DNA from: an uncultured Gammaproteobacteria bacterium
Lineage (GTDB): Bacteria; Patescibacteriota; Microgenomatia; Daviesbacterales; UBA10151
DNA: 64,000 nucleotides
Reading direction: 5' to 3'
Assembly (NCBI GenBank): GCA_964649615.1
Contig: CAZYPW010000003.1
Location: forward strand, 30,132 to 94,131
The translations under genes were made by a program, and so were the position numbers. The notes beneath the pieces were generated by a model that saw nothing but the letters and a program-made list of their open reading frames with translations, had not been told where the DNA came from and did no database searches. The stretch's first letter is position 1; the number at the start of each line of letters is the position of its first letter. Positions 1 to 64,000 of the stretch are shown piece after piece.

Positions 1-339
1 CCCTTAAGGCGGGGAGTAGTTGGTATTGCTATAGCTTATTTTGGTTTTAAACCGCTAAAAGATTACAGAGGTAAAAAAGATTTGTTTGGCAGAAAGTTCA
101 TAATGGAAACATCAAATTTTCCAGACAGCCTGGCAACAGCTGCAGTTTTAGAGATGGGAGAAGGGAAAGAAGGAAAACCGATTGCCATAATAGAAGATAT
201 TTTAGATTTGGAATTTATCCAAAAAGAATTTAGGCCAAAATCAAAAGATGATGCTTTTGAAATTCCTGAAAAGATGGATATGTTTTATCCGCTGCTTTCT
301 TCTGTTAAGTGGAAGAAAGGCGGGAGCGGAAAAAATTAA
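1..339 (+). CDS. Partial (5'-truncated by window) CofE-like F420-0:gamma-glutamyl ligase family protein, C-terminal part
   Basis: ORF is open from base 1 in frame with the 82..339 ORF. Motifs GVVGIAIAYFGF and SLATAAVLEMGEGKEGKPIAIIED resemble the CofE family C-terminus. Confidence 0.4.
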   Translation, partial: PLRRGVVGIAIAYFGFKPLKDYRGKKDLFGRKFIMETSNFPDSLATAAVLEMGEGKEGKPIAIIEDILDLEFIQKEFRPKSKDDAFEIPEKMDMFYPLLSSVKWKKGGSGKN

Positions 340-1231
340 CAGTTTCTCTTAGGCCTTCATCTAAATTCACTTTTGCATTCCAGCCTAATTCTTGTTTTAT
401 TTTTTGTGATGATGCAACAAGTTTGCTAACATCCCCTTTTCTCTCACCCTTATCCTCAATTTCTACATCATATCCTACTATTTCAAAGATTTTTTTTACA
501 ACATCAATCACTTTAACTCCTGTCTCTGTCCCAACATTATATATATGCAGCCCTTCTTTAGATAAAGGTAAGATATGGGCAGATGTTAAATCATTAATAT
601 AGATAAAATCTCTTATCTGTTCACCCTTCCAAAAAAGTGGGATAGGTTTTTTTGCCAAAGCAGCTTTTATAAAATTTGGTATAGCATGAGTTTCAGGAGT
701 ATGCAGCTCCCCTGGCCCATAAGGATTAAAGTAACGCAGGATTATGACATCAAAGCCAAATATCTTATGATAGAGTATGCAAAATTGCTCCATGGATACT
801 TTAGTCAAACCATAAGGATTCTCCTGTTCCCCCAGAGGGTCATCCTCCAAGATAGGTGTTTTGGTTGGAGTTCCATAAACACAAGCACTGGAGGAAAAAA
901 TAATTTTTTTAACATTAGTTTTTCTCATTGCCTCCAAAAGCTTAACAGTTCCCAAAATATTATTTTCTGCAAAGATAACTGGTTGTTTGACAGATTCCCC
1001 AACTTCTATAAAGGATGCCATATGGATTACTGCGTCATGCCCGGGCAATATTTTTTCTAAATCCTGCTGGTTTAGTAAATCTATCTTATGAAAAGAAGCC
1101 CTTTTATCTATTAAATTTTGATAACCTTTGGATAAGTTATCAACTATGGTAACTGAATGCCCGGTGTTGAGTAAAAGCTCGCAAACATGCGAGCCAATAA
1201 ATCCTGCCCCGCCTGTAACTAAAATTTTCAT
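305..1231 (-). CDS. galE: UDP-glucose 4-epimerase (NAD-dependent epimerase/dehydratase, SDR family)
   Basis: N-terminal Rossmann motif MKILVTGGAGFIGSH. 308 aa and overall GalE-like sequence (YxxxK region, NPYG). Confidence 0.8.
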   Translation of the reverse strand: MKILVTGGAGFIGSHVCELLLNTGHSVTIVDNLSKGYQNLIDKRASFHKIDLLNQQDLEKILPGHDAVIHMASFIEVGESVKQPVIFAENNILGTVKLLEAMRKTNVKKIIFSSSACVYGTPTKTPILEDDPLGEQENPYGLTKVSMEQFCILYHKIFGFDVIILRYFNPYGPGELHTPETHAIPNFIKAALAKKPIPLFWKGEQIRDFIYINDLTSAHILPLSKEGLHIYNVGTETGVKVIDVVKKIFEIVGYDVEIEDKGERKGDVSKLVASSQKIKQELGWNAKVNLDEGLRETVNFFRSRLSST

Positions 1232-1276
1232 ATTTTAAACAATTTTAGCATAATGATATTATGTTAGATACTTTTA

Positions 1277-2800
1277 ATGTTTAATATAAAAACTATTCAT
1301 CTTTTGTTTTTAATTTTTGCTGCTTCTTTACTAATAAGATTTTTATATTTTCCAGAAAATATCTATTTTGGTTATGACCAGGCCAGAGATGCTTTTGCCA
1401 CAGCTGAAATTTTATCTGGGAATTTAAAAGTAGTTGGCCCTCCAACTACATTTACTGGTTTGAACCACGGAGTGCTATATTATTATCTTTATTCGCCATT
1501 TTATTTTTTAGACAGTGGAGATCCTTCATTTCCTGCAGCTTTCTTAAGAATTATTAATGCCACGGGTATTTTTTTAGTTTTTTTATTAACATCAGTTTTA
1601 TTTAATAAATATGTAGGTTTAATTTCGAGCCTACTGTTTGCTTTTTCTTTTGAACAAACCCAATTTGCCCTTTACTTAAATCACCCATCTTTAGCTGTTG
1701 TAAGCATCTTGATAATGTATTTAGGATTAGCACTTTTGATATTTAAAAAAAAGAGACTAGGGCTTATAGTTGCAAGTTTGGGTTTAGGGTTATCTATCCA
1801 ATTTGAATTTATTTTAACTTATTTAATTGTGCCTTTTATTGCCATGCTAATCTATCTTAGAAAAGAAATAAAGATTAACTTAAAAGATATTCTGGTTGCT
1901 ACTTTAGTTTTTTTACTGAGCATATCAAGTTTTATAGTGGGTGAGTTTAAATTTGGCTTTACGTCTTTTCAATCTCTCCCTTCTCTTTTTTTGGGAGCTG
2001 AAAAATCTATTAGTAATATATTTGCAGGATATATATATAGCATAGATCAGATGATTAGGTTTAATTTTGGCTTGCACCAGCATAATTTTTTGTTTGTAAT
2101 TGCTTTACTTGCTTTTCTAAAACTACTTTTTTCAAAAGTAAAAAAACAAATGATCTTTTTGGGTTTTTGGTTTTTTTCTGTTTTCTTAATATATATTGTT
2201 AGTGGTGGAGGAGATAGCAGTTCATCAGTTGTTCAATATCATCCAAATGTGGGGACTTCAATTAGTTTATTAATTTTTATTTCTTACCTAATCTATAGTC
2301 TATTTTTAAAATCCAGAGTGCTTGCAGCATTAGTTCTAATTATAATTATTGGCTTAAATCTATCAATGATTTTAAAATTTAACCAAACAGGCAGTATAGC
2401 TGAAATTAATGCCCAATCAGGGATGCTTTTATCAGATGAAAAAAAGGTCTTAGATTTTATCTACCAGGATAGCCAAGGCAAACTATTTGCTGTCAAAGCC
2501 ATCACCATGCCTTTTTATATTAATACTACCTGGAGTTATTTATTTGAGTGGTATGGATTACAAAAATATGGATATTTACCCATTTGGGGTGGGAAAAATG
2601 CCTTAGGCTACGGGGGTAATTTAGTAGTAGAAACAGCCCAGGACAAATTACCTGATATTCGTTTTCTAATCATAGAGCCTATTAGAGGTATACCCCAACA
2701 TCTTATCAATGAATTTTTAGAAGAGGAAAGTTATTTTAGTGATATACTTCTAGACATAAAAATTGGTAAATTTACAGTACAAAAAAGAATTAAAAAATAA
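1277..2800 (+). CDS. Polytopic membrane protein, putative GT-C fold glycosyltransferase (ArnT/PMT-like)
   Basis: Many predicted TM helices. First-loop motif YFGYDQARDAF...GPPTTFTGLNHGVLYYYLYSPFYF is shared with the GT-C domain of the 18326..20506 fusion protein. Confidence 0.5.
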   Translation: MFNIKTIHLLFLIFAASLLIRFLYFPENIYFGYDQARDAFATAEILSGNLKVVGPPTTFTGLNHGVLYYYLYSPFYFLDSGDPSFPAAFLRIINATGIFLVFLLTSVLFNKYVGLISSLLFAFSFEQTQFALYLNHPSLAVVSILIMYLGLALLIFKKKRLGLIVASLGLGLSIQFEFILTYLIVPFIAMLIYLRKEIKINLKDILVATLVFLLSISSFIVGEFKFGFTSFQSLPSLFLGAEKSISNIFAGYIYSIDQMIRFNFGLHQHNFLFVIALLAFLKLLFSKVKKQMIFLGFWFFSVFLIYIVSGGGDSSSSVVQYHPNVGTSISLLIFISYLIYSLFLKSRVLAALVLIIIIGLNLSMILKFNQTGSIAEINAQSGMLLSDEKKVLDFIYQDSQGKLFAVKAITMPFYINTTWSYLFEWYGLQKYGYLPIWGGKNALGYGGNLVVETAQDKLPDIRFLIIEPIRGIPQHLINEFLEEESYFSDILLDIKIGKFTVQKRIKK

Positions 2801-2808
2801 AAGCCAAT

Positions 2809-4329
2809 ATGAATTCTGTTAATAAATTAATTTTAATAATTTTATTTATAGGGGTTTTATTTAAGCTAGCATTAACTGGGAGTGGCAGCTTTTTGTTTAA
2901 TATGGATAATGCTAGAGATTTAGTTGATGTGAGAGAAATGGTGGTTTTACAAAAATTAAGGTTAATAGGCCCAACTTCTGCCATTGAAGGGTTATTTAAC
3001 GGGCCAGCCTGGTATTATCTTTTGGCAGTGCCAATTATTCTAAGTAATGGAGATCCTTACTCTACTATTGTCTTGCAAATTGTCCTTTGGGCAGTGGGTG
3101 GGTTTTTCCTTCTAAAAATTGTTTCAAAGTGGAATAAATTATTAATACTGTCAATTGGCTTTTTATGGGTGGCATCTGATTATATAAATTTAGCTACTTC
3201 ATATGCATTTAATCCAAATCCGCTCACTTTACTAAGCCCACTTTTTATATATCTTTTATATAAGTATTTGGAAACCAGTAAATTATTTTTTATTTCATCT
3301 GCTTTTTTTCTGGGCGGATTATTTTTTAATTTTGAGATGAATTTTGGAATTTTTATCCCAGCAATTATTTTTACAACTATCTTTATTTTAAACAAACAGC
3401 TTTTAAAAACAAAATCTTTTTGGATAGGTTCTTTATTTTTTATTGCCTGTTTGCTGCCACAGCTGATGTTTGAGCTAAGGCATAATTTTTTTATGGCCAA
3501 CTCTGTAATTAATTTTTTAAGAAATAGTGAAACACCTTTTTTTAATATCTTTATCAGGTTTCAGTCTTTAACAGATAGTTTTTTCAGTGTATTTTCAGCC
3601 ACTCTAATGAATCATAGGACACTTAGTTTTCTGATTCTTTTACTTTTTATTCCCATCCTGACCAATCTTATAAAGCAAAAACAAATGGATAAAATTGCCT
3701 TAATTTCTTTAATATACATCTTTCTGCCATTTTTCCTTTATCTTTTCCTGCCAGTCACAGTAAATGCCTGGCATTTAGGCGGGCCAGCATCAGCAGCAAT
3801 CATCTTGATAGGATTTTTATTTAAAAAACTCTGGGAATATAATTTAGTTGGAAAAGCTATATCTTTAACTCTTTCTATCATGATCTTTTGGTATGCAATC
3901 TTTGGGATTGGTAAGTTTATCTTTCAGGATAGGTTTACTGCTAACTTAGACCCCTCACTTTATAAAAATGAGATAGCAGCTATAGATTATGTCTATAAAT
4001 ATGCCAAAGGTGAAAATTTCAAAGTATTTGTGTTTATGCCTTCAATCATAGATTATCCTTACCAATACTTATTTTGGTGGTATGGAAAAAAAGAATATGG
4101 ATATATTCCTTATGAATATGCTTATGCTCCCAATAAGCCCCAATATATTAGCAACAAAGATAAATTTGAAGGAAGTAAAGAAAATTATAAAGGATTAGTC
4201 TTTTTAATTAAGGAACCCAATAGGGGCTTTAATTATAAAAGTGGTTGGGAAGCAGACTATAGATTTATGGAGCTTATTGCTCAGAACAAAGTAGGTAATC
4301 TAGAGATAGAGGTTAGGAAGGAATATTAA
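2809..4329 (+). CDS. Polytopic membrane protein, putative GT-C fold glycosyltransferase (paralog of 1277..2800)
   Basis: Same architecture, length (506 vs 507 aa) and first-loop motif (FNMDNARDLVD...GPTSAIEGLFNGPAWYYL) as the neighbouring gene. Conserved C-terminal YGY.P motif. Confidence 0.5.
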   Translation: MNSVNKLILIILFIGVLFKLALTGSGSFLFNMDNARDLVDVREMVVLQKLRLIGPTSAIEGLFNGPAWYYLLAVPIILSNGDPYSTIVLQIVLWAVGGFFLLKIVSKWNKLLILSIGFLWVASDYINLATSYAFNPNPLTLLSPLFIYLLYKYLETSKLFFISSAFFLGGLFFNFEMNFGIFIPAIIFTTIFILNKQLLKTKSFWIGSLFFIACLLPQLMFELRHNFFMANSVINFLRNSETPFFNIFIRFQSLTDSFFSVFSATLMNHRTLSFLILLLFIPILTNLIKQKQMDKIALISLIYIFLPFFLYLFLPVTVNAWHLGGPASAAIILIGFLFKKLWEYNLVGKAISLTLSIMIFWYAIFGIGKFIFQDRFTANLDPSLYKNEIAAIDYVYKYAKGENFKVFVFMPSIIDYPYQYLFWWYGKKEYGYIPYEYAYAPNKPQYISNKDKFEGSKENYKGLVFLIKEPNRGFNYKSGWEADYRFMELIAQNKVGNLEIEVRKEY

Positions 4330-4744
4330 AATTAATTTCTATTCTTCGTTTGTCTTTTGCTATTTTGTGGATTTTAATCTTGAAAGCATTTTTGGGAAGA
4401 GTTTCTAATTTTTCCGCCCATTCAATTACTACTATATTATTAGAGTCTGAGAAAATCTCTTCCAAACCAAGACTCAAAATATCCGATTTTTCTTCCAGGC
4501 GGTAAAGATCGATATGAAAGAGATTTTTTGTACTATTGGGAATTTGATGTTGGCGGATTAAGATGTAGGTTGGAGAGATAATTTTTTCTTTAATACCTAA
4601 ACCTTTAGCAAAGCCTTGAACAAAAGTAGTTTTTCCTGCCCCCAATTCTCCGCTTAGAGCAATAATTCTTCCTTTTAATTCTTTAGCCAGTTTAGCTGCT
4701 AAATTTTTAGTTTCTTTTTCAGATTTTGTAATTATCTTTGCCAT
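4313..4744 (-). CDS. tsaE: tRNA threonylcarbamoyladenosine (t6A) biosynthesis ATPase TsaE (YjeE family)
   Basis: Walker A GELGAGKTTFVQGFAKGLGI. ~143 aa, typical TsaE size. Confidence 0.8.
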   Translation of the reverse strand: MAKIITKSEKETKNLAAKLAKELKGRIIALSGELGAGKTTFVQGFAKGLGIKEKIISPTYILIRQHQIPNSTKNLFHIDLYRLEEKSDILSLGLEEIFSDSNNIVVIEWAEKLETLPKNAFKIKIHKIAKDKRRIEINFNIPS

Positions 4745-5892
4745 AAATTTATTCCTTTATTTTTTAAAACAATATAGCTAAGAATTGTTACTCCTGCAAC
4801 CATCATCATAATTCCAGTAATAGAAAAAAGATTGATACCTTTACTGCTTTTGTCTTCAGTTTTAATTCCAGCTACAGTTGCTATTTCATTATCTTTAGAT
4901 AAATTAGATGGGGAAGGAGATAGGGTTTTAGATGGAGAAGTGGCAGTTGGGGCAGGAGTAGCAGATTTTGTTGGAATAGGGTTGTTTTGAATAGTGGGTT
5001 GAGGAGTAGAACTAGAATTTATTTTAAGATTGCTTTCATTACTCCAAGTAGGTCCTGAACCAGATGATGTTAATCTGCCTACTTTAAAAGTGTAATCGCC
5101 AGATCCTTTAAAATCCTTGTCATTAATATCTGGTTTCACTTCTAAATTACCATTCCAATTACCAGTAGAATCTGTAGTAATTTTGTATTGATCAGAATAT
5201 TCATCTCCATACTCAACCCAGTCAGAATTTTTGGTTAGCCCAAAATATCTGGTTCCATCTGCTAATTTAAAAGCACCTTTTAAGTAATAAATAGTGCTGG
5301 GATTATTAGGAATTGATAAAGTTACTTTAACACTAAAGGATTGGTTAGAGTTTATTTGAGATGGGACATCACTTATAGTGAAAGAAGATGTTGAAGTGGC
5401 TGTAGGAGTTGGAGTGGTAGTTGGAGTAGGGGTGGGAGAAGCTGTGGACAATGAACTACAGATAATAGATGATTTTGTTGCATCAATATTAGTTTGCCAG
5501 TTGCCACCGTCAGGCACTCTACTGAAAGTCTTGCTTTGTGTTGTTGAAGTATAGGTATAACTATCGATTTCACCATTTTGATCATCCAAAGAAACAGTAT
5601 CCCCATCATTATTTAAACTAGATCCTGAGAATTCAAAATAACATAAAGAACTAGCTGGAAATAAAACAGATGGGAGAGAATGAGAATTAATATTTCCAGA
5701 AGAAGTTTTTTCTTTAATAGTCCATTGATCAAGATTTACTTCTGATGATGAAGTATTTATTAATTCAACCCATTCTTTTTCTCCAGTTGATGGGTTAGCC
5801 ATAATTTCATTTATTACAACAGTTGCAGCAAAAACAGGTCTTACCCCAATAAAGAGAAATAGGATAGTAAAAACTAGTGGCAGTATTCTCAC
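4732..5892 (-). CDS. Secreted/surface-anchored protein with lamin-tail-domain (LTD)-like N-terminal module, two Ser/Thr/Pro-rich linkers and a C-terminal TM anchor
   Basis: Signal peptide, then VVINEIMANPSTGEKEWVELIN (LTD signature). Low-complexity PTPTPTTTPTPTATSTSS and STPQPTIQNNPIPTKSATPAPTATSPSKTLSPSPS. C-terminal hydrophobic segment followed by KNKGINLWQR. Confidence 0.55.
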   Translation of the reverse strand: MRILPLVFTILFLFIGVRPVFAATVVINEIMANPSTGEKEWVELINTSSSEVNLDQWTIKEKTSSGNINSHSLPSVLFPASSLCYFEFSGSSLNNDGDTVSLDDQNGEIDSYTYTSTTQSKTFSRVPDGGNWQTNIDATKSSIICSSLSTASPTPTPTTTPTPTATSTSSFTISDVPSQINSNQSFSVKVTLSIPNNPSTIYYLKGAFKLADGTRYFGLTKNSDWVEYGDEYSDQYKITTDSTGNWNGNLEVKPDINDKDFKGSGDYTFKVGRLTSSGSGPTWSNESNLKINSSSTPQPTIQNNPIPTKSATPAPTATSPSKTLSPSPSNLSKDNEIATVAGIKTEDKSSKGINLFSITGIMMMVAGVTILSYIVLKNKGINLWQR

Positions 5893-5914
5893 TATCTTAA
5901 TAGTAAATCAAACT

Positions 5915-7081
5915 CTAAAGAATATGCCAATACAAAGTAACAATGCCATTTTGGTGGTCCACCACCACCCCTTTTCCAATAGGACTTCCTCCGGAAATAT
6001 TATAACTACAGGCAGCTTGAGTTGAATAAGCCATACCCTTTTCCGATGCAATTATTGGTTTACCTAAGCCACCTCCACCAAGCGGCGCAATATCTAAACC
6101 TGTATGGGTTCCCAAGAAGTATATTTCACCATACTTTGTAGTAATCCACCAATCTCCTCCCGGAAATCCTTGTAGAGGGGAACCCAATCTACCATCGCCT
6201 AAATAGTTATTTGGGTCAACTCTGTTACCTATGATTCTTCCTCCCTCTACCTTGGCATTTTCAAAAACTTCAAAGTGCAAATGAGGGCCTGTTGAACATC
6301 CTGTTGATCCCATTGCGGCAATAACTTGACCTTTTGTAACAGGACCAATAACTGGGCCAATGTTTGATATAGCTTGGGCAATGGAGACCAGTTCTGCTCG
6401 AAGTTGGGTAATTAGTCCCTGATACTTTGCTTCATCGTTTTTAGTTACCCTAAGTAATTCTTCTTTTGCCTTCTTTTGTTCATCTAATTGTTTTTTATAA
6501 ATTTCTAAATCTTTATTTAATTTCTCTGCTTCTTTTTGCCTGGTTTCCTTATCTTGTTTTTGTTCATTATAAGCAAGTTTAGTGGCCTGCAGCTCGTATA
6601 ATTTTTTCTTGTCATAAGATTGGGCAACCTGGATATATTTAAGCCTTTCTATTAAATCTGCAAATCCATGGGATGAAAAAAGTAGGTCTATGGTGGAGAT
6701 AGCATTGCTGTATTTATAAGTTTGGACAATTCTTTTAAGCAGCAGTTCAGATAAAACATCTAAAGATCCAGAGATCCTATCAATTCTTGTAGATAAATCA
6801 TTAATTTCTCTTTCTAGTTTCTCTATTTTTAAAGTGGTTTCTTCTATTTTTAAGGTAGTAATCTTGGTTTGCCCATCAATTAAATTTAGTTGAGAACTTA
6901 AAGTTCTTTCTCTGCCTCTGGTTTCTTGAAGTTGGCTTTCTAACTTAGCAATCTCTGCTTGCTTGTCTTGTATCTGCTTTGATAAATCATTGGCATCTTG
7001 AGCAGAAACAGTTGGTAGTAAAAATAGGAAGGTTAGTAGAAGCAAAATGATACCTCTACCAACTTTAAACTTTAAACTCAT
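5915..7081 (-). CDS. envC: Coiled-coil M23 family metallopeptidase (EnvC-like murein hydrolase/activator)
   Basis: Signal peptide, long N-terminal coiled coil, C-terminal M23 motif GSTGCSTGPHLHFEV. Located directly adjacent to ftsX-ftsE. Confidence 0.7.
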   Translation of the reverse strand: MSLKFKVGRGIILLLLTFLFLLPTVSAQDANDLSKQIQDKQAEIAKLESQLQETRGRERTLSSQLNLIDGQTKITTLKIEETTLKIEKLEREINDLSTRIDRISGSLDVLSELLLKRIVQTYKYSNAISTIDLLFSSHGFADLIERLKYIQVAQSYDKKKLYELQATKLAYNEQKQDKETRQKEAEKLNKDLEIYKKQLDEQKKAKEELLRVTKNDEAKYQGLITQLRAELVSIAQAISNIGPVIGPVTKGQVIAAMGSTGCSTGPHLHFEVFENAKVEGGRIIGNRVDPNNYLGDGRLGSPLQGFPGGDWWITTKYGEIYFLGTHTGLDIAPLGGGGLGKPIIASEKGMAYSTQAACSYNISGGSPIGKGVVVDHQNGIVTLYWHIL

Positions 7082-7083
7082 AC

Positions 7084-7956
7084 CTAGATCCTCAAATATC
7101 TTCTGACAGCCCCATATGAACCAAGCCCGCCAATAAAAATAGCAACCAAAATACTGGCACCTAAAAGCCCCAACATAAAAAAGAGATTAACAGGTAAAAG
7201 TTTTAACTCACCCAAGTATCCTTGTAGAAAAGGGGTAAAATACCAAATTAAAAGATAAGCGATAATCCAGGAGAATGTGGCTCCTGTTATACCATAAAAC
7301 ACCCCTTCTAAAATAAAAGGATTCCTAATAAAGGAAGGAGAAGCACCCAAAAGGCGCATTATTTCTATTTCACTTCTTTTTAATCTAATTTTAAATCCAA
7401 TAATCATTAGTATCACCAGGATAGAAAAAATCATCAGAAAGCCAACTATTACTCCTCCAATAATTCTGATAATTGAGGTAACTGAGGTTAAAGTTTCCAC
7501 TACATCTTCTGGTACAATTACTTCAGAAACCACAGGTTCTCTTTTTAGGATTTCTGCAATGGGAGTTAAATCATCCGGAGTTTTGGTAGAAACCTCCAAA
7601 GAAGCAGGCAGAATGTTGGCAGTTACCAACTCAAGCAAAGCCGGGTCATTTTTGTTTTTCTCCCTGTAAATTTCTAAAGCTTGCTCTTGAGAAACAAATT
7701 CAGTGCTGGTAACCCTTGTTTCCTGCTTTAGGGCATTTTCTATAGCTGAGATATCCTGGTTGGTGATACCTTCCTTAAAGAAAGCTATTACCTGGGGCTT
7801 ACTTTCAAAATATTTCAAGGCTGCTTGTGAACCCAGGGCAACCAGGATAAAGGTTTGCAGCGCTAAAAAGGTCAAAAACATCACCATACAGGCAGCTATA
7901 GCCTGGAATGGAGTGCGTTTTATATTTCTCCTGGCAAAGGTAATGCTTCTGTTCAT
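7084..7956 (-). CDS. ftsX: Cell division ABC transporter permease FtsX
   Basis: 290 aa, 4 TM with large first extracytoplasmic loop. Directly downstream of ftsE. Confidence 0.8.
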   Translation of the reverse strand: MNRSITFARRNIKRTPFQAIAACMVMFLTFLALQTFILVALGSQAALKYFESKPQVIAFFKEGITNQDISAIENALKQETRVTSTEFVSQEQALEIYREKNKNDPALLELVTANILPASLEVSTKTPDDLTPIAEILKREPVVSEVIVPEDVVETLTSVTSIIRIIGGVIVGFLMIFSILVILMIIGFKIRLKRSEIEIMRLLGASPSFIRNPFILEGVFYGITGATFSWIIAYLLIWYFTPFLQGYLGELKLLPVNLFFMLGLLGASILVAIFIGGLGSYGAVRRYLRI

Positions 7957-8634
7957 TTAACTACTATACTTTCCTTCTTTAGTATCTGCTGCTACTTTAC
8001 CTTTTTTAATGATAATCACTCTTCTTTTTAAAGTATTTACTATCTCTTGATTATGGGTGGCCATCACCACAGTAGTGCCCCAGGAGTTTATTTCATTTAG
8101 AAGCTGGATTACTCCCCAGGCTGTTTTAGGGTCTAAATCTCCTGTTGGCTCATCTGCTAGCAGGATATCTGGTTTTCCTACAATGGCCCTGGCAATGGCA
8201 GTTCTTTGGGCCTCTCCGCCTGAGAGTTGCCTGGGGAAAAGGTTTCTTTTATCCCAAATTTCCACTAGTTTAAGTATATGTTCAACTTGTTTTGCAATCT
8301 CTTCATCTTTTTTATCTAAAACCTCCAAAGCCAGAGCCACGTTCTCAAAAACTGTCCTGTCATCAAGCAGTTTAAAATCCTGAAAGACAATTCCTACCTT
8401 TCTTCTTAAATTTGGAACATCTTTAGTTTTCAATCTGGCAATATCAATATTATTGATAAAAACTTTGCCCATTGAGGGTAATACTTCCCTGGTTAAAATT
8501 CTCAACAGAGTAGATTTGCCAGCACCTGAAGGACCTACCAGAAAAACAAATTCACCTTGTTTTATCTCGATAGAAATGTTATCTAAGGCAAGAGTTTGCC
8601 CATATTTTTTTGAGACTGACTGAAATAAAATCAT
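7957..8634 (-). CDS. ftsE: Cell division ABC transporter ATP-binding protein FtsE
   Basis: Walker A GPSGAGKST, ABC signature LSGGEAQR, Walker B ILLADEPTGDLD. 225 aa. Confidence 0.85.
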   Translation of the reverse strand: MILFQSVSKKYGQTLALDNISIEIKQGEFVFLVGPSGAGKSTLLRILTREVLPSMGKVFINNIDIARLKTKDVPNLRRKVGIVFQDFKLLDDRTVFENVALALEVLDKKDEEIAKQVEHILKLVEIWDKRNLFPRQLSGGEAQRTAIARAIVGKPDILLADEPTGDLDPKTAWGVIQLLNEINSWGTTVVMATHNQEIVNTLKRRVIIIKKGKVAADTKEGKYSS

Positions 8635-8637
8635 TGA

Positions 8638-9081
8638 TCACTTGACTTCCTCAACTTTACCTACATCCATTAACCAGCCTTCTTTTAAGGCTTTTTGAGT
8701 TTCACCATAAACTTTTACTTTTTTGCCTTCATATTGGGACAGATCAACTACAGATGAGGTTAAAGCCACAGGCACTGCACCTTCTCTTTCTAAAATATGG
8801 GTTCCTTCAGTATATTCAGCTGGATTTTTAGGTTGAGATTTAACTTTGATGACTCCTTCTGCAAAATCTCTAAAGGTTTTTGTATCTTGCTGAGCACTTT
8901 TAGGAGCTGTAGCTACACTAGGGACAGCGAGCCCAGATTTTCCTCCACTTCTTGCCATAATCACACCTGAAACAACACCTAAAACTAAAGCTGTACCCAC
9001 AACCAAAGAGAGAAGTTTTACAGGGTCGGAAGAGGTATCAATCAGCTTTTTGGTTATTTTCTCAACATGAGTATTTTCCAT
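8638..9081 (-). CDS. Hypothetical membrane-anchored protein (N-terminal TM, soluble C-terminal domain)
   Basis: ORF of 147 aa with hydrophobic segment LLSLVVGTALVLGVVSGVIMA. No recognisable family. In operon position between prfB and ftsE. Confidence 0.35.
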   Translation of the reverse strand: MENTHVEKITKKLIDTSSDPVKLLSLVVGTALVLGVVSGVIMARSGGKSGLAVPSVATAPKSAQQDTKTFRDFAEGVIKVKSQPKNPAEYTEGTHILEREGAVPVALTSSVVDLSQYEGKKVKVYGETQKALKEGWLMDVGKVEEVK

Positions 9082-9123
9082 ATATTGTCTCCTTATATAT
9101 TAAACATAAATTGAGTACTTTGT

Positions 9124-10197
9124 CTACCCTTTAGTTTTAAGCTCAGCTTCAATAAATTCATCTAAGTTCCCATCTAAAACTGCCTCTGTGTCTGAAGTTT
9201 CCACATTAGTCCGCAAATCCTTTACCATATGATAAGGGTGCAGCACATAAGATCTGATCTGGGTTCCCCAGGAACCTTGGGTATTGTTGCCTTTTAACTG
9301 TTTAGTTAACTGTTTTTTTTCTTCTTCTTGTTTCTGCCACAATTTTGCCCTTAACATCTTCAAAGCATTTTCCCTGTTTTGTAGTTGTGACCTTTCTGTT
9401 TGGCAGGTTACTACAATACCAGAAGGAATATGTTTTAATCTAACTGCCGTTGAAACTTTATTAACATTTTGTCCTCCTGCACCTCCTGATCTAAAGGCTT
9501 CAAACTCCAAATCTGCTTCATTTATTTCTACCTCAGTTGAATCTTCGATAACTGGTAGAACCTCAACTAGAGCAAAAGAAGTTTGCCTTAATTTATCTGC
9601 ATTAAAAGGGGACTGCCTAACTAATCTATGGGTGCCTTTTTCTCCTTTTAAATAACCAAAGGCAAAGCTCTCATGGACTATCATAGAAAAAGTTTTATAT
9701 CCCGCTTCTTCCCCAGGCATTTCATCTGTAATTTCAAAACTCCAATCCTTTTTCTCAAAATATCTTTGATACATTCTGGAAAGCATAGCTGCCCAATCCA
9801 TAGCCTCTACTCCTCCAGCACCGGAATGGACAGATAAAATTGCTTCAGCTTCGTCATGTGGATTTGATAAAAACAGTTTCAGTTCCAGCTGATCCAATAT
9901 TTTACCAAGTTCACTAGTTTCTTTTTTTAATTCTTCCATCATCTCCTGCTCCTGCGAGATTTCCAAAGCATTATTTATTCTGCTTTCCAATTCTTCCAAA
10001 GTTTGGAGCGTCTTTTGTTTGTCTGACAGCTGGCGGCTGACAGCTGAAGACTCATTACGATCATTCCAAAACCCTTCTTTCATAGTCTGTGCCTCAAGTT
10101 CCCTGATTTCTTTCCTTAAGATATCCTGATCCATCTGTTCAGAAATCTTTGTAAATCTTTCTTTTAATTCTTTTAATTTATTCTGTATTTCTTCCAT
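9124..10197 (-). CDS. prfB: Peptide chain release factor 2
   Basis: SPF tripeptide ([10 protein letters not shown]) and GGQ motif ([12 protein letters not shown]). 357 aa. Single continuous ORF with no programmed +1 frameshift site. Confidence 0.9.
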
Positions 10198-10622
10198 GAT
10201 GGAATTATATCAGCCTACTCAGCGATCCGCCAGTTGGCGGAGAGCGTGACAATCTACCCAGTGGACAAAATTTTTCGATCGAAACAAAATGTCCAAAAAT
10301 ACCTTTTATGATTGTTACGTAATGCATTACGTAATTAAATACGTACTTCATTATATTCTCGACCGAGAACATAATGAATATCCCGAGGTGTAGCTACAGT
10401 TTCACCTCGGAGGTGGGACACTAATTTAATTTATTTACTAAAATAACTGTTTAAGGCTTTTATTGCTTCTTCCATGTTTTCTTTTTTAATAATAAATGAA
10501 GTTTCGCTGAAGGTTGATACAATTTCTATAATTTGAATCCTTTTAGTAGCCATTGAGGAAAGTAACACAAAAGATATAAACTCCTAGATTTATTGACTCT
10601 GATTAGGTAGAATTTATTCATA

Positions 10623-11156
10623 GTGAATAAAAATTTAATACATTTTATTGTAACAGGTGGGACTATTGATTCTGTGTGGAATGGGGCGCAGGATACTGTG
10701 GTGGTTTCTGAACATTCTGTTTTACCTGAATATTTTGGGGAATTAGGCAGTAATTTAAAGTTTTATGAAGAGCTAAAGTTTACTGAAATTTGTATGAAGG
10801 ATAGCAGGGCTATTAGCGATGAAGACAGGCAAAATGTTTTAAAAGCAATTGAGCAATCAGAAGCTACAAAAATAATTATCACCCATGGAACATACACAAT
10901 GCCAGATACAGCCAAATATTTAAAAGAAAATTTAAAAAGAAAAGATCAAACAATTGTATTGACTGGTTCTATGGTACCTATCAAAGGATTTGATTTTTCT
11001 GATGGACCTTTTAATTTAGGGTATGCTGTGGCACAAGTCCAAAAATTACAAAGCGGAGTTTATGTTTGTATGAATGCCAGAGTGTTTACTCCTGATGAAG
11101 TTGCCAAAAATATAGATGAAGGCAAGTTTTATTCTGTTTTCAGAGAAGAACAATAA
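10623..11156 (+). CDS. Short L-asparaginase-like protein (asparaginase N-terminal domain family)
   Basis: N-terminal HFIVTGGTIDS matches the asparaginase TGGTI threonine motif. 177 aa single-domain form. Confidence 0.5.
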   Translation: MNKNLIHFIVTGGTIDSVWNGAQDTVVVSEHSVLPEYFGELGSNLKFYEELKFTEICMKDSRAISDEDRQNVLKAIEQSEATKIIITHGTYTMPDTAKYLKENLKRKDQTIVLTGSMVPIKGFDFSDGPFNLGYAVAQVQKLQSGVYVCMNARVFTPDEVAKNIDEGKFYSVFREEQ

Positions 11157-11161
11157 TCCCC

Positions 11162-11464
11162 ATGATTTTGTATATTGATACCAAAGATCAAAAGCAAGTG
11201 AAAGTTTCTTTGAAAAAAGATGGGAAAATTGTGGAAACTTTGAATGAGCAAAATGAGTATGGATCACAGGTCTTATTGCCTCTTATTTCAAAATTAGTCG
11301 ATCGTCAAAAAGTGAAATTTGGAGATTTGGAAGGAATTGAAGTAGAAACAGGTCCTGGGTCTTTTACAGGACTTAGAGTTGGGGTTTCTGTGGCTAATGC
11401 TTTAGGATTTTCCTTAGGAATTCCTGTTAATGGTAAAAAAATTGAAAGCAAATTGGTATACTAA
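11162..11464 (+). CDS. tsaB: Minimal TsaB-like t6A biosynthesis protein (YeaZ/Kae1 family N-terminal domain only)
   Basis: GPGSFTGLRVGVSVANALGFSLGIPV motif typical of TsaB/TsaD family. Only 100 aa. Confidence 0.55.
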   Translation: MILYIDTKDQKQVKVSLKKDGKIVETLNEQNEYGSQVLLPLISKLVDRQKVKFGDLEGIEVETGPGSFTGLRVGVSVANALGFSLGIPVNGKKIESKLVY

Positions 11465-11469
11465 TATTT

Positions 11470-12345
11470 GTGAAACTTTGGGATTGGTTCCTACCACATA
11501 AAGATACACACAAAAAAGCTCATTTAATTTCCTGGGAAGGATTAGTAATTTATATCCTGATTTTTATGTTTTTGCAGGTTAGTTTTTCTTTAGTTAATTT
11601 TTCAAACAAAGGAGTTTTAGGGATTTCTTCCAATGTAGATGCCAAGAGATTAATAGAACTGACAAATGGGGAGAGGCAAAAGAAAGGTTTAAATTCACTG
11701 ATTGAGAATGAAGCTTTAAGCAAGGCTGCCCATTTAAAAGCTCAAAATATGTTTACTGAAGGGTATTGGGCTCATTTTGCTCCCTCTGGGAAATCCCCTT
11801 GGGATTTTATTTTAGGTTCAGGTTATAGATTTACCTATGCTGGAGAAAATTTAGCTAAAAACTTTTATGAATCCAATGATGTGGTAGTAGCTTGGATGGA
11901 TTCACCAACCCATAGGGATAATCTACTGAGTCCTAAATACCATGATATAGGAATAGCTGTGGTGGAAGGAGTTTTAAATGGGCAACAAACCACCCTGGTA
12001 GTACAAGAATTTGGCAGCACCCAAACTTTTAGCAGTTCTCCCATTGTTTCTGTGGGCAATCAGACATTAACTATCCCCAAAGAGGAATATGAGAAAAAAC
12101 CTGAACTTCTAGCTGCTATAACTGCACAATCAGTTAATCAAAACTACACCCTAGATCCATTTTTAATTAGCAAAACAGCTTCTTTGTCTATAATTTCATT
12201 GATGGCTATTTTACTAATTTGTGACTTTGTTATTCTTAAAAGAAGAGGGGTTTTCAGATTAGGTTCACATCATATTGCCCATATGTCACTTTTAACAGCA
12301 GCAGCAGCAGGAATTTTAAGTTTGAGTCCTGGATCAATACTGTAA
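11470..12345 (+). CDS. Membrane-anchored CAP/SCP/PR-1 domain protein
   Basis: N-terminal TM. CAP-domain motifs GYWAHFAP...YAGENLAKN...HRDNLLSPKYHDIGIAVVEG. C-terminal hydrophobic tail. Confidence 0.65.
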   Translation: MKLWDWFLPHKDTHKKAHLISWEGLVIYILIFMFLQVSFSLVNFSNKGVLGISSNVDAKRLIELTNGERQKKGLNSLIENEALSKAAHLKAQNMFTEGYWAHFAPSGKSPWDFILGSGYRFTYAGENLAKNFYESNDVVVAWMDSPTHRDNLLSPKYHDIGIAVVEGVLNGQQTTLVVQEFGSTQTFSSSPIVSVGNQTLTIPKEEYEKKPELLAAITAQSVNQNYTLDPFLISKTASLSIISLMAILLICDFVILKRRGVFRLGSHHIAHMSLLTAAAAGILSLSPGSIL

Positions 12346-12349
12346 ATTT

Positions 12350-12514
12350 ATGAATGTAGTAACTTATATAATGGTTTTTGCTTGCCTTTTATATCTGATA
12401 TGGGCTTTAATTTATCATAAAAAAGATAAAAGTTTGACTTATGTTACAATTTTGGAGTATGTTTTAACTGCTGTTTTAGTGCTAATGTTACTAACAGGAG
12501 TAATCCAACAATGA
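12350..12514 (+). CDS. Possible small (~54 aa) two-TM membrane protein, stop overlapping rmlA start (ATGA)
   Basis: Manual translation gives MNVVTYIMVFACLLYLIWALIYHKKDKSLTYVTILEYVLTAVLVLMLLTGVIQQ. Below the ORF-track size cutoff. Fills the otherwise empty 165-bp gap. Confidence 0.25.
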   Translation: MNVVTYIMVFACLLYLIWALIYHKKDKSLTYVTILEYVLTAVLVLMLLTGVIQQ

Positions 12515-13230
12515 AAGGCGTTATACTAGCAGGAGGTTTGGGCACCCGCCTTTATCCTCTAACCCAAGTCACAAATAAACATTTATTGCCGGTTTATAAC
12601 AAACCGATGATTTTTTATCCCATTGAAACATTAGTTAAAGCAGGAATAGAAGATATTTTAGTGGTGACTGGTGGCCCCCACTGCGGGCACTTTATGTCTA
12701 TTTTAAAAAATGGCCACGAGTTGGGGATTAAACATCTAGAGTATGCCTATCAGGAAGATGAAGGGGGAATAGCCCAAGCCTTATCTTTAGCAGAAGATTT
12801 TGCAGATGGTGACAGCGTGACAGTAATTTTGGGTGATAATACCTCTGATGCAGATATATCTGAGGCTGTCAGTAATTTTAAGGAAGGGGCTTTAATATTT
12901 TTAAAAGAAGTGGTGGATCCAGAGCGTTTTGGAATTGCCACTTTTGATCCAGAAGATAGCTCAAAGATAGTCAAGATTACGGAAAAACCAAAAAACCCTG
13001 ATTCTAAAATGGCTGTGACTGGTGTTTATATTTATGATAAGGGGGTATTTGATTTTATTAAACAAATTAAACCTTCAGATAGGGGGGAATTGGAGATTAC
13101 TGATGTTAATAATAAATATATAGATAAAGGACAGCTGAGATGGAGTGAACTGGAAGGTTACTGGTGGGATGCTGGAACTTTTGATACTTTACTTGAGGCT
13201 AATAACTATTGGGCAAAAAGGGGCAAGTAA
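12511..13230 (+). CDS. rmlA: Glucose-1-phosphate thymidylyltransferase-like sugar nucleotidyltransferase (short form)
   Basis: MKGVILAGGLGTRLYPLTQVTNKHLLPVYNKPMIFYPIE is the canonical RmlA N-terminus. 239 aa. Confidence 0.75.
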   Translation: MKGVILAGGLGTRLYPLTQVTNKHLLPVYNKPMIFYPIETLVKAGIEDILVVTGGPHCGHFMSILKNGHELGIKHLEYAYQEDEGGIAQALSLAEDFADGDSVTVILGDNTSDADISEAVSNFKEGALIFLKEVVDPERFGIATFDPEDSSKIVKITEKPKNPDSKMAVTGVYIYDKGVFDFIKQIKPSDRGELEITDVNNKYIDKGQLRWSELEGYWWDAGTFDTLLEANNYWAKRGK

Positions 13231-14249
13231 TGAAGCTTTTAGTAACTGGCGGAGCTGGATTTATTGGTTCTAATTTTATTCATTACTGGTTAAATTCACA
13301 CTCCCAAGATCAAGTTATCAATTTAGATGTTTTAACTTATGCAGGACACCTAGAATCTCTTAAAGATATTGAAGAATCCGCCAGCTGGCGGACTAATTAC
13401 AAATTTGTCCAAGGTGATATTACTGATCCAGAGGTTGTTAAAGAAGCTATGATTGGTGTGGATATTGTGGTCCATTTTGCTGCTGAATCCCATGTTGACA
13501 GGTCAGTGATAGATCCTTTGCTTTTTGTTAAAACCAATGTTTTAGGGACAGCAATTTTATTAAATGCTGCATTAGATGCAAAAATTAAGAGATTTCACCA
13601 TATCTCAACAGATGAGGTTTTTGGGCAACTAGGCCCCAATGATCCTCCTTTTGATGAAAAAACTAAATATGATCCCCGTACTCCCTACTCAGCCTCCAAA
13701 GCAGGATCTGACCATTTAGTGAGAGCATATTTTGAGACATATGGCTTACCAGTGACCATTTCTAACTGTTCTAACAACTTCGGGCCATATCATGACCCGG
13801 AAAAATTAATCCCCAGATTTATCACCAATCTTTTAGAAGGGCAAAAAGTCCCTTTGATGGGAAAAGGAGAAAATATCAGGGACTGGGTTTATGTGGAAGA
13901 CCATAATAGGGCAGTGGATATTATTTTAGAAAAAGGGAAAGTGGGGGAAACCTATTGCATAGGAGGAGAGGAAAAAAGCAATTTTGAAGTAACCAAAAAG
14001 TTGCTGGAATTTTTAGGTAAAAATGAAAGTATGATTGAGTTTGTAGAACATAGATTAGGCCATGATTTTAGATATGCCATTGATGATGCAAAAATAAGAG
14101 CTTTAGGGTGGAGTCCTCAGGCGCCATTTGAGGAAAGGCTCAAAGAAACTGTGGAGTGGTTTAAAGAAAATGAGTGGTGGTGGAAACCCTTGAAAAATAA
14201 TAGGCCAAATGTAGATAGGGTGGCTCAGAAGGGATATCAAAATGGATAA
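13230..14249 (+). CDS. rmlB: dTDP-glucose 4,6-dehydratase
   Basis: MKLLVTGGAGFIGSNFIHYWL, YSASKAGSDHL, extended SDR. Start chosen at ATG 13230 (TAATG overlap with rmlA stop) rather than the upstream in-frame 13209. Confidence 0.88.
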   Translation: MKLLVTGGAGFIGSNFIHYWLNSHSQDQVINLDVLTYAGHLESLKDIEESASWRTNYKFVQGDITDPEVVKEAMIGVDIVVHFAAESHVDRSVIDPLLFVKTNVLGTAILLNAALDAKIKRFHHISTDEVFGQLGPNDPPFDEKTKYDPRTPYSASKAGSDHLVRAYFETYGLPVTISNCSNNFGPYHDPEKLIPRFITNLLEGQKVPLMGKGENIRDWVYVEDHNRAVDIILEKGKVGETYCIGGEEKSNFEVTKKLLEFLGKNESMIEFVEHRLGHDFRYAIDDAKIRALGWSPQAPFEERLKETVEWFKENEWWWKPLKNNRPNVDRVAQKGYQNG

Positions 14250-14808
14250 ATTTATCAAAAAAACTTTCATTGAAGGACTGTTAATTTTAGAAAGGCCTAT
14301 TTTTGAAGATGAGAGAGGTTTTTTTAGAGAAATATTCCACAAAGATGAGTTAGAAAAGATGAGTGGCATAAAATTTGATGGGGTCCAGATGAACCATTCC
14401 CATTCTAAGAAAAATGTTTTAAGGGGGATTCACGCTGAAAAATGGAATAAAATTGTCTACCCTTTGAATGGACAGGTATTTGTGGCAATTGTAGATATCA
14501 GAGAAGATTCCCCAACTTTTGCTAAAGTGGAGACTTTTGTGATTAATGACCAAAATAGAATTGGTTTATTTATTCCTGAGGGTTTAGCAAACTCTTTATG
14601 TGTGACATCAGAGGAAGCTGTAGATTATATTTATCTGGTGGATAAATATTATGATGGTTCTGATACCAGGGCTATTGCCTGGGATGATAAAGATTTAAAT
14701 ATATCCTGGCCTATTCCAGATCCTATAATTTCTGATAGGGATAAGAATAATCCGAAGTTAAGAGAGTTGTTTCCAGAAAAATTTGACAGTAAAAATACAA
14801 TTTCTTAA
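14242..14808 (+). CDS. rmlC: dTDP-4-dehydrorhamnose 3,5-epimerase
   Basis: 188 aa cupin. GFFREIF...GIHAEKW...VDIREDSPTF typical of RmlC. Confidence 0.85.
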   Translation: MDKFIKKTFIEGLLILERPIFEDERGFFREIFHKDELEKMSGIKFDGVQMNHSHSKKNVLRGIHAEKWNKIVYPLNGQVFVAIVDIREDSPTFAKVETFVINDQNRIGLFIPEGLANSLCVTSEEAVDYIYLVDKYYDGSDTRAIAWDDKDLNISWPIPDPIISDRDKNNPKLRELFPEKFDSKNTIS

Positions 14809-14860
14809 ATTTTTACTGTCATCCTGAGCGATTAGCGAAGAATCTATTCAGATAGTGGGA

Positions 14861-14890
14861 TTGACTAAGGGGTTACTTATTAGTTATAGT
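14861..14890 (+). promoter_or_regulatory. Putative sigma70-type promoter for gmd (TTGACT-18 bp-TATAGT)
   Basis: TTGACT at 14861-14866, 18-bp spacer, TATAGT at 14885-14890, 11 nt upstream of the gmd ATG. Confidence 0.35.
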
Positions 14891-14901
14891 AGATCAAAGT
14901 T

Positions 14902-15915
14902 ATGGCAAAAAAAAGAGCATTTATCACAGGAATCACTGGCCAAGATGGTTCATATTTAGCTGAATTTTTACTTGACAGGGGTTATGAAGTAGCAGGTTTG
15001 GTTAGAAGAAATGCTGTACAGGATTTAGGCAATGTTAATGAAATAAGGGATGAGTTAAAAATATATTATGGTGACCTTCAGTCCCCTGAGTCTTTGGCTT
15101 TGGCCCTTTATGATTTTAAGCCAGATGAAATTTATAACTTGGCTGCGATGTCATCCCCTTTAGGCTCTTTCTCTGACAAAATAGGGTCAATTATGACCAC
15201 TGGAATTGGGGCTGTGAATGTATTTGAGAGGGCAAAACAAATAGTACCTGAGGCCAAAGTTTACCAGGCCTCCACTTCTGAGATGTATGGTGCCCCAACC
15301 CAAGTACCCCAAGATGAAAATACCCCTTTTGCACCCCACAACCCTTACGCAGCTGCTAAAGAATATGCCCATAGAATGGCAATAATTGGAAGATCTGATA
15401 AAAACAATCCTCAGTTTATTGCTTGTGGAATATTGTTTAATCATGAAAGTCCAAGAAGAGGTTTGAATTTTGTGACCAGAAAAATTACCTCAGCTGTAGC
15501 CTGTATAAAAAATAAAAGAAGAGAAAATATTCCCTTAAATGAAAGAGGTGAAAGTGTGGTTCAAAATGGTAAGTTAGTATTGGGAGATTTAGATGCCAAA
15601 AGGGATTGGGGATTTGCCCCAGATTATATTCAGGCTATGTGGTTGATGTTGCAACAAGAAAAGGCGGATGATTTTGTAATTGCCACAGGTGAGACCCATA
15701 CAGTCAGAGATTTTGCAGAGGAAGCTTTTTCAGTAGTTGGGTTAAACTGGAAAGATTATGTCACCACAGATGCAAAATTTGTTCCACCAGTTCAAACTGG
15801 CCCTCTTTGCGGGAATCCGGCAAAAGCTAAAAAAGTTTTAGATTGGGAAGCAAAAACCAAATTTAAAGATTTAGTCAGAATAATGGTGCATGCAGACCTA
15901 GCCAAATTTTCCTAA
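14902..15915 (+). CDS. gmd: GDP-mannose 4,6-dehydratase
   Basis: MAKKRAFITGITGQDGSYLAEFLLDRGYEV is the canonical Gmd N-terminus. 337 aa. Confidence 0.85.
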   Translation: MAKKRAFITGITGQDGSYLAEFLLDRGYEVAGLVRRNAVQDLGNVNEIRDELKIYYGDLQSPESLALALYDFKPDEIYNLAAMSSPLGSFSDKIGSIMTTGIGAVNVFERAKQIVPEAKVYQASTSEMYGAPTQVPQDENTPFAPHNPYAAAKEYAHRMAIIGRSDKNNPQFIACGILFNHESPRRGLNFVTRKITSAVACIKNKRRENIPLNERGESVVQNGKLVLGDLDAKRDWGFAPDYIQAMWLMLQQEKADDFVIATGETHTVRDFAEEAFSVVGLNWKDYVTTDAKFVPPVQTGPLCGNPAKAKKVLDWEAKTKFKDLVRIMVHADLAKFS

Positions 15916-15952
15916 TTGTAAAAATTCCTCCATTTCCCTACAATCGATCCAT

Positions 15953-17137
15953 ATGAAAAAAGTTTCCATTGTTTTACCTACTTATAATGAGAAGGCTAAT
16001 TTAGAGAAAACTGTTGAAAAAGTCTTAGAGCAGGGGAAAGATTTGCCTGGTTGGGAAATGCATCTTATTATTGCTGATGATATTAGGTCCTATGATGGGA
16101 CAGAAAAGATAGCCAAAAAATTAGCCAAAAGAAGCAGCAAAATTCATTTTATTAAAGTAGATCCAGGTTTAGGGGTAGGGTTGATCATGGGGCATAAATA
16201 TGCTTTAGATAAAATCAGCCCTGACGTCTTGGCCCAACTGGATGCAGATGGTCAAGTGGTGCCTGATGTTTTAGTTAGACTGGTTAAGGCAATTGAACAA
16301 GGGTATAACTTTGCCATTGGTTCAAGATTTGTGGAAGGTGGGAAAAATCAGCTTTCTTTTAGCCGCAGGCTATTTACCCAAGGAGCCTCTTTTTTTTGCA
16401 GGATTTTAATGGGTCCCTCAGATATTAAAGAATTTACTAATTCAGCCAGAGCCCTAACCCCCCAGCTTTTTAATAAATTAAATTTACAAAGGCTTCCCTG
16501 GAGAGAAGCAAGTTTTATAGTCCAGCCAGCTTTCCTGCATGAAGCAATTTTAGCAGGGGCAAAATACAAAGAAGTGCCTTTAGTTTTTAAAAATAGGTTA
16601 GAAGGCTATTCAAAAAATAAAGTTTTTAATTATACCTATGACATTATCACTTATTGCCTAGACACTAGATTAAATAAGATGGGAATTAAAATTCCTTTTT
16701 TCTATCTTACTAGGAGAGCAAAAACTTTTGTTAAGTTTGGTTTGGTAGGGGCAACTGGAACAATAGTTGATTTTATCTTTTATAAAGTTTTTATTAACCA
16801 GTTAGGACTGCCCCCAGCCACTTCAAAAGGAATGTCAGCTGAAATTGCTATTTTTAATAATTTTTTGCTTAATAATTTTTGGACATTCAGGTATAGAAAG
16901 ACCAAAACAAACATTTATCAGAAATTTGGAATTTTTAATCTGGTGTCCTTAGGAGGATTAATCCTGGCTGTTTTTATTGTGAAGATTTTACATAACAGCT
17001 ATGGAGATGGGTTTATCAATGTTTTTGGAAGGCCTGTAGCCTTCAATAATTTTTACTTTTTTGCTACAATTCCGCCAGTAATGATGTGGAATTTTACAGT
17101 CAACCATTTAGTAACTTGGAAGCACAGAGAAGATTAA
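15953..17137 (+). CDS. GT2 polyprenyl-phosphate sugar synthase (DPM1/GtrB-like) fused to C-terminal GtrA-like 4-TM domain
   Basis: N-terminal SIVLPTYNEKANLEKTV GT2 fold with DAD (LDADGQ). C-terminal FVKFGLVGATGTIVDFIFYKVF...NNFWTFRY GtrA signature. Confidence 0.7.
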   Translation: MKKVSIVLPTYNEKANLEKTVEKVLEQGKDLPGWEMHLIIADDIRSYDGTEKIAKKLAKRSSKIHFIKVDPGLGVGLIMGHKYALDKISPDVLAQLDADGQVVPDVLVRLVKAIEQGYNFAIGSRFVEGGKNQLSFSRRLFTQGASFFCRILMGPSDIKEFTNSARALTPQLFNKLNLQRLPWREASFIVQPAFLHEAILAGAKYKEVPLVFKNRLEGYSKNKVFNYTYDIITYCLDTRLNKMGIKIPFFYLTRRAKTFVKFGLVGATGTIVDFIFYKVFINQLGLPPATSKGMSAEIAIFNNFLLNNFWTFRYRKTKTNIYQKFGIFNLVSLGGLILAVFIVKILHNSYGDGFINVFGRPVAFNNFYFFATIPPVMMWNFTVNHLVTWKHRED

Positions 17138-18279
17138 TTAAATAAATAGGGATTGGGGATAGGAGCTACATTTTCAATAATAAAGTTTTGGGCATATAAA
17201 TAGCTGGCTATAGCAATGATCGGCAGGATTATTTTAAACTCTTTGGAAGTTAAAACTCGCTCATATGCAATTAATACAAAAGGGGTTATGGGTAAAATAT
17301 ACCTTGAGATATCCCTGTGGGCCACAAAAATGGAAGCTGTAAGATAGGTTAAGACAAAAAAAGATAATGGGTATAATTTCTTTTTCCATAAAGTAACTGC
17401 TGCTAAAAATCCTAATATAAAGGTTAAAATTATATCCTCCAGCCAAATATCTCCTACCCAGTACTGGTATTTATTAAAAACCTGAAAAGGGGGAAAGGTT
17501 AGATGAATATTATCCCCAGAGTGAAAATAAGCCCAAAAATCCTGATAGGTAAAAGAGTAAAGAAAGAATATCAAAGATAGGGCAGCAGGTATAAAGAGTA
17601 AGGGTAAACTTGTAGTGATTGTTCGAATAATCGAAAACTTATGTTTCCACAGCAGGAAAAGTGACATAGCAATAAAAAGTAGAGCAGCTGGGGGCCTGGT
17701 GATTTGTGAGAGAAAGCCAAATATGCCAAAGGCAAAAATATAAAAGAATTTTTGGGCCTGTTCAAATTTCATCATAAAATAAATGGCAGCAGTGGTGAAG
17801 AAAATAAACATTGGTTCAGAGGATCCTACACTGTGAACTATTAACCATCTGGCAGGCAGAATTAGAAATAATAAACTTAAGAATAAAGGTTGAGATGAAA
17901 GTTTAAAATCTTTTATTAAAAAATAAAAGGCAACAATAGATAATATGGTAAATAGGACAGATGCAAAAAGCATAGATTTTAAGTAGCCTAAAATGGGAGC
18001 AAAAGTGGCAATGGCTATTGAATATCCTGGAAAGTGAGAGGCAAAATATTGCGCAGGCAAATCTTGAGGCAGAGCAGCTATAGCTTGGATATTATAAAAA
18101 GTTTTGGCAATAATTATATATTCAAGCCCATCAAAATTTCTATAAATAGTATTAAATCCATTTGAAAAATTTAATCCCCAAAAGGAAGGAAGAGCTAAAA
18201 TATGCGGCAACCAAATTAGAAATGTCAGGAAAATAGCCAGGCCGGCAATTATGGTAATATCTTTTAAAGTTTTACCCAT
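17134..18279 (-). CDS. Polytopic integral membrane protein (possible GT-C-like or polymerase-like)
   Basis: 381 aa, about 10 hydrophobic segments. No recognisable motif. Confidence 0.35.
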   Translation of the reverse strand: MGKTLKDITIIAGLAIFLTFLIWLPHILALPSFWGLNFSNGFNTIYRNFDGLEYIIIAKTFYNIQAIAALPQDLPAQYFASHFPGYSIAIATFAPILGYLKSMLFASVLFTILSIVAFYFLIKDFKLSSQPLFLSLLFLILPARWLIVHSVGSSEPMFIFFTTAAIYFMMKFEQAQKFFYIFAFGIFGFLSQITRPPAALLFIAMSLFLLWKHKFSIIRTITTSLPLLFIPAALSLIFFLYSFTYQDFWAYFHSGDNIHLTFPPFQVFNKYQYWVGDIWLEDIILTFILGFLAAVTLWKKKLYPLSFFVLTYLTASIFVAHRDISRYILPITPFVLIAYERVLTSKEFKIILPIIAIASYLYAQNFIIENVAPIPNPYLFN

Positions 18280-18325
18280 CTAATTATTATAGCAGGATAT
18301 TAAGTTATGTTAAGATAGAATACGC

Positions 18326-20506
18326 ATGGACATTAAAGAATTGTCAGTTTTTTTTCCATTAGTTAATGAAGAAGGCAATGTTTCAGAAACTGTTGAGAGA
18401 GCGATAAAGGTTTTAGAAAAGTTGAAGCTAAAATATGAGATTTTGCTCATCAATGATGGTTCAAAAGATAGAACTGGCCAAATTATTGATGAACTGGCAA
18501 GCAAAAATCCTAAAATAAGAGTTATCCACCATGCTCAAAATTTAGGATATGGGGAAGCTTTAAAATCAGGTTTCTATAATGCTAAATATGAAACCATAGT
18601 TTACACAGATGGTGATGGGCAATTTGATTTCTCAGAAGTTACTAAATTTTTAGAAAGCATTAAAGAAAATGATTTAGTAATAGGATACCGCATCAAAAGG
18701 CAGGATCCATTTTTCAGAATTCTTTTTAAGAAGGGTTGGAGTTTGTCTCTTTTTACTATGTTTGGTTTAACTTTAAAAGATGTGGATTGTGGTTTTAAGA
18801 TGACCAAAAGAGCAGTTTTAGAAAAAATCCCCCATCTGGAGTCTCAAAGAGGAGCTATGATTAATGCAGAACTAGCAATTAAGGCCAAAAAATTTGGGTT
18901 TAAGGTAGGGCAGGTTGGAGTAAATCACTATCCAAGGCTTAAGGGTATACCAACTGGTGCCAGCTTAAATGTGATTATTAGGTCTTTTGTTGATTTATTT
19001 AGGCTTTGGTGGAAGCTGAAGGATCAAAAATGGTTGTTTATTGGGCTTTTATTTATACTCTTACTGGCCGCCTTTTTACGCTTTTACAAAATTGACCAAT
19101 ATATGACTTTTTTGGGAGATGAAGGCAGGGATGCCTTAATTATGAAAAAGATGCTAACGGGAGATATCCCTTTCATTGGTCCTCCCATGTCAGTTGGTAA
19201 TATTTACCTGGGTCCCCTGTATTACTATATGATTTTTATTCCGATGGCTCTATTTGGTTTAAATCCAGTCTCATCTGTAGCAATGAATGCCTTAATTGGG
19301 GTTTTAACAGTCATGATGGTTTACTATTTAGCTAAGGTTTGGTTTAGCAGGGTATCAGCGCTCACTGCTGCATTTTTATATTCTATTTCTACTGTGGCAA
19401 TTACTTATTCCAGATCATCCTGGAATCCAAACCCTTTGCCCTTTTTTTCTACCATAGTAATTTTTAGTTTATATAAGTTGCACCAAAGCAGTAATTTTAA
19501 GTGGCTTGTTTTAACAGGAATTTCATTAGGGGCAGCTCTGCAAATGCATTATTTGGGATTAATTCTTGCTCCCATTATTATCATAGCTTTATTTTTTGAG
19601 TTTATCACCAAAAGAGACCAGTTAAAAAATATAGTGTCTGGTATTGCTTTAGGGATATTTTCTTTTCTTTTGGTAATGTCTCCACTGATTGCTTTTGATT
19701 TAAAGCATGATTTTTTAAACCTCAGGGCAATTTTGGCAATTTTTGGTGAAGGTGAAGCAGTTGCTTTTAATCTTTTGTCAAACCTAGAAAAAATCCCTTC
19801 CATCTTTGGTTATAACCTGATTGGCAGGTATATAGCAGGAGAGAATATTTTTCTGGAAATAATTTTAGCTTCACTGATTATTTATGTTTTAGGAGCTAAT
19901 TTGATTAAATGGTATTTTAAAAAAATAGAAAATTATCCCTCTTTTCTTTTAACTATCTGGATTGTTGTTGGTTGTTTGGTGCTTTCTTTTGTTAAGCATG
20001 AAACTTATGACCATTATCTTAATTTTGTAAACCCGGCCCCATTTTTAGCAGTTGGGGCAGCAGCTGCTTTAATAACTGGCAGTTACAGTAGAAAATGGAT
20101 TTTAAGGACTCTTTTTGGATTTTTGATTTTAATATTAACTATCCTCAATTTACAAAAAAATCCCCTCAATTTTCCTCCTAATAATCAGCTGCAAAAAACT
20201 CAGGGGATTGCTAAATTTGTACTAGAGAAAACAGAGGGTAAAGCTTTTAATTTTGCTTTACTTTCAGAAAATAACTATGATTCTGCGTATCAATTTTATC
20301 TGGAAGAATATGGTTATCAGCCAAAAGTACTGCCATTTGAGAAAACAGCCCAGCTGTTTGTGGTTTGTGAAGATCCAATCTGCAATCCAATCTATAGCCC
20401 TAAACATGAGATAGCAGCTTTTGGGTGGGTTAAAATAGAAGAAATGTGGGAATATAAAGGGGTTAAAATCTATAAGTTAATTCATAATCCAGATCAACCA
20501 AAATGA
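18326..20506 (+). CDS. Fusion protein: N-terminal GT2 polyprenyl-phosphate sugar synthase (ArnC/DPM1-like) + C-terminal GT-C (ArnT/PMT-like) membrane glycosyltransferase
   Basis: GT2 part: ILLINDGSKDRTGQII...VYTDGDGQFD. GT-C part: FLGDEGRDALIMKKM...GPPMSVGNIYLGPLYYYM plus about 11 TM. Confidence 0.65.
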   Translation: MDIKELSVFFPLVNEEGNVSETVERAIKVLEKLKLKYEILLINDGSKDRTGQIIDELASKNPKIRVIHHAQNLGYGEALKSGFYNAKYETIVYTDGDGQFDFSEVTKFLESIKENDLVIGYRIKRQDPFFRILFKKGWSLSLFTMFGLTLKDVDCGFKMTKRAVLEKIPHLESQRGAMINAELAIKAKKFGFKVGQVGVNHYPRLKGIPTGASLNVIIRSFVDLFRLWWKLKDQKWLFIGLLFILLLAAFLRFYKIDQYMTFLGDEGRDALIMKKMLTGDIPFIGPPMSVGNIYLGPLYYYMIFIPMALFGLNPVSSVAMNALIGVLTVMMVYYLAKVWFSRVSALTAAFLYSISTVAITYSRSSWNPNPLPFFSTIVIFSLYKLHQSSNFKWLVLTGISLGAALQMHYLGLILAPIIIIALFFEFITKRDQLKNIVSGIALGIFSFLLVMSPLIAFDLKHDFLNLRAILAIFGEGEAVAFNLLSNLEKIPSIFGYNLIGRYIAGENIFLEIILASLIIYVLGANLIKWYFKKIENYPSFLLTIWIVVGCLVLSFVKHETYDHYLNFVNPAPFLAVGAAAALITGSYSRKWILRTLFGFLILILTILNLQKNPLNFPPNNQLQKTQGIAKFVLEKTEGKAFNFALLSENNYDSAYQFYLEEYGYQPKVLPFEKTAQLFVVCEDPICNPIYSPKHEIAAFGWVKIEEMWEYKGVKIYKLIHNPDQPK

Positions 20507-21246
20507 AAAACCTTCAACTATCAGTAGTGATACCTTCATATAATGAGGCAAAAAACTTAAAAAAAGGAAGTTTAGATAAAGTAGGCAATTATCTTAAAGA
20601 ACAAAAAATTGATTTTGAGGTAATAATTGTTGATGATGGTTCATCTGATTCCTCTGTGGAAATTATCAAAAAATATATTTCAAAAGTCAGAAATTTTAAA
20701 CTAATTCAAAATGCTCATGGAGGAAAAGCCATGGCTGTGATGACAGGCATGATGGAAAGTAAAGGTAATGTTATTCTATTCATAGATATGGATCAGGCCA
20801 CCCCAATTAATCAAATTGAAAAATTTATTCCCAAGTTTGAGGGTGGTTTTAACATTGTTATAGGGTCAAGGCAAGGCAGAAAAGGAGCCCCATTGATCAG
20901 AAAACTGGCAGCCTGGGGATTTTCAGTTTTAAGAGGGATAATTTTGGGATTGCCTTTTAAAGATACCCAGTGTGGGTTTAAAGCTTTTTCTTATGAAGCT
21001 GTAGAAAAATTAATTCCTAAAATTAAGCATGAATGGGGAGTGGTGCATTTTAAGGGAGGAGCAGTTAATGCAGGCTTTGATGTGGAACTTTTATATTTAG
21101 CTAAAAAATATGGGTTTAAAATTGCAGAAGTTCCTGTTGAGTGGAATTATGTAGATACAGAAAGAGTCCAGGTGATCAAAGATGCAGCTGCTGCCATCTA
21201 TGATATGTTAAGAATCAGGATCAATGATCTTTTAGGAAAATATTAA
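20503..21246 (+). CDS. GT2 glycosyltransferase (GtrB/DPM1-like polyprenyl-phosphate sugar synthase)
   Basis: LSVVIPSYNEAKNL, IIVDDGSSDSS, FIDMDQ (DxD). 247 aa soluble GT2. Confidence 0.75.
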   Translation: MKNLQLSVVIPSYNEAKNLKKGSLDKVGNYLKEQKIDFEVIIVDDGSSDSSVEIIKKYISKVRNFKLIQNAHGGKAMAVMTGMMESKGNVILFIDMDQATPINQIEKFIPKFEGGFNIVIGSRQGRKGAPLIRKLAAWGFSVLRGIILGLPFKDTQCGFKAFSYEAVEKLIPKIKHEWGVVHFKGGAVNAGFDVELLYLAKKYGFKIAEVPVEWNYVDTERVQVIKDAAAAIYDMLRIRINDLLGKY

Positions 21247-21284
21247 CCCTGTTAGATTTTTTATAAGTGTGGTAACTTAATCTA

Positions 21285-21824
21285 ATGAGTGATACTCAAG
21301 AAATTTGCCCTAAATGTGGTGCTCCCTTAGGAGAAGTAACAGAAACTCAAAGCGGTAAAAAGCTGCAAAGATGTTCCACTGGATCCTGGAATAAAGAAAC
21401 CAGAAAAAATGAAGGATGTGACTATGTGAAGTGGATACAAGCTGAACCACAAGAGTTAGATGAAAAATGTCCCAAGTGTGGTAATAATTTAATCCTGCAA
21501 GTTACCAGATTTGGCAAGAAGATGAAAAAATGTTCAACAGGTGGTTGGGATGCTGTTGAGAAAAAAGCCACAGGATGTGATTATGTGGAGTGGATTAACG
21601 GAACATCAGAACCCCTTGATATGGATTGTCCAACATGCGGGGAGAAACTGGTATTATTTACAACCTCTGCCGGCAAGAAAATGGAGAAGTGTTCCACATC
21701 CGGCTGGGATAGTGTTAATAGGAAACCAACAGGGTGTACTTATGTTAAATGGCTTAAATCCGGTGAAGTCCCAGCCTCAAATGCAGGTGAAGAATTCCTT
21801 CCACCCCCACCAAAAGAAGAGTAA
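21285..21824 (+). CDS. Protein made of three tandem C4 zinc-ribbon repeats (topoisomerase-I-type/YrdD-like Zn-ribbon variant)
   Basis: Three ~43-aa repeats CPxCGxxL...GKKMxKCSTxGWDxVxxKxTGCxYVxW at aa 7-49, 62-104 and 115-157. 12 Cys total. Confidence 0.55.
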   Translation: MSDTQEICPKCGAPLGEVTETQSGKKLQRCSTGSWNKETRKNEGCDYVKWIQAEPQELDEKCPKCGNNLILQVTRFGKKMKKCSTGGWDAVEKKATGCDYVEWINGTSEPLDMDCPTCGEKLVLFTTSAGKKMEKCSTSGWDSVNRKPTGCTYVKWLKSGEVPASNAGEEFLPPPPKEE

Positions 21825-21833
21825 GATACTATC

Positions 21834-21863
21834 TTGACATACTGACTATATGGTCAGTATTAT
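21834..21863 (+). promoter_or_regulatory. Consensus-like sigma70 promoter (TTGACA-18-TATTAT) overlapped by a perfect 8-N6-8 palindrome ATACTGAC-tatatg-GTCAGTAT (putative LexA-type operator)
   Basis: TTGACA at 21834-21839, TATTAT at 21858-21863. Palindrome 21839-21860 spans the spacer. lexA-like ATG only 9 nt downstream of the -10 (near-leaderless). Confidence 0.5.
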
Positions 21864-21872
21864 AGATAAGTT

Positions 21873-22508
21873 ATGGATACAGTTACTGCCAATCAGAATG
21901 AAAGATTAACTGAAAGACAAAAACAAACCCTGGTGTATATTTATAGTTGCATTAGATATTCAGGATATCCACCTACCTTATCCCAGTTGCGGGAAGAACT
22001 GCAAGTTGTGTCTAATCAGGCAGTCATTGATCTTTTAAAAATTCTGGAAAATAAAAAATACATTCAAAAAGAAGAAAATTCTGCGCGTGCTCTTAAAGTA
22101 ACTCAAAAAGGGTATGAAGAACTAAATGTTTCTCCCTATGCTCCTATGGTCGGGACTACAGCCGCAGGACCGTTTATGGACACTCTAGAACAATATGGCG
22201 AGTGGAAAGAAATATCATCTGATTTATCTAAGCTTTCGGAAAAGCTTGCGCTTTTTAAAATAAAAGGGGATTCAATGACTGGAGCCGGGCTGAGTGAAGG
22301 GGATATTGTGGTTGTGCAGTATGAAATAAATGAATTCCGGAATGGGGATATTGTTTTGGCAAAAAACGATGAAGGGACAACAATAAAAAGATTTGTAAAT
22401 GTAAATGGAAAAATACACTTAGCGCCGGAAAATCCAAAATATTCAAAAATTCCGTTTACTCCAGACTTGCGTCTTATAGGAAAAGTAATCTCAAAAATTG
22501 AAGTATGA
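21873..22508 (+). CDS. lexA: LexA-like repressor (winged-HTH DNA-binding domain + S24 autopeptidase domain)
   Basis: N-term LTERQKQTLVYIYSCIRYSGYPPTLSQLREEL...AVIDLLKILENKKYI. Ala-Gly cleavage region TTAAGPF. C-terminal GDSM...K Ser/Lys dyad region (KGDSMTGAG ... TIKRF). Confidence 0.8.
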   Translation: MDTVTANQNERLTERQKQTLVYIYSCIRYSGYPPTLSQLREELQVVSNQAVIDLLKILENKKYIQKEENSARALKVTQKGYEELNVSPYAPMVGTTAAGPFMDTLEQYGEWKEISSDLSKLSEKLALFKIKGDSMTGAGLSEGDIVVVQYEINEFRNGDIVLAKNDEGTTIKRFVNVNGKIHLAPENPKYSKIPFTPDLRLIGKVISKIEV

Positions 22509-24442
22509 ACACAAAAGAAATTCTGGATAAAATATTTAAAAGCCCTGACCAAAATTATGGCCTTTTGGAATTTAGCAGCCTTCATCCGGAGGATATTTTA
22601 AATATTTTTGAAAAAGAGCCTGGAAAATATTACTTAAAGTGTTTTATCCGGAATAAAGATTTACTTGTTTGGAATGAAGAGAAACAAATTGGAGAACCTG
22701 AAGAAATAGTCAGACAACTTTGGATTCAGAAATTAATAAAAGAATATGAATATCCGCAAGATAGATTAACTGTTGAAGTTACTGTTGATTTTGGGAGGGA
22801 AGTTCATGAAAAAGCAGCAGATATTGTAGTTCTTCAGGATGATAAAGAAACTGCCTGGGTTATCATTGAAACAAAAAGTCCTGATTCAAAAGACGGACTT
22901 GAGCAAATAAAAAGTTACCTTAATGCAAAAGGCGGTCCCATTGGAGTATTAAGTGATGGAAAATCAAAAGTAATTTTATACAGGCCTTATCCGCACCAAT
23001 TTGAAAATACACTTCGGAATATTCCGCGGGCTAATCAAACCATTCAAGATGTTTTTGAATCTCGCCTTACTATAAATGATCTTGAGACTAATTTTGATTT
23101 GGTAAAGATCATTAAAGTTTTAGAAGAGTTGGTTTTGGCGGGCGCAGGTGTTGATTCATTTAATGAAATTTTCAAACTTATTTATGCAAAATTGTATGAC
23201 GAAAAGTACGCAAAGGATCGGAAAGATGAACTTTTATTCCGCCAGTCATCAGATCCGAGAATAACTTACGATAATATTAATAAACTTTTTGAGGATGCAA
23301 AAAAAGAATGGCCGGGAATGTTTTTGGCCGGGGAATCGATTCAACTTTCACCTTCTCATTTGTCGGTATGCATTGGGGAACTGGAAAAAATAAAATTATA
23401 TGATGCGAATTTAGAAATTGTAGACCAGGCATTTGAATATTTGCTTCCGGATGTTGCCAAAGGGAAAAAAGGGCAATATTTTACCCCCCGTCATGTCATA
23501 GATATGGTGGTTAAAATGCTAAATCCTAAAGAAGAAGAGTATGTGATTGATCCGGCTTCCGGATCCGGCGGGTTTTTAATCCATGCGATGCAGTGGGTTT
23601 GGGATCATGGCCTTTTGGAAAAATCCCGGGAAACAAAAATAAATTACGCGGCAACCCACATTTACGGAATAGATTTTGATGATAAGCCGGTAAAAATTTC
23701 CCGCGCTTTAATGCTTATTGCCGGAGACGGAAAATCTCATGTATTTAAATTAAACTCCTTAAACCCAGCAGAATGGAGTGGAGATGAGGGAGAAAAAGGG
23801 GTAGCAAGATATGAGTTACAGCAAAGGTTGCATGAATTTGATGACTATACAAAAGATGAGGATAATAAAAAACATTTTAATGTTTTTGATTTTGATATTT
23901 TACTAAGCAATCCCCCCTTTGCCGGCGAAATAAAAGAAAGAACACTTCTTAATGAATACGAGCTGGCAAAAAACGATAAAGGTAAACTTCGCAACAAAAT
24001 GGAAAGGCATATCCTCTTCATTGAAAGAGCGCTGAACTTGTTAAAACCCGGAGGAAGAATGGCAATAGTGCTACCTCAAGGAGTTCTCAATAATACCAAT
24101 ATGGAATACATTAGAAATTGGATTTTTGATAAAGCCAGAATTTTGGCTGTGGTTGGACTGCATGTAAATACTTTTAAACCACATACAGGTACAAAAACCT
24201 CTGTAATATTTTTGCAAAAATGGGCAGATGATGAAAAAATCCCAGATGATTATCCAATATTTATGGCGGTTTCCAAAAATAGTGGGAAAGATAACAGCGG
24301 TGATTATATGTATAAAAAAGACGCGGAAGGAAATTTTATTATGGATAGCAAAGGGCACAAAGCGGTTAATCATGATCTTAATCAAATAGCAGATTCATTT
24401 ATAGAATTTGCAAAAAAGGAAGGGTTTAGTTTTTGGAGGTAA
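22505..24442 (+). CDS. Restriction-modification A subunit: N-terminal PD-(D/E)xK HSDR_N-like nuclease domain fused to N6-adenine DNA methyltransferase (type IIB/BcgI-like; alternatively atypical type I HsdM)
   Basis: N-term D-IVVL...IIETK...LEQIKSYL...PIGVLSDGK. MTase motif I VIDPASGSGGFL, FTPRHV, motif IV LLSNPPFAGE. 645 aa (BcgI A is ~637 aa). ATGA overlap with lexA-like stop. Confidence 0.65.
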   Translation: MNTKEILDKIFKSPDQNYGLLEFSSLHPEDILNIFEKEPGKYYLKCFIRNKDLLVWNEEKQIGEPEEIVRQLWIQKLIKEYEYPQDRLTVEVTVDFGREVHEKAADIVVLQDDKETAWVIIETKSPDSKDGLEQIKSYLNAKGGPIGVLSDGKSKVILYRPYPHQFENTLRNIPRANQTIQDVFESRLTINDLETNFDLVKIIKVLEELVLAGAGVDSFNEIFKLIYAKLYDEKYAKDRKDELLFRQSSDPRITYDNINKLFEDAKKEWPGMFLAGESIQLSPSHLSVCIGELEKIKLYDANLEIVDQAFEYLLPDVAKGKKGQYFTPRHVIDMVVKMLNPKEEEYVIDPASGSGGFLIHAMQWVWDHGLLEKSRETKINYAATHIYGIDFDDKPVKISRALMLIAGDGKSHVFKLNSLNPAEWSGDEGEKGVARYELQQRLHEFDDYTKDEDNKKHFNVFDFDILLSNPPFAGEIKERTLLNEYELAKNDKGKLRNKMERHILFIERALNLLKPGGRMAIVLPQGVLNNTNMEYIRNWIFDKARILAVVGLHVNTFKPHTGTKTSVIFLQKWADDEKIPDDYPIFMAVSKNSGKDNSGDYMYKKDAEGNFIMDSKGHKAVNHDLNQIADSFIEFAKKEGFSFWR

Positions 24443-24443
24443 T

Positions 24444-24959
24444 ATGAAAAACAAGAAGGAAAAAATATACGCTTTTATAGACAGCCAGAATTTAAATCTT
24501 TCAGTAAGAAATGATATTATCCGAAAGAGGAAAACAGTATATAAAGGATGGCAGCTTGATTTTGAGCGTTTCAACGTTTATATAAAAGCAAAATACCGTG
24601 TCACTAAGTCCTTTCTATTTATCGGGTACAGAAAGGAGAATCAGAATTTGTATGATCGTTTAAATGCGGCAGGGTACGTCCTTATTTTTAAACCGACTCT
24701 TGATTCTCAGGGAAAAACAAAAGGAAATGTTGATGCAGAATTAGTTCTTCATGCCATGGATAAAATTCGGAGATATGATAAGGCTGTATTGGTAACAGGA
24801 GATGGTGACTTTCATTGTCTTGTAGAGTATTTAATCAAGAAAAGGAAATTATATAAAGTCCTTATACCCAATCAATACAGCTACTCCTCTCTTTTAAGGA
24901 AATTTAAACAATATATATCTTTTGTTAACGTATTAAAGAATAAGCTGGAGAGGAAATAA
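24444..24959 (+). CDS. NYN (LabA/Limkain/YacP-like, PIN-fold) nuclease domain protein
   Basis: IYAFIDSQNL...GNVDAELVLHAMD...AVLVTGDGDF are the acidic motifs of the NYN domain. Start set at ATG 24444 preceded by GGAGG, rather than the overlapping 24408. Confidence 0.65.
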   Translation: MKNKKEKIYAFIDSQNLNLSVRNDIIRKRKTVYKGWQLDFERFNVYIKAKYRVTKSFLFIGYRKENQNLYDRLNAAGYVLIFKPTLDSQGKTKGNVDAELVLHAMDKIRRYDKAVLVTGDGDFHCLVEYLIKKRKLYKVLIPNQYSYSSLLRKFKQYISFVNVLKNKLERK

Positions 24960-25082
24960 AGCGAGTTTGTTGCTTCGCAATAAAAAAGACAGGCATTTGC
25001 GCGGCATGAAAGCCTTTGCAGGAGCCTGTCATCGTGATTAGTAGTAGTATACGTTTATATTAAAGTAAAGTCAAGACTAACT

Positions 25083-26444
25083 ATGTCATTTTCAATAATT
25101 CAAAAATCTCAACTTGAAGGAGCGTATAGATTGGATGCGGAATATTATCAGCCGGAATACTTAGAAGTAGTCAATAAAATTTCAAAAATTCCCCACAATA
25201 TCTTAGAAAATATCTCTGAGAGCTTGTTAAGCTTCGGAGCATATTCACTTACCAGTTCTATAGTATGGCAGGAGTCTGGGATCCCATTTATCACAGCAGA
25301 AGACATCAAAGAAGGATTTATTGCTCTTGAAAACGTACGCTTTATAGATGAGAGGGCAGATGAAATTTTAAAAAAGTCTAGAGTTCATGAAGGCGAAGTG
25401 TTATTGGCTATGTCAGGTAAAGTTGGAGATACGGCTGTAGCGATTAATATTCCACCACGGCTTAATTCGAACCAAGATATAGTCAAAATTAAACTTAAAA
25501 AAAATTATTCGTCATACCTTCTCGCTGCTTTTCTGAACTCTACGTATGGAAGATTACAAATATTACGTCTCCCAGTTGGAAGCGTACAGCAACATATATT
25601 TCTTTGGCAAACTAAGTCATTATTGGTTCCAAAATTTCCGAAGAATCTCATTGAAGAAGTTGAACAGTCATATAAATTAGGGCTAGAAGAACTTGAAAAT
25701 TCAAGATTACTTTACAAACAAGCTGAAGACGTACTATTGAATGGATTGGGGCTCAAGAATTTTCAAGTTGAAGATGATTTATGTTTTGTTGTTAATCTTT
25801 CAGGTGTAAAATCTGCAAACAGAGTTGATGCTGAACATTTTCAGCCAAAATACGAAGAGTTATTAGAGAAAATTCAGCAAAAGAATACTAAAGTATTTAC
25901 TGACGTTATTAGGAATGTAACAGCAAAATTTAATCCTCTTAAAACATCAGATGAAACTTTTAAATATGTCGAACTTGCAAACATAAATTCTTCAATTGGA
26001 GTCATTGATGGATATTCAGAGATTCTAGGAAAGGAAGCACCAAGTAGAGCTAAAAGATTACTTAAAAAGGGAGATGTTATTGTATCAAGTGTTGAAGGTT
26101 CATTGGAAAAAGTCGCACTAGTAGATGGTACTCAAGAGGGGTACTTGGCCTCTACAGGATTTTTTCAGCTTAGATCAGAAGGAATATTGCCAGAAGTGCT
26201 TTTAGTTTTAGCAAAAAGTATTGTTATGCAGTGGCAATTAAAAAAACATTGCGCAGGAACCATCTTAACAGCAGTACCTAGTGAATCTTTACAGAAAATG
26301 TTTGTACCCGCAATACCAAAGGAGACTCAGCAAAAAATTGCGGAGTTGGTAAGAAAGTCGCATGAAGCCAGAAAGAAATCAAGAGAGCTTTTAGAAGAAG
26401 CAAAAAGAAAAGTTGAAGAGATGATAGAAAAGGGTAGTTCGTGA
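25083..26444 (+). CDS. hsdS: Restriction-modification specificity (S) subunit with two target-recognition domains
   Basis: Internal duplication (RLDAEYYQPEY / RVDAEHFQPKYEELL). Conserved HsdS helices LLVPKFPKNLIEEVEQ and MFVPAIPKETQQKIAELV. 453 aa. Confidence 0.75.
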   Translation: MSFSIIQKSQLEGAYRLDAEYYQPEYLEVVNKISKIPHNILENISESLLSFGAYSLTSSIVWQESGIPFITAEDIKEGFIALENVRFIDERADEILKKSRVHEGEVLLAMSGKVGDTAVAINIPPRLNSNQDIVKIKLKKNYSSYLLAAFLNSTYGRLQILRLPVGSVQQHIFLWQTKSLLVPKFPKNLIEEVEQSYKLGLEELENSRLLYKQAEDVLLNGLGLKNFQVEDDLCFVVNLSGVKSANRVDAEHFQPKYEELLEKIQQKNTKVFTDVIRNVTAKFNPLKTSDETFKYVELANINSSIGVIDGYSEILGKEAPSRAKRLLKKGDVIVSSVEGSLEKVALVDGTQEGYLASTGFFQLRSEGILPEVLLVLAKSIVMQWQLKKHCAGTILTAVPSESLQKMFVPAIPKETQQKIAELVRKSHEARKKSRELLEEAKRKVEEMIEKGSS

Positions 26445-26456
26445 TAGAATAACTTC

Positions 26457-27011
26457 ATGGCTGAAAGTTCAATGATTCCTTTGGGGACAAGCTTACCGCA
26501 ATTTTCTTTAGTTGATGTAGTGTCTGACAATACTGTTTCATCTGCTGATTTTTCCGGCAAACCTTTATTGGTGATGTTTATTTGCAGGCATTGCCCGTAT
26601 GTTAAACATGTGCAAAATGAACTGGTAGGATTGGGTAAAGATTACGAAGATAAAATTGGCATGGTGGCAATTTCTTCTAATGATATTGAGAGTTATCCTG
26701 AAGATGCGCCTGATTCTTTAAAACAGCAAGCACAGAAGATTGGATTTAATTTCCCTTATCTTTATGAGGAAAGCCAGGATGTAGCCAAAAGTTTTAGCGC
26801 AGCTTGTACCCCTGATTTATTTCTATTTAATAATGAAGGAAAGTTGGTTTACCGGGGACAATTGGATGACAGCAGACCAGATAGCGGTATTCCAGTGACC
26901 GGAAAAGATTTAAGAGCAGCTATAGATTTCCTACTTTCCGATCGAAGCATAAACTTGGACCAAAAACCCAGTGTGGGTTGTGGCATAAAATGGAAATCTT
27001 CAGTACAATAG
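26457..27011 (+). CDS. Thioredoxin-fold redoxin-family protein (CxxC)
   Basis: KPLLVMFICRHCPYVKH with CxxC. Redoxin/AhpC-TSA-like layout. 184 aa. Confidence 0.55.
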   Translation: MAESSMIPLGTSLPQFSLVDVVSDNTVSSADFSGKPLLVMFICRHCPYVKHVQNELVGLGKDYEDKIGMVAISSNDIESYPEDAPDSLKQQAQKIGFNFPYLYEESQDVAKSFSAACTPDLFLFNNEGKLVYRGQLDDSRPDSGIPVTGKDLRAAIDFLLSDRSINLDQKPSVGCGIKWKSSVQ

Positions 27012-27015
27012 AATA

Positions 27016-28509
27016 GTGAAGCTGATTTTAAAACACAAAGTTGAAATATTAATTATTTTAAGTTTAATTAGCGTATATTTTATTCTAAGGTTGCCTAATT
27101 TAACCTTGCAGCCTATTTTTGCAGATGAGGCAATTTATATCAGATGGGCACAAGTTATGAGAGCAGAGCCCACCTTAAGGTTCCTGCCTGTTTCTGATGG
27201 CAAAACTCCCTTGTTCATGTGGACTTTAATGCCTTTACTTAAATTTATCCCTGATCCACTTTTGGCAGGAAGGCTGCTGTCTGTTTTAGTGGGTTTTTTA
27301 ACTTTGTTAGGAGTATATTTTCTTTCCAAAAAAGTGTTTGGCATACAAGCTGCTTTTTGGGCTGCTCTTTTATATGTAATTACTCCATACACTGTTTTTT
27401 TTGATAGGATGGCTTTGGTGGATTCTATGCTAGCAGGTTTTACTATATGGATAATTTATTTTGCTATCTGGCTTATTAAAAAAACTAGATTAGATATAGC
27501 TATGATTTTAGGATATTTAATAGGAGGAGGGATTTTAACTAAAACTCCTGGGATGATTAATCTGTTGTTACTGCCAATCACCCTTATAGCTGTTAAATGG
27601 AGGAGAAAGTATCCAATTTTAAAAGTAGTGATGTTTTGGACTGTTACTATCTTTGTAGCTTTAGTTATGTATAACATACTGAGGTTAGGACCCCAATTTC
27701 AGATTTTATCTTCTAGAAATACTGACTATGTTTTTTCTCCCCTGGAACTGGTTGGCAGGCCGCTAGATCCTTTTATTCCCCATATGAGAGATCTGTCTGA
27801 TTGGTTTCCCAAACTGTTTACCTGGCCTATACTTTTTTGTATAGCGATAGGCATTTTATATACCTTAATTAAGACTAATAGGCTGGGTTTAATAATCTTA
27901 CTTTGGGCAGTAGTTCCATTGCTGGTTCAGTCTGCCTTTTTAAAAACTTTTACAGCTAGATATTTACTATCTTCTATACCCCCACTTTTAATTATTGGGG
28001 GCTTTGGCATCACCAATCTTTTGCCAAAGTTCTCTGCTTTTAATAGGTTTTCCTACCTTTTAATGCTAATTGTGGTTTTGCCACTGGCTTTAAATTTTGA
28101 CTTCTTGCTTCTTACTGATCCCCAAAAGGCCCCTTTGCCTAGGGCAGAAAGAATTGGTTATTTTGAGGAGTGGACTGCCGGATATGGTTTTTTTGAGATA
28201 GCCTCTTTCCTAAAAGACCAAAGAAGATTGGGAAAAGTAGTAGTTGGAACAGAAGGTTCTTTTGGAACGCTGCCAGATGGTTTACAAATATATCTAGATA
28301 AAGAGGACATAGCAGTAATAGGCAGTACTGGAAGTATTTCTGCACAAATTAAAGGTTCAGCCAAGGATAATTTAACTTTTTTTGTGGGAAATAAATTAAG
28401 GTTAGAAAATGGCATAGATGGAGTAGAAATAATTAAAGAATACCCTAAAGCTAAACCACCAAAAAATGGCAAACAAGATGCAATTGTCTTGTTTAAAGTT
28501 TTGCCTTAA
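27016..28509 (+). CDS. GT-C glycosyltransferase, family 39/83-like (ArnT/PMT-like, polyprenyl-phosphate-sugar dependent)
   Basis: First-loop motif PIFADEAIYIRWAQVM...GKTPLFMW. About 12 TM. Confidence 0.7.
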   Translation: MKLILKHKVEILIILSLISVYFILRLPNLTLQPIFADEAIYIRWAQVMRAEPTLRFLPVSDGKTPLFMWTLMPLLKFIPDPLLAGRLLSVLVGFLTLLGVYFLSKKVFGIQAAFWAALLYVITPYTVFFDRMALVDSMLAGFTIWIIYFAIWLIKKTRLDIAMILGYLIGGGILTKTPGMINLLLLPITLIAVKWRRKYPILKVVMFWTVTIFVALVMYNILRLGPQFQILSSRNTDYVFSPLELVGRPLDPFIPHMRDLSDWFPKLFTWPILFCIAIGILYTLIKTNRLGLIILLWAVVPLLVQSAFLKTFTARYLLSSIPPLLIIGGFGITNLLPKFSAFNRFSYLLMLIVVLPLALNFDFLLLTDPQKAPLPRAERIGYFEEWTAGYGFFEIASFLKDQRRLGKVVVGTEGSFGTLPDGLQIYLDKEDIAVIGSTGSISAQIKGSAKDNLTFFVGNKLRLENGIDGVEIIKEYPKAKPPKNGKQDAIVLFKVLP

Positions 28510-28513
28510 GGAA

Positions 28514-30217
28514 ATGGATTTTTTAAAAAATAGGCCTTACAAATTTTGGCTTATCCTAACAATTATTTTTATCATGCCTACCTTTTATCAACTATTAAGG
28601 TTAGGTTTTTTTCCAATGCAGGATGACCTGCAGGCCTTTAGAGTGCATCAAATGGTTAAGTGCTTAAAAGATTTTCAAATCCCCTGCAGATGGGTTCCTG
28701 ACATGGGTTATCAATATGGCTATCCCCAGTTTAACTACTATAGCCCAACACCTTATTATTTTGGAGCTTTGCTTAATTTATTAGGTTTACAAATTATTGA
28801 TTCAGTGAAGATTTTATTTATAGCAGGATTTATTTTATCAGCAGCCTCAATGTTTGTTTTTTTAAAAGCTTTATTTAATCCTCAAATTGCCTTTGTTGGG
28901 TCAGTCTTTTATAGCTATGCCCCTATTAAAGCATCCCAAGTTTATGTCAGAGGATCTCTTAGTGAATTTTGGGCATTTATCTTTTTGCCTTTAATTTTTT
29001 GGTCAACTTTGCAGTTAATCAGATTAGGTAAAGTTAAATATCTGATTTGGTTTTCTATCTCCCTTTTTTTACTGCTGACTACTCATAATTTAACGACCTT
29101 TATTTTTTTACCAATACTTTTAGGGTGGTTTTTTTTAACTGCATTCTTAGAAAAAAAATGGCAGAATTTAACTTGGGTGGGAATGGGATTTCTTTTAGGA
29201 GCAGGATTGGCATCTTTTTATCTTTTGCCTTTAATATTTGAGAGAGATTATGTTCATCTGGAAAGTTTATTGGGAGGATATTTTGATTATAGGCAGCATT
29301 TTGTCAGTATTAAGCAGTTACTTTTTTCTAATTATTTTGGGTATGGGTCTTCTGTGTTTGGATTAAATGATGAGGTCAGTTTATCAGTGGGAATCATGCA
29401 TGGAGTTTTTGGACTGTTAGCCTTAATCTTGTCAATGCTCTTTTTTAAAAAAGATAAAAAGATCTCTCTAATAATTTGGAGCTTGTTTTTGCTAGAAACT
29501 TTAGTTTTATTTTTAATGCATCAAAGATCTTCATTTATTTGGGAAAGAATTCCTCTTTTGCACTGGCTACAATTTCCCTGGAGGTTTTTAACTATCTCTT
29601 TATTCTTGCTGACAATTTTAGGTGTAAGCAGCATTTATCTAATCAATAAAATTAATCAAAAAGCAGCCCTTTTTATAAGTTTAATATTAATTACCAGTGT
29701 CATTGTTTTACACGGCGGATTTTATAAACCCCGTGAATGGTTTAATATTTCAGATCAGGAAAAATTTTCTGGCCAGTTGTGGGAAAAACAGTTAACAATC
29801 AGTATTTTTGACTATCTTCCTATTTATGCTAAACTTCCTCCTAATAAAAAGGCTCCTTTGGAACCAGAGGTTTTAGAAGGTGATGTAAAATTTATCAGTT
29901 ACAAAAAAGGAAGCAATTTTCAAAAAGGGGTAATTGAAGTGGGAGGGGATTCTATTATTAGAGTTCCCTTATTTGATTTTCCTGGCATGGCAGTTAGGCT
30001 AAATAATCAAAAGATTATTCATAAAAATAATGATTGCAGGGGGGAGGAATATTGTTTTGGATTAATAACTTTTGCAGTTCCTCAAGGTCAGCATACCTTT
30101 GAAGTTAAACTAGAAGATACCTTTATTAGGGCATTAGGGAATATAATAAGTTTAATTAGTATTTTGGCATTGTTCTTCTTAATATTTAAAAATTATGGTT
30201 CTAAAAAGATTAATTGA
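28514..30217 (+). CDS. Polytopic membrane protein of an uncharacterised GT-C-like family (conserved KCxxDFQIPCRWVPDxGxxYGYPxFNYY loop); paralog 1 of 4
   Basis: HQMVKCLKDFQIPCRWVPDMGYQYGYPQFNYYSPTPYYF. About 13 TM, then C-terminal extracytoplasmic domain plus TM anchor. Start moved to ATG 28514 (upstream part overlaps previous gene). Confidence 0.5.
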   Translation: MDFLKNRPYKFWLILTIIFIMPTFYQLLRLGFFPMQDDLQAFRVHQMVKCLKDFQIPCRWVPDMGYQYGYPQFNYYSPTPYYFGALLNLLGLQIIDSVKILFIAGFILSAASMFVFLKALFNPQIAFVGSVFYSYAPIKASQVYVRGSLSEFWAFIFLPLIFWSTLQLIRLGKVKYLIWFSISLFLLLTTHNLTTFIFLPILLGWFFLTAFLEKKWQNLTWVGMGFLLGAGLASFYLLPLIFERDYVHLESLLGGYFDYRQHFVSIKQLLFSNYFGYGSSVFGLNDEVSLSVGIMHGVFGLLALILSMLFFKKDKKISLIIWSLFLLETLVLFLMHQRSSFIWERIPLLHWLQFPWRFLTISLFLLTILGVSSIYLINKINQKAALFISLILITSVIVLHGGFYKPREWFNISDQEKFSGQLWEKQLTISIFDYLPIYAKLPPNKKAPLEPEVLEGDVKFISYKKGSNFQKGVIEVGGDSIIRVPLFDFPGMAVRLNNQKIIHKNNDCRGEEYCFGLITFAVPQGQHTFEVKLEDTFIRALGNIISLISILALFFLIFKNYGSKKIN

Positions 30218-31862
30218 TAAATTCTGGCCACATTTAATTATTTTTATTTTATCTTTACTAGTTGCTTGGCCAATTTTTTTGCCTGGATATTTTTCCCATC
30301 ATGATGATTTGCAGGTTATGAGAGTTTTTGAGATGAGAAAATGCCTGGAGGATTTTCAGATTCCTTGTAGGTGGGTACCAGATTTAGGTTTTGGCAACGG
30401 CTATCCTTTATTTAATTACTATAATAGCCTTCCTTATTATATAGGAGCTTTAGCCAGTTTTACCCTGGGCTTTATAGGCGGGGCAAAATTATTATTCTTA
30501 ATTGCTGTAATCTTGGCTGGATTCTCCATGTATCTTTTAGCAAATAGGCTTTTTGGATTATATCCTAGCTTAGTGGCAGCTACCCTTTATATATATGCAC
30601 CATATAGAGCACTGGATATATATGTTAGAGGTGCAATTGCTGAGAGTTTTTCTTTGGCGATCATCCCGCTAGTATTTTATTTTGCCATAAGAGCCTCAAA
30701 GGAAAACTTAGTAAAAAATTATATCTTCCTGAGCCTTTCCCTGGCAGCTTTTCTAGCTAGCCATAATATTATGACCCTGCTTTTTTCACCTTTAATAGTT
30801 CTTTTTTTTATCATTATGCTTTGGGGAAAAAATTGGCAGGTAGCTAAAAAGACCCTATTTTTTATAAGTCTAGGGTTGGGGTTGTCTAGTTTTTTTATTT
30901 TGCCGGCATTTTTGGAAAAAGATTTAGTGCAGATAGATAATTTGACAAGATTAGAGCTAGATTTCAGAGCCCACTTTGTCACTTTACCTCAACTCTTTTT
31001 AGATAGAACTTGGGGTTATGGGGCTTCCTTTCCTGGAGTGGGGGACACTATTTCTTTTCAGGTAGGTTGGCCTCATTGGTTAATAGTGATTTTATCTATT
31101 CCCTCGTTAGTTTTCTTAAAAAGAAAGAACCTGAGATTATTTTGGCTCAGTTTAATGATGTTGCTATTTTTTAGTTTCCCCCTATTTATGGCTCATAACA
31201 GGTCTGCCTTTATTTGGGAACAGATTGGGATTTTGAGGTTTACCCAATTTCCCTGGAGATTTTTATCAGTGGCAATTTTTACTAGTAGCTTATTAGGTGC
31301 AATTTTAATTTATAACTTTAAAATTAGTTGGCAAAAAATCATGGTTATCATCTTAGTTCCAGTAATAATTTTGTTAAATTGGAGTTACTTTAGGCCACAT
31401 CAATTTTATCCAAATCTCACAGACCAGGAAAAGCTTTCGGGAGTACTTTGGCAGACCCAGCAAAGAGCTTCAATCCTGGACTATCTTCCTGTTACTGCTG
31501 TGGAACCTAGGGAAGCAGCCCCATCAGAACCTATTATTGTCTCAGGCCAAGCAGAAGTTAATAATTTTAAGAACAGGTCAAATAGATGGGAATTTAAAAT
31601 AAATGTTTTATCACCAACTGTTGTAGAAATGCCAGTGTTTGATTTTCCTAAGTGGCAGGTATATGTAGATGGAAAGAAGGTAGATCACTCAAATAAAAAT
31701 TACTTGGGCAGAATAAGCATCAATCTCCCTTCTGGTAATTATAAAGTGGTAGGAAAATTTGAAAATACCCCAATAAGGATTCTGGGTAACCTTGTTACCT
31801 TTGTTTCTATTGCAATTATTATATTTTTAACCTATGGGAAAATTGGAAAAATTAGTAGATAA
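30195..31862 (+). CDS. Same family, paralog 2 of 4
   Basis: FEMRKCLEDFQIPCRWVPDLGFGNGYPLFNYYNSLPYYI. Same architecture. Confidence 0.5.
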   Translation: MVLKRLIDKFWPHLIIFILSLLVAWPIFLPGYFSHHDDLQVMRVFEMRKCLEDFQIPCRWVPDLGFGNGYPLFNYYNSLPYYIGALASFTLGFIGGAKLLFLIAVILAGFSMYLLANRLFGLYPSLVAATLYIYAPYRALDIYVRGAIAESFSLAIIPLVFYFAIRASKENLVKNYIFLSLSLAAFLASHNIMTLLFSPLIVLFFIIMLWGKNWQVAKKTLFFISLGLGLSSFFILPAFLEKDLVQIDNLTRLELDFRAHFVTLPQLFLDRTWGYGASFPGVGDTISFQVGWPHWLIVILSIPSLVFLKRKNLRLFWLSLMMLLFFSFPLFMAHNRSAFIWEQIGILRFTQFPWRFLSVAIFTSSLLGAILIYNFKISWQKIMVIILVPVIILLNWSYFRPHQFYPNLTDQEKLSGVLWQTQQRASILDYLPVTAVEPREAAPSEPIIVSGQAEVNNFKNRSNRWEFKINVLSPTVVEMPVFDFPKWQVYVDGKKVDHSNKNYLGRISINLPSGNYKVVGKFENTPIRILGNLVTFVSIAIIIFLTYGKIGKISR

Positions 31863-33510
31863 ATACTGGTTTATTATCTTAATAGTTCTGTCCATTCCCG
31901 CTACTTGGGCATTATTTGTTAATGGTTACTATGGAGCTTCAGATGATATGCATCCGGCTTGGTTATATGAGCTGGATAAAACCATAAAGTTAGGACAAAT
32001 CCCTCCCAGGTTTGTACCAGATTTGAGTTTTGGATTTGGTTATCCCTTATTCAATTTTGCCTTTCCTCTGCCTTTTTATATAGCAGAGGTTTTCCATCTG
32101 TTAGGATTTTCCCTGGTTGATAGCATTAAAACAGTTTTTTTCTTAAGCATTCCTCTTTCAGCTTATTTTATGTATCTCTTTTTAAGAGAGTTTATAAGTA
32201 GAACTTTAAGTTTAGCTGGGGCAGTTCTTTATATCTATGCTCCTTACAGAGCAGTTGATATATATATCAGGGGAACAATAGGGGAGATTGTTAGTTTTAT
32301 ATTCTTACCGCTGATCTTTTTGTCTTTATTTAAGCTAAAGCATGCTTTCAACGGGAGATGGATTGGGATTGGAGGGTTTGCTCTTGCTTCCCTAGTCTTG
32401 TCGCACAATATTGCTGCTTATATGTTTTTTCCTTTTTTAATCCTATTTTTTGTATTGCATTTAATTTTTTCCTCAAAAAAATTACTATTTTTAATAAATT
32501 CTATTTTGATGGTTTTTCTAGCCCTTTTGATCAGTATTTATTTTTGGCTACCAGCACTAGTAGAAAGTAGTTTAATGAAGTATGATGCTGTTTTTAATTT
32601 TGCTGATCATTTTCCTACTATTAAACAGCTATTTACTCCCTATTGGGGGTACGGGTCTTCAGTGCCTGGGCCTTATGATGGCATGTCTTTCTTTTTAGGA
32701 ACTGTACATATTTTAATGATAGTTTTGGGTATAAGTTTATCTATCAGTTTTTGGAAAAAGTTTAATAAAAATATCAAGATATTACTAATATGGGTTTTTT
32801 TGTCTTTAAGTGCTGTCTTTTTCATCATGAACTATAGATCTTCTTTTTTATGGAGCAACATCCCTCTTCTGCCTTATTTTCAATTTCCTTGGAGATTTTT
32901 AATATTAACTACTTTTGCCATACCACTATTGATAGTAGTTTTTGATAAGTTTAAGCATAAATATAGTATTTCTTTGTTAATAATTATTATTACTTTAATT
33001 ACAGGTTGGAGTTATTTTCGGCCTCAAGATTTTCTGGGCCGCCAGGATGTTTATTATCTAAACCGCTATATTCCCACTCCAACTGCAAGTTTAGAATATT
33101 TAAAAATTCAAGAAGAATATTTACGATTACCAAAAAATACTGATAAAAGGCCGGATCGGAATTATCCTTTGGTTTTTATAGATAATGGATTAATTAAACA
33201 GGTAAGCAGGATAAATGACTTGGATGTTTTAATAAGAACGGAGGCAACTTCAGTTGCCACACTTAATTATAGTAAATATTTGTTTCCTGGTTGGGTGGCT
33301 GAAATAGATGGTCAGAAAACAGAAACTTTAGCTGGTAAACCATTTGGACAAATTACTGTGAATGTAGCTTCAGGCAGCCATACAGTTAAAATTATATTTG
33401 AGGAAACAAACTTTAAGAGATTCTTAAATGCTATCTCTTTGGTTAGTTTTTTAGTATCATTAGGATTAATCACAAACTTGTGGCCTCGAGTATTCAGACT
33501 CTTTAAGTAG
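31834..33510 (+). CDS. Same family, paralog 3 of 4 (lacks the conserved Cys pair)
   Basis: YELDKTIKLGQIPPRFVPDLSFGFGYPLFNFAFPLPFYI. Same architecture. Confidence 0.5.
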   Translation: MGKLEKLVDKYWFIILIVLSIPATWALFVNGYYGASDDMHPAWLYELDKTIKLGQIPPRFVPDLSFGFGYPLFNFAFPLPFYIAEVFHLLGFSLVDSIKTVFFLSIPLSAYFMYLFLREFISRTLSLAGAVLYIYAPYRAVDIYIRGTIGEIVSFIFLPLIFLSLFKLKHAFNGRWIGIGGFALASLVLSHNIAAYMFFPFLILFFVLHLIFSSKKLLFLINSILMVFLALLISIYFWLPALVESSLMKYDAVFNFADHFPTIKQLFTPYWGYGSSVPGPYDGMSFFLGTVHILMIVLGISLSISFWKKFNKNIKILLIWVFLSLSAVFFIMNYRSSFLWSNIPLLPYFQFPWRFLILTTFAIPLLIVVFDKFKHKYSISLLIIIITLITGWSYFRPQDFLGRQDVYYLNRYIPTPTASLEYLKIQEEYLRLPKNTDKRPDRNYPLVFIDNGLIKQVSRINDLDVLIRTEATSVATLNYSKYLFPGWVAEIDGQKTETLAGKPFGQITVNVASGSHTVKIIFEETNFKRFLNAISLVSFLVSLGLITNLWPRVFRLFK

Positions 33511-33519
33511 AAAAAGATT

Positions 33520-35253
33520 ATGCTTCCAATAAATATTTTTAAGAATAAAATTTTAAAGAGCAATTGGCCATTTTTTGTAGGTTTGATCTTAACGCTCAGC
33601 CTCCTTTGGCCACTTGTGGCTGCATCCTTTTTTAACCATCATGATGATGTCCAGGTAATTAGGCTTCATCAAATGGATAAATGTTTTAAAGACTTTCAAA
33701 TTCCTTGCAGGTGGGTACCAGACTTAGGAGGTCTATATGGTTACCCGATTTTTAACTATTATGCCCCAATGCCTTATTACTTTGGTGAAGTTATTTATTT
33801 TCTAAGCAATAATTTAATTTTTTCAGTAAAAATAATGTTTGCAGTAAGCTTTGTGGGAAGCTTTCTCTTTATGTATCTTCTCTCATCTCGTTTTTGGGGG
33901 AAATTGGGAGGTGCGTTATCTGCCATTTTTTATAGCTTTGCACCATATCATGCTCTAGATTTTTATGTCAGGGGGGCAATGGGTGAGATGTGGGCATTAA
34001 TGTTTTTTCCGGCCATCTTGTGGAGTGTAGTTAGGCTTGAGGATAAAACAAATGTTAAAAATCTAATATTTTTTTCTATCTTTTTATTTTTTCTTATAAC
34101 TTCCCATAATCTTTCAACTATTATTTTTTCACCAATAATTTTGGTTTGGATTTTTGTTCTTTATTTGAAAGATAAACACAAAAAATTTATCCTGTTTAGT
34201 TTAATGGGGATAATTTTAGGAGTTTTATTATCTGCATTTTACCTTTTCCCCATGGCTTTGGAAAAAAATCTGGTTCATGTTGAGACAACAACTTATGGAT
34301 ACTTTTCCTATACTGAGCATTTTAAGGGTTTAAGGAAATTGATTCTTGATAGATCCTGGGGCTGGGGAGGTTCTGTACGGGAAGTGCCAGGAGGAGAAAG
34401 AGAAGGCTTGTCATATCAAATAGGTTGGATTCATCTTCTAGCTTTGGCCTTATCTGTTATATCAGCCAAATACCTTATGAATAAAAACAGATGGTTAAGC
34501 TGGGTCATTATTTCATCAATAACTTTAGTTTTAATAAGTATTTTTATGATACATCCAAGGTCACAATTTATTTGGAAGATATTTGACGGGACACTTCGTT
34601 TTATTCAATTCCCCTGGAGATTTCTGATGATTACTATATTTTTTATATCTTTTATGTCGGGAAGCATATTTTTAAGAGGTATAAAGAGAGAAAAATTAGC
34701 TTGGAGTATTTTAGTTATTCTAGTTGTAACAGCTAATTTCTTTTATTTTAGGCCTGAGAAATTTTTATCAGCTACAGATAAAGATTTATTGTCAGGTGAA
34801 AATTGGGAAAGGCAAATAAAAAGATCAATATTTGATTATTTGCCTAAATCTGCTAAAGAACCCCCTGCTGAACTTGCCAAAGAAAGATATAAAATTTTAA
34901 CTGGAGATTCGCAAATTTTTGATTTTGAGCAAGGATCAAACTGGTTAAAATTTAAAACAGAGACCAATACTCATACTATTATCCGTTTATCCCAGTATTA
35001 TTTTCCGGGTTGGAAAATTCTAATAGATGGAAAAGAAACAAATGTAGAATATGCCAACAATAGTTTGGGTTTAATGACTATTATTTTAGGTAGAGGCAAC
35101 CATTTAGTTGAAGGTAGATTATATGATACCCAAATAAGGACTATTGGTAATATTACTACTTTAGTATTTTGGGTAGGGTTAGTTTTTGTCTTATTATTAC
35201 AATTCAAAAAAGTTCATCAATGGATTGAATATTATAGGAGGAGAATTAATTAA
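33520..35253 (+). CDS. Same family, paralog 4 of 4
   Basis: HQMDKCFKDFQIPCRWVPDLGGLYGYPIFNYYAPMPYYF. Same architecture. Confidence 0.5.
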   Translation: MLPINIFKNKILKSNWPFFVGLILTLSLLWPLVAASFFNHHDDVQVIRLHQMDKCFKDFQIPCRWVPDLGGLYGYPIFNYYAPMPYYFGEVIYFLSNNLIFSVKIMFAVSFVGSFLFMYLLSSRFWGKLGGALSAIFYSFAPYHALDFYVRGAMGEMWALMFFPAILWSVVRLEDKTNVKNLIFFSIFLFFLITSHNLSTIIFSPIILVWIFVLYLKDKHKKFILFSLMGIILGVLLSAFYLFPMALEKNLVHVETTTYGYFSYTEHFKGLRKLILDRSWGWGGSVREVPGGEREGLSYQIGWIHLLALALSVISAKYLMNKNRWLSWVIISSITLVLISIFMIHPRSQFIWKIFDGTLRFIQFPWRFLMITIFFISFMSGSIFLRGIKREKLAWSILVILVVTANFFYFRPEKFLSATDKDLLSGENWERQIKRSIFDYLPKSAKEPPAELAKERYKILTGDSQIFDFEQGSNWLKFKTETNTHTIIRLSQYYFPGWKILIDGKETNVEYANNSLGLMTIILGRGNHLVEGRLYDTQIRTIGNITTLVFWVGLVFVLLLQFKKVHQWIEYYRRRIN

Positions 35254-36722
35254 TGGAAAGTGTTGAACAACTTGATCCAACAGCTGAAGTTTCTTCAGAA
35301 GCAGTCAAAAAGAAAGTAGTGGGAGGAGCTGCAATTTTAACCGCCAGAACTATATTTATGCAGGCGGTTTCTTTTGTCTCAGTAGGATTACTCACAGTTT
35401 TTTTAGAACCTGCCGAATATGGAGTTTTCTTTTTAGTCTCAGCAGTTATAAGTTTTTTGGCATATTTTGGTGACATTGGTTTTGCAGCAGCACTCATACA
35501 GAAAAAAGAGAAACTAACAAATAATGATTTAAAAACTATCTTCACTATACAACAAATTCTGGCTTTGATTTTGTTAATTATTACTTTTTTAATTAGTGGG
35601 GTAATTAGGAATACCTATAATCTTTCTCAGGAAGCAATTTATCTGTTATGGGCATTAGCTTTTTCTTTACTTCTATCCTCCTTAAAAACTATACCGTCAG
35701 TTTTACTTGAAAGAAAATTGGAATTTAACAAATGGATAATACCTCAAATAATAGAAACAGTAGTTTTTAATATCACAACAGTTTATTTAGCTTATAAGGG
35801 ATTTGGAGTAACTAGTTTTACAGTGGGAGTTTTATTGAGAGGATTTTCGGGCCTTTTTTTAACATACTTGATTCAACCGTGGATGCCAGGATTTTCATTC
35901 TCTAAGGATTCAATAAAAGGGTTATTAAAATTTGGAATACCCTATCAATTAAATATATTTTTAGCCATGGTAAAAGATGATGGTATGATTTTACTTTTAG
36001 GAAATATTTTAGGTCCCTCAGGACTTGGATTTTTAGCTTGGGCACAGAAATGGGCATACTCTCCTTTAAGGTTTTTTATGGACCAGGTAATAAAAGTAAC
36101 CTTTCCTGCATTTTCTCGTATACAAGATAAAAAAGAGGAGTTATCCTTGATGGTTACAAAATCAATTTTTTTCGTTTGTTTACTTGTTTTTCCTTCATTA
36201 ATTATGATAGTACTGCTTGCACCAACTTTGGTTTCAATAATCCCAAAATATTATAAATGGGAACCTGCTCTCTTCGCACTCTCTATTTTAACTATTACCT
36301 CGGCTTTGGCAGCAATCACAACCCCTTTAACCAATACCTTAAATGCAATTGGCAAAATATCAGTTACTTTTAAACTAATGATTATGTGGACTGTTTTAAC
36401 TTGGATTTTTGTTCCAGTTTTTACTTATTTATACGGATTAAATGGAGCAGCTACTGGTTTTACTTTGGTGGGCTTAAGCTCATTTGTAGCTTTATTTTTA
36501 GTTGCTAAATATATCAGGATTAACTATTTACAAAGCGTTGGTAAGCCCTTAGTGATTGCTATTATAATGGGAATGTGTGTAATTTTGGTTAAAAATATGG
36601 TCAACCCTTCTCTTAATCAGATAATAGTAATGGTCACAACCTCTTTTATTAGTTTTGTGATAGCAACATTAATTATTGAACCATCAATATTAAAATTAGT
36701 TAAATCCCAGTTTAAAAAATGA
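35253..36722 (+). CDS. wzx: Wzx-like oligosaccharide/polysaccharide flippase (MOP superfamily polysaccharide biosynthesis protein)
   Basis: 489 aa, about 12-14 TM, typical polysaccharide-biosynthesis-protein organisation. Embedded in the glycosylation locus. Confidence 0.6.
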   Translation: MESVEQLDPTAEVSSEAVKKKVVGGAAILTARTIFMQAVSFVSVGLLTVFLEPAEYGVFFLVSAVISFLAYFGDIGFAAALIQKKEKLTNNDLKTIFTIQQILALILLIITFLISGVIRNTYNLSQEAIYLLWALAFSLLLSSLKTIPSVLLERKLEFNKWIIPQIIETVVFNITTVYLAYKGFGVTSFTVGVLLRGFSGLFLTYLIQPWMPGFSFSKDSIKGLLKFGIPYQLNIFLAMVKDDGMILLLGNILGPSGLGFLAWAQKWAYSPLRFFMDQVIKVTFPAFSRIQDKKEELSLMVTKSIFFVCLLVFPSLIMIVLLAPTLVSIIPKYYKWEPALFALSILTITSALAAITTPLTNTLNAIGKISVTFKLMIMWTVLTWIFVPVFTYLYGLNGAATGFTLVGLSSFVALFLVAKYIRINYLQSVGKPLVIAIIMGMCVILVKNMVNPSLNQIIVMVTTSFISFVIATLIIEPSILKLVKSQFKK

Positions 36723-39700
36723 AGAGAATATTTTTAATAATTCTTTTTATAGTTTCAATATTTTTTCCAGTCTCAACATTTGCTCAGGAAAATTCATTTG
36801 TTTCAGTTGTTAATCCTATTAGGGGAGCTGACTTCTGGGATTTAAAAAATCAAAAAGTTGAAGATGCTGTTTTGGGACAGGCTAAAATTTTAGATAATTT
36901 TCAAGTATCTGCAACATGGTTAATTAGGTTTGATGCTTTAAATAATGGTCAGTTGATGGATATGCTTAATAAGCGAACAGAAGATGAAAAAGGAATATTT
37001 TTAGAAGTTACACCTAGTTGGACTGAAAGCTCAAATGTTAAATATAGAAATTCAATTTCTTGGCATAATGCAGGAAGTGCTTTTCTATCAGGATATAACA
37101 TAGATGAAAGAGAGAAATTAATTGATGCAGCATTTGAAAAATTTAAGCAAACTTTTAGTTTATACCCCAAATCAGTTGGAGCTTGGTGGATTGATGCGCA
37201 TTCACTTTCTTACATGAAGGAAAAGTATGAAATAACTTCTGCTTTAATTGTGGCAGATCAGTACTCCACAGATAATTATCAAATATGGGGCCAATTTTGG
37301 TCTACTCCTTATTATCCTTCTAAAACTCATGCTCTTCATCCTGCTCAATCTGTGGAAAATAAAATTCCTGTGGTAATTACCCAGTGGGCTATCAGGGATC
37401 CAGTCAATGGTTATGGGAGTGGAGTTGAAGAGAGCACTTTTTCCCTTCAAGCCAATGATTATATGGATTATCATGATCTAGATATAAGTTATTTTGCCAA
37501 GCTTTTAGATATTTATACAAAACAGGAATTTAATCAATTTGCCCAAATTGTGGTTGGTTTAGAAAATTCTTATGACTTTGAAAAATATGGCAAAGAGTAT
37601 GAAAATCAGATAAAGGTTTTAGCAGATAAAAAAAACAGTGGCCAGATTTCCCTGGTAACTTTATCTGAGTTTGCTAATTGGTATACAAAAACTTTCCCCA
37701 AGCTTTCTCCAGAGCAAGTAGTTATCTCAGATGATCCCTTGGGAAGTTCTAAAAAGGTGGTCTGGTTTATGAACCCATATTATCGGGCTGGTTGGTTTTT
37801 CAATAGAGATGGGAGTGTATTTAGAGATATACGCCAATATATTGATAGCGAAGAAGAGTTATGCTTAAGAGTACGATGTGACTTGGTTAATTTTGCAACC
37901 TTTGCCACCAGAGTTTTGGATCAAGTAAGCTTTGGCCATAAATGGATTATAGATGAAGGAAAAATTTCTGACTTTAAAGCTAAAAAACTAGATCAAGGTT
38001 TTAGTATTTCTTACAAAAATGAAGCGGGAAAGATAAGAGTAGTTGAATTTTTACCAAGAGATATTAGTATAGATGGGAAAATTTCATCTATCGATCAAGC
38101 GATACTTGAAGCAACTAAATATAAATTAGAACAAAAAATAACCCAACCTTCACTTACCAGGGGATCATTCCAGTGGTCTTTGGGAAGCTCTAGCTATAAA
38201 GTAGGAGTATTTTTATTATTTCTGATATTAGGGTGTATTGTTCCAGGATTTTTTATGATTAATAAACTTACTTTTAAAGAAGATTCCTTTGCTAAAAAGC
38301 TTACCCTCGCTACAATTTTGGGGTTTGTTTTATTAACGCTTTTGTTCTATATCTTAGGCCTTTTAAAGCTGCAGCAGTTAATATTTATTTATTTTGCTGT
38401 AAATGCCTTACTTCTAATAAAAAATTACAAAAGTTTTAGCAGCTTACGGTTGTTTAATTTTCAATCAAAACTTGATTTTGGTATTTTGGGATTAATCCTT
38501 GCTGGTAGCATTTTTCAGCAGCTTCCATCATTTAAAAATGGGCTAATTTTTCCATATGGCATGGGGTTATGGGGCCCAAATACCCATGATGGGATATGGC
38601 ATTTAAGTTTAATTAATCAATTAATAAAAAGTGTACCCGCGGAAAATCCAATTTTTTCAAAGACAAGTATTACTAATTACCATTATTTTTATGATTTATT
38701 AATAGCAGCAACCAGTTATGTCTCAGGCCTCACGGTATTAGATTTGATATTTAGATTTTACCCTTTTATTTTCTCTATTCTTTTAGGAGCAGGAACATAT
38801 TATCTAATCCAAATATTATTTAAAGAAAAAATAGCCGCCTTGTTTGGTCTTTATCTTGTCTATTTTGCTGGTAGTTTTGGATGGGTAGTTGACTTTATAA
38901 AAGGCAGGCAGGGGGGGGGTGAATCTGCCTTTTGGGCAAACCAGTCAATTTCTTTTAACCTAAATCCCCCTTTTGCAATATCCCTTTTAATAGTCATTGC
39001 CATATTACAGCTTTTATTTATCAAGAGGTTCAATATTTTATCTGTGACAACTTTAACTATTTTGATAGGTTCTTTAATCGCTTTTAAGGCTTACGGTGGA
39101 GTTTTAATTCTTTTAAGTCTTCTTTTAGTAGGACTCATTAAAAAATCCATTTCTTATTTAGTCACCTTTTCTACCAGTTTAATTTTGTCTTTAGTTTTAT
39201 TTCTTAGCAATTTTAATGTAAGTGAGAGATTGATATACTTTTCCCCTTTTTGGTTTGTTCATTCAATGATAGATTCACCTGATAGGGTGGGGTGGGTAAG
39301 ATTATCATTGGCACGAATAACAGGTTTTGAGCAAGGAAATTTATTTAAATTCACTGTAGCAGAAGCAGCAGGTTTTTTAATTTTTCTAATAGGAAACTTA
39401 GGAACCAGAGCCTTTGCCATATTTGGTTTATTAAATATTAGAAATATTGTCCGACATCAAGAATACATAACTTTACTTATCTTTTGTTTATTATCAATAT
39501 TAATTCCTACTATCGTTATTCAAGCTGGCAATCCCTGGAACACAATTCAGTTTATTTATTATGGCCTCTATATTTCAGCCATAGTTTCAGGTGCTGTTAT
39601 GTCTAATTTCCTTAGAATAAATAGGGCACTAGCAACTTTAGTTATTTTGCCCATGTTAATAATCACCCCAATTAATGCTTGGGCAACTGCTAGTGGATAT

Positions 39701-40126
39701 TTAAGTTATCAGCCCCACGCTAAGATAAGCAATGATGAAATTGGAGCACTAGAATTCTTAAAGTCACAAGAAGATGGCGTAGTTTTAACTTATCCCTATG
39801 ATGAAAAGCTAAAACAAAAGTTTGAAGAACCATGGCCTTTGTTTATGTATGATAGTACTGCTTATGTTTCTGCTCTTTCTCAAAAAGCTTCATTTTTGGA
39901 AGATATACCTCAAAATGAAATTCTGCTGACAGATTATAAAAAAAGAATAGTAGGTTCTAAGGATTTTTTCTCTGGCCAAAATACAGAAAGCAATGAATTC
40001 TTAAAAAAAAGTAATATAAGATATATCTATCTGCCCAAAACATTTGGAGTTATCTTAGATGAAAGTTTGCTAACAGTAAATAGAATTTTTGAAAATAAAG
40101 AAGTTTTAATATATCAAGTTAAATAA
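36719..40126 (+). CDS. Large envelope protein: signal peptide + ~480-aa extracytoplasmic domain + polytopic membrane domain with HDGIWHLSL motif (putative GT-C-like/polymerase-like)
   Basis: 1135 aa. Membrane part (GPNTHDGIWHLSLINQLI...NYHYFYDLLI) is paralogous to the 40126..42102 protein. Contains a G9 tract at 38911-38919. Confidence 0.45.
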   Translation: MKRIFLIILFIVSIFFPVSTFAQENSFVSVVNPIRGADFWDLKNQKVEDAVLGQAKILDNFQVSATWLIRFDALNNGQLMDMLNKRTEDEKGIFLEVTPSWTESSNVKYRNSISWHNAGSAFLSGYNIDEREKLIDAAFEKFKQTFSLYPKSVGAWWIDAHSLSYMKEKYEITSALIVADQYSTDNYQIWGQFWSTPYYPSKTHALHPAQSVENKIPVVITQWAIRDPVNGYGSGVEESTFSLQANDYMDYHDLDISYFAKLLDIYTKQEFNQFAQIVVGLENSYDFEKYGKEYENQIKVLADKKNSGQISLVTLSEFANWYTKTFPKLSPEQVVISDDPLGSSKKVVWFMNPYYRAGWFFNRDGSVFRDIRQYIDSEEELCLRVRCDLVNFATFATRVLDQVSFGHKWIIDEGKISDFKAKKLDQGFSISYKNEAGKIRVVEFLPRDISIDGKISSIDQAILEATKYKLEQKITQPSLTRGSFQWSLGSSSYKVGVFLLFLILGCIVPGFFMINKLTFKEDSFAKKLTLATILGFVLLTLLFYILGLLKLQQLIFIYFAVNALLLIKNYKSFSSLRLFNFQSKLDFGILGLILAGSIFQQLPSFKNGLIFPYGMGLWGPNTHDGIWHLSLINQLIKSVPAENPIFSKTSITNYHYFYDLLIAATSYVSGLTVLDLIFRFYPFIFSILLGAGTYYLIQILFKEKIAALFGLYLVYFAGSFGWVVDFIKGRQGGGESAFWANQSISFNLNPPFAISLLIVIAILQLLFIKRFNILSVTTLTILIGSLIAFKAYGGVLILLSLLLVGLIKKSISYLVTFSTSLILSLVLFLSNFNVSERLIYFSPFWFVHSMIDSPDRVGWVRLSLARITGFEQGNLFKFTVAEAAGFLIFLIGNLGTRAFAIFGLLNIRNIVRHQEYITLLIFCLLSILIPTIVIQAGNPWNTIQFIYYGLYISAIVSGAVMSNFLRINRALATLVILPMLIITPINAWATASGYLSYQPHAKISNDEIGALEFLKSQEDGVVLTYPYDEKLKQKFEEPWPLFMYDSTAYVSALSQKASFLEDIPQNEILLTDYKKRIVGSKDFFSGQNTESNEFLKKSNIRYIYLPKTFGVILDESLLTVNRIFENKEVLIYQVK

Positions 40127-42102
40127 TGGTTATACAGGCAATATTATTTTTAATACTGGTCAGCATCTGTTTTATTCCTTTTGGTTTTTTACTTTTAAGA
40201 AAAATAAAAAATGATCTAGACGATTTAGAAAAAATAGTTTTATCAACAGTTTGTGGAATGGTTTTATTTACTCTTACTGCTTATTTTCTTGCCTTTTTAC
40301 ATTTAAGATTTTTAATGTGGCTATTCCCTATTTTAGGCATTATCCTGGTTATTAAAAATAGAAAAGAATTATCAAAGTTTAGTATTCATCTAAAATATAA
40401 ACTATTTTTCCTTACAGTTTTAACAGTAGGGATCATTGGCCAGGTTGCAGTTAATGCTCCCTCAGGAATTCCTTACTCTGAAGGTATTTATTTTTGGAGT
40501 TCACATGGACATGATGGGTTATGGCACCTTTCTTTAATGGAACACATGCATCAGAATATTTTCCCTTTTCAAAATCCTGAATTTAATGGAGCTAGACTAC
40601 AAAACTATCATTTTTTTGTGGATCTTTTAATGTCTGAGTTTTCTAGGCTCTTTCCGATTTTTTCTAACCTAGATATTTATTTTAGGTTTATGCCAATTGT
40701 TTTTTCTACCCTCTTAGGGCTTTGTGCCTTTATATTTGTTAGAGCCTGGAGCAAAAAAGAGTTAGCAGGAATTTGGGCAATGATTTTTACCTACTTTTGT
40801 GGCAGCTTTGGTTATCTGCTCTATATTCCCACCCACAAAAGTTTAGGAGGGGAAGCAATTTTTTGGGTTTCTCAAACCCAATCAGTTTTAGGTAATCCTC
40901 CCCATGCAGCGGCATTTATTATAGTTACAGCCTGTCTTTTTATTCTGTTTAAGTACTTTCAACAAAGAAAGTGGTCATATTTTTGGATTAGCGTTTTATT
41001 AGGAGGAGCAGTGATAGAGTTTAAAGTTTATGGAGGAGTTTTACTTTTAGGAGGACTTTTTTTAGTTTCTATTTTTGAAGTTATTTTCAAAAGAATCTAT
41101 AAAAGCTTACTGCTGTTTTTATCAATGCTCTCTTTATCGTTACTGATTTATCTTCCAAACGCTGCAAATTCTCAGGATTTTTTAATTTTTGAACCATGGT
41201 GGTTTATAAGAACTATGGTAGTAGCTACTGATAGATTAAATTGGTTGGATCTGGAGTTGAGAAGGCAAACCTATATTGCAGAAGAGAATTGGAAAAGAGT
41301 TATCCAGCTCGAAGCAACTGCCTTTTTAATTTTCCTTTTTGGTAATCTGGGGATGAGATTTATTGGCTTTTGGACAATATTCAAACAAGTAAAGATGAAC
41401 ATATTTAAAGATTCTTTTAATATATTATTTTTATTCATTACCATTACTTCTTTTTTTATTCCAGTGATTTTTTTACAAAAGGGTGTAGTTTGGAATGCTA
41501 TTCAGTTTAATCAGTATTTCCTGCTATTTTTTGGATTTCTGGCTGGAATGTCAGCAAATGATTTATTAGATCGCATAAAAAATAATTTCATAAAAATTTT
41601 AATGGGGTTACTGATAATTATATTTGCAATTCCTACCCAAGTAGGGCTTCTTTGGCAGTTTTATTCAAATCTACCCTTATCAAAAATTTCCTATGAAGAG
41701 ATTAAAGCTTTAGAATTTATTAAAAATAATTCTTCATATGGGGATATTATTTTGACAGCTCCTTTTAATAAATATGAAAGAGATCAGTATAAAACTCCCC
41801 CAATACCTATTTATGCTTGGTATGATACTGGTTATGTAGCAGCTTTTTCTTCAAGAAAGGTTCTCCTTTCTGATGAAGAACAGGTAACGATCATGGGTTA
41901 TCAGGCAGATGCATTCTTCAAAGAAAGAGAGTTAATATTTCAAACAGATGATATTGAAATGATAAATAGCTATTTAGATAAAAACAGTATAGATTATATT
42001 TATCTAGTCTGGGGCCAGAAATTCCAAGCAGATGAAAAATTGATTAAGGCAGATTTAATTTTTGAAAACAAAGATGCAAAAGTATTTAAAGCTAGAAAAT
42101 GA
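40126..42102 (+). CDS. Polytopic membrane protein, paralog of the membrane domain of 36719..40126
   Basis: SSHGHDGLWHLSLMEHMHQNIFPFQNPEF...NYHFFVDLLM. 658 aa. Confidence 0.45.
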   Translation: MVIQAILFLILVSICFIPFGFLLLRKIKNDLDDLEKIVLSTVCGMVLFTLTAYFLAFLHLRFLMWLFPILGIILVIKNRKELSKFSIHLKYKLFFLTVLTVGIIGQVAVNAPSGIPYSEGIYFWSSHGHDGLWHLSLMEHMHQNIFPFQNPEFNGARLQNYHFFVDLLMSEFSRLFPIFSNLDIYFRFMPIVFSTLLGLCAFIFVRAWSKKELAGIWAMIFTYFCGSFGYLLYIPTHKSLGGEAIFWVSQTQSVLGNPPHAAAFIIVTACLFILFKYFQQRKWSYFWISVLLGGAVIEFKVYGGVLLLGGLFLVSIFEVIFKRIYKSLLLFLSMLSLSLLIYLPNAANSQDFLIFEPWWFIRTMVVATDRLNWLDLELRRQTYIAEENWKRVIQLEATAFLIFLFGNLGMRFIGFWTIFKQVKMNIFKDSFNILFLFITITSFFIPVIFLQKGVVWNAIQFNQYFLLFFGFLAGMSANDLLDRIKNNFIKILMGLLIIIFAIPTQVGLLWQFYSNLPLSKISYEEIKALEFIKNNSSYGDIILTAPFNKYERDQYKTPPIPIYAWYDTGYVAAFSSRKVLLSDEEQVTIMGYQADAFFKERELIFQTDDIEMINSYLDKNSIDYIYLVWGQKFQADEKLIKADLIFENKDAKVFKARK

Positions 42103-43706
42103 AATTTAAGTATTTAATTTTAATAATTTTTCTAGGTTTTCTTTTAAGAATTATTAATATTTCCCAAAACTCACTGCCTCTTTATGGCGATGAGTTAACT
42201 ATAGTTTATGATGCCTATTCTATCCTTAAAACTGGGCAAGACCAACTGGGTAATATCTTTCCCTTAACCTTTGAAATGGGTGCAGGAAGGCCAGCAGGAT
42301 ATGTTTATTTTACCGTGCCCTTTGTAGCCCTTTTTGGACCCACAGCCCTGGGTGTGCGTTTACCCTCAGTTCTTTCAGGTCTAGGAATCATATTACTGTT
42401 TTATCTTTTGGGAGAAAAATTATTTTCAAGAAAAGTAGGATTAGCAGCTGCTATTTTAGCAGCTTTGTCTCCTTGGACTATTCAGTTAAGTAGAGTTGGG
42501 TATGAGGCCAATTTTGCTTTACTCCTAGTCCTTTCAGGCACTTACTTCTTTATAATAGCAAGTAGACCTTACTATTATCTGATTTCTGCTTTTTTCTTTG
42601 GTTTAGTACTGCATACATACCCTACTTACAAAATAAGTTTGATATTCTTTCTACCATTCTTATTCTGGTTTGTTTTTAAAAAAGAATCTTTAAATTTTAG
42701 AAAGAAAACTTTACTAATATCAATAATAATTTTTGCTTTCTTTGCTGCATCATCTATTACTCAAACCTTTATTGGCGGTTCTGAAGCGAGATTTTTGAAT
42801 ATAAATATATTCTCCCAGGAAGATTTAAAAAATAAATTAGAAGAAAAAATAAATTATGAAAGAACTATCACAAACTTGCCTCAAAATTTAGCAAAATATT
42901 TCCATAACAAACCCACTGAATATGGGAAAATAATTTTGGAAAATTATCTGCAAAATTTCTCATTAGATTTTTTGCTGATACATGGAGATAGAAACCCCCG
43001 GCATAATATGTCCACCATGGGTCAAATTTTTCTTGCTGAGGCAATTTTAATATTAATTGGTTTACTTAGTTACTGGCAGAGAGAAAAAAGAACTTTAGTA
43101 TTTTTATTAGGTTGGTTATTGATTGCCCCAATTGCAACTAGTATTGTTGATTTGCCCCACGCTTTAAGAAGTTCTTTTATGATTCCTCCGTTGCTGCTTA
43201 TATCATCACTGGGATTCACTACATTTATTTCCTTAAAAAATAAACCTATGCTTATCTTATTAGGATGCATTTTTTTGATACAGTTTGTCTTTTTTATTCA
43301 AAAACTCTATTTTCTGGCACCAAATGAATATAGCCATTTTTGGTCTTATTCTGCAAAACAAGCTACAGAAATAGCTTTAGAAAATAAAAATAATTATGAT
43401 TACATAATATTGTCTGATAAGATTGATAATATTGAGTTTGCTTATCCAGTTTATGCAAAGATAGAGCCCCAAAATGTTATAGCTCAAAATCAAGGAAGGA
43501 AGGTGGAATTAAATGGCGCCCCATTTAAACAGTTTGGCAATATTTATATTGGATATTTAAATGAAAATGGGTTAGAAGATTTTATAAAAGGTATCAGTGG
43601 GTCAATTCTGACAATTACTACTCCTGAGTCATCAAAAAACTTATCAAATTATGAAATAATCAATGGAAGTAATAACTTGCCATCTTTGGTGTTAAGTAGA
43701 AAGTAA
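42099..43706 (+). CDS. GT-C glycosyltransferase family 39-like (PMT/ArnT-like)
   Basis: PLYGDELTIVYDAYSILKTGQDQLGNIFPLTFEMGAGRPAGYVYFTVPF...GVRLPSVLSG is the canonical GT39 first loop. Confidence 0.75.
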   Translation: MKFKYLILIIFLGFLLRIINISQNSLPLYGDELTIVYDAYSILKTGQDQLGNIFPLTFEMGAGRPAGYVYFTVPFVALFGPTALGVRLPSVLSGLGIILLFYLLGEKLFSRKVGLAAAILAALSPWTIQLSRVGYEANFALLLVLSGTYFFIIASRPYYYLISAFFFGLVLHTYPTYKISLIFFLPFLFWFVFKKESLNFRKKTLLISIIIFAFFAASSITQTFIGGSEARFLNINIFSQEDLKNKLEEKINYERTITNLPQNLAKYFHNKPTEYGKIILENYLQNFSLDFLLIHGDRNPRHNMSTMGQIFLAEAILILIGLLSYWQREKRTLVFLLGWLLIAPIATSIVDLPHALRSSFMIPPLLLISSLGFTTFISLKNKPMLILLGCIFLIQFVFFIQKLYFLAPNEYSHFWSYSAKQATEIALENKNNYDYIILSDKIDNIEFAYPVYAKIEPQNVIAQNQGRKVELNGAPFKQFGNIYIGYLNENGLEDFIKGISGSILTITTPESSKNLSNYEIINGSNNLPSLVLSRK

Positions 43707-43708
43707 AC

Positions 43709-46165
43709 TTAGAAACGTTTTTTATATGCTGCTAATACCCCCCCCATTGTTAATAAAAATACCGATACTAAACTAATTTTTAACCCTAAACTAAATGATT
43801 GAGGCAGATAGTTGAAAACAACAACATGGTCTCCAGCAGGTATTTTAACAGCCCTGAATATAAAATTTGCTGGTGATATTGGCAACTTTTGGTTGCCATC
43901 TAAAGTAGCAGCCCATCCTTCCTCAAATTGATCTGCCAGTACTAAAACCTGCTCAGAAGTGGAACCAGTCCTTATTTTTACTGAATTAGCTTTGTAGTCC
44001 ACAATTTGAACAGTTCCTTTGCCGTCAACTCCATTAACCCCTAAATCTTTTGATAAAAGCACAGTTATCCTTGGATCAAAACTTTTATCTGTCATAATGA
44101 TATCTTTTATATTTTGCTCAGAGGCAGGAATTATTTTTTTGGCAAAGTATGCGCGCTCTTTAACTTTTGGATTCTCTAAAACTGCTGTAGATTTATCTTT
44201 GAAAACAACATTGTATCCACTTTCTTTGACCTTGTAATGAAGAATATCTCCTGGAGTGTACCCATTTTCATCCCGCATTACTGCTACAAGATATTTTGTA
44301 TTAGCAGCATCTAAATAGGGAGAGGAGTATCTGGAGGAAATTTCAGCATATCTTGATGAATTACCAGTTCTGAGATCCCCCCCATTTAGAAAATGGATGA
44401 ATTTACCATATTGGCTCAAATATATGGGATCGTACCCCTCGTAAGAATATAGATTATAAGCTGTCCAGGTATTGGAAGGAAATACTTCTGCATGTTCCCG
44501 CCCTACTCTAAAAAAACCCTCCTGTTTTTGTAAAAATTCCAAAACTGGGGTCTTCGGAAAAATTAAATTATTTGGCACAAAGGGGTTAAATTTTAGAAAA
44601 TATCTGCCAAGATCAAAAGTAATAAAAAGTAATAGCAACAGTGGCACTAAATTTAGTTTGTTTAAGGGTATGGATTTAAACTTAAGTTTTATTAAAGTTA
44701 CAGCTGAGAGAATAGATAATAAAATAAATGGTAAAAGAGTATTTTTAGTTGCTATTTTAAAGTTGTCTAAATTATAGTCATTACTGTTTAAATATACTTT
44801 GAGATATTTTTCATCAGGTGCCCAGCCTAGGATATCCCAAATAAAAAAGCTGGTAAGAAGTGTTCCTAAGATTATTCCCAAAATAGCAGCCCAGGACCAA
44901 GTAAGTGTCTTAGAGAAAAAAGCATAATTATTTTTTTCAAAAATGTGGTTAAGCGCAATTGAGGCAAGAAATGAGGAACAAAGGATGGTAATAAACAGTG
45001 CTCTGCTAGCATATGATGAAGTAAGAAGAGGAATTTTTATCTGATATAGATAATGAGAAATTGCGTTATCAAAGATAAGTATTAAACTTATGCCCAAAAG
45101 TATCAGGAAGAAAGCTGATTGTTTACCCCTTACTTTAAAAAATGAATATATTAGCAGAGGCAAAGTAATTATTCCCAAGAAACCACTTGTTTCTGAGTAA
45201 TTTAGGTAACCCCAGTAGTTTCTGGTTACAGGATTGCCAAAATAGTCAGGAATAAAAAATTTGAATATGTCTTTGCTGCCCAGTAATCCAAAGTTACCTT
45301 CTGCAGAATAGCTTTCTGTTTGTCTAATAGATTTTTGTAAAAGCTCGTAACTTGGTAAAAGTTGGGCAGCTATGAGGGAGATAGAAAAAATGATTGCAAC
45401 TGCTAAAAAAAATGCTTTATTGAAAAATAGTTTATCTTTCCAGCTAATCCATAAAAAATATAGAACAATAATAGTGTATGAGTAAGTTGTTACTTGAGCA
45501 TTTCCCGCAAGTATAATTAGCCCTAAAGATGTTATTAATAAAAGTATGAATCTATATTTAGAAGAATCAGTAAATTTTTTTACTGCATATAAAGAGAGTG
45601 GCAGCCAAGACATTCCATGAACTGCTGTCCCTAATTCAAGCCAGGTAGCCATCAGCCCACCAAGCGAGAAAATAATTGCACCTGATAATCTGGCAATAAT
45701 AGATTTTATAAATTGAGAGACAAAGAGATAAAAAGTTAATGAAGCGATCAAGGTTTGAGAGTAAATGAAAAGTCCCCAGCCATAATATTTTGGCAATAGA
45801 AGTAATATATTTAAAGGATATAAAGTGGCAGAATGATAAGTTGCCAAAAGAGGATTGCCGGTAAAAGAATAAGGATTCCATAGAGGCCACTGGAGATTTC
45901 TTAGAGATTCTATAGCCAAGTATTTCCATAGAATAAATTGTGAGAAAACATCTGAAATAAGGGGATTTTTTACTGGCATCTTATAATAGTCCAACCAAGG
46001 AAAATAGCTGCCAATCAGCAGGTCTCCCGGAAAAGGAATTTGGCCAAAAAGAAAAAATTTATAGTAAAGCAGAGAAATAACTGAAGCTAAAAATATTATT
46101 GGTGCTAAAGGATGATTTAGTAGCCAACGAATTTTTTTTGTAGTCACATCTTTAAGTATAAACAT
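43709..46165 (-). CDS. yfhO: YfhO-family membrane protein (GT-C-like glycosyltransferase)
   Basis: ~820 aa. N-terminal PFPGDLLIGSYFPWLDYY...LWNPYSFTGNPLLATYHSATLYPL resembles the YfhO family. Start placed at internal Met (46165) to avoid 120-bp overlap with the divergent GT2 gene. Confidence 0.55.
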   Translation of the reverse strand: MFILKDVTTKKIRWLLNHPLAPIIFLASVISLLYYKFFLFGQIPFPGDLLIGSYFPWLDYYKMPVKNPLISDVFSQFILWKYLAIESLRNLQWPLWNPYSFTGNPLLATYHSATLYPLNILLLLPKYYGWGLFIYSQTLIASLTFYLFVSQFIKSIIARLSGAIIFSLGGLMATWLELGTAVHGMSWLPLSLYAVKKFTDSSKYRFILLLITSLGLIILAGNAQVTTYSYTIIVLYFLWISWKDKLFFNKAFFLAVAIIFSISLIAAQLLPSYELLQKSIRQTESYSAEGNFGLLGSKDIFKFFIPDYFGNPVTRNYWGYLNYSETSGFLGIITLPLLIYSFFKVRGKQSAFFLILLGISLILIFDNAISHYLYQIKIPLLTSSYASRALFITILCSSFLASIALNHIFEKNNYAFFSKTLTWSWAAILGIILGTLLTSFFIWDILGWAPDEKYLKVYLNSNDYNLDNFKIATKNTLLPFILLSILSAVTLIKLKFKSIPLNKLNLVPLLLLLFITFDLGRYFLKFNPFVPNNLIFPKTPVLEFLQKQEGFFRVGREHAEVFPSNTWTAYNLYSYEGYDPIYLSQYGKFIHFLNGGDLRTGNSSRYAEISSRYSSPYLDAANTKYLVAVMRDENGYTPGDILHYKVKESGYNVVFKDKSTAVLENPKVKERAYFAKKIIPASEQNIKDIIMTDKSFDPRITVLLSKDLGVNGVDGKGTVQIVDYKANSVKIRTGSTSEQVLVLADQFEEGWAATLDGNQKLPISPANFIFRAVKIPAGDHVVVFNYLPQSFSLGLKISLVSVFLLTMGGVLAAYKKRF

Positions 46166-46202
46166 TTTACTAAGCAGTAAGAAACTGGTAAGATTTTTAC
46201 AT

Positions 46203-47102
46203 ATGCCAAAAGGAATCTCTGTTGTTATAAATACTTTTAATGAAGAGCGAGATATAGAGAGAGCTATTAGAAGCGTAAAATGGGCACAGGAGGTAATAGT
46301 TTGTGATATGCATTCAACTGACAAAACAGTTGAGTTGACAAAAAAATTAGGAGCAAAAATCTTTTATCACAAAAAAGAGGATTTTGTTGAACCAGCTAGA
46401 AATTTTGCTATTTCTAAAGCTGAATATGATTGGGTTTTAATCTTGGATCCAGATGAAGCAATAGCAGAGAATTTAAAAGTTAAATTAACTAAGATATCAG
46501 ATAAGATGAATAAAATAGATTATGTGAAAGTTCCCAGAAAAAATATTATTTTTGGCAAATGGATGCAAGCTTCTAAATGGTGGCCAGACTTAAATATAAG
46601 ATTTTTTAGAAAAGGTAAAGTAAGTTGGACTAATAAAATACATCAGCCTCCAAAAGCGTTAGGGCAGGGATTGGATTTAGAAGCTCAGGAAGACTATGCA
46701 ATAATTCATCATCATTATGAAAGTATCACTCAATTTTTAGAAAGAATGATTAGGTATACAAAAATACAAGCAGAGGAATTAAAAAAAGAAGGATATCTTT
46801 TTGACTATAAGGATTTAATTAAAAAACCCCTTTCTGAATTTTTAAGCAGATTTTTTGCCAATAGAGGCTTTGAAGATGGATTACATGGATTAGCTTTAAG
46901 CCTGCTCCAATCGTTTTCATTTTTAATAGTCTATCTTCGTTTATGGGAGATGGAAAAATTCAAACAACAAAGTATAGATTTAAAAGAATTTAAAGAGGTA
47001 AACAACCAAGCGGGTGAGGAATTAAAATACTGGTTTAATTATAGCAGCCTATCTAAAAATCCCTTTAAAAGTTTTTTACAAAAGGTCAAAGGCAAAATAT
47101 AA
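46203..47102 (+). CDS. GT2 glycosyltransferase
   Basis: ISVVINTFNEERDIERAI...VLILDPDEA (DxD-like). C-terminal amphipathic ...IVYLRLW tail shared with two paralogs. Confidence 0.75.
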   Translation: MPKGISVVINTFNEERDIERAIRSVKWAQEVIVCDMHSTDKTVELTKKLGAKIFYHKKEDFVEPARNFAISKAEYDWVLILDPDEAIAENLKVKLTKISDKMNKIDYVKVPRKNIIFGKWMQASKWWPDLNIRFFRKGKVSWTNKIHQPPKALGQGLDLEAQEDYAIIHHHYESITQFLERMIRYTKIQAEELKKEGYLFDYKDLIKKPLSEFLSRFFANRGFEDGLHGLALSLLQSFSFLIVYLRLWEMEKFKQQSIDLKEFKEVNNQAGEELKYWFNYSSLSKNPFKSFLQKVKGKI

Positions 47103-47108
47103 ATCTAT

Positions 47109-47909
47109 ATGCTAAGCGCAATTATAATTACTAAAAATGAAGAAAAATTCATAAAGGCTTGCTTAGAATCAGTTAAATGGGTTGATGAAATTATTATTTT
47201 AGATAATGGATCAACTGATAAAACAATAGAAATTGCAAAAAAATATACAGACAAAATTTCTATATTCAATGATTTAGATTTTGCCTCAATTAGAGATGAG
47301 GGTATGAAGAAAGCCTTGGGAAACTGGGTTTTATACATAGATTCTGATGAAAGAGTTTCTGGACAACTTAAGATTGAAATAGAAGAAATTATTAAAGGTG
47401 AAGAATTTGCAGCTTTTGCTATCCCTAGGAAAAACATCATTTTTGGTCACGAGGTTAACTATGGACCATTTTGGCCAGACTGGGTGATTAGGCTTATTAA
47501 AAAGGATAATTTAGAAGAATGGGTAGGAAAAGTTCATGAATACCCAAAATTTAAAGGAAAGCTTGGATACTGTAAAAATTACTTTTATCACCTGACTCAT
47601 CGTGATATAGACCAGATTGTTTTAAAGAGTCTGGAATGGTCAAAAATAGATGCACAACTAAGACTTAATGCAAATCACCCAAAAATGTCAGGCATTAGAT
47701 TTTTAAGAATCTTATTTAGTGAGCTTTTCTATCAGGGAATAATTAGAAAAGGATTTTTTGCAGGTACTGTTGGTATGATGGACGCTGTTTTACAAACCTT
47801 CAGCATGTTTATTACCTATGTTAGATTATGGCAATTGCAACAAGATAAACCCCGAGATGAAATTTATCAAGAGATAGATAAGGAACTGATCAAAAATAAT
47901 TTTAATTAA
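47109..47909 (+). CDS. GT2 glycosyltransferase (paralog)
   Basis: LSAIIITKNEEKFIKACLESV...ILDNGSTDKT...YIDSDE. C-terminal ...ITYVRLW. Confidence 0.75.
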   Translation: MLSAIIITKNEEKFIKACLESVKWVDEIIILDNGSTDKTIEIAKKYTDKISIFNDLDFASIRDEGMKKALGNWVLYIDSDERVSGQLKIEIEEIIKGEEFAAFAIPRKNIIFGHEVNYGPFWPDWVIRLIKKDNLEEWVGKVHEYPKFKGKLGYCKNYFYHLTHRDIDQIVLKSLEWSKIDAQLRLNANHPKMSGIRFLRILFSELFYQGIIRKGFFAGTVGMMDAVLQTFSMFITYVRLWQLQQDKPRDEIYQEIDKELIKNNFN

Positions 47910-47912
47910 CCC

Positions 47913-48995
47913 ATGAAAACTGCAATTTATTCTCCATACTTGGATACATTAGGTGGCGGAGAACGCTACATAATGACTATTGCTGAGATTTTAGCAAAAG
48001 AACATCAGGTAGATATTCTTTTGGATTCACATTTGTATTTATTAGATATGGAGGGAATTATAAAAAAAATTTCAGAGAGATTTGGACTTAATTTAGAAAA
48101 GGTAAATCTAGTAAAGGCTCCTTTGGGTAAAGATTCCAATATTTTGGAAAGGGCATTTTTTTTAACCAAATATGATCTACTAGTATATTTAACAGATGGA
48201 AGCATTTTTTACCCAACTTCAACAAAAAATATATTACATATCCAGTCTCCCATAAAGGGGCAACCAGCTAAAGGAATTTGGGGAAAAGTAAAGCTTAATG
48301 GTTGGGATTTGATAATTTATAATTCTGAGTTTACCAAAAATAACTGCCAAAAATATTGGCCTATCAAAAGTGAAGTGGTTTATCCACCTGTCGATGTTGA
48401 AAATATAAAGCCTTTAGCAAAAAAGAAAAATATTTTATCTGTGGGAAGATTTTTTAACTTTCTGCGTGATAAGAAACATTCTGTACTAATAAAAGCATTT
48501 AAAAAGATTCATAAAGAAAAAAATAGAGAATGGAGCCTAAATTTAGTTGGTTCAGCCCAAGAGGGAGATAAGCCATATTTGGAGGAATTAAAAAAAGAGG
48601 CAAAAGGTTTACCTGTGAATTTTTTTCCTAACCTTGAATATCAAAAGCTGATAAAACTTTTTGGTGAGAGCAGCATTTATTGGCATGCAGCTGGATTTGA
48701 TGAGGAAGACCCAATTAAGATGGAACATTTTGGTATTTCTACAGCTGAAGCTATGGCAGGGGGATGTGTTCCTGTAGTAATAGGAAAGGGTGGCCAATTA
48801 GAAATAATTGAACAGGGGAAAAACGGTTTTTTATGGAAGACAATAGAAGAATTAATATATTACACAAAAAAGTTAATTGGCGACGATAAGCTTTTAAGTA
48901 CTTTATCTAAGAATGCTACTTTGCGAAGCAAAAAATTTAGTGTAAGTAATTTCAAAAAAAATATTGAGAAGCTTTCATTAGTTAATGACTTTTAG
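47913..48995 (+). CDS. GT4 (group 1) glycosyltransferase
   Basis: EHFGISTAEAMAGGCVPVV...GGQLEII (E-x7-E GT4 motif region). 360 aa. Confidence 0.75.
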   Translation: MKTAIYSPYLDTLGGGERYIMTIAEILAKEHQVDILLDSHLYLLDMEGIIKKISERFGLNLEKVNLVKAPLGKDSNILERAFFLTKYDLLVYLTDGSIFYPTSTKNILHIQSPIKGQPAKGIWGKVKLNGWDLIIYNSEFTKNNCQKYWPIKSEVVYPPVDVENIKPLAKKKNILSVGRFFNFLRDKKHSVLIKAFKKIHKEKNREWSLNLVGSAQEGDKPYLEELKKEAKGLPVNFFPNLEYQKLIKLFGESSIYWHAAGFDEEDPIKMEHFGISTAEAMAGGCVPVVIGKGGQLEIIEQGKNGFLWKTIEELIYYTKKLIGDDKLLSTLSKNATLRSKKFSVSNFKKNIEKLSLVNDF

Positions 48996-49022
48996 GCAAT
49001 TTTTGTGTTAATCTACTGAATT

Positions 49023-50285
49023 ATGAAGTTAATGGGAGAGTTAAAATTTTGGTTATTTATAGGATTATTATTACGCCTTTTATTAATGGTAACTACCTTC
49101 CATCCTGATTTTACAGCTTTTGCTCTAGCAGGATTTGTAATTTCCGAAGGGCATATTATAGATGTCTATGATTATTTATTTAACCTCCCATCAAGCCACC
49201 CTTTTTATAATGTTTTTGGCATAAATACTTTTGGTTATCCACCCCTGGCCTTACTTTTTGCCTCCTTGCCCTCACTGATATTCTACCCGTTAATGGATCG
49301 TTCCTTTCAAGAAATGTTTTTAGTCAATCCATACCAATTCTTTGGTAATTTCTCTTTTGAAACCCAATTTTATTTATTTTTGCGAAAATCCCATTATCTT
49401 ATATTCGACTTTTTAAGCTTAATCTTGTTATTAAAATTGGTTCCTTTTGAGAGAAGAAAACTGCTATTTTTACTTTGGATTTTTAATCCACTGGTGCTTA
49501 TAGCTGATTATTCAATGGGGCATTTTGATGTAATTCCAACTTTTTTTGTAATTTTATCCCTATTTTTTATTTTTAAGAACAATCCATATTTGGCATCTCT
49601 TGCTATAGGCATGGGAGGTGCAACTAAGTTTTTTCCGTTTTTGTTTCTTCCTTTTATAGTGCTTTTATATGGCAAAAATTTTCTAGAAAAATTTAAACTT
49701 TTGCTAATTGGTATATTACCGATGGTTTTGGTATCTTTACCTTACTTACGGTCTCCGGTGTTTAAGTCAAATGTGCTTGCTTCCCCTGAATCTCAGAAAG
49801 CTCTTTTTGCTGGTGTGAAAGTTTCAGGAGCTGATACCCTTTATATTTTTACCATAGGCTATATCTTAATTCTTATCTTTGCCATTATCCACAAGGCAAA
49901 AGGATTTGAATTCATCTGGAAGTACTTTTTTGCCGTTTTGTTGCTTTTTTTAGCTATTACACATTTTCATCCTCAGTGGTTTCTCTGGGTAACACCATTT
50001 CTAATTTTTTTCATTGTGGAAAAACAGAACCTCTGGAAACTAACAGGAGTTTTTTTCCTATTTTATCTGGGAATTCTTTTTACCTTTGAACCTTCTTTGC
50101 ATTATGGTTTATTTGTTCCACTTTTTCCTCATCTTAAAGATGCACCTAGAATATTGGATTCTTTCAAGAGCATATATGAGCCATCACTGATAACTAGTAG
50201 CTTAAGAAGTGTTTTTGCCGGTATCTCCATTAGTTTAATTTTAATAACCTTAAATAGTGCTAGGGAAAAAGCAAAGACAAAATGA
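49023..50285 (+). CDS. Polytopic membrane protein, possible GT-C mannosyltransferase-like (DUF2029/GT87-like)
   Basis: 420 aa, about 10 TM, short loops. No soluble domain. Confidence 0.4.
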   Translation: MKLMGELKFWLFIGLLLRLLLMVTTFHPDFTAFALAGFVISEGHIIDVYDYLFNLPSSHPFYNVFGINTFGYPPLALLFASLPSLIFYPLMDRSFQEMFLVNPYQFFGNFSFETQFYLFLRKSHYLIFDFLSLILLLKLVPFERRKLLFLLWIFNPLVLIADYSMGHFDVIPTFFVILSLFFIFKNNPYLASLAIGMGGATKFFPFLFLPFIVLLYGKNFLEKFKLLLIGILPMVLVSLPYLRSPVFKSNVLASPESQKALFAGVKVSGADTLYIFTIGYILILIFAIIHKAKGFEFIWKYFFAVLLLFLAITHFHPQWFLWVTPFLIFFIVEKQNLWKLTGVFFLFYLGILFTFEPSLHYGLFVPLFPHLKDAPRILDSFKSIYEPSLITSSLRSVFAGISISLILITLNSAREKAKTK

Positions 50286-50935
50286 AAAAGTTAAAAAAAT
50301 TAGAGGATATTTGGAATCAAGTGCCTCCTGATTACTACCAGACTGGAGTTAAAAGTAATGCCTTTCAGTGGATTTGGCATAGTTGGAAATGGTATTCAAT
50401 AAAACAAATACTAAAGTTTGCAAAGATTGAGGCTTTAAAAATTCTTGATATTGGTTGTGCTTCAGGTTATCTTACTTTTCAAATAGCCACTTTTTTTCCT
50501 AATGCAGAAGTTGTGGGGATTGATTCCTATAAAAGAGCTATAGAATATGGCCAAAAAATTTATCCAAATATTAAATTTAAAGTAGGTGATGCCCATAAAC
50601 TTCCCTTTAGTAATGAGAATTTTGACTTGATAACTTGTATTGAAACCTTGGAACATGTTGAAGCACCTGAAGAAGTAATTAGAGAAATAAAACGTTGTTT
50701 GAAAAAGAATGGAAAAGTTTTAATTGGCCAAGATACAGATAATTTACTTTTTAAAATTATTTGGTTGATTTGGACAAAGTCTCGAGGTAAAGTTTGGCAT
50801 AATTCTCACATTCATCCCTATGGAGCAAAAGATTTAGAAAAATTGATAAAAAGATGCGGCCTAAGGATTGTTAAGAAAAAACTATCTCATTTTGGTTTAG
50901 AAATATTCTTTTTAGCAGAAAAATCCAGTCCTTAA
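50282..50935 (+). CDS. Class I SAM-dependent methyltransferase
   Basis: ILDIGCASGYLT (motif I), FDLITCIETLEHV, KKNGKVLI. 217 aa. Confidence 0.75.
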   Translation: MKKLKKLEDIWNQVPPDYYQTGVKSNAFQWIWHSWKWYSIKQILKFAKIEALKILDIGCASGYLTFQIATFFPNAEVVGIDSYKRAIEYGQKIYPNIKFKVGDAHKLPFSNENFDLITCIETLEHVEAPEEVIREIKRCLKKNGKVLIGQDTDNLLFKIIWLIWTKSRGKVWHNSHIHPYGAKDLEKLIKRCGLRIVKKKLSHFGLEIFFLAEKSSP

Positions 50936-52446
50936 TGAAAGATTTAAAGTATTGGTTAATATTAACTTTTTGCCTGATATTTTTTTGGTTCCTATTAACT
51001 TTTAGAATTACTGATGTGCCTCCAGGTATAAATGGTGATGAGGCAACCTTAGGTAAGAATGCCATATTGCTATCTCAAAATTTACATGATGAGAATAAGA
51101 GATTTCTTCCTCTGTTTGTTTCCGCTCATGATGGTAAGGATTGGAAACCGCCAGTAAGCATGTATACAACAGTAATTTTTTTTAAATTATTTGGGCCTTC
51201 ATATTATATATTGCGTAGCGTTAGTGTTTTCCTAATTCTTGTTAGCGCCACTCTTTTATTTATCACTTTGAAAGATTTATTAAATGTAAAATTAGCTTTT
51301 GCGGGTTTTTTGATCTTTATGACAATTCCTGCAGTTACAATTCAATCCCACTTAGCTTTAGAAAATATTGCTTTATTGCCTTTTGTGATTCTTTGGATTT
51401 TTATGCTCATAAGATATCAAAAAACCGCAGAGAATAGGTATTTAATATTATCAGGCATTAGTTTAGGAGCTGGTTTATATTCCTATGGATCTTTGAGGCT
51501 CATGGCACCTGTTTTTGCTTCATTAACATTTTTTTACATTCTTAAAAAAGGAAGAATATTACTATCTCACAAAATTAGAAAGCTGGCTTTTTTTACAATT
51601 GGGCTAATGCCCTTTGTTTTATTTTTTATAATAGTAAAAAAAGAATATCCTGGTGCGTTAGGTAATTATAATAGGCCCACCATGCCCGCTAGTTATCAAG
51701 AATTTTTCTTACCCTATCTTTCTGCTTATGATTTAAGCTTTCTTTTTATAAAAGGAGATGCTACTCCTTACCATTCAACTGGTACTCAGGGAGTTTTTCT
51801 TATGTCTACTTTACCTTTATTTTTGCTGGGTATTTATCAAAGCCTTAAAAAAAATGATCCAATTTTAAATTTAATTCTGGCAGCTTTTTTAACAGCCCCC
51901 TTATTATTAGGATTTGTTCCATCAGTTTATAGAGGGAGCAGGCTTTTAGCAATTTTACCCCTTTATACTGTAATTGCCACAATAGGAGTTGAATTTTTAT
52001 TAACAAAAAATCTTATATTTTTAAAGAAAATGTTTTTAAGTTTGATAGTAGTTATTATTTTCCTAAATTTTTGTGATTTTATAAATGATTATTGGTTTAA
52101 ATATCCAGAAAGAGTTAATCAACATTTTGAAAAACCGATCCATAATGTGTATGAAAAAGTATACCAATTATCAAAAAAAGAAAATCTAAAAGTTTATATA
52201 CAAGATGATATACCTGCCAGAAACCCTTATGCTTATGATTTCTTAGAACAATCATATTTCCCAGAAGGTTTAGAAAGATGGAAAGGGACATGGACTATAC
52301 CAAAGAAAAGTTTAGTTATAATAACTGTACACACTTTTAATAAGTCTTTAGTGCCAAAAGAACTAGAGGTAATTAATAATGGTTCTTTAGATCTTATTTT
52401 GTTAATAAATAGATCAGATAAAGATTTATCTATAAATGAAACCTAA
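50935..52446 (+). CDS. GT39/ArnT-like GT-C glycosyltransferase, tandem array member 1
   Basis: DVPPGINGDEATLGKNAILL...FGPSYYILRS first-loop motif. About 11 TM. Confidence 0.7.
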   Translation: MKDLKYWLILTFCLIFFWFLLTFRITDVPPGINGDEATLGKNAILLSQNLHDENKRFLPLFVSAHDGKDWKPPVSMYTTVIFFKLFGPSYYILRSVSVFLILVSATLLFITLKDLLNVKLAFAGFLIFMTIPAVTIQSHLALENIALLPFVILWIFMLIRYQKTAENRYLILSGISLGAGLYSYGSLRLMAPVFASLTFFYILKKGRILLSHKIRKLAFFTIGLMPFVLFFIIVKKEYPGALGNYNRPTMPASYQEFFLPYLSAYDLSFLFIKGDATPYHSTGTQGVFLMSTLPLFLLGIYQSLKKNDPILNLILAAFLTAPLLLGFVPSVYRGSRLLAILPLYTVIATIGVEFLLTKNLIFLKKMFLSLIVVIIFLNFCDFINDYWFKYPERVNQHFEKPIHNVYEKVYQLSKKENLKVYIQDDIPARNPYAYDFLEQSYFPEGLERWKGTWTIPKKSLVIITVHTFNKSLVPKELEVINNGSLDLILLINRSDKDLSINET

Positions 52447-54019
52447 AGAAAATTGGTTAATCGTTTTACTTATTATTTTAGCACTATTTATCCGAATAGT
52501 TCCTATAGATTTCCCCTTTTTTACATCTGATGAAGCAAGGATAGCTGTTAGAGGATACTCTCTTGCCACCAGCGGTAAGGATGAGTTAGGTAGGTTATAT
52601 CCGCTGCTTTTTAACTCACTAGTTGACTACCAATTGCCTGCTGTATCATATATTACAGCTTTGGGTGAAATTGTTTTTGGCAGGTCTGATTTTGGAGTAA
52701 GACTGCCATTTATTCTATTAGGGGTGGCTCAAGCCTTATTAATTTACAAAATAGCCCAATTTTTTAGTCCTAGGAAAGAGTTTTGGTTTTTTGCTTCATC
52801 AGTGACAGCATTCTCTCCCGGCTTAGTTTTCTTTTCTAAAACTCCCAATGAATACATAGTTTTAGTATTTCTACTTTCTTTTCTATTTTACTCTTTAATC
52901 AAAAGTAACCCAAACTCAAAGCTTATTTTAATCCTGATTATTTTACTGTTTCTATCATCCAAATTTGCTTGGTTTATAGTGCCTCCATTTGTAATATTAA
53001 CCCTGATATTTTTTCCGCATAATTTACAAAGGAAAACTAAGCTCAAAATTTCTTTAGTGTGTATTTTAATATCATTTTTAGCTCTCCTTATTTTTTGGCA
53101 GGTTCCCCAATCAGGCAGGTCACTTCTAGAGAATAACTTTTCTATTTTTTCTGACCTGACCATAAAAAATGGCATTAATCAGTTAAGAGGGCAGGGATTA
53201 CAGTCTCATTGGCCTTCCTTCTTGGAAAAAATACTTTTTAACAAAGTACATTTTCTAGTAGTAGGTTTCTTAAACTGGTTTTCTCAACTGCAGCCAGCAA
53301 ATTTCTTTGGATCTATTAATGCAGGTATTTTACAAAAAGTATTGATTATCCCTTTTGTGATTGGATTGGGATACATAATTAGCAGGGGCAAGCGAAAGGA
53401 GATTATGCTGTTAATTTATCCATTTTTCTTAACTTTTCCTTTACTGTTTCTATCATTGAATAATAGCAAGGAGCTAATTTTATTTGCCTTGCCTTTTGTT
53501 TCTTTAATCATAGCTTTAGGATTTATTCATCTTAACCATATAGCCAGAGTCCTTATTATAGGCATCATGGTTTTTGAAATTGGAATTAATTTTTTAAATT
53601 TAGATATGAATAAAAAGATAAGTAATGAGTTACGGCCTTCCTGGGTAAAGGAGATGATAATAGATGGTTTAAATACTTCTTCAAGCCAAAGAGTAGCTTT
53701 TTCTGATGATTTGACAAATGATATTGCACCTTTCATTCAATGGTTTGGAAAGCTAGAAGCTAAAGATTATGAAGATATAAAATTTCCCTATAAATTTCGC
53801 CAAAACAGGGTTTCAGGCATAAAAATTATCAGCTCAGATAGGATTTTTTATAAATGTGGTTATGATAAACCTACCTATATTATTGCCAGCAAAAGAGATG
53901 TAGCAGAAATTGAAAGATGGTTAAATGTAAAAACGGAGGAAATCACTATAAAAGCATATAAAGATAATTTAGGTTATGAGGTAGCTTACTTTTTTGAACC
54001 AACCATATGCATTCAATAA
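52436..54019 (+). CDS. GT39/ArnT-like GT-C glycosyltransferase, array member 2
   Basis: FFTSDEARIAVRGYSLATSGKDELGRLYPLLF...GVRLPFILLG. Confidence 0.65.
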   Translation: MKPKENWLIVLLIILALFIRIVPIDFPFFTSDEARIAVRGYSLATSGKDELGRLYPLLFNSLVDYQLPAVSYITALGEIVFGRSDFGVRLPFILLGVAQALLIYKIAQFFSPRKEFWFFASSVTAFSPGLVFFSKTPNEYIVLVFLLSFLFYSLIKSNPNSKLILILIILLFLSSKFAWFIVPPFVILTLIFFPHNLQRKTKLKISLVCILISFLALLIFWQVPQSGRSLLENNFSIFSDLTIKNGINQLRGQGLQSHWPSFLEKILFNKVHFLVVGFLNWFSQLQPANFFGSINAGILQKVLIIPFVIGLGYIISRGKRKEIMLLIYPFFLTFPLLFLSLNNSKELILFALPFVSLIIALGFIHLNHIARVLIIGIMVFEIGINFLNLDMNKKISNELRPSWVKEMIIDGLNTSSSQRVAFSDDLTNDIAPFIQWFGKLEAKDYEDIKFPYKFRQNRVSGIKIISSDRIFYKCGYDKPTYIIASKRDVAEIERWLNVKTEEITIKAYKDNLGYEVAYFFEPTICIQ

Positions 54020-55623
54020 TAATTATAATTTTGATAGGATCATTTTTGCGCTTTTATCAGCTTGCTGAATACCCAATACATCTAAACCATGATGAAATAA
54101 CTCAACTTTATGATGCCATATCAATCGCCCAAACAGGTAAAGATATTTACGGTAACTTCCTACCGTTTATTTTTTCGTCAGTGGGAGATTTTAAGCCCCC
54201 TTTTTATACTTACATAACCAGTTTATTTTATTTTTTATCTGGCTGGAGTGAATTAACTATTAGATTACCTGGTGCTATTTTTGGTGTTTTAATCATACCA
54301 GCAGTTTATTTTTTTACACAAAAGTTTTTAAGCAGTCGAGGCATTGCTTTAATTGCTGCTTTTTTTACTGCCATAGCTCCATTTGAGATATACTTTTCAA
54401 GAAAAAGCTTTGAAAATGGTGCAGGGATATTCTTAATGCTTACTGGCTTTTTATGCCTGCTCAATTACTTTACAAACAAAAAACCCCGTTGGTTATATCT
54501 TGCGTCCTTGGTATTTGCAGCTGGAATGTATACTTATTTTTCCCACGCCATAATTATTCCGTTATTAATAACCGTTTTTATTTTTATATACAGGAATTAT
54601 TTTTCATCTAAATTAAGTAGCTATTTTCTTCCAATTGTATTTTTTATAACCTTGATTTCACCTCTAATTTTTATGATTCTGACAAATCCTGATGTAAGAT
54701 ACAGATCTCAAACAGTTTTTATATCTCAGGATGTTGCCTTAGGTCACCAATTAGAGCTTGGAAAAACTAATAATCTCGTAACTAACTTTCTATTACAAGG
54801 AAGCATTATATTAAGTTATAGTTTTGATAGATACCTAAGACAGTTTGACCCAATATATTTATTTTCCAATGGTTTAGATTTAACTAACCAAGGTTTATTG
54901 GGCTCTGGTCCTTTGCTTTTAGTACAATTCCCCTTTTTGATTTTTGGAATAATTAGCCTCCTAAAAAATCCAAACCAACAAAGAGCAAAGAAGTTTATAG
55001 CTACATGGATTTTAATAGGTATGCTGCCAAGTGCTTTTACTTTTGAAAGCCATAGTCCTCATAGAGTGGCTATGGTTTTTACCATGCTTAATATAATTTC
55101 TGCAGTTGGGCTTTATTATTTTTTAAAATCCATTAGGCATTTTAAGCAATATTTTTTAAGTACTTTAGCCCTAGTTCTACTGCTAAATCTGGTATTTTTT
55201 TTGCACATATATTTTGTTAATTTCCCTTTTGAAAAATCTCATTATCTTCAGTATCCCTTTAAAGAAGTAGCTAAGTTTGCTTGGTCTGAATATCCCAATT
55301 TTGAAACAATAGTTTTTGATCCCCAATTTGGCGATACAGCTCCGTTTATTGGAACAGGCGCGCATTATTATTTGGCTTATTATGGGCATTATTCGCCCAA
55401 GAAATTTCAAGAGAATTTTCACAAAGGATCAAATCCAAGAGAGGTAATTTTTGATAAATTCTCTATAAGGCAAGTATATTGGCCTGCAGATAAGGATAAG
55501 AAAAATACACTTTTTATTGTAAGCATATGGAGTGTTCCTCTGGATACAGTTGACCCTAGTAAGATCATTAAAAGATTTAATTTTTATAATGGTAAATTGG
55601 CCTTCTATGCCATAAAATTATAA
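54007..55623 (+). CDS. GT39/ArnT-like GT-C glycosyltransferase, array member 3
   Basis: LNHDEITQLYDAISIAQTGKDIYGNFLPFIF...TIRLPGAIFG. Confidence 0.7.
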   Translation: MHSIIIIILIGSFLRFYQLAEYPIHLNHDEITQLYDAISIAQTGKDIYGNFLPFIFSSVGDFKPPFYTYITSLFYFLSGWSELTIRLPGAIFGVLIIPAVYFFTQKFLSSRGIALIAAFFTAIAPFEIYFSRKSFENGAGIFLMLTGFLCLLNYFTNKKPRWLYLASLVFAAGMYTYFSHAIIIPLLITVFIFIYRNYFSSKLSSYFLPIVFFITLISPLIFMILTNPDVRYRSQTVFISQDVALGHQLELGKTNNLVTNFLLQGSIILSYSFDRYLRQFDPIYLFSNGLDLTNQGLLGSGPLLLVQFPFLIFGIISLLKNPNQQRAKKFIATWILIGMLPSAFTFESHSPHRVAMVFTMLNIISAVGLYYFLKSIRHFKQYFLSTLALVLLLNLVFFLHIYFVNFPFEKSHYLQYPFKEVAKFAWSEYPNFETIVFDPQFGDTAPFIGTGAHYYLAYYGHYSPKKFQENFHKGSNPREVIFDKFSIRQVYWPADKDKKNTLFIVSIWSVPLDTVDPSKIIKRFNFYNGKLAFYAIKL

Positions 55624-55695
55624 TCACTAGCAGAAAACCCCGTTTTCTTAAAACGAGGATGAATGCTAAAGTGATTACAGTCTTCCGCGGGATAG

Positions 55696-55769
55696 GTGGT
55701 ATACTGAGTTAAGGTTTTCTGCAGTTTCTTGTAAACTTTTAAAGAAAACCGCGGACTCTCAGTCCGCGG
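55696..55769 (+). promoter_or_regulatory. Extended -10 promoter (TGgTATACT) followed by a perfect GC-rich palindrome CCGCGGACT-ctc-AGTCCGCGG 13 nt upstream of the next GT39 start
   Basis: TGGTATACT at 55696-55704. 9-bp-arm palindrome at 55749-55769. Both read directly from sequence. Confidence 0.4.
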
Positions 55770-55781
55770 AAGTTTATAACT

Positions 55782-57431
55782 ATGAAATACAAATTATTGA
55801 TTCTTGGATTGATAGTGCTCCTGGCATTTTTTCTTAGGTTTTATAAAGTGACTGAAATTCCGCCTGCCTTAAATTGGGATGAAGTCTCAATTGCATATAA
55901 TGCATATTCTATTTTGCAAACTGGAAAAGATGAGTGGAATCAATTCTTTCCTCTACACTTTAAAGCTTATGGAGAATACAAATTACCAATCCAAATATAC
56001 TTAAGTATTCCAGCCATATATCTATTTGGTTTAAATGAGCTGGGGATTAGAATAACACCTGTTATATATGGAACTTTGACAGTTTTGGTGATGTTTTTTT
56101 TAGGAAAAGAGATTTTTGGAAGTATCGTAGTGGGGTTTATTTCAGCTTTTTTGCTGGCAGTTTCTCCGTGGCACATCCAGCTTACCAGGGGTTCTTTCGA
56201 ATCCTCTTTTGCGACATTTTTTGTTACTTTAGGCATTTGGCTTCTTCTCAAAGGTTTTAAAAATAATAAGTGGTTTGTTGTTGCTATGGTCCCATTTGCG
56301 CTGTCAGCTTTTACCTATAATACTGCCAGGATTTTCACCCCGCTTTTCCTACTGACGACAGGTTTCTTATATAGAAAAATATTGATTCGTTCAAAAGAAT
56401 TTGTAATATACTCAATAGTAGTATTCACCATATTACTTTTACCACTAACACCGTATGTTTTAAGCGGAGAAAGAAGTGCAAGGTATAAATTAGTCAGCAT
56501 TACTGATGATCCAGGCCTGGTTCCTCGCATTAATGAGAATAGGGGAAACTCTAAATTACCTGCTCCTTTGCCAAAATTAATACATAACAAAGTTACCTAT
56601 ATTTCTTTTTACTTTGTCAGAAACTACTTAGCTCATTTTAGTCCTCAGTTTTTATTTACTTCGGGTGCACCTCACAGGCAGCATCATGTTCAAAATATAG
56701 GACAACTTTATTTATTCCAAGCACCGTTTTTATTCATTGGGCTTATTTGGCTTTTTAAATTAAAACACAAATTCAAAAATCTATTATTATCTTGGGTATT
56801 ACTGGCATATATTCCAGTTTCAGTGACTGGCGATAGCATTCCTCATGCCCTAAGAACTCTTATTGCAGCTCCTTTTTATCAATTAGTTACTGCTTTTGGT
56901 TTTTGGGTTTCACTGAGGTTTATTAAAAAAAGCTCAAAAACAATTAAGCTAGCTTTTGCACTCATTTTAGCTATAATTGTAGTCTCAAGTATTACTTATT
57001 ATCTAAATCAATATTATAATATTTACCCTAAAAAATACTCTAGAGACTGGCAATATGGATACAAGCAAGTTATAGATTATATTAAGAAACATCAAGCAGA
57101 ATATGATTTAATTGTTTTTTCAAGGCACTATGGTGAACCGCATATGTTCACCTTATTTTTTTTAAATTATGATCCTGCAAAGTATCAAAGTGACCCGAAT
57201 TTAATAAGATATGAAACTAATGATTGGGTATGGGTTTTAAAGTTTGATAAATACTATTTTCCAGATTTAGGAGATGAGGGGACTCAATTTGAGGATATGG
57301 TTAAAAGCAGTAGGGGAAAGAAGATACTGTTTGTAGGTAGACCAGGTGATTTTCCAAGAGAAATACCAAGACTTTTATCAATTAATTTCCTAAATGGTGA
57401 GAATGCTTTTGATATCATAGAGGTTAAATGA
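55782..57431 (+). CDS. GT39/ArnT-like GT-C glycosyltransferase, array member 4
   Basis: EIPPALNWDEVSIAYNAYSILQTGKDEWNQFFPLHF...GIRITPVIYG. Confidence 0.75.
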   Translation: MKYKLLILGLIVLLAFFLRFYKVTEIPPALNWDEVSIAYNAYSILQTGKDEWNQFFPLHFKAYGEYKLPIQIYLSIPAIYLFGLNELGIRITPVIYGTLTVLVMFFLGKEIFGSIVVGFISAFLLAVSPWHIQLTRGSFESSFATFFVTLGIWLLLKGFKNNKWFVVAMVPFALSAFTYNTARIFTPLFLLTTGFLYRKILIRSKEFVIYSIVVFTILLLPLTPYVLSGERSARYKLVSITDDPGLVPRINENRGNSKLPAPLPKLIHNKVTYISFYFVRNYLAHFSPQFLFTSGAPHRQHHVQNIGQLYLFQAPFLFIGLIWLFKLKHKFKNLLLSWVLLAYIPVSVTGDSIPHALRTLIAAPFYQLVTAFGFWVSLRFIKKSSKTIKLAFALILAIIVVSSITYYLNQYYNIYPKKYSRDWQYGYKQVIDYIKKHQAEYDLIVFSRHYGEPHMFTLFFLNYDPAKYQSDPNLIRYETNDWVWVLKFDKYYFPDLGDEGTQFEDMVKSSRGKKILFVGRPGDFPREIPRLLSINFLNGENAFDIIEVK

Positions 57432-59047
57432 AAGCAGGGATCTTGCTACCCTTAACAAGGTTTTTTAGTAAAAACTATTTATTTTTCCTAATTTGTTTAT
57501 TGTTTCTTTTAACCAGACTTTTTATGATTTCCGGAATTCCCCCTTCTGTTTATTGGGATGAGGCATCGATAGGATATAATGCGTATTCAATTTTACAAAC
57601 TGGAAAAGATGAATGGGGTGAATTTATGCCCATCCACTTTCGGGCTTTTGGCGAATTTAAGTTGCCTGTTTATATTTATTCAGTAGCAATATTTGAGAAG
57701 ATTTTTGGGTTAAATGAATTGTCAATTCGATTGCCCGCAGTGTTTTTTTCCTTAGCCACTGTAGTTTTAACTTATTTAATAGCTTTAAAATTAATTAACA
57801 AGCAGGCTGCTCTTTTCAGTGCTTTCTTTATGAGCATTTCTCCTTGGTTTTTTATATTTAGTAGAGTTGGTTATGAAATTTCGGCTGGTTTAGCATTCTA
57901 TCTATTAGCAGTTTACTTATTTTTGTACGCATTTAAAAAAAAATATCTATTTATAATAACCACTCTTAGTTTGATCTTAAGCCTATATAGCTATAACAGT
58001 TTTAGGATAATATCAACAGTAACCTTTATAATTTTTATTATAATGCTGCTTCGAAAAAATATTAAAGGCTTCATATTAATTGCATTAATAGCTACTTTAA
58101 TTTTTTTGTCTAGCATGATTCCCATAATTAAGCTATTTATATACGATGCTGGTTTTGGTAGAGCCCAAGCTTTTACTTTATTTCCCACCATACAGCAGGT
58201 TTATGATCTTTCAGGAAAACCCCGCCTTCAATTAATTTTTGACAGGTCACAATCTACTGACTGGAGTAAAAATGTGATGATGATTTTTAAAAACTATCTT
58301 TCTCATTTTAGCCCCCCTTTTCTTTTATTTGAGGGTGATTCTAATCCAAGAAACCAACAGCCTGGGTTTGGTCAAATTTATATTCTGGACCTGATCCTAA
58401 TTATATTTGGAATTTTGTATATTAAATCCTTAAAAAACAAATGGATAAGCTTAATAGTTTTATTGTTACTTTTGGGGTTTATCCCAGCCAGTCTTTTTAA
58501 GGAATCTCCCCATTCTCTGCGTTCTCTTCCGGCACTTCCTTTTCTGATATTAATTATCAGCTGTGGCGCAACTTATTTATCCACTAAATATGCTAAATTG
58601 CCATACATAATAATTACTATCTATAGTGTATTATTTATAGTTTATTTTCAACATTTTATAGGCAGTTATTCCAAAGATACCTCACAGGATTGGCAATATG
58701 GCTATAAAGCTCTTTTTGATGAATATAAAGATAAATTTAAAGATTATGAAAAAGTTGTGATTTCTGATGACTATGCCCAGCCTTATATATTTGTGTTGTA
58801 CTATTTAAAATACCAGCCTAATTCTTATCTAGCTTCTGTTGGATATAACAGCGTGCAGGATTGGGGATTTTCTAAGGTAGAGAAATTTGGTAAGTTTGAA
58901 TTTCAAAAAGAGGAGAATTTAAAAATCTCAAATATGGGTAAAACTTTATTATTTACTACCAAAGATCAAACGGAGTTTTCTAAAGATTTAAAATCAACAG
59001 TAAAATTTCTGGATGATGAAGTTGCTTTTTGGGTATATGAGTTATGA
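57428..59047 (+). CDS. GT39/ArnT-like GT-C glycosyltransferase, array member 5
   Basis: GIPPSVYWDEASIGYNAYSILQTGKDEWGEFMPIHF...SIRLPAVFFS. Closest paralog of member 4. Confidence 0.75.
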   Translation: MKAGILLPLTRFFSKNYLFFLICLLFLLTRLFMISGIPPSVYWDEASIGYNAYSILQTGKDEWGEFMPIHFRAFGEFKLPVYIYSVAIFEKIFGLNELSIRLPAVFFSLATVVLTYLIALKLINKQAALFSAFFMSISPWFFIFSRVGYEISAGLAFYLLAVYLFLYAFKKKYLFIITTLSLILSLYSYNSFRIISTVTFIIFIIMLLRKNIKGFILIALIATLIFLSSMIPIIKLFIYDAGFGRAQAFTLFPTIQQVYDLSGKPRLQLIFDRSQSTDWSKNVMMIFKNYLSHFSPPFLLFEGDSNPRNQQPGFGQIYILDLILIIFGILYIKSLKNKWISLIVLLLLLGFIPASLFKESPHSLRSLPALPFLILIISCGATYLSTKYAKLPYIIITIYSVLFIVYFQHFIGSYSKDTSQDWQYGYKALFDEYKDKFKDYEKVVISDDYAQPYIFVLYYLKYQPNSYLASVGYNSVQDWGFSKVEKFGKFEFQKEENLKISNMGKTLLFTTKDQTEFSKDLKSTVKFLDDEVAFWVYEL

Positions 59048-60639
59048 TAAATTTAACCAAGATAATACTAATTATAATAATACTTCTAAGCTTTTTCCTA
59101 AGAGTATATAAATTAGACCAAGTCCCCCCTTCTTTATCTTGGGATGAGGCTGCTGTTGGATATAACGGCTGGACCATTGCAAATTATGGACAAGATGAAT
59201 ATGGAAAATTCTTACCATTTTATTTTAGATCATTTAGAGATGATAAACATCCAGTTCATATTTATGCAACTGCCTTCTCTACCAAAATTCTGGGACTAAA
59301 TGAATTTAGTACCCGCTTACCATCGAGCTTATTTGGAGTATTTAATGTTTTATTAATTTATTTTTTAGCAAAGATTCTTTTTAAAAAAGAGATTATTGGT
59401 TTAGCTGCTGCATTATTTTTAGCAATTTCTCCTTATAATTTACACTTTTCTCATTTTAATCATGAGGTTAATTTTGCCCTCTTTTTCTTTTTATTGGCCT
59501 TAATAATGTTTTACTTATCTTTAACAAAATTTAAGATACTGCTACCAATATCACTTTTAAGTTTTATTATTTGTTTTATAACATATCATCCATCAAAGAT
59601 TCTTGTTCCTATAACATTGTTAACCCTTTTGATTTTATATTTTAAAAATATTCTGAAAAATAGAAAAGGCTTGATAGCTTGTTTGCTGATACTTTTTGTG
59701 TTCTCTTTTATTATCAAAACTAACCCCGAGCTTTTAGGTATAGCCCGTGCATCCCAGAATTCTTTAAGCAGGGAAAAGATTGAAAAAACAAAGTTATTTC
59801 AATTAACAGGTAATGATTTATTAGGAACAGCAAATCTTGTTATAACTCAATATTTCTGGCACTTTTCCCCTAAATATTTGTTCATCCAAGGAGATGAAAA
59901 ACCAAGGCTTTCCTCACAAACAGGTGAGTTTTATCAGATTGATTTAATACTGATTTTAGCAGGAGTTTTATATTTATTTTTTCAAAAATCAAAAGAAGGA
60001 GTGGTCCTGCTTATTTGGTTATTTACTGCTCCACTGCCCTCTAGTTTGGTGAGCGAGGCTCCCCATGCAGCACGCGCCATGTATATGATGGGTAGCTGGC
60101 ATATAATTTCTGCAATAGGGTTTTATTTTATTGTTAACTTATTTAGAAAACTACTAATTAAAGCTTTTGTAATAGTACTAATTACTTTTATTTTAGGTAT
60201 ATCTTTATATAGTTACTTAAATTATTACCACAGCGAATATTCAAAAAGATATGCCATTGAGTGGCAATACGGCATGAAGCAAATTGTTGAGTTTACTAAA
60301 GAACACAAAGAGTATAATTTGGTTTTTATGACTGATATACGCTCTCAACCTTATATTTTTTTCTTATATTATCTTAAAACTCCTTTGCCTGAGTATTTGG
60401 ATAGTGTTATCTACAATAATAATATAGATAATAGGAGCTATAATAATGTGGCCAGTTTTAATGAATTTTCTTTTGGCGGATGGGACCCAACTGAAAGCTT
60501 ACCTAAGGAGGGGGTATTATATGTTGTTAGTCCCAGCCAGTATGATGGATTAAGGTACAAACCATTATTTGATGTTAAGAAGATAATATATTATCCAAAT
60601 GAAACAGAGGCTTTTTACTTAATTAGCATAAAGAAATAA
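59044..60639 (+). CDS. GT39/ArnT-like GT-C glycosyltransferase, array member 6
   Basis: QVPPSLSWDEAAVGYNGWTIANYGQDEYGKFLPFYF...STRLPSSLFG. Confidence 0.7.
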   Translation: MINLTKIILIIIILLSFFLRVYKLDQVPPSLSWDEAAVGYNGWTIANYGQDEYGKFLPFYFRSFRDDKHPVHIYATAFSTKILGLNEFSTRLPSSLFGVFNVLLIYFLAKILFKKEIIGLAAALFLAISPYNLHFSHFNHEVNFALFFFLLALIMFYLSLTKFKILLPISLLSFIICFITYHPSKILVPITLLTLLILYFKNILKNRKGLIACLLILFVFSFIIKTNPELLGIARASQNSLSREKIEKTKLFQLTGNDLLGTANLVITQYFWHFSPKYLFIQGDEKPRLSSQTGEFYQIDLILILAGVLYLFFQKSKEGVVLLIWLFTAPLPSSLVSEAPHAARAMYMMGSWHIISAIGFYFIVNLFRKLLIKAFVIVLITFILGISLYSYLNYYHSEYSKRYAIEWQYGMKQIVEFTKEHKEYNLVFMTDIRSQPYIFFLYYLKTPLPEYLDSVIYNNNIDNRSYNNVASFNEFSFGGWDPTESLPKEGVLYVVSPSQYDGLRYKPLFDVKKIIYYPNETEAFYLISIKK

Positions 60640-60641
60640 AT

Positions 60642-61415
60642 ATGAATCAAAGAGTATCAGTAGTTTTAGCTGTTTTTAATGAAGAGGAAAATTTGAAAGC
60701 TTGTCTTGATTCAGTAAAAGATTTAGCTTGGGAGATTGTGGTAGTAGATGGCGGATCTACTGATAAAACTCTTGAGATTGCAAAAAAATATAACGCTAAA
60801 ATAATTCAAACGACTAACCCTAAAAATTTTCACATAAATAAGAATAAAGCTATAGATAAAGCAATAGAAGATTGGGTTTTACAACTTGATGCAGACGAAG
60901 TAGTGACAGAAGAATTAAAAGAAGAAATCAAAGAAAAGATTGCAAACTCACAAATGAGTGGTTATTGGATTCCAAGAAAGAATTACTTTCTGGATAGATT
61001 TTTAACTAAAGGCGGACAGTACCCTGATTATACTTTAAGACTTTATCGTAGAGGTAAGGGGAGGTTGCCCGCAAAGGATGTACATGAGCAAGCTGAGGTT
61101 GAAGGCAAGATAGAGTATCTAAAGCACGACCTCTTACATATAAGAGATAAAAGCTTTGCTACTTATATACAAAGATTTAATAGATATACAAATCTACTTG
61201 CGCAGCAATTAGAAGATGCAAAAGTTAAAATATATATAATTTCTTTTCTAAATTATATATTAATTATGCCTCTTTTCTGGTTTATTAAAGTCTATTTCCG
61301 CCACAGAGGATATAGTGACGGTTTTTCAGGTTTTGTTTTTGCCCTTTTTTCATCATTAAGATTTTCTATAGCCTATATAAAATTATGGAGTAAATACAAA
61401 AAAGGAGACTTATGA
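60642..61415 (+). CDS. GT2 glycosyltransferase (paralog of 46203 and 47109 genes)
   Basis: VSVVLAVFNEEENLKACLDSV...VVDGGSTDKT...QLDADE. C-term ...IAYIKLW. Confidence 0.75.
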   Translation: MNQRVSVVLAVFNEEENLKACLDSVKDLAWEIVVVDGGSTDKTLEIAKKYNAKIIQTTNPKNFHINKNKAIDKAIEDWVLQLDADEVVTEELKEEIKEKIANSQMSGYWIPRKNYFLDRFLTKGGQYPDYTLRLYRRGKGRLPAKDVHEQAEVEGKIEYLKHDLLHIRDKSFATYIQRFNRYTNLLAQQLEDAKVKIYIISFLNYILIMPLFWFIKVYFRHRGYSDGFSGFVFALFSSLRFSIAYIKLWSKYKKGDL

Positions 61416-62485
61416 AGGTAGGGATTAATACAATACCGTTAAAAACAGCCCATAAATTAAGAGGCGTAGGCTACTATACCCAAAATCTTATCTTATCTTT
61501 AAGGAAAGACCCAAGACTTGAAGTAGTTGAGTTTACAGATTTATCTAAACTAAACAATGTAGATTTAGTGCATTATCCTTGGTTTGATTTTTATTTTCAT
61601 ACCTTGCCAATTAGGAAAAAATTTAAATCTGTGGTAACTATTCATGATACTATTCCTTTAGTTTTTCCTGAGCATTATCCAGTAGGATTAAAAGGAAAGA
61701 TAAATTTTATTTTACAAAAAATATCTTTAAAGAATATCCAAGCAGTAATTACGGATTCAAATTGCTCAAAAAATGATATTATAAAATTTTTAAAATTAAA
61801 GGAAAGCAAAATTTTTTCTATCCCTATTGCTGCTGAAGAAAATTTTAAAATCCTGGATAATATTAAATTAATAAAAGCAAAAAGAAGGCTTAATTTACCA
61901 AACCAATATTTATTATATGTAGGTGATGCTAACTGGGTGAAGAATTTACCCCTTTTGATAGATGGATTCTCCAAAATAATTAAAAAAAATAACTTTAATG
62001 ATTTGAAACTTATATTGGTTGGAGGAGTTTTTTTAAAAAAAGTTGAAAATATTGATCATCCAGAACTGGAAAGTTTAAAAAGAGTAAATAGATTAATTAA
62101 AGAATTAGATTTAGAAGATAAAATTATAAGATGTGGAAATGTGGAGAAAGAAGACTTAGTTGCTATATATAACTTGGCAACAATATATATACAACCATCA
62201 ATTTATGAGGGTTTTGGGCTGCCTGTCCTTGAGGCTTTATCCTGTGGTACTCCAGTGGTATGTTCTAATGGGGGAAGTTTGAAAGAGGTTGGAGGTAATT
62301 CGGTAGTTTATTTTGATCCTAAAAATCTATCGCAGTTTGTAAGTGCATTAGAGCAAGTTTTAAAGGATAAGTCAGTACAAAATAAACTAGCAACATTAGC
62401 TCTTAAGAGAGCATCGCAATTTTCTTGGGATAAAGTAGCCCAGCAGACCAAAAATGTCTACAGCAAGGTATTAAATGAGAAATAA
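61412..62485 (+). CDS. GT4 (group 1) glycosyltransferase
   Basis: EGFGLPVLEALSCGTPVVCSNGGSLKEV. 357 aa. Confidence 0.75.
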   Translation: MKVGINTIPLKTAHKLRGVGYYTQNLILSLRKDPRLEVVEFTDLSKLNNVDLVHYPWFDFYFHTLPIRKKFKSVVTIHDTIPLVFPEHYPVGLKGKINFILQKISLKNIQAVITDSNCSKNDIIKFLKLKESKIFSIPIAAEENFKILDNIKLIKAKRRLNLPNQYLLYVGDANWVKNLPLLIDGFSKIIKKNNFNDLKLILVGGVFLKKVENIDHPELESLKRVNRLIKELDLEDKIIRCGNVEKEDLVAIYNLATIYIQPSIYEGFGLPVLEALSCGTPVVCSNGGSLKEVGGNSVVYFDPKNLSQFVSALEQVLKDKSVQNKLATLALKRASQFSWDKVAQQTKNVYSKVLNEK

Positions 62486-63641
62486 ATTACTAACCATAAA
62501 TCCAGATTATCTAAAGATCGGACTTCTTTTTATTATATGGAAATCAATTCTTCTGATAGTCTTGTTTCTGTCAATTAGGTTTATCCCCTTAGGTTATACA
62601 GATCGATTCCTAGGTGGGGGGCCAATTTTATTTCATGTTGCCCCAGAGCTTTTTTCCTGGGCAAATTTTGATGGTGAACATTACCTGTCTATCTCCATAT
62701 TTGGATATAAATATTTAGAGCAAGCTTTTTTCCCGACTTTTCCATTTCTTATATCCCTTTTTGCAAAACCTTTTTCTTCGGATTTTGTGTCTCTTTTAGT
62801 TAATTCAGTAGTAGCAGGCCTTATGATCTCAAATATTTCTTTTTTATTATCCTTGATTGTTTTGTATAAGCTTATAACTTTGGATTATCATAAAAAAATT
62901 GCTTTTCTGACAATAATTATAATTCTTGTGTTTCCTGCATCCTTTTATTTTGGTTCCTTATATAATGAATCACTTTTTTTGCTTTTATCCCTTCTTTCTT
63001 TTTATAGCGCCAGAAAAGGTAAATGGTTTTTAGCATCAATTTTTGGAATTATTGCTTCTGCCACTAGAGTATTCGGTTTTTTGCTTTTGCCCGCGCTACT
63101 TTTAGAAGTATTAAATAAAAAGGCGGAATTTAAGAAATGGTTTTGGATTTTATTTATTCCCTTAGGTTTAGCATCCTATATGTTTTATCAACATATAAAT
63201 TTCGGTGATCCGTTGGCATTTTATAATCTACAAACAGTCGTAGGAGAGCAGCATCAACGCGGTATTATTTTGTTACCTCAAGTTTATTATAGATATATCA
63301 AGATGCTGCTTACAGTTGATATGACAAACCCGATATATCAAACAATTGTCTTGGAGTTCTTTATTGGGATATTATTTCTTATCTTACCCATAATAGGTTT
63401 TTTCCAAAAAGTAAGATTTTCCTATTTATTTTATGCATTAGTGGGATTTTTAATGCCTACTGTTCAAGGAAGTTTTTCTTCTATTCCTAGGTATGTTATC
63501 ATTTTTTTCCCAAGTTTTTTAATTTTGTCTTTACTTTTAGTAAAGATTAATATAATTTTAAGGGGAATAATTATTACACTTCTCTCAGTCTTCCTTATAA
63601 TAGAGGCAATGTTATTTTTCAGAGGATATTGGGTAGCATGA
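62475..63641 (+). CDS. Polytopic membrane protein, putative GT-C mannosyltransferase (PIG-V/GT76- or DUF2029-like)
   Basis: WANFDGEHYLSISIFGYKYLEQAFFPTFPFL resembles the PIG-V-type first loop. About 10 TM. Confidence 0.4.
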   Translation: MRNKLLTINPDYLKIGLLFIIWKSILLIVLFLSIRFIPLGYTDRFLGGGPILFHVAPELFSWANFDGEHYLSISIFGYKYLEQAFFPTFPFLISLFAKPFSSDFVSLLVNSVVAGLMISNISFLLSLIVLYKLITLDYHKKIAFLTIIIILVFPASFYFGSLYNESLFLLLSLLSFYSARKGKWFLASIFGIIASATRVFGFLLLPALLLEVLNKKAEFKKWFWILFIPLGLASYMFYQHINFGDPLAFYNLQTVVGEQHQRGIILLPQVYYRYIKMLLTVDMTNPIYQTIVLEFFIGILFLILPIIGFFQKVRFSYLFYALVGFLMPTVQGSFSSIPRYVIIFFPSFLILSLLLVKINIILRGIIITLLSVFLIIEAMLFFRGYWVA

Positions 63642-64000
63642 AAAAATATTTAAAAGAAGTTATCAGGCACCCGCTCTTTTCAGGCAGTGCCATAATGGTT
63701 TTAGGAAGTAATAGCGTTAATGCTCTTAATTATTTATACCATTTAATAATGGGTAGATTATTAGGTCCTGCAAATTATGGAGAGTTAGCAGCACTTCTTT
63801 CAATTATTGGATTAATAGGGATAATTCCTGGATCAATAAATTTAGTATTTATAAAGTATATTTCAGCTACTAAAACAGAAGAAAGATTAATTAATTTAGT
63901 TAATTGGTTAAAAAAGAGACTTTTTAAAGCATCCTTAATTTTTTCTCTGATTATCGTAATAGCCTCACCTTCTATTGCTTCATTTTTACACATAGAGAAA
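63638..64000 (+). CDS. Partial (3'-truncated by window) Wzx-like flippase / polysaccharide biosynthesis protein
   Basis: ATG at 63638 overlaps the previous stop (ATGA). MKKYLKEVIRHPLFSGSAIMVLGSNSVNALNYLYHLIMGRLLGPANYGELAALLSI is the typical MOP-flippase N-terminus. Runs off window end. Confidence 0.5.
   Translation, partial: MKKYLKEVIRHPLFSGSAIMVLGSNSVNALNYLYHLIMGRLLGPANYGELAALLSIIGLIGIIPGSINLVFIKYISATKTEERLINLVNWLKKRLFKASLIFSLIIVIASPSIASFLHIEK

Follow-up and report, generated by a model that had tools for sequence, protein, structure and literature searches.

A predicted NYN nuclease gene in a type IIB-like restriction-modification operon is paired with a convergent small RNA gene in a compact cassette

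Does a predicted nuclease gene lying between the subunit genes of a restriction-modification (RM) operon belong to that operon, or is it a passenger there? The question is raised by a window of 64,000 nucleotides (the whole stretch of DNA analysed here) from an uncultured Gammaproteobacteria bacterium. A first-pass annotation of this window placed a gene for a NYN-domain nuclease between RM A and S subunit genes and proposed that it encodes an accessory effector or processing factor of the RM system. The neighbours of the gene are indeed as described, and the features of the region are the following.

21873..22508, plus strand: LexA-like S24 repressor gene (Pfam, NCBIfam lexA), its last 4 nt shared with the start of the RM gene.
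22505..24442, plus strand: restriction-methylase (RM) gene with HSDR_N_2 and N6_Mtase domains (Pfam), in the host operon and outside the cassette.
24444..24959, plus strand: predicted NYN (LabA-like, PIN-like fold) nuclease gene, 171 aa (Pfam, PDB match, AlphaFold/Foldseek, acidic residues).
24960..24981, no strand: 22-nt insert between the NYN stop codon and the small RNA U-run (alignment, downstream sequences).
24982..25040, minus strand: convergent small RNA gene of about 58 nt (covariance model R1, conservation, covariation).
25046..25074, minus strand: predicted sigma-70-type promoter of the small RNA (promoter scan 10/12, conserved pattern).
25083..26444, plus strand: specificity (S) subunit gene, 453 aa (Pfam Methylase_S), in the host operon.

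Pfam searches revealed in the RM subunit an N-terminal PD-(D/E)XK-type HSDR_N_2 domain followed by an N6-adenine methylase domain, and a D...ExK motif (ADIVV...IIETK) can be read in its sequence. Its best relative in the PDB was the type IIB enzyme RM.BsaXI (E=4.9e-29), which ranked above all type I M proteins. Several PADLOC Specificity_I models matched the S subunit in two separate stretches, a result consistent with two target-recognition domains. An S gene accompanies M homologs in about 30 related loci, and tblastn located a LexA-like gene upstream of M in 20 related loci. The host operon is, by its domains and matches, probably type IIB-like (BsaXI/BcgI-like), with a nuclease-methylase subunit and a separate S subunit, and the earlier label of "BcgI-like A and S genes" is reasonable in view of the two RM domains, the match to RM.BsaXI and the adjacent S gene. 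Membership of these genes in MADS was rejected on their NCBIfam scores, 319.6 against 720 bits for the MAD2 equivalog and 143.7 against 400 bits for that of MAD5, and no other mad genes were found near the RM genes in the window. Concerning base composition, the observed/expected CpG ratio was 0.77 for the LexA-like gene, 0.87 for RM, 0.92 for NYN, 0.67 for S and 0.54 for a redoxin gene, and 0.305 for the whole window, many kilobase windows lying at 0.07-0.3. The region forms a sharp CpG-rich island at about 22-27 kb (0.5-1.15) in a CpG-depleted genome, and the NYN gene shares, as had been reported, the enriched composition of the RM genes at its sides.

The NYN ORF begins with an ATG placed 5 nt past a GGAGG that lies within the last codons of the upstream RM gene. 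Its product matched Pfam PF01936 with 58.4 bits (gathering cut-off, 24.2 bits; E=1.5e-15) over residues 8-159, covering profile positions 2-143 of 145, and matched in sequence the LabA-like NYN protein of PDB entry 2qip (E=7.6e-8), whose motifs align with the acidic residues. An AlphaFold model of the protein reached a mean pLDDT of 91.1, and the top PDB folds retrieved with it by Foldseek were 2qip (TM 0.68/0.72) and the NYN domain of MARF1 (TM 0.58-0.68). Residues D13, D97, E99, D120 and D122 were invariant among 28 homologs, and the three motifs named in the first-pass annotation (FIDSQNL, GNVDAELV and TGDGDF) are present. The NYN domain claimed there was confirmed in this way by the Pfam score, the acidic residues and the predicted PIN-like fold. 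The assignment to a "LabA/YacP family" held in its LabA-like part, through 2qip, and failed in its YacP part: NYN_YacP/Rae1 (PF05991) was absent from the Pfam matches at E<=0.01, and the protein has FIDSQN where a YacP-type enzyme would show a GYN motif after the first Asp. The PADLOC profile of HEC-09 gave a weak and partial match (E=0.0043, 14.7 bits). These results support the view that the ORF encodes a NYN/PIN-like nuclease with intact catalytic residues, presumably a ribonuclease. NYN domains of known activity cut RNA (PMC5499597; likewise the description of MARF1), and a passage of PMC5499597 cites an earlier proposal that bacterial NYN proteins process tRNA or rRNA.

We compared 81 NYN loci, namely the window and 80 loci of the closest NYN relatives from species-representative genomes. 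The spacer that separates NYN from hsdS had been described as a 124-bp segment with a 7-bp-stem hairpin. The hairpin is there, with GACAGGC at 24988-24994 and GCCTGTC at 25024-25030, and the length is 123 bp; its reading as a feature of the NYN-hsdS spacer was mistaken, since this stem is the outer helix of a small RNA hairpin, part of a conserved antisense small RNA gene that accompanies NYN genes. The spacer RNA folds better than its shuffles (z=-3.1). In the window the predicted small RNA is 5'-(U)AAUCACGAUGACAGGCUCCUGCAAAGGCUUUCAUGCCGCGCAAAUGCCUGUCUUUUUU-3' and comprises a conserved single-stranded 5' tail, a three-helix hairpin and a U-run terminator. It would start at about 25039, behind a putative promoter with a -35 box TTGACT (25074-25069), a 17-nt spacer and a -10 box TATACT (25051-25046). 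The insert at 24960..24981, which holds a small GCGA...TCGC inverted repeat, was also found in L012 and was absent from L001. The spacer stretch AAAAAAGACAGGC...GCCTGTCATCGTGATTA was 100% identical in L001 and 97% identical in L012 and L005. Over four comparisons the RNA stretch was 100, 97, 97 and 81% identical where the NYN coding DNA was 89 (L001), 73 (L012), 67 (L005) and 60% identical; because it is better conserved than the gene that it follows, the RNA-bearing spacer is likely to be a functional element.

At the NYN stop codon, or overlapping it, nearly every locus showed the same arrangement: an A-run, a hairpin, (A)TCGTGAT, about 25 AT-rich bases and TTGTCAA. Read on the minus strand this becomes TTGACA, 16-18 nt, TATAAT, a putative start 6-10 nt further on (mode 7), the 5' tail AAUCACGA, the hairpin and a U-run. 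The promoter pattern (TTGACA, 16-18 nt, TATAAT, 3-14 nt, ATCACGA) was located on the minus strand in 75 of the 81 NYN loci; on the plus strand 22 of them had it, and among random windows 131 of 763. The overlap of the small RNA with the NYN coding sequence was most often 2 nt (26/71). A U-run adjoins the hairpin on the minus strand only, no T-run following it on the plus strand. Counted on the minus strand, G-U pairs exceed A-C mismatches by 16 to 5, a bias that favours that strand as the one that forms the RNA. The promoter pattern, the U-run and the excess of G-U pairs together indicate that it is the minus strand that is transcribed. We also considered whether the RNA encodes a peptide, starting at an AUG in the 5' tail; this AUG is not conserved and is missing from two of the three RNA classes described below (B and C).

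Three structural classes of the RNA (A, B and C) were distinguished, all of which have the tail, the outer helix and a U-N-Y-G-U loop capping an apical stem. A joint alignment of all 71 RNAs gave no consensus in RNAalifold, the three classes being out of register with one another, and they were handled separately instead. For class A (37 sequences, plain MAFFT alignment), 90.8% of the cells were paired, compared with 76.3% in shuffled alignments and 50-63% in slid-partner controls, and 60 cells showed double changes against 15.8 in the shuffles. For class B (19 sequences), the corresponding values were 94.7% against 82.0% (slid-partner controls, 38-54%), and 31 double-change cells against 12.3. 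In neither class did any of 500 shuffles reach the observed values. Compensatory changes were seen in 7/7 pairs of the class A outer helix and in 6/7 apical pairs of class B. The structure of the small RNA is supported by this covariation.

A covariance model built from the class A RNAs (R1) was used to look at the specificity of the association. In the 64-kb window R1 had one strong match, at 24983-25040 on the minus strand (62 bits, E=6e-12); another at 47574-47608 (E=0.37) comprised only a tail and a U-run and was judged a chance match. In 983 kb of NYN loci there were 57 matches with E<1, all of them at NYN 3' ends but one, a weak second match (E=0.48) in L066 about 100 nt further downstream. 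Within a 330-kb set that held 45 NYN-free or truncated control loci together with viral loci, R1 had no real match in the controls and found the RNA in both viral NYN loci. Counting covariance-model matches and visibly truncated copies at contig ends, the small RNA lies directly 3' of 80 of the 81 related NYN genes (the exception is L074), and in 60 of 71 cases the RNA class follows the NYN protein clade. By this exclusive linkage the RNA gene appears to belong to the NYN gene and not to the RM locus. Searches of Rfam 15 gave no relevant match at E<=10 for the window spacer on either strand and no match at NYN 3' ends in loci with RNA classes A, B and C, nor did we find literature that links a NYN gene to an antisense or small RNA. 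The small RNA is a new and well-supported motif, previously undescribed and outside Rfam. We know of no settled function for bacterial LabA-like NYN proteins since the domain was defined in 2006, and an obligate RNA partner with a conserved sequence offers a concrete handle on it, as something that the protein may bind, cleave or be inhibited by.

Most of the 80 NYN relatives were 52-63% identical to the window protein, with a patchy distribution over more than ten phyla that include Patescibacteria, Chloroflexota, Omnitrophota, Elusimicrobia, Nitrospirota, Planctomycetota, WOR-3 and Margulisiibacteriota. The closest homolog (P0002, 92% identical, loci L001-L004) sits in a different, classical type I operon, whose gene order in L001 is HsdM, NYN, second NYN, HsdS, Abi_alpha, HsdR. 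DNA similarity between the window and L001 was limited to 24460-25051, the NYN and RNA genes: its left limit is just inside the NYN gene and its right limit in the spacer, where the small RNA promoter lies. L001 has two tandem, divergent NYN cassettes with different RNA classes, and a duplicate of the hsdM end lies next to the second. The cassettes fit precisely between genes of the same orientation, and many overlap the stop codon of the gene before them. None of the 81 loci revealed a conserved protein partner adjoining the NYN gene, and no convincing direct or inverted repeats or target duplications were found around the cassette; only about 5 of 60 loci had it beside a tRNA or tmRNA gene. 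Viral relatives of NYN numbered two among 2.9 million viral contigs, plasmids yielded only distant ones from Azospirillum (31% identity), and sequenced phages none. With few viral relatives and no close plasmid or phage relatives, there is no mobile-element signature beyond the cassette boundaries. The homology limits show NYN and the small RNA to be a compact cassette of about 0.6 kb with sharp boundaries, which appears to be autonomous.

About 90% of the 81 NYN cassettes have housekeeping or unrelated genes as neighbours, for example SecA, tRNA synthetases, YchF and CTP synthase. In eight of the loci the gene is embedded in a DNA-modification system, co-oriented with its genes and as a rule directly against the one upstream, and in one more locus it is adjacent to such a system. 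L001, L075 and L080 have it in type I operons (M-NYN-...-S-R); the operon of the window is type IIB-like, that of L028 is type III (Mod-NYN-Res), and those of L061 and L068 are DISARM-like, with NYN between a DrmD-like SNF2 gene and a type IIG methylase gene; in L017 it lies between a 496-aa gene, which overlaps the NYN start, and a type IIG enzyme gene, and in L026 a large methylase-like gene is found one gene upstream. Embedded and adjacent loci together span five kinds of DNA-modification system. Embedding in defence operons is far more frequent than random intergenic insertion would give, yet it concerns a minority of the loci. The earlier view that the position of the NYN gene is not random is borne out by this recurrent embedding.

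The prevalence of housekeeping neighbours raises an alternative that we regard as unlikely: NYN could be a housekeeping enzyme of tRNA or rRNA processing whose level is tuned by an autoregulatory antisense RNA, its location in RM operons being incidental. The high conservation of both protein and RNA sequences would agree with this, as would the processing role proposed for bacterial NYN proteins in the source cited above. However, the gene has no conserved neighbour or synteny, its cassettes have discrete boundaries and near-identical copies occur in unrelated contexts, tandem divergent copies are found in L001, the identity across phyla is 52-63% in a patchy set of genomes, and the recurrent embedding in defence operons is far above what is expected of a housekeeping gene.

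The boundaries suggest in turn that the cassette might be selfish, with NYN as a homing-type nuclease that spreads the 0.6-kb unit to intergenic junctions and with the RNA or its hairpin serving mobility or insulation from host transcription. The limits of homology between the window and L001, near the start of NYN and at the promoter of the small RNA, the precise fit between co-oriented genes, often over the upstream stop codon, the duplicated hsdM end in L001 and the few copies beside tmRNA or tRNA genes could all be read as marks of insertion. Yet direct or inverted repeats do not flank the cassette, no recombinase is linked to it, the insertion sites have no common sequence, and the NYN domains of known activity cut RNA (PMC5499597; MARF1), all of which makes a selfish element improbable.

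Turning to the RM operon, we asked how constant the NYN gene is among its relatives. None of 41 metagenomic loci with RM homologs (40-85% identity) had a NYN gene. Among about 36 informative relatives of the window RM system only one did (L133), and its NYN gene was only 49% identical to that of the window. The three closest RM relatives were looked up individually: L133 (RM 93% identical), a second type IIB-like case, has the NYN gene directly after the RM gene; L132 (92%) has a Bro-N-like gene at the RM-S junction, and L134 (84%) a 157-aa gene. The junction is empty, with RM and S adjacent, in L117 and L119-L122. Ten loci have there a family of 170-200 aa with a HEPN-like R-x4-H motif, and other cargo includes DUF6119, a ClpP-like gene with a 313-aa gene, and several ORFs without a Pfam match. 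All RM homologs end in ...TGG AGG TAA and their similarity halts at that stop codon, so that whichever gene comes next docks at a fixed point and is supplied there with a ribosome-binding site. The RM-S junction appears to be a hotspot for cargo in which NYN is one of many interchangeable, though recurrent, occupants, and the contents of the slot turn over faster than the flanking genes diverge. Translation of S is coupled to that of the cargo gene in the RM relatives. In the window, the cassette, with its 123 nt and a convergent promoter before hsdS, may lower or uncouple the expression of S. This RM family provides a clear example of a defined cargo slot, with its left edge fixed at the RM stop codon and a built-in ribosome-binding site.

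Such variability weighs on the role first proposed for the gene, that of a dedicated subunit, effector or RNA-processing factor of the RM system, acquired and selected with it. In its favour are the tight coupling of the NYN start to the end of the RM gene, the island CpG composition that NYN shares, and the position after a methylase gene and before S in three type I loci and in L133, whose RM gene is 93% identical. However, none of the 41 metagenomic RM relatives has NYN, several having RM and S adjacent and others unrelated cargo; the NYN genes of the near-identical operons of the window and L133 are only 49% identical and hence were separately acquired; about 90% of the cassettes have no RM neighbour; and the RM subunit already has a PD-(D/E)XK nuclease domain of its own. 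NYN genes common without RM genes, and RM genes common without NYN, had been set beforehand as the observation that would speak against the proposal; both were found, so NYN does not behave as a dedicated RM component, and we consider such a role very unlikely. Least probable of all, and hardly credible, is that the hairpin is a mere terminator or insulator between NYN and hsdS with no functional RNA, as a stable hairpin in an intergenic spacer might suggest, because the plus strand has no T-run after it, sequence conservation across phyla extends to the loop and tail, a consensus promoter stands at a fixed distance on the minus strand and the internal helices covary.

We give about even chances to a different reading, that NYN and its RNA are an autonomous toxin-antitoxin or abortive-infection module lodged in the variable RM-S cargo slot. 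The NYN protein, the predicted effector or toxin of the cassette, would be a metal-dependent endoribonuclease translated from the ribosome-binding site inside the end of the RM gene, in a LexA-controlled, type IIB-like operon. The small RNA would be transcribed from a near-consensus promoter of its own up to a U-run terminator that abuts or overlaps the NYN stop codon, and this abundant and short-lived RNA would restrain NYN. It could do so as a pseudo-substrate that attaches directly to the protein, or through base pairing with read-through NYN mRNA at its 3' end. Once transcription collapses, whether a phage has taken over or the island has been lost, the RNA would be the first to decay and NYN would be freed to cut cellular or phage RNA. 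RNase activity and toxicity would lie with the protein and the antidote role with the RNA, and a defence role may belong to the pair. The traits that resemble toxin-antitoxin systems are a small PIN-like nuclease, the patchy spread across phyla, the tandem cassettes, the tracking of protein clades by RNA classes and the lack of a conserved neighbour. The repeated embedding in defence operons and the varied cargo of the RM-S junction speak for the module too. Against it stand several observations: the NYN protein is unusually well conserved for a toxin; most cassettes adjoin housekeeping genes, which would fit a housekeeping role as well; relatives on viral contigs are very few; and a distantly related NYN protein, HEC-09, gave no phage protection in the survey cited below.

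As for the two ways of restraint, the lack of a plus-strand terminator means that, on a type I-like route, NYN transcripts should cross the RNA gene and form a 58-bp duplex with its product. A classical type I mechanism is not evident, as the RNA usually overlaps the coding sequence by only 2 nt, and no complementarity that would allow pairing in trans with the NYN translation start was found (mean z about 0). Direct inhibition of the protein by the RNA (type III-like) is slightly favoured over antisense control (type I-like), since antisense pairing would not call for the cross-phylum conservation seen in the tail and loop sequences, and the NYN start shows no complementarity to the RNA. A bolder proposal, which we hold as possible rather than probable, is that NYN and its RNA of about 58 nt represent a new RNA-antidote class, in which a PIN-like RNase is checked by a single-copy RNA recognised by its sequence, widespread in Patescibacteria and other uncultured phyla and repeatedly captured in RM and DISARM operons as a PrrC-like second defence. 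To our knowledge, few defence systems are known in CPR bacteria, to which the cassette would add a candidate if a toxin-antitoxin or defence function proved true.

Comparison with known systems begins with the host operon, which resembles BsaXI and BcgI in its bifunctional nuclease-methylase subunit and separate S subunit and differs from them by a conserved upstream LexA-like regulator and by the cargo slot between both genes. For the cassette, PrrC in EcoprrI is the precedent for embedded RNases. As in PrrC/RloC systems, a predicted RNase gene lies between DNA-modification subunit genes, in the same orientation and presumably co-transcribed with them, in a slot whose cargo varies among relatives. 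However, the NYN protein consists of the NYN domain only, without the ABC-ATPase or anticodon-nuclease domain, and had no PrrC match in PADLOC; NYN genes are mostly found outside RM operons, whereas PrrC is almost always embedded; and the NYN gene brings its own RNA partner, so that restraint by the RM complex would not be needed. PrrC is also cited as the archetype in a "guilt-by-embedding" survey of embedded genes (Payne et al. 2024, bioRxiv 10.1101/2024.01.29.577857), in which HEC-09, a distant relative and the sole NYN candidate tested, protected against none of the phages tried. The window NYN protein shares with LabA-like NYN proteins (COG1432; 2qip) and with HEC-09, a MARF1-like NYN defence candidate, the domain family, the fold and the acidic active site. 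Its subfamily is nevertheless distinct and tightly conserved. The proteins are stand-alone, of about 170-180 aa, and lack a fused OST-HTH or any other additional domain; the RNA gene is their obligate neighbour, and the match to HEC-09 is weak.

With type I toxin-antitoxin systems such as TxpA/RatA, BsrG/SR4 and Fst RNA I/RNA II the cassette shares its layout, in which a small antisense RNA gene converges on a protein gene, is read from a strong promoter and stops at an intrinsic terminator where the protein gene has its 3' end, and a type I system with a nuclease toxin has been described in RalR/RalA (PMC4041452). The candidate toxin, however, is a 171-aa soluble nuclease fold and not a small membrane peptide. 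The coding overlap is usually only 2 nt, the RNA being cis-antisense just 3' of the stop codon, so type I-like pairing would need read-through transcripts; and different phyla have kept the primary sequence of the RNA, for which antisense pairing by itself gives no need. With type III systems (ToxIN, CptIN, TenpIN), some of which act in abortive infection, it shares an endoribonuclease, here a predicted one, and a structured RNA that may bind it directly. Yet the cassette RNA is single-copy, downstream and convergent, whereas type III antitoxins are upstream tandem repeats processed by the toxin, and NYN differs in fold from the Kid/MazF-like ToxN. No tandem repeats were found in the NYN-RNA region, and a classical type III antitoxin was ruled out. 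If a toxin-antitoxin or defence function is true, this would be an RNase-RNA architecture unlike both type I and type III. The NYN-RNA cassette appears as a variation on known kinds, the RNA-antidote toxin-antitoxin modules and the RNases embedded in defence systems.

The CpG-rich stretch of the window is sharply bounded, running from about 22000 to 27000 with observed/expected ratios of 0.5-1.15; outside it CpG is strongly depleted, at 0.07-0.3 per kb, and the window mean is 0.305. Since this island takes in the genes for the LexA-like regulator, the restriction-methylase (RM), the predicted NYN nuclease, the specificity subunit (S) and a redoxin, its composition suggests that the five were acquired recently and as one block. 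Long runs of glycosyltransferase and large membrane protein genes, typical of the chromosome of Microgenomates-type Patescibacteria, lie on both sides of it, and the gene directly upstream has a CpG ratio of 0.26, as low as that of the host. These flanking features are:

15953-21246, long run of glycosyltransferase and large multi-pass membrane protein genes
21285-21824, zinc-ribbon protein of 179 aa, consisting of three repeats of the topoisomerase-type C4 zinc ribbon
27016-33510, second long run of glycosyltransferase and large multi-pass membrane protein genes

The LexA-like S24 repressor gene (21873-22508) lies immediately upstream of the RM gene and overlaps its start, an arrangement kept throughout the RM family (the window and loci L091-L105, L123, L124 and L130-L135). 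The repressor may be an SOS-linked or a C-protein-like controller of the RM system.

Among the loci with related NYN genes, L001 carries two, and the final ~45 nt of its hsdM gene are repeated before the second (7955-8003 versus 8800-8856). Because the hsdM end is duplicated there, recombination within the hsdM-NYN junctions is the suggested route by which the first cassette, comprising the NYN gene and its convergent small RNA gene, arrived. In only about 5 of 60 loci is a tmRNA or tRNA gene found beside the cassette; the following directly adjoin its small RNA promoter:

L056, 8617-8962, tmRNA gene
L041, 5902-5975, tRNA-Gln gene
L050, 1062-1135, tRNA-Gln gene

Stand-alone cassettes (L016, L021, L039, L040, L046, L051 and L056) often show a TATAAT-like box just 6-10 nt ahead of the NYN ATG, a spacing that hints at leaderless or very short-leader mRNAs where NYN is uncoupled from an upstream gene. 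In some homologs (L014, L045, L052, L064, L073, L083 and others) the NYN frame continues through the RNA gene, so that RNA and coding sequence overlap by up to 40-70 nt or more, and the resulting C-terminal tails end in HRD, the translation of CATCGTGAT.

All RM homologs share the 3' end TTTTGG AGG TAA (window 24430-24444; alignment A9), in which the last two sense codons form the GGAGG ribosome-binding site of the cargo gene. In the same alignment, similarity among RM relatives breaks off exactly at the RM stop codon. The locus L133, whose RM is 93% identical to that of the window, holds a different NYN gene in the same slot (2209-2463), 49% identical, with its 3' end and the RNA position lying beyond the contig end. 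Among more distant RM relatives the commonest occupant between RM and S is a family of 170-200 aa (L106-L110, L113-L115, L118 and L129), which gave no Pfam match and has the conserved motif RCNL(F/I/M)H. This motif looks like the R-x4-H motif of HEPN-type proteins.

Follow-up and report, generated by a model that had tools for sequence, protein, structure and literature searches.

The window analysed here, a stretch of DNA 64 kb in length, carries four consecutive genes for related membrane proteins (P1-P4; Table 1). The question raised by this locus is what these proteins do, and which acidic residue of their conserved first extracytoplasmic loop (EL1) could serve as the catalytic one. The preliminary description of the locus had recorded four tandem paralogs, and these were found at the same positions. 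They are 30-39% identical to each other at full length (~550 aa), and a chance likeness is excluded because even the weakest pair, P1 and P3, gave a BLASTP E value of 1e-72. Of the 20-30-bp overlaps described between the genes, those of P1/P2 (23 nt) and P2/P3 (29 nt) are present, whereas 9 nt lie between P3 and P4. The start of P1 is given as 28466 in the ORF list, but 28514 agrees better with the paralog alignment and with the lengths of the orthologs, and is closely preceded by an AAGGA that also favours it. Promoter-like sites were not in excess in the promoter scan; terminator-like sites showed a modest excess (21 against 13.4 +/- 3.6 expected), none of them at the array gene junctions.

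Table 1. Features of the array and its surroundings, in positions of the window.
Feature	Position	Strand	Remarks
Candidate donor-making module	15953..21246	+	Syntenic with the array in loci L002 and L005
GT2 fused to GtrA/DPMS TM domain	15953-17137		In candidate donor-making module
PMT_2-like gene	17134-18279	-	In candidate donor-making module
GT2-PMT fusion	18326-20506		In candidate donor-making module
GT2	20503-21246		In candidate donor-making module
PMT_2-type GT-C gene	27016..28509	+	Conserved upstream neighbour
P1, 567 aa	28514..30217	+	PF10131-type GT-C membrane protein; alternative upstream ATG 28466; Cys: EL1 pair C50/C58, second pair C508/C514
P1 EL1 motif	28622..28738	+	DD...KC...IPCRWVPD...GYPQFNY; DDLQAFRVHQMVKCLKDFQIPCRWVPDMGYQYGYPQFNY
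P1-specific second Cys pair, CRGEEYC (C508/C514)	30035..30055	+	Extracytoplasmic beta-sandwich domain; conserved in P1 orthologs examined
P2, 555 aa	30195..31862	+	PF10131 39.8 bits; AF2 pLDDT 91.9; Cys: C50, C58 only
P2 EL1 motif	30303..30419	+	D37-D38, proposed GT-C acidic motif; C50, C58, R59, D63; DDLQVMRVFEMRKCLEDFQIPCRWVPDLGFGNGYPLFNY
P3, 558 aa	31834..33510	+	Cysteine-free; AF2 pLDDT 91.2, GT-C fold; retains DD, R59, D63, K, RG..E, HN, QFPWR
P3 EL1 motif	31942..32058	+	Cys-less (KT...IPPRFVPD); DDMHPAWLYELDKTIKLGQIPPRFVPDLSFGFGYPLFNF
P4, 577 aa	33520..35253	+	PF10131 32.5 bits; C-terminal part weakly like YfhO C-terminus; Cys: C55, C63 only
P4 EL1 motif	33643..33759	+	DDVQVIRLHQMDKCFKDFQIPCRWVPDLGGLYGYPIFNY
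Wzx/MOP-type flippase	35253..36722	+	1-nt overlap with P4; conserved in L002/L003 and L005
Two syntenic conserved membrane proteins (1135 aa, 658 aa)	36719..42102	+	Family unknown
PMT_2-type GT-C gene	42099..43706	+	End of conserved block

In the Pfam HMM search, P2 and P4 scored above the PF10131 cutoff of 26.4 bits, which bears out the earlier suggestion of a 'PTPS-related' family. P1 (25.8 bits) falls 0.6 bit short of this gathering score and P3 (13.5 bits) lies further below; both are full-length homologs of the above-threshold copies and belong to the same family, and many of their orthologs carry a precomputed PF10131 match. Only about the first 310-350 of the 621 model positions are covered by P1-P4. 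The family name, which stems from a fusion in other members, is misleading here because the Pfam scan found no PTPS catalytic domain in P1-P4. In NCBIfam, P1, P3 and P4 were assigned to no family, and P2 had nothing but a spurious MmpA match of 17 bits. PF10131 ('PTPS_related') is a member of the Pfam clan GT-C (CL0111), its function being unknown (PMC7801869), and the orthologs in public genomes are annotated as PTPS-related or, in some cases at NCBI, as 'glycosyltransferase family 39 protein'. The family is very large, with 17,833 representative clusters found at E <= 1e-3. In the literature searched, no functional study of PF10131/PTPS_related or of GT-C glycosylation in CPR/Patescibacteria was found and no member had a demonstrated activity, so the donor, acceptor and sugar proposed below are all inferred. 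P1-P4 are additional members of a catalogued, biochemically uncharacterised family, and therefore a well-documented example and not a novel type of system.

The relation to GT-C enzymes put forward in the preliminary description is supported by structure prediction. AlphaFold models of P2 and P3 were of high quality (pLDDT 91.9 and 91.2, respectively; pTM 0.92), and every Foldseek match in the PDB at E <= 1e-3 was a GT-C enzyme. Nearly all matches to rank ~30 were also of this kind. STT3, ArnT, AglB, PglB and AftD were matched within this threshold, and AftA, Pmt4, Pmt1-2, DPY19, Emb and ALG9/12 more weakly than E 1e-3. The top matches had a probability of 1.00, with TM-scores of 0.38-0.50; TM-scores were moderate overall (0.34-0.50). 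No meaningful match was obtained when all PDB chains were searched with A2 by sequence profile (best match IL-1beta, E 0.47). Based on the predicted secondary structure, hydropathy and the positive-inside rule, each protein would have a cytoplasmic N-terminus, ~11 core TM helices with a long EL1, a C-terminal extracytoplasmic beta-sandwich and a final TM anchor. The short K/R-rich loops lie on the side predicted to be cytoplasmic, in agreement with the general GT-C topology (PMC6801728). The beta-sandwich is small (about 80-125 residues) and, together with the last TM, is the most divergent part of the four sequences; in this domain P3 is only 21-23% identical to P1, P2 and P4.

By sequence profile, P1-P4 are similar to PMT_2. 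An hhalign profile-profile comparison, in which the PF10131-type family was set against ten PMT_2 GT-C paralogs that the window also encodes, gave a probability of 98.4% (E 6e-15), which indicates a remote homology to the GT39/GT83 enzymes (PMT, ArnT, GtlB-like); ArnT and Pmt structures were also matched by P2 and P3 in Foldseek. With the Pfam models PMT_2 (PF13231) and PMT (PF02366), no match of P1-P4 was obtained at E <= 1. An EL1 proline is conserved in both groups, while the motifs QIPxRWVPD, GYPLFN, WGYG and QFPWRF are specific to the P1-P4 family, which also adds the C-terminal beta-sandwich and TM anchor. P1-P4 neither match the STT3 Pfam family nor have the C-terminal WWDYG domain of STT3/PglB/AglB; their WGYG was considered as an equivalent of WWDYG and rejected because it is located in a loop between TM helices and not in a C-terminal domain.

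The resemblance to YfhO noted earlier survives as a weak relationship only. P4 alone matches PF09586, far below the threshold (12.2 bits against 28.5 bits, E 0.055), and this match is confined to the C-terminal 57 profile positions, where its beta-sandwich and final TM resemble the YfhO C-terminus; hhalign against a YfhO-like protein in the window gave a probability of 77% (E 2e-5). YfhO is the GT-C of the CsbB/GtcA/YfhO system for teichoic-acid GlcNAc-ylation in Bacillus, Listeria and Staphylococcus. It is about 830-870 aa long, compared with about 560 aa for P1-P4, and its system has a GtrA-type flippase in place of the Wzx-type found here and does not possess a fixed array of four paralogs. 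YfhO has been described as a polytopic GT-C enzyme whose partners are a flippase and a GT2 polyprenyl-P-sugar synthase (PMC8035078).

Comparison with related loci indicates that the array of four paralogs is ancient; the duplication and diversification proposed earlier are therefore not local and recent events. In two complete arrays (L002 and L005), the positional counterpart of each copy shares 57-66% identity with it, against 28-40% for the paralogs; for P3 the counterparts are 57-61% identical, and for P1 the P1-type counterparts in L001, L002, L004 and L005 are 50-66% identical. The order of the genes is fixed, and the array is flanked by the same genes in L002, L003 and L005. A scan of GTDB species representatives gave one Woesebacteria locus only. 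The array belongs to a conserved gene cluster for cell-surface glycosylation in a bacterium of Microgenomates/Daviesbacteria type, and the window contains at least 18 GT-C-type genes; the two downstream membrane proteins of 1135 aa and 658 aa gave no significant hhalign match to the PMT_2 profile. Some related Microgenomates-type contigs are only ~1 Mb long; these bacteria are uncultured and probably host-dependent.

GT2, flippase and GT-C gene types are co-located and syntenic at this locus, and could make up a system of the GT-A, flippase and GT-C scheme described in PMC8035078. The best NCBIfam matches of the GT2 at the end of the candidate module are polyprenyl-phosphate sugar synthases (PgfS, ArnC and Dol-P-hexose transferase), all far below cutoff, and another GT2 of the module carries a GtrA/DPMS TM domain; both features hint at a lipid-phosphate acceptor for the GT2 enzymes. 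Moreover, an N-terminal GT2 domain was found on at least five representatives of the P1-P4 family, and one of these domains shares 39% identity with the former GT2 over 247 aa. From these observations, P1-P4 are probably ancient, order-fixed PF10131 GT-C paralogs with a GT-C_A-like fold which transfer sugars from polyprenyl phosphate outside the membrane. The GT2 enzymes of the cluster would form the donor at the cytoplasmic side of the membrane. Once it has been flipped to the outer face, each of P1-P4 may pass the sugar to an extracytoplasmic acceptor, either a glycoprotein or a surface glycan. Most likely the four copies differ in sugar, linkage or acceptor.

The flippase next to P4 raises a different possibility for the donor. 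Wzx-type flippases usually transport polyprenyl-diphosphate oligosaccharides, and because of this neighbour some of the copies could use diphosphate-linked donors. At least one of P1-P4 would then act as an en-bloc transferase, ligase or polymerase (OST-, WaaL- or Wzy-like) on repeat units exported by the flippase and not on single monophosphate-linked sugars. The conserved position of the flippase gene is consistent with this, as are the presence of STT3, AglB and PglB among the top Foldseek matches, a weak, below-cutoff Wzy_C match of P4 (E 0.0047), and GT4 and GT2 genes further downstream which could assemble a repeat unit. However, the monophosphate-using enzymes ArnT, AftD and PMT have equally good Foldseek scores, the sequence-profile likeness is with PMT_2, and the WWDYG domain of STT3 is absent. 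The recurrent GT2 fusions and the GT2-GtrA/DPMS gene also point to polyprenyl-P-monosaccharide donors, and Wzx-type flippases may also serve three-component systems (PMC8035078). Hence we regard a diphosphate-linked donor as rather unlikely and retain the polyprenyl-phosphate reading.

The conserved loop motif of P1, P2 and P4 has the sequence earlier claimed for it, and the positive-inside rule (N-terminal K/R) and GT-C topology place it in the predicted first extracytoplasmic loop, after TM1. EL1 is 36-66% identical across all pairs of the four proteins. The preliminary description had aligned the Asp of (R/F)WVPD (D63 in P2) with the GT-C catalytic Asp; it had overlooked an invariant DD at the start of EL1. 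In GT-C enzymes an essential DxD, DD or DE motif lies shortly past TM1, and the later outer loops carry conserved R/acid, R/K-or-N/Q and R patterns (PMC6801728). D37-D38, invariant among P1-P4, are situated only 8-9 residues past TM1, whereas D63 is located ~35 residues past it, behind a helix. D63 has points in its favour: it is invariant in a 150-sequence alignment of P2/P3 homologs, it is kept in 127 of 155 diverse family domains, and in the first outer loop it stands beside the universally conserved R59 (154/154). D37 is still better conserved (148/152), and in the hhalign alignment the 'DE' of PMT_2 pairs with H36-D37-D38, while D63 falls on a variable PMT_2 column and the Pro of RWVPD on an invariant PMT_2 Pro. 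The alignments thus identify DD, and not the RWVPD Asp, as the GT-C first-loop acidic motif; D63 would be a family-specific, important residue which is probably not equivalent to the GT-C acid. Of the other conserved residues, R145..E150, H190-N191 and QFPWR map onto the later outer-loop patterns of GT-C enzymes (PMC6801728). In P2, D37-D38 may act as the catalytic or acceptor-activating acid, with a lipid-phosphate/sugar site lined by R59, K98, R145/E150, H190 and QFPWR (351-355).

The preliminary description also had P3 lose both cysteines. Taken with a catalytic role for D63, this would make P3 a recent, degenerate copy which lost a structural disulfide after a local duplication. Both motif cysteines are indeed substituted in P3, which is free of cysteine altogether; that the motif cysteines are the sole ones in P2 and P4 had been overlooked. 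The direction of change was probably the opposite. All of the best 120 P3 homologs are Cys-less, P3 is no recent copy given its identity to the counterparts in L002 and L005, and on a midpoint-rooted NJ tree of the 150 closest representatives only, the Cys state needs just three changes from a Cys-less root. This suggests that the Cys pair was gained in the clade of P1, P2 and P4, and the combined view of a catalytic D63 and a degenerate P3 appears improbable. Across the family domains, both EL1 cysteines are present in 84, both are absent in 77 and a single one occurs in 1, so about half of the whole family does without the pair, an optional feature marking the P1/P2/P4 clade. In line with this joint presence or absence, C50 and C58 most likely form a disulfide, which would fasten the EL1 helix at its end to the R59 loop. 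A redoxin gene just upstream (26457-27011) was considered as a partner of this disulfide and rejected; it lacks both a signal and a TM segment, and its block is missing from the syntenic loci.

P3 itself is probably active, because its lineage manages without the Cys pair and retains every other invariant residue. P3 is the most divergent copy, has the weakest PF10131 score, a strongly changed C-terminal domain and no Cys pair, and in some genomes is joined to a P2-type domain. These features might suggest a catalytically inactive pseudo-enzyme or scaffold that serves P2 or other copies, but this is very improbable in view of D37, R59, D63, K99, R146-G147, E151, H191 and QFPWR kept in P3 and its 120 closest homologs, a model confidence equal to that of P2 with the same GT-C matches, and the frequent absence of the pair in the family.

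Several paralogous GT-C enzymes are known to cooperate outside the membrane, such as Pmt1-Pmt2, EmbA-EmbB and the Aft/Emb arabinan enzymes. The fold matches of P2 and P3 include the Pmt1-Pmt2 complex (6p25), the EmbA-EmbB complex (7bvf) and the Pmt4 homodimer (9i5k), at a sequence identity of merely 10-14% between P1-P4 and these enzymes. A P2-like plus P3-like fusion of 1093 aa occurs in three cluster members from independent sources and recalls these dimeric systems, and P1-P4 may possibly form hetero-oligomers. More speculatively, and with only a small chance of being right, P1-P4 could be an obligate hetero-oligomeric extracytoplasmic assembly line which, with the dozen other GT-C genes of the cluster, uses lipid-linked monosaccharides to build up step by step a surface polymer specific to Microgenomates, the optional EL1 disulfide separating catalytic subtypes. 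If true, the logic of mycobacterial Emb/Aft arabinan synthesis would have evolved independently in ultra-small CPR bacteria.

This study does not change the type of system, as public databases already label such proteins PTPS-related or GT39-like membrane proteins. The locus offers a clean entry to a very large PF10131 family without a characterised member: its four copies have diverged, and their conserved, operon-like cluster places them beside candidate donor-making GT2 enzymes and a flippase. It presents a clear candidate catalytic motif, which is DD and not the more eye-catching RWVPD. The copies provide a natural comparison with and without the putative disulfide, and the invariant residues form a short list. 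The locus also shows how much of their coding capacity Microgenomates-type genomes devote to extracytoplasmic GT-C glycosylation.

The four tandem paralogs P1 to P4 were found to carry the motif of the first extracytoplasmic loop (EL1) exactly as given in the preliminary description. Their end-to-end alignment has shown 30-39% identity with 78 invariant columns, and the weakest pair, P1/P3, gives a BLASTP E-value of 1e-72. Overlaps of 20-30 bp, previously ascribed to all of the copies, are present in P1/P2 (23 nt) and P2/P3 (29 nt), whereas P3 and P4 are separated by a 9-nt gap. For P1, a start at 28514 rather than 28466 is favoured by the paralog alignment, the lengths of its orthologs (565, 558 and 559 aa) and an AAGGA just upstream.

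Coordinates of the genes and elements discussed (window positions; residue numbers as in P2 unless stated)
Feature	Position	Strand	Remark
P1	28514-30217	+	ORF list; mechanical ORF start 28466
P2	30195-31862	+	ORF list
P3	31834-33510	+	ORF list
P4	33520-35253	+	ORF list
Second Cys pair of P1 (CRGEEYC)	30035-30055		C508/C514 of P1
WGYG(A/S)S of P2	~31011-31028		residues 273-278
GT2 gene	20503-21246		
Block absent from L002 and L005	21285-27011		
N6-DNA methylase with HSDR_N domain	22505-24442		
HsdS-like specificity subunit	25083-26444		
Redoxin	26457-27011		
Membrane protein	36719-40126		1135 aa
Membrane protein	40126-42102		658 aa
ORF between GT4 and methyltransferase genes	49023-50285		420 aa
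GT-C-type gene sites besides P1-P4	1277-4329, 17134-20506, 27016-28509, 42099-46324, 50935-60639, 62475-63641		six tandem PMT_2 at 50935-60639

The Pfam family PF10131 ('PTPS_related'), a member of the GT-C clan listed as 'function unknown' (PMC7801869), matched P2 (39.8 bits) and P4 (32.5 bits) above its cutoff of 26.4 bits, with P1 (25.8) and P3 (13.5) below it; a weak YfhO match was also seen at the C-terminus of P4. NCBIfam holds no model for the family, and no solved structure was matched by sequence with a profile of 150 homologs. The same profile aligned to one built from the ten PMT_2 GT-C paralogs of the window with 98.4% probability (E 6e-15). AlphaFold2 models of P2 (pLDDT 91.9, pTM 0.92) and P3 (pLDDT 91.2, pTM 0.92) were compared with the PDB by Foldseek, where all matches at E <= 1e-3, and nearly all to about rank 30, were GT-C enzymes (probability 1.00, TM-scores 0.34-0.50). 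These include STT3, ArnT, AglB, PglB and AftD and, with weaker E-values, AftA, Pmt4, Pmt1-Pmt2, DPY19, Emb and ALG9/12. The models predict TM1 (2-28), a long EL1 that includes a helix (37-52), about ten more core TM helices, an outer C-terminal domain, a final TM (526-554) and a K/R-rich cytoplasmic tail, which fits the general 11-TM model of GT-C enzymes (PMC6801728) with one C-terminal TM added. Lower-ranked local matches of the C-terminal beta-sandwich (residues ~447-522) lay near accessory beta-sandwich domains of glycoside hydrolases. The relationship to GT-C and 'PTPS-related' proteins that had been suspected is thus borne out by PF10131 and by the fold matches, and neither profile nor fold pointed to a family unrelated to GT-C. 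P1-P4 add new members to a GT-C family that has been catalogued but lacks biochemical characterisation; the family comprises 17,833 representative clusters (E <= 1e-3), and no functional paper on it was found in the literature searched.

In a known scheme, the polyprenyl-P-sugar made by a GT-A enzyme is carried over the membrane by a flippase, and its sugar is then transferred outside by a GT-C enzyme (PMC8035078). The same is proposed for P1-P4, which would transfer a sugar outside from a polyprenyl-P donor. A link of the family to this scheme is supported by fusions, as at least five family representatives carry an N-terminal GT2 domain; one such domain shares 39% identity over 247 aa with the product of the tabulated GT2 gene, for which NCBIfam gave PgfS, ArnC and Dol-P-hexose transferase as the best matches, each of them below threshold. 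A use of PP-linked oligosaccharide donors by P1-P4 together with the neighbouring Wzx flippase is considered rather unlikely.

The essential acidic motif of GT-C enzymes (DxD, DD or DE) is located in the first outer loop, shortly after TM1 (PMC6801728; PMC8035078). In P1-P4 an invariant DD (D37-D38) sits 8-9 residues after TM1 and aligns, profile to profile, with the 'DE' of the PMT_2 paralogs, the Asp of which is one of only two residues invariant past the start Met among the ten. The other is a Pro aligning with that of RWVPD, and D63 of RWVPD, which had been placed at the catalytic Asp position of GT-C enzymes, falls on a variable PMT_2 column. Among 162 domains from 150 diverse representatives, D37 was present in 148/152 of those scored and D38 in 99/148, R59 in 154/154 and D63 in 127/155. 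On these sequence grounds we conclude that DD is the putative GT-C EL1 motif of the family and RWVPD probably a family-specific element with R59 as its universal residue. Further invariants (K98, R145-G146, E150, H190-N191, W341 and QFPWR 351-355) match, by sequence alone, the R/acid, basic-or-N/Q and R positions that GT-C enzymes conserve in their later outer loops (PMC6801728). A near-invariant WGYG(A/S)S, with equivalents in P1, P3 and P4, occupies the long outer loop that joins TM7 to TM8; its resemblance to the WWDYG of STT3/PglB is superficial, and it is outside the C-terminal domain.

P3 lacks both EL1 cysteines, as had been noticed, and carries T and P in their place. The pair (C50 and C58) is kept in P2 orthologs and missing in all of the best 120 P3 homologs (120/120). 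Across the 162 diverse domains, 84 have both cysteines, 77 neither and one, an N-terminally truncated sequence, a single Cys. The EL1 pair makes up the only Cys in P2 and in P4, and P3 has none at all; P1 has a second pair in a short insertion of the extracytoplasmic beta-sandwich, kept as CxxxxxC in 4/4 P1 orthologs examined (L001, L002, L004 and L005). Such even-numbered, co-varying and solely extracytoplasmic pairs form a signature of predicted disulfides. In the NJ tree only three changes explain the Cys state; P1, P2 and P4 fall in one clade with the pair in 83/84 leaves, and P3 in a separate Cys-less clade. As the midpoint root is Cys-less and the PMT_2 relatives have no Cys at these positions, the tree makes a gain in the P1/P2/P4 clade more likely than the loss in P3 first described. 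The earlier interpretation as a whole, with D63 as the GT-C Asp and a recent loss in P3, can be given only a small chance against the alignment of DD with the PMT_2 'DE', the weaker conservation of D63 than of D37, the Cys-less P3 homologs and the root. Since P3 retains every other invariant residue it is probably an active enzyme, and a pseudo-enzyme is very improbable.

The arrangement is shared by related loci. The best named homologs of P1-P4 come from Candidatus Daviesbacteria and Microgenomates, and P3 is identical to an NCBI protein. With its positional counterpart in the complete syntenic arrays L002 and L005 each paralog shares 57-66% identity, against 28-40% with its own paralogs; L004 preserves this order for copies one to three, at 55-59% identity. 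Read along the array, the cysteines come as pair, pair, none, pair, a pattern common to the window, L002, L005 and, for its first three copies, L004. The more distant L001 (Woesebacteria UBA5073, 368-5421) has at least three tandem copies in a different order (P1-like, P3-like, P2/P4-like), its ORFs, read stop to stop, overlapping by 59-89 nt, so that true starts may differ. The window, L002/L003 and L005 have a conserved block in the order GT2-GtrA/DPMS, PMT_2-like on the - strand, GT2-PMT fusion, GT2, PMT_2, P1-P4, Wzx flippase, membrane proteins of ~1150 and ~670 aa, and PMT_2. The two membrane proteins, directly downstream of the flippase and conserved in L002, L003 and L005, had no significant Pfam/NCBIfam family (only a 14.6-bit DUF3863 match for the first) and no significant hhalign match to the PMT_2 profile. 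Between the GT2 and PMT_2 genes of the window stands a block coding for a zinc-ribbon protein, a LexA-like S24 peptidase, an NYN-domain protein and the tabulated methylase, HsdS-like subunit and redoxin; it has the look of restriction-modification/defence genes that were inserted into the glycosylation cluster.

At least 18 GT-C-type genes were counted in the window. Twelve match PMT_2, among them the GT2-PMT fusion, and three of the twelve score just under the Pfam cutoff; the others are P1-P4 with PF10131, a PIG-V-like gene and, on the - strand, a YfhO-like gene. The window also has several GT2/GT4 genes and a methyltransferase gene, and the 420-aa ORF had no match in Pfam or NCBIfam.

Fusions within the family bear on how the copies may act. 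P0241, a 1093-aa protein from outside the window, joins a P2-like domain (41% identity) to a P3-like domain (46%) in the window order and occurs in three cluster members of independent origin (NCBI/Logan, ENA and Logan). Further representatives contain two to six family domains (P0242, P0247 and P0282) or PF10131 with PMT_2 (P0301 and P0303). The P2-P3 fusion suggests, by analogy with Pmt1-Pmt2 or EmbA-EmbB, that the copies may act jointly. EL1 identity is 36-66% across all pairs of P1-P4. The copies diverge most in the C-terminal beta-sandwich and last TM, where P3 shares 13-30% identity with the others; this C-terminal divergence is consistent with the copies having different acceptors.

Follow-up and report, generated by a model that had tools for sequence, protein, structure and literature searches.

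A nine-guanine tract in a Candidatus Daviesbacteria envelope protein gene, probably an incidental slip-prone homopolymer rather than an evolved phase switch

Results

A Conserved Envelope Protein Gene Carries the Tract

The stretch of DNA analysed here (64,000 nucleotides, hereafter the window) includes a gene with a run of nine guanines (G9) and belongs to a genome of Candidatus Daviesbacteria (CPR). The gene, its predicted parts and its neighbour are as follows:

36719..40126, + strand: gene of a 1135-aa envelope protein, kept across Candidatus Daviesbacteria at 56-67% identity
36785..38128, + strand: N-terminal extracytoplasmic domain with a predicted DUF3863 / CE4-type glycoside hydrolase-deacetylase fold (~aa 23-470)
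38180..39706, + strand: polytopic membrane module with a predicted GT-C glycosyltransferase-like fold (~aa 488-996, roughly 17-18 helices)
38911..38919, + strand: G9 homopolymer, made up of base three of CAG (Q731), all of GGG (G732) and GGG (G733), and the first two bases of GGT (G734)
39716..40123, + strand: C-terminal globular alpha/beta domain (~aa 1000-1135), lost in every frameshifted allele
40126..42102, + strand: gene of a 658-aa paralogue of the target's membrane and C-terminal part (BLASTP, 33% identity over 660 aa, E 3e-81)

The target gene is part of a syntenic core operon found in about 47 species, made up of a PTPS-related gene, wzx, the target, the paralogue and a PMT_2 gene. 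As it is single-copy and core, with synteny conserved in about 47 species, it is not an accessory gene. It sits within a surface-glycan cluster of at least 37 kb (27-64 kb), where a Wzx flippase is encoded together with numerous PMT_2 genes and further glycan genes lie upstream; an earlier note on this DNA, which had likened the gene to surface-glycan genes of other bacteria, is borne out by this setting. The paralogue, placed in tandem downstream of the target, is without the deacetylase-like domain, and it is also without the G tract because its loop reads K-S-L-G-G-E-A-I-F-W.

No significant sequence-family match to the 1135-aa protein was obtained in Pfam, NCBIfam or by profile comparison with PDB sequences. 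Membership in the GT-C sequence families (PMT_2, STT3, ArnT and similar) was not found, and the match to Pfam DUF3863 (PF12979) stayed below threshold (E 0.014, 14.6 bits against a 27-bit cut-off). The family assignment of the protein therefore comes from fold search alone. For the N-terminal domain, which is preceded by a signal-peptide-like N-terminus, Foldseek reported 3lm3 (DUF3863; E 2.3e-11, TM on the target 0.61), as well as ArnD (8t0j) and CE4 deacetylases. For the membrane module it reported STT3 (8pn9_A, E 5.5e-7), PglB (6gxc_A, 3.5e-5, and 5ogl) and AftA (8if8_C, 8.6e-5), where 8pn9_A, 6gxc_A and 8if8_C had a probability of 1.00 but TM-scores of 0.37-0.50 with a model pLDDT of 77. 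The protein is thus predicted to join a secreted DUF3863/CE4-like domain to a membrane glycosyltransferase of GT-C fold. This fusion, together with its tandem paralogue, appears to be confined to Daviesbacteria and Microgenomates.

Gain or Loss of a Single G Would Truncate the Protein

The run a-GGGGGGGGG-t at 38911-38919 (+) consists of exactly nine G and is read in frame as CAG GGG GGG GGT (Q731, G732, G733 and G734 of the 1135-aa ORF at 36719..40126), which confirms the in-frame QGGG reading given earlier. Its length exceeds that at which an intragenic mononucleotide G/C tract becomes prone to slippage (about 7-8 or more). When alleles of other lengths were translated in silico, G10 gave a product of 734 aa with a stop at residue 735, because a TGA directly abuts the tract in the +1G frame. 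The G8 allele gave 747 aa, G7 gave 733 aa and G11 gave 748 aa, while G6 and G12 kept the frame. A single-G change in silico thus toggles between the full-length protein of G9 and a truncated product. The expectation that gain or loss of one G would end the protein after about 730 aa was therefore right. The further claim, that most of the membrane domain would be removed, was slightly overstated: the tract lies near the middle of the membrane module, and in the AlphaFold2 (AF2) model about eight helices precede it and some 9-10 follow, so that the second half is lost. According to the same model, the 135-aa C-terminal globular domain is lost as well. Internal restart past the tract was considered and ruled out, as there is no close in-frame start and the first in-frame Met is residue 850.

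These properties are what a genuine contingency locus would have, in which slipped-strand mispairing would reversibly switch the GT-C glycosyltransferase ON (G9) or OFF (G8 or G10); we regard this explanation as unlikely. The OFF products would end at residue 734-747 and the paralogue would supply the basal function, and such switching would serve to diversify the surface glycan of an episymbiotic CPR bacterium, e.g., for phage evasion or host attachment. Several observations agree with it: the truncation by one G is clean, with the TGA right behind the tract in the +1G allele, the adjacent paralogue could buffer the OFF state, and the gene is located within the glycan cluster of at least 37 kb. 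Contingency loci are classically found in surface-glycan genes. On the other hand, this gene is a conserved member of a core operon and the tract is placed mid-gene, 64% along the ORF. Most characterised phase switches are found near the 5′ end or in the promoter.

The same TGA immediately behind the tract would also suit programmed recoding, where slippage of RNA polymerase or the ribosome would yield a 734-aa isoform in fixed proportion beside the full-length enzyme. That isoform would comprise the deacetylase-like domain and about eight helices, ending at this TGA, and the truncated product does retain the complete N-terminal domain. Known sites of transcriptional slippage are for the most part runs of A or T. 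As shown below, the tract is found in no orthologue, so that a need for a short isoform is not conserved in the family; we consider recoding very improbable.

All Surveyed Records Carry Nine Guanines

The tract was G9 in three assemblies from different runs (the window and Logan contigs L001 and L002), which were 100% identical over 4.1-4.8 kb, the length being read from consensus assemblies of one clonal population in which minority length variants are not visible. Among approximately 15 billion public proteins the G9 product was present, and the products of G6, G7, G8, G10, G11 and G12 were absent. The homologues of the 1135-aa protein likewise included no N-terminal fragment of 100% identity. 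Scanning JGI metagenome contigs for the two flanks with a variable tract between them (G5 plus N{0,10}) gave 0 matches, and therefore the strain is not in this contig collection. Searches with the intact neighbours (the 658-aa paralogue and Wzx) for tract-spanning contigs of any length found neither on record, since this organism's Logan contigs measure only 4-5 kb. The window itself has no mutS or mutL gene. The lack of length polymorphism in the assemblies and protein records surveyed counts against a contingency locus.

Homopolymers are prone to sequencing error and the source is a metagenome-assembled genome, so that an artefact of sequencing or assembly was also considered, either as a true tract length other than nine or as poly-G of two-colour chemistry. 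However, no base differs among the three assemblies, which come from different runs, along their 4.1-4.8 kb, and the 400 highly conserved aa that follow the tract stay in frame only if its length is nine (or six or 12). Two-colour poly-G artefacts occur at read ends, not embedded in conserved coding sequence. The artefact explanation, to which we assign hardly any probability, is thus largely refuted already.

The Tract Overlies a Conserved Loop but Is Absent From Orthologues

The tract falls on the codons of a loop motif:

38909..38944, + strand: codons of the loop motif Q-G-G-G-E-S-A-F-W-A-N-Q

This loop, of the form [L/F]-G-G-E-S-x-F-W, is conserved, with G734, E735, S736, F738, W739, N741 and Q742 invariant in the family. 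In the AF2 model it joins helices 721-729 and 735-744, with pLDDT <50 at residues 734-736. An alignment of 28 sequences showed G734, E735 and S736 to be invariant and position 733 to be G, S or A. Position 732 is Gly in this lineage only, whereas it is hydrophobic in 119 orthologues (mostly L/F, occasionally I, W or M) and in the in-window paralogue (L). The site is therefore G-rich because of an amino-acid constraint, the conserved Gly-Gly-Glu loop. The codons used here are those that maximise the run, CAG (34% usage) and GGG twice (19% usage), and this choice, combined with the replacement of a conserved hydrophobic residue, can be read in favour of a contingency locus.

Conservation of the tract in orthologues had been put forward in the earlier note as a check, and it is absent. 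G runs at the homologous site measured 2-7 across 43 orthologous loci, and a GGG peptide at the loop occurred in 0 of 119 orthologous proteins; a tract missing from 43/43 loci and 119/119 proteins speaks against a contingency locus. The closest relative in this comparison is only 67% identical (the best orthologue in the species-representative genome collection, 63%), and the test hence spans species, not strains. Two of the orthologous runs, at loci L027 and L042, are independent cases of G7, and with runs of 2-7 in the orthologues it follows that such runs arise here repeatedly by codon choice alone. One orthologue, at locus L047, is disrupted and was examined as a natural OFF allele at the tract. 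It was rejected, as its frame breaks are ~85-nt deletions, maybe due to misassembly, which are unrelated to homopolymer slippage.

Long G/C Runs Are Rare in the Window and Depleted in the Clade

In the window, which has 33% GC, G9 is the longest G/C run and the only one of at least nine, in line with the earlier statement that long G tracts are rare in this AT-rich sequence. The runners-up are C8 at 43738 and C7 at 44377, both read as G on the coding strand of one gene:

43738..43745, - strand (coding strand): G8 in a YfhO-like gene (43709..46324), ATG GGG GGG GTA = M-G-G-V, aa 860/871
44377..44383, - strand (coding strand): G7 in the same YfhO-like gene (43709..46324), AAT GGG GGG GAT = N-G-G-D, aa 648

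By length, the top three G/C runs in the window (G9, G8, G7) are thus all found within 5.5 kb, in two envelope genes, and this clustering is a point for a contingency locus. So is the number of runs of at least eight, two in the window against ~0.18 predicted from the rate in relatives. The neighbouring G8, however, is situated 11 codons before the stop, and a frameshift there alters only the last ~11 residues, which argues against this explanation.

How G9 compares with chance varies with the null model. A dinucleotide shuffle yielded an expectation of 1.05 G8 matches per window, and the observed number of 3 was reached in 12 of 100 shuffles, which is not significant. When synonymous codons were shuffled with the proteins fixed, the mean was 0.076 runs of at least nine per window, with a probability of 0.07 for at least one and of 0.31 for three or more runs of at least seven. 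The rate for runs of at least nine under this shuffle was ~1.2 per Mb, or roughly one for a 1-Mb genome. Locally, the tract is unusual, yet one per genome is not unexpected, and the expectation of one such tract per genome by chance weakens the case for a contingency locus.

We also counted runs in relatives, so that the counts cover the window and the syntenic DNA of 52 related loci. In the 1.04 Mb of these 52 loci, G/C runs of lengths 6, 7, 8 and at least nine numbered 130, 31, 3 and 0, respectively. Run counts drop steeply with length, and the clade has no excess or secondary mode of long tracts. In the coding sequences of the relatives, 3 runs of at least eight were observed vs. 7.4 ± 2.4 expected by shuffling, and 0 of at least nine vs. 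1.1. Long G/C runs in the clade are thus depleted, not enriched, while genomes that use the contingency mechanism typically show an excess. G9 is the longest G/C run, and the sole run of at least nine, in ~1.1 Mb of clade DNA. The three long runs of the window and the three G8/C8 runs of the relatives all encode GG(G) or PP peptides by GGG/CCC codons.

Discussion

We consider it likely that G9 is an incidental, lineage-specific homopolymer, which is slip-prone but is not an evolved switch. The conserved Gly-Gly-Glu loop (GGN GGN GAR) would have acquired a third Gly in place of Leu/Phe, and the codons there, happening to be CAG GGG GGG GGT, would have made a nine-G run by chance. Slippage at G9 would then produce null alleles truncated at residue 734-748, any G9 being a slippage hot spot. 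The tract is probably young and neutral or mildly deleterious, and we infer that selection does not act on it for mutability; in the tests run there was no sign of selection building or maintaining it as a reversible ON/OFF switch. The earlier note therefore holds in that the tract is real, in frame, rare, slippable and truncating. Its proposal of an evolved contingency (phase-variation) locus is not supported, given that the tract is absent in relatives and is G9 in every consensus assembly surveyed, that long tracts are not in excess in this clade, and that the gene belongs to a core operon.

In its boldest form, the opposing explanation would make G9 the first simple-sequence contingency locus in the CPR: a core GT-C gene would be switched off reversibly, with the paralogue as backup, and a clonal population of an ultrasmall episymbiont would thereby carry mixed surface glycans for phage escape or host attachment. 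This we find quite doubtful. Our literature searches found no report on SSR phase variation or homopolymeric tracts in CPR/Patescibacteria, and nothing relevant on the SRR run accessions or on Daviesbacteria glycosyltransferases. If the switch were true, slipped-strand phase variation would extend to uncultivated CPR, and a surface glycan of importance for episymbiotic life would be indicated. The case also carries a warning, that one long run of G by itself in a surface gene does not suffice for calling a contingency locus, and that the tract-length distribution of the clade, conservation in orthologues and surveys of alleles should come before such a call.

The host gene may outrank the tract in interest, as a Daviesbacteria-wide deacetylase-like/GT-C fusion that has a paralogue in tandem and lacks a family assignment. 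It resembles GT-C glycosyltransferases (STT3/PglB, AftA, ArnT/PMT) in its predicted membrane fold and in its Wzx and PMT_2 context. Unlike these families, it has no sequence-level match to them, and the membrane TM-scores are low (0.37-0.50). It also resembles DUF3863/CE4 deacetylases in its predicted N-terminal fold, which matches 3lm3, ArnD and CE4 deacetylases.

As for the tract, an intragenic G9 in a surface-glycan gene of an AT-rich genome, where one G toggles the frame, is similar to the capsule, LOS and flagellin-glycosylation loci of C. jejuni; comparable poly-G/C loci are found in Neisseria and Helicobacter pylori. In C. jejuni the mode of poly-G/C tract length is nine, and the switching rates of G8/G9 tracts are high (PMC3401435). 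That the tract, with nine G, matches the mode of these proven poly-G switches (PMC3401435) is in favour of a contingency locus, and with G8/G9 switching this fast the tract is very likely hypermutable, whatever its origin. C. jejuni NCTC11168 has 29 loci with tracts of at least seven (PMC4965091). Against these 29 stands one tract of at least nine in ~1.1 Mb of clade DNA. The C. jejuni loci are accessory, strain-variable genes of demonstrated polymorphism, whereas here the gene is core and syntenic and no polymorphism was seen in consensus assemblies. Instead of a length mode of nine, counts drop steeply with length and orthologues are without the tract.

Incidental coding homopolymers at Gly-Gly or Pro-Pro (GGG/CCC) form the other known class, hot spots of mutation on which purifying selection is weak. 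Unlike typical members of this class, the tract, with its 9 nt, lies at the extreme tail of the clade and required a replacement at a conserved hydrophobic position. It nevertheless resembles them in that the long runs encode GG(G)/PP peptides, at a frequency at or below the codon-shuffle expectation.

The nine-G tract and the protein that carries it

The earlier note had described an in-frame run of nine G and had held that gain or loss of one G would truncate the encoded protein, and both statements stand. The sequence around the tract reads ...GGCAGGCA-GGGGGGGGG-TGAATC...; the G run at 38911-38919 is exactly nine long, and the codons CAG GGG GGG GGT encode Q731-G732-G733-G734. At this length it exceeds every other G/C run of the window (33% GC), the next being C8 at 43738 and C7 at 44377. 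In simulated alleles, named by tract length, a TGA directly 3′ of the tract ends the G10 product at 734 aa, the G8, G7 and G11 products are 747, 733 and 748 aa long, respectively, and G6 and G12 keep the frame.

The tract, the tandem genes and the regions of the 1135-aa protein
38911-38919, + strand: G9 tract, inside ORF 36719..40126 (+), 1135 aa (the target)
40126..42102, + strand: paralogue of 658 aa, directly downstream of the target (33% identity over 660 aa, E 3e-81)
Target, ~aa 23-470: N-terminal secreted domain with a DUF3863/CE4 glycoside-hydrolase/deacetylase fold (Foldseek: 3lm3, E 2e-11; ArnD; peptidoglycan deacetylases)
Target, aa 488-996: membrane module of ~17-18 helices, GT-C glycosyltransferase-like (Foldseek: STT3, E 5.5e-7; PglB; AftA)
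Target, aa 1000-1135: C-terminal globular domain (AlphaFold2 model)

The 1135-aa protein had no Pfam or NCBIfam match above threshold and no profile match among PDB sequences; its structure was modelled by AlphaFold2 from 28 orthologues (mean pLDDT 77) and fold matches were obtained by Foldseek. More than 500 homologues were found, and those with informatively named sources came from Candidatus Daviesbacteria or other Microgenomates/Patescibacteria (Candidate Phyla Radiation, CPR), the named homologues being 56-67% identical over the full length. The paralogue aligns over its full length to the membrane and C-terminal parts of the target (aa 499-1135) and is without the N-terminal DUF3863/CE4-like domain; no Pfam family was found for either tandem gene. 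The two genes are kept side by side in many Daviesbacteria; they seem to represent an uncharacterised family of GT-C-like proteins, seen here in Daviesbacteria and related Microgenomates only, which might merit separate study. According to the model, the truncated alleles (734-748 aa) would keep the deacetylase-like domain and ~8 helices, and would lose the conserved loop at the tract, ~9-10 helices and the C-terminal domain.

Genomic setting

The window consists almost wholly of envelope-glycan genes, encoding a Wzx flippase, three PTPS-related membrane proteins, a YfhO-like protein, GT2, GT4 and PIG-V-like transferases, and dTDP-rhamnose and GDP-mannose pathway enzymes. Downstream of 27 kb there are eight PMT_2-only GT-C paralogues; a further PMT_2 match is sub-threshold, and the upstream part holds a GT2-PMT_2 fusion.

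Glycan blocks and the module between them
305-21246: upstream glycan block with dTDP-rhamnose and GDP-mannose pathway genes, a GT2-GtrA gene and the GT2-PMT_2 fusion
21873-22508: LexA-like repressor, adjoining the restriction-modification module
22505-24442: N6_Mtase protein with an HSDR_N_2 N-terminal domain
25083-26444: HsdS-like specificity subunit
27016-63641: very large envelope-glycan cluster with the eight PMT_2-only GT-C paralogues (six consecutive at 50935-60639), the three PTPS-related membrane proteins, Wzx, YfhO, several GT2/GT4 enzymes, a SAM methyltransferase and a PIG-V-like mannosyltransferase

The gene order PTPS-related, Wzx, target, paralogue, PMT_2 is kept in ~47 species, and the target is a core-operon gene, not a strain-variable accessory gene. 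The type I restriction-modification module (22505-26444) separates the two glycan blocks; some bacteria have phase-variable HsdS genes. Many of the related loci (L003, L005, L007 and many others, from species-representative MAGs with CAY*/CAZ* 'binchicken' records) bear the record title 'uncultured Gammaproteobacteria bacterium' and have clear Daviesbacteria-type orthologues in conserved synteny, and these titles look like mislabelled taxonomy.

Conservation of the loop and of the tract

The tract lies within the codons of a loop between helices 721-729 and 735-744 (pLDDT <50 at 734-736 in the AlphaFold2 model) that ranks with the best-conserved parts of the family, G-S-F-G-W...[L/F]-[G/S/A]-G-E-S-x-F-W-x-N-Q, with G734, E735, S736, F738, W739, N741 and Q742 invariant in a 28-sequence alignment. 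Since the loop is conserved both in this alignment and in the paralogue (K-S-L-G-G-E-A-I-F-W), the last two glycines of the tract are ancient. G732 is found only in the window's lineage; at this position the 119 orthologues examined have a hydrophobic residue, in most cases L or F, and the paralogue has L.

Conservation of the tract itself, which the earlier note had suggested checking, is not seen in orthologues. At the homologous codons of 43 orthologous loci from species-representative genomes, the G-run is 2 nt long in 21 loci, 3 in eight, 4 in ten, 5 in one, 6 in one and 7 in two, the G7 runs (L027, L042) having been reached independently. The conserved GGN-GGN-GAR by itself renders the site G-rich, and compared with these loci only the window's lineage has G9, through an additional Gly and the use of the codons CAG, GGG, GGG.

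In one related locus (L047 4024-7255; LCEJ01000072.1, Ca. Daviesbacteria GW2011_GWA2_42_7) the orthologue is split into three reading frames, with two match gaps of ~30 residues each. One gap is an ~85-nt out-of-frame deletion that removes exactly residues 717-744, the whole of the loop that bears G9 in the window, and the other removes ~residues 103-133. Homopolymer slippage is not the cause of this break: either the gene is a pseudogene here, or the 10.9-kb MAG contig is locally misassembled.

Chance expectation and run lengths in the clade

A dinucleotide-preserving shuffle gave 1.05 expected G8 matches per window, and the three observed were reached in 12 of 100 shuffles. Under a stricter null, in which all protein sequences were held and synonymous codons permuted, the mean numbers of runs per window were 1.97 (at least 7), 0.52 (at least 8) and 0.076 (at least 9), with P = 0.07 for at least one run of at least 9 and P = 0.31 for at least three runs of at least 7. 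About one tract of the G9 class is expected by chance per 1-Mb genome. In 1.04 Mb of syntenic Daviesbacteria DNA there were 130 G/C runs of length 6, 31 of length 7, three of length 8 and none of at least 9, and coding runs in the related loci were below the codon-shuffle expectation (at least 8: 3 vs 7.4 ± 2.4; at least 9: 0 vs 1.1). The clade thus shows a steep fall-off with length, and long runs are mildly depleted, as weak purifying selection against slippery tracts would lead one to expect.

Some local features speak for a genuine contingency locus, where selection would exploit slippage at G9: the window has two runs of at least 8 vs 0.18 predicted from the relatives' rate, no G/C run across ~1.1 Mb of clade DNA is as long as G9, and two envelope genes contain the window's three longest G/C runs in a span of 5.5 kb. 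Each of these runs simply encodes Gly-Gly(-Gly) in GGG codons.

The other two long G/C runs of the window
43738-43745, coding (-) strand: G8 (M-G-G-V) in the YfhO-like gene 43709..46324, 11 codons short of the stop (aa 860 of 871)
44377-44383, coding (-) strand: G7 (N-G-G-D) in the same YfhO-like gene 43709..46324, at aa 648

A frameshift at the YfhO-like G8 would alter only the last ~11 residues. Elsewhere in the clade, a G8 (S-G-G-E) lies at L035 12967, at ~aa 1012 of that locus's orthologue of the target, and another (L-G-G-V) at L033 14304, in the gene that directly follows the orthologue in L033. Two of the three G/C runs of at least 8 in the 1.04 Mb thus fall in the target-paralogue pair; as these genes were the centre of each locus, the enrichment lacks significance. 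An A9 (AAA AAA AAA, K-K-K) at 57935-57943, near aa 170 in the PMT_2 paralogue 57428..59047, is the window's longest A/T run; with 67% AT in the genome this is nothing unusual, yet the run is slip-prone too.

Population evidence and weighing of the readings

Two Logan contigs, assembled independently from other sequencing runs (SRR12113383; SRR12113430, whose contig was seen in 3 samples), code for the identical protein and match the window at 100% identity over 4.8 and 4.1 kb, G9 included. They rule out an assembly artefact, and an artefact of any kind seems extremely improbable; as little weight goes to a separate reading, programmed slippage that yields a short isoform. Since the identical contigs represent a single clonal population, they have no bearing on the long-term stability of G9. 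An exact-sequence look-up in ~15 billion public proteins returned the G9 product and none of the predicted G6, G7, G8, G10, G11 and G12 products, and no 100%-identical N-terminal fragment was among the homologues; no relative at all is closer than 67% identity, and comparison with relatives is thus above strain level.

Against a contingency locus, the gene is a core syntenic one, the tract is mid-gene and absent from all relatives examined (43 loci, 119 orthologous proteins), long tracts are depleted in the clade with no excess, chance alone predicts one such tract per genome, and no alternative allele was found in the Logan contigs or the public proteins. We consider this reading unlikely, and on the same grounds judge it likely that G9 is an incidental homopolymer, probably young and neutral to slightly deleterious.

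Comparison with known poly-G systems

A G9 run is a polymerase-slippage hot spot wherever it is present. In C. jejuni, high switching rates were seen with G8 and G9 reporters (PMC3401435), and truncated null alleles of 734-748 aa should therefore arise at an elevated rate in this population. The modal tract length in C. jejuni is nine (PMC3401435), and 29 loci of at least 7 are counted in strain NCTC11168 (PMC4965091), whereas run counts in Daviesbacteria drop steeply, with mild depletion. The literature search found no description of SSR phase variation in CPR bacteria, the nearest case being a Gracilibacterium gene with a hypervariable 9-mer repeat (PMC6851277). A first CPR contingency locus would, if true, change the low standing of the finding; that G9 is one is more doubtful still than the contingency reading itself.

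The mechanics of the contingency locus that the earlier note had proposed are sound, and its function is unsupported: G9 shares with poly-G contingency loci its length and the toggling of the frame, but its clade has no excess of long tracts and the tract does not recur in orthologues. Having failed these testable comparative features, G9 is not to be classed with them, and works like a contingency locus only in the limited sense that slippage would yield OFF (frameshifted) alleles.
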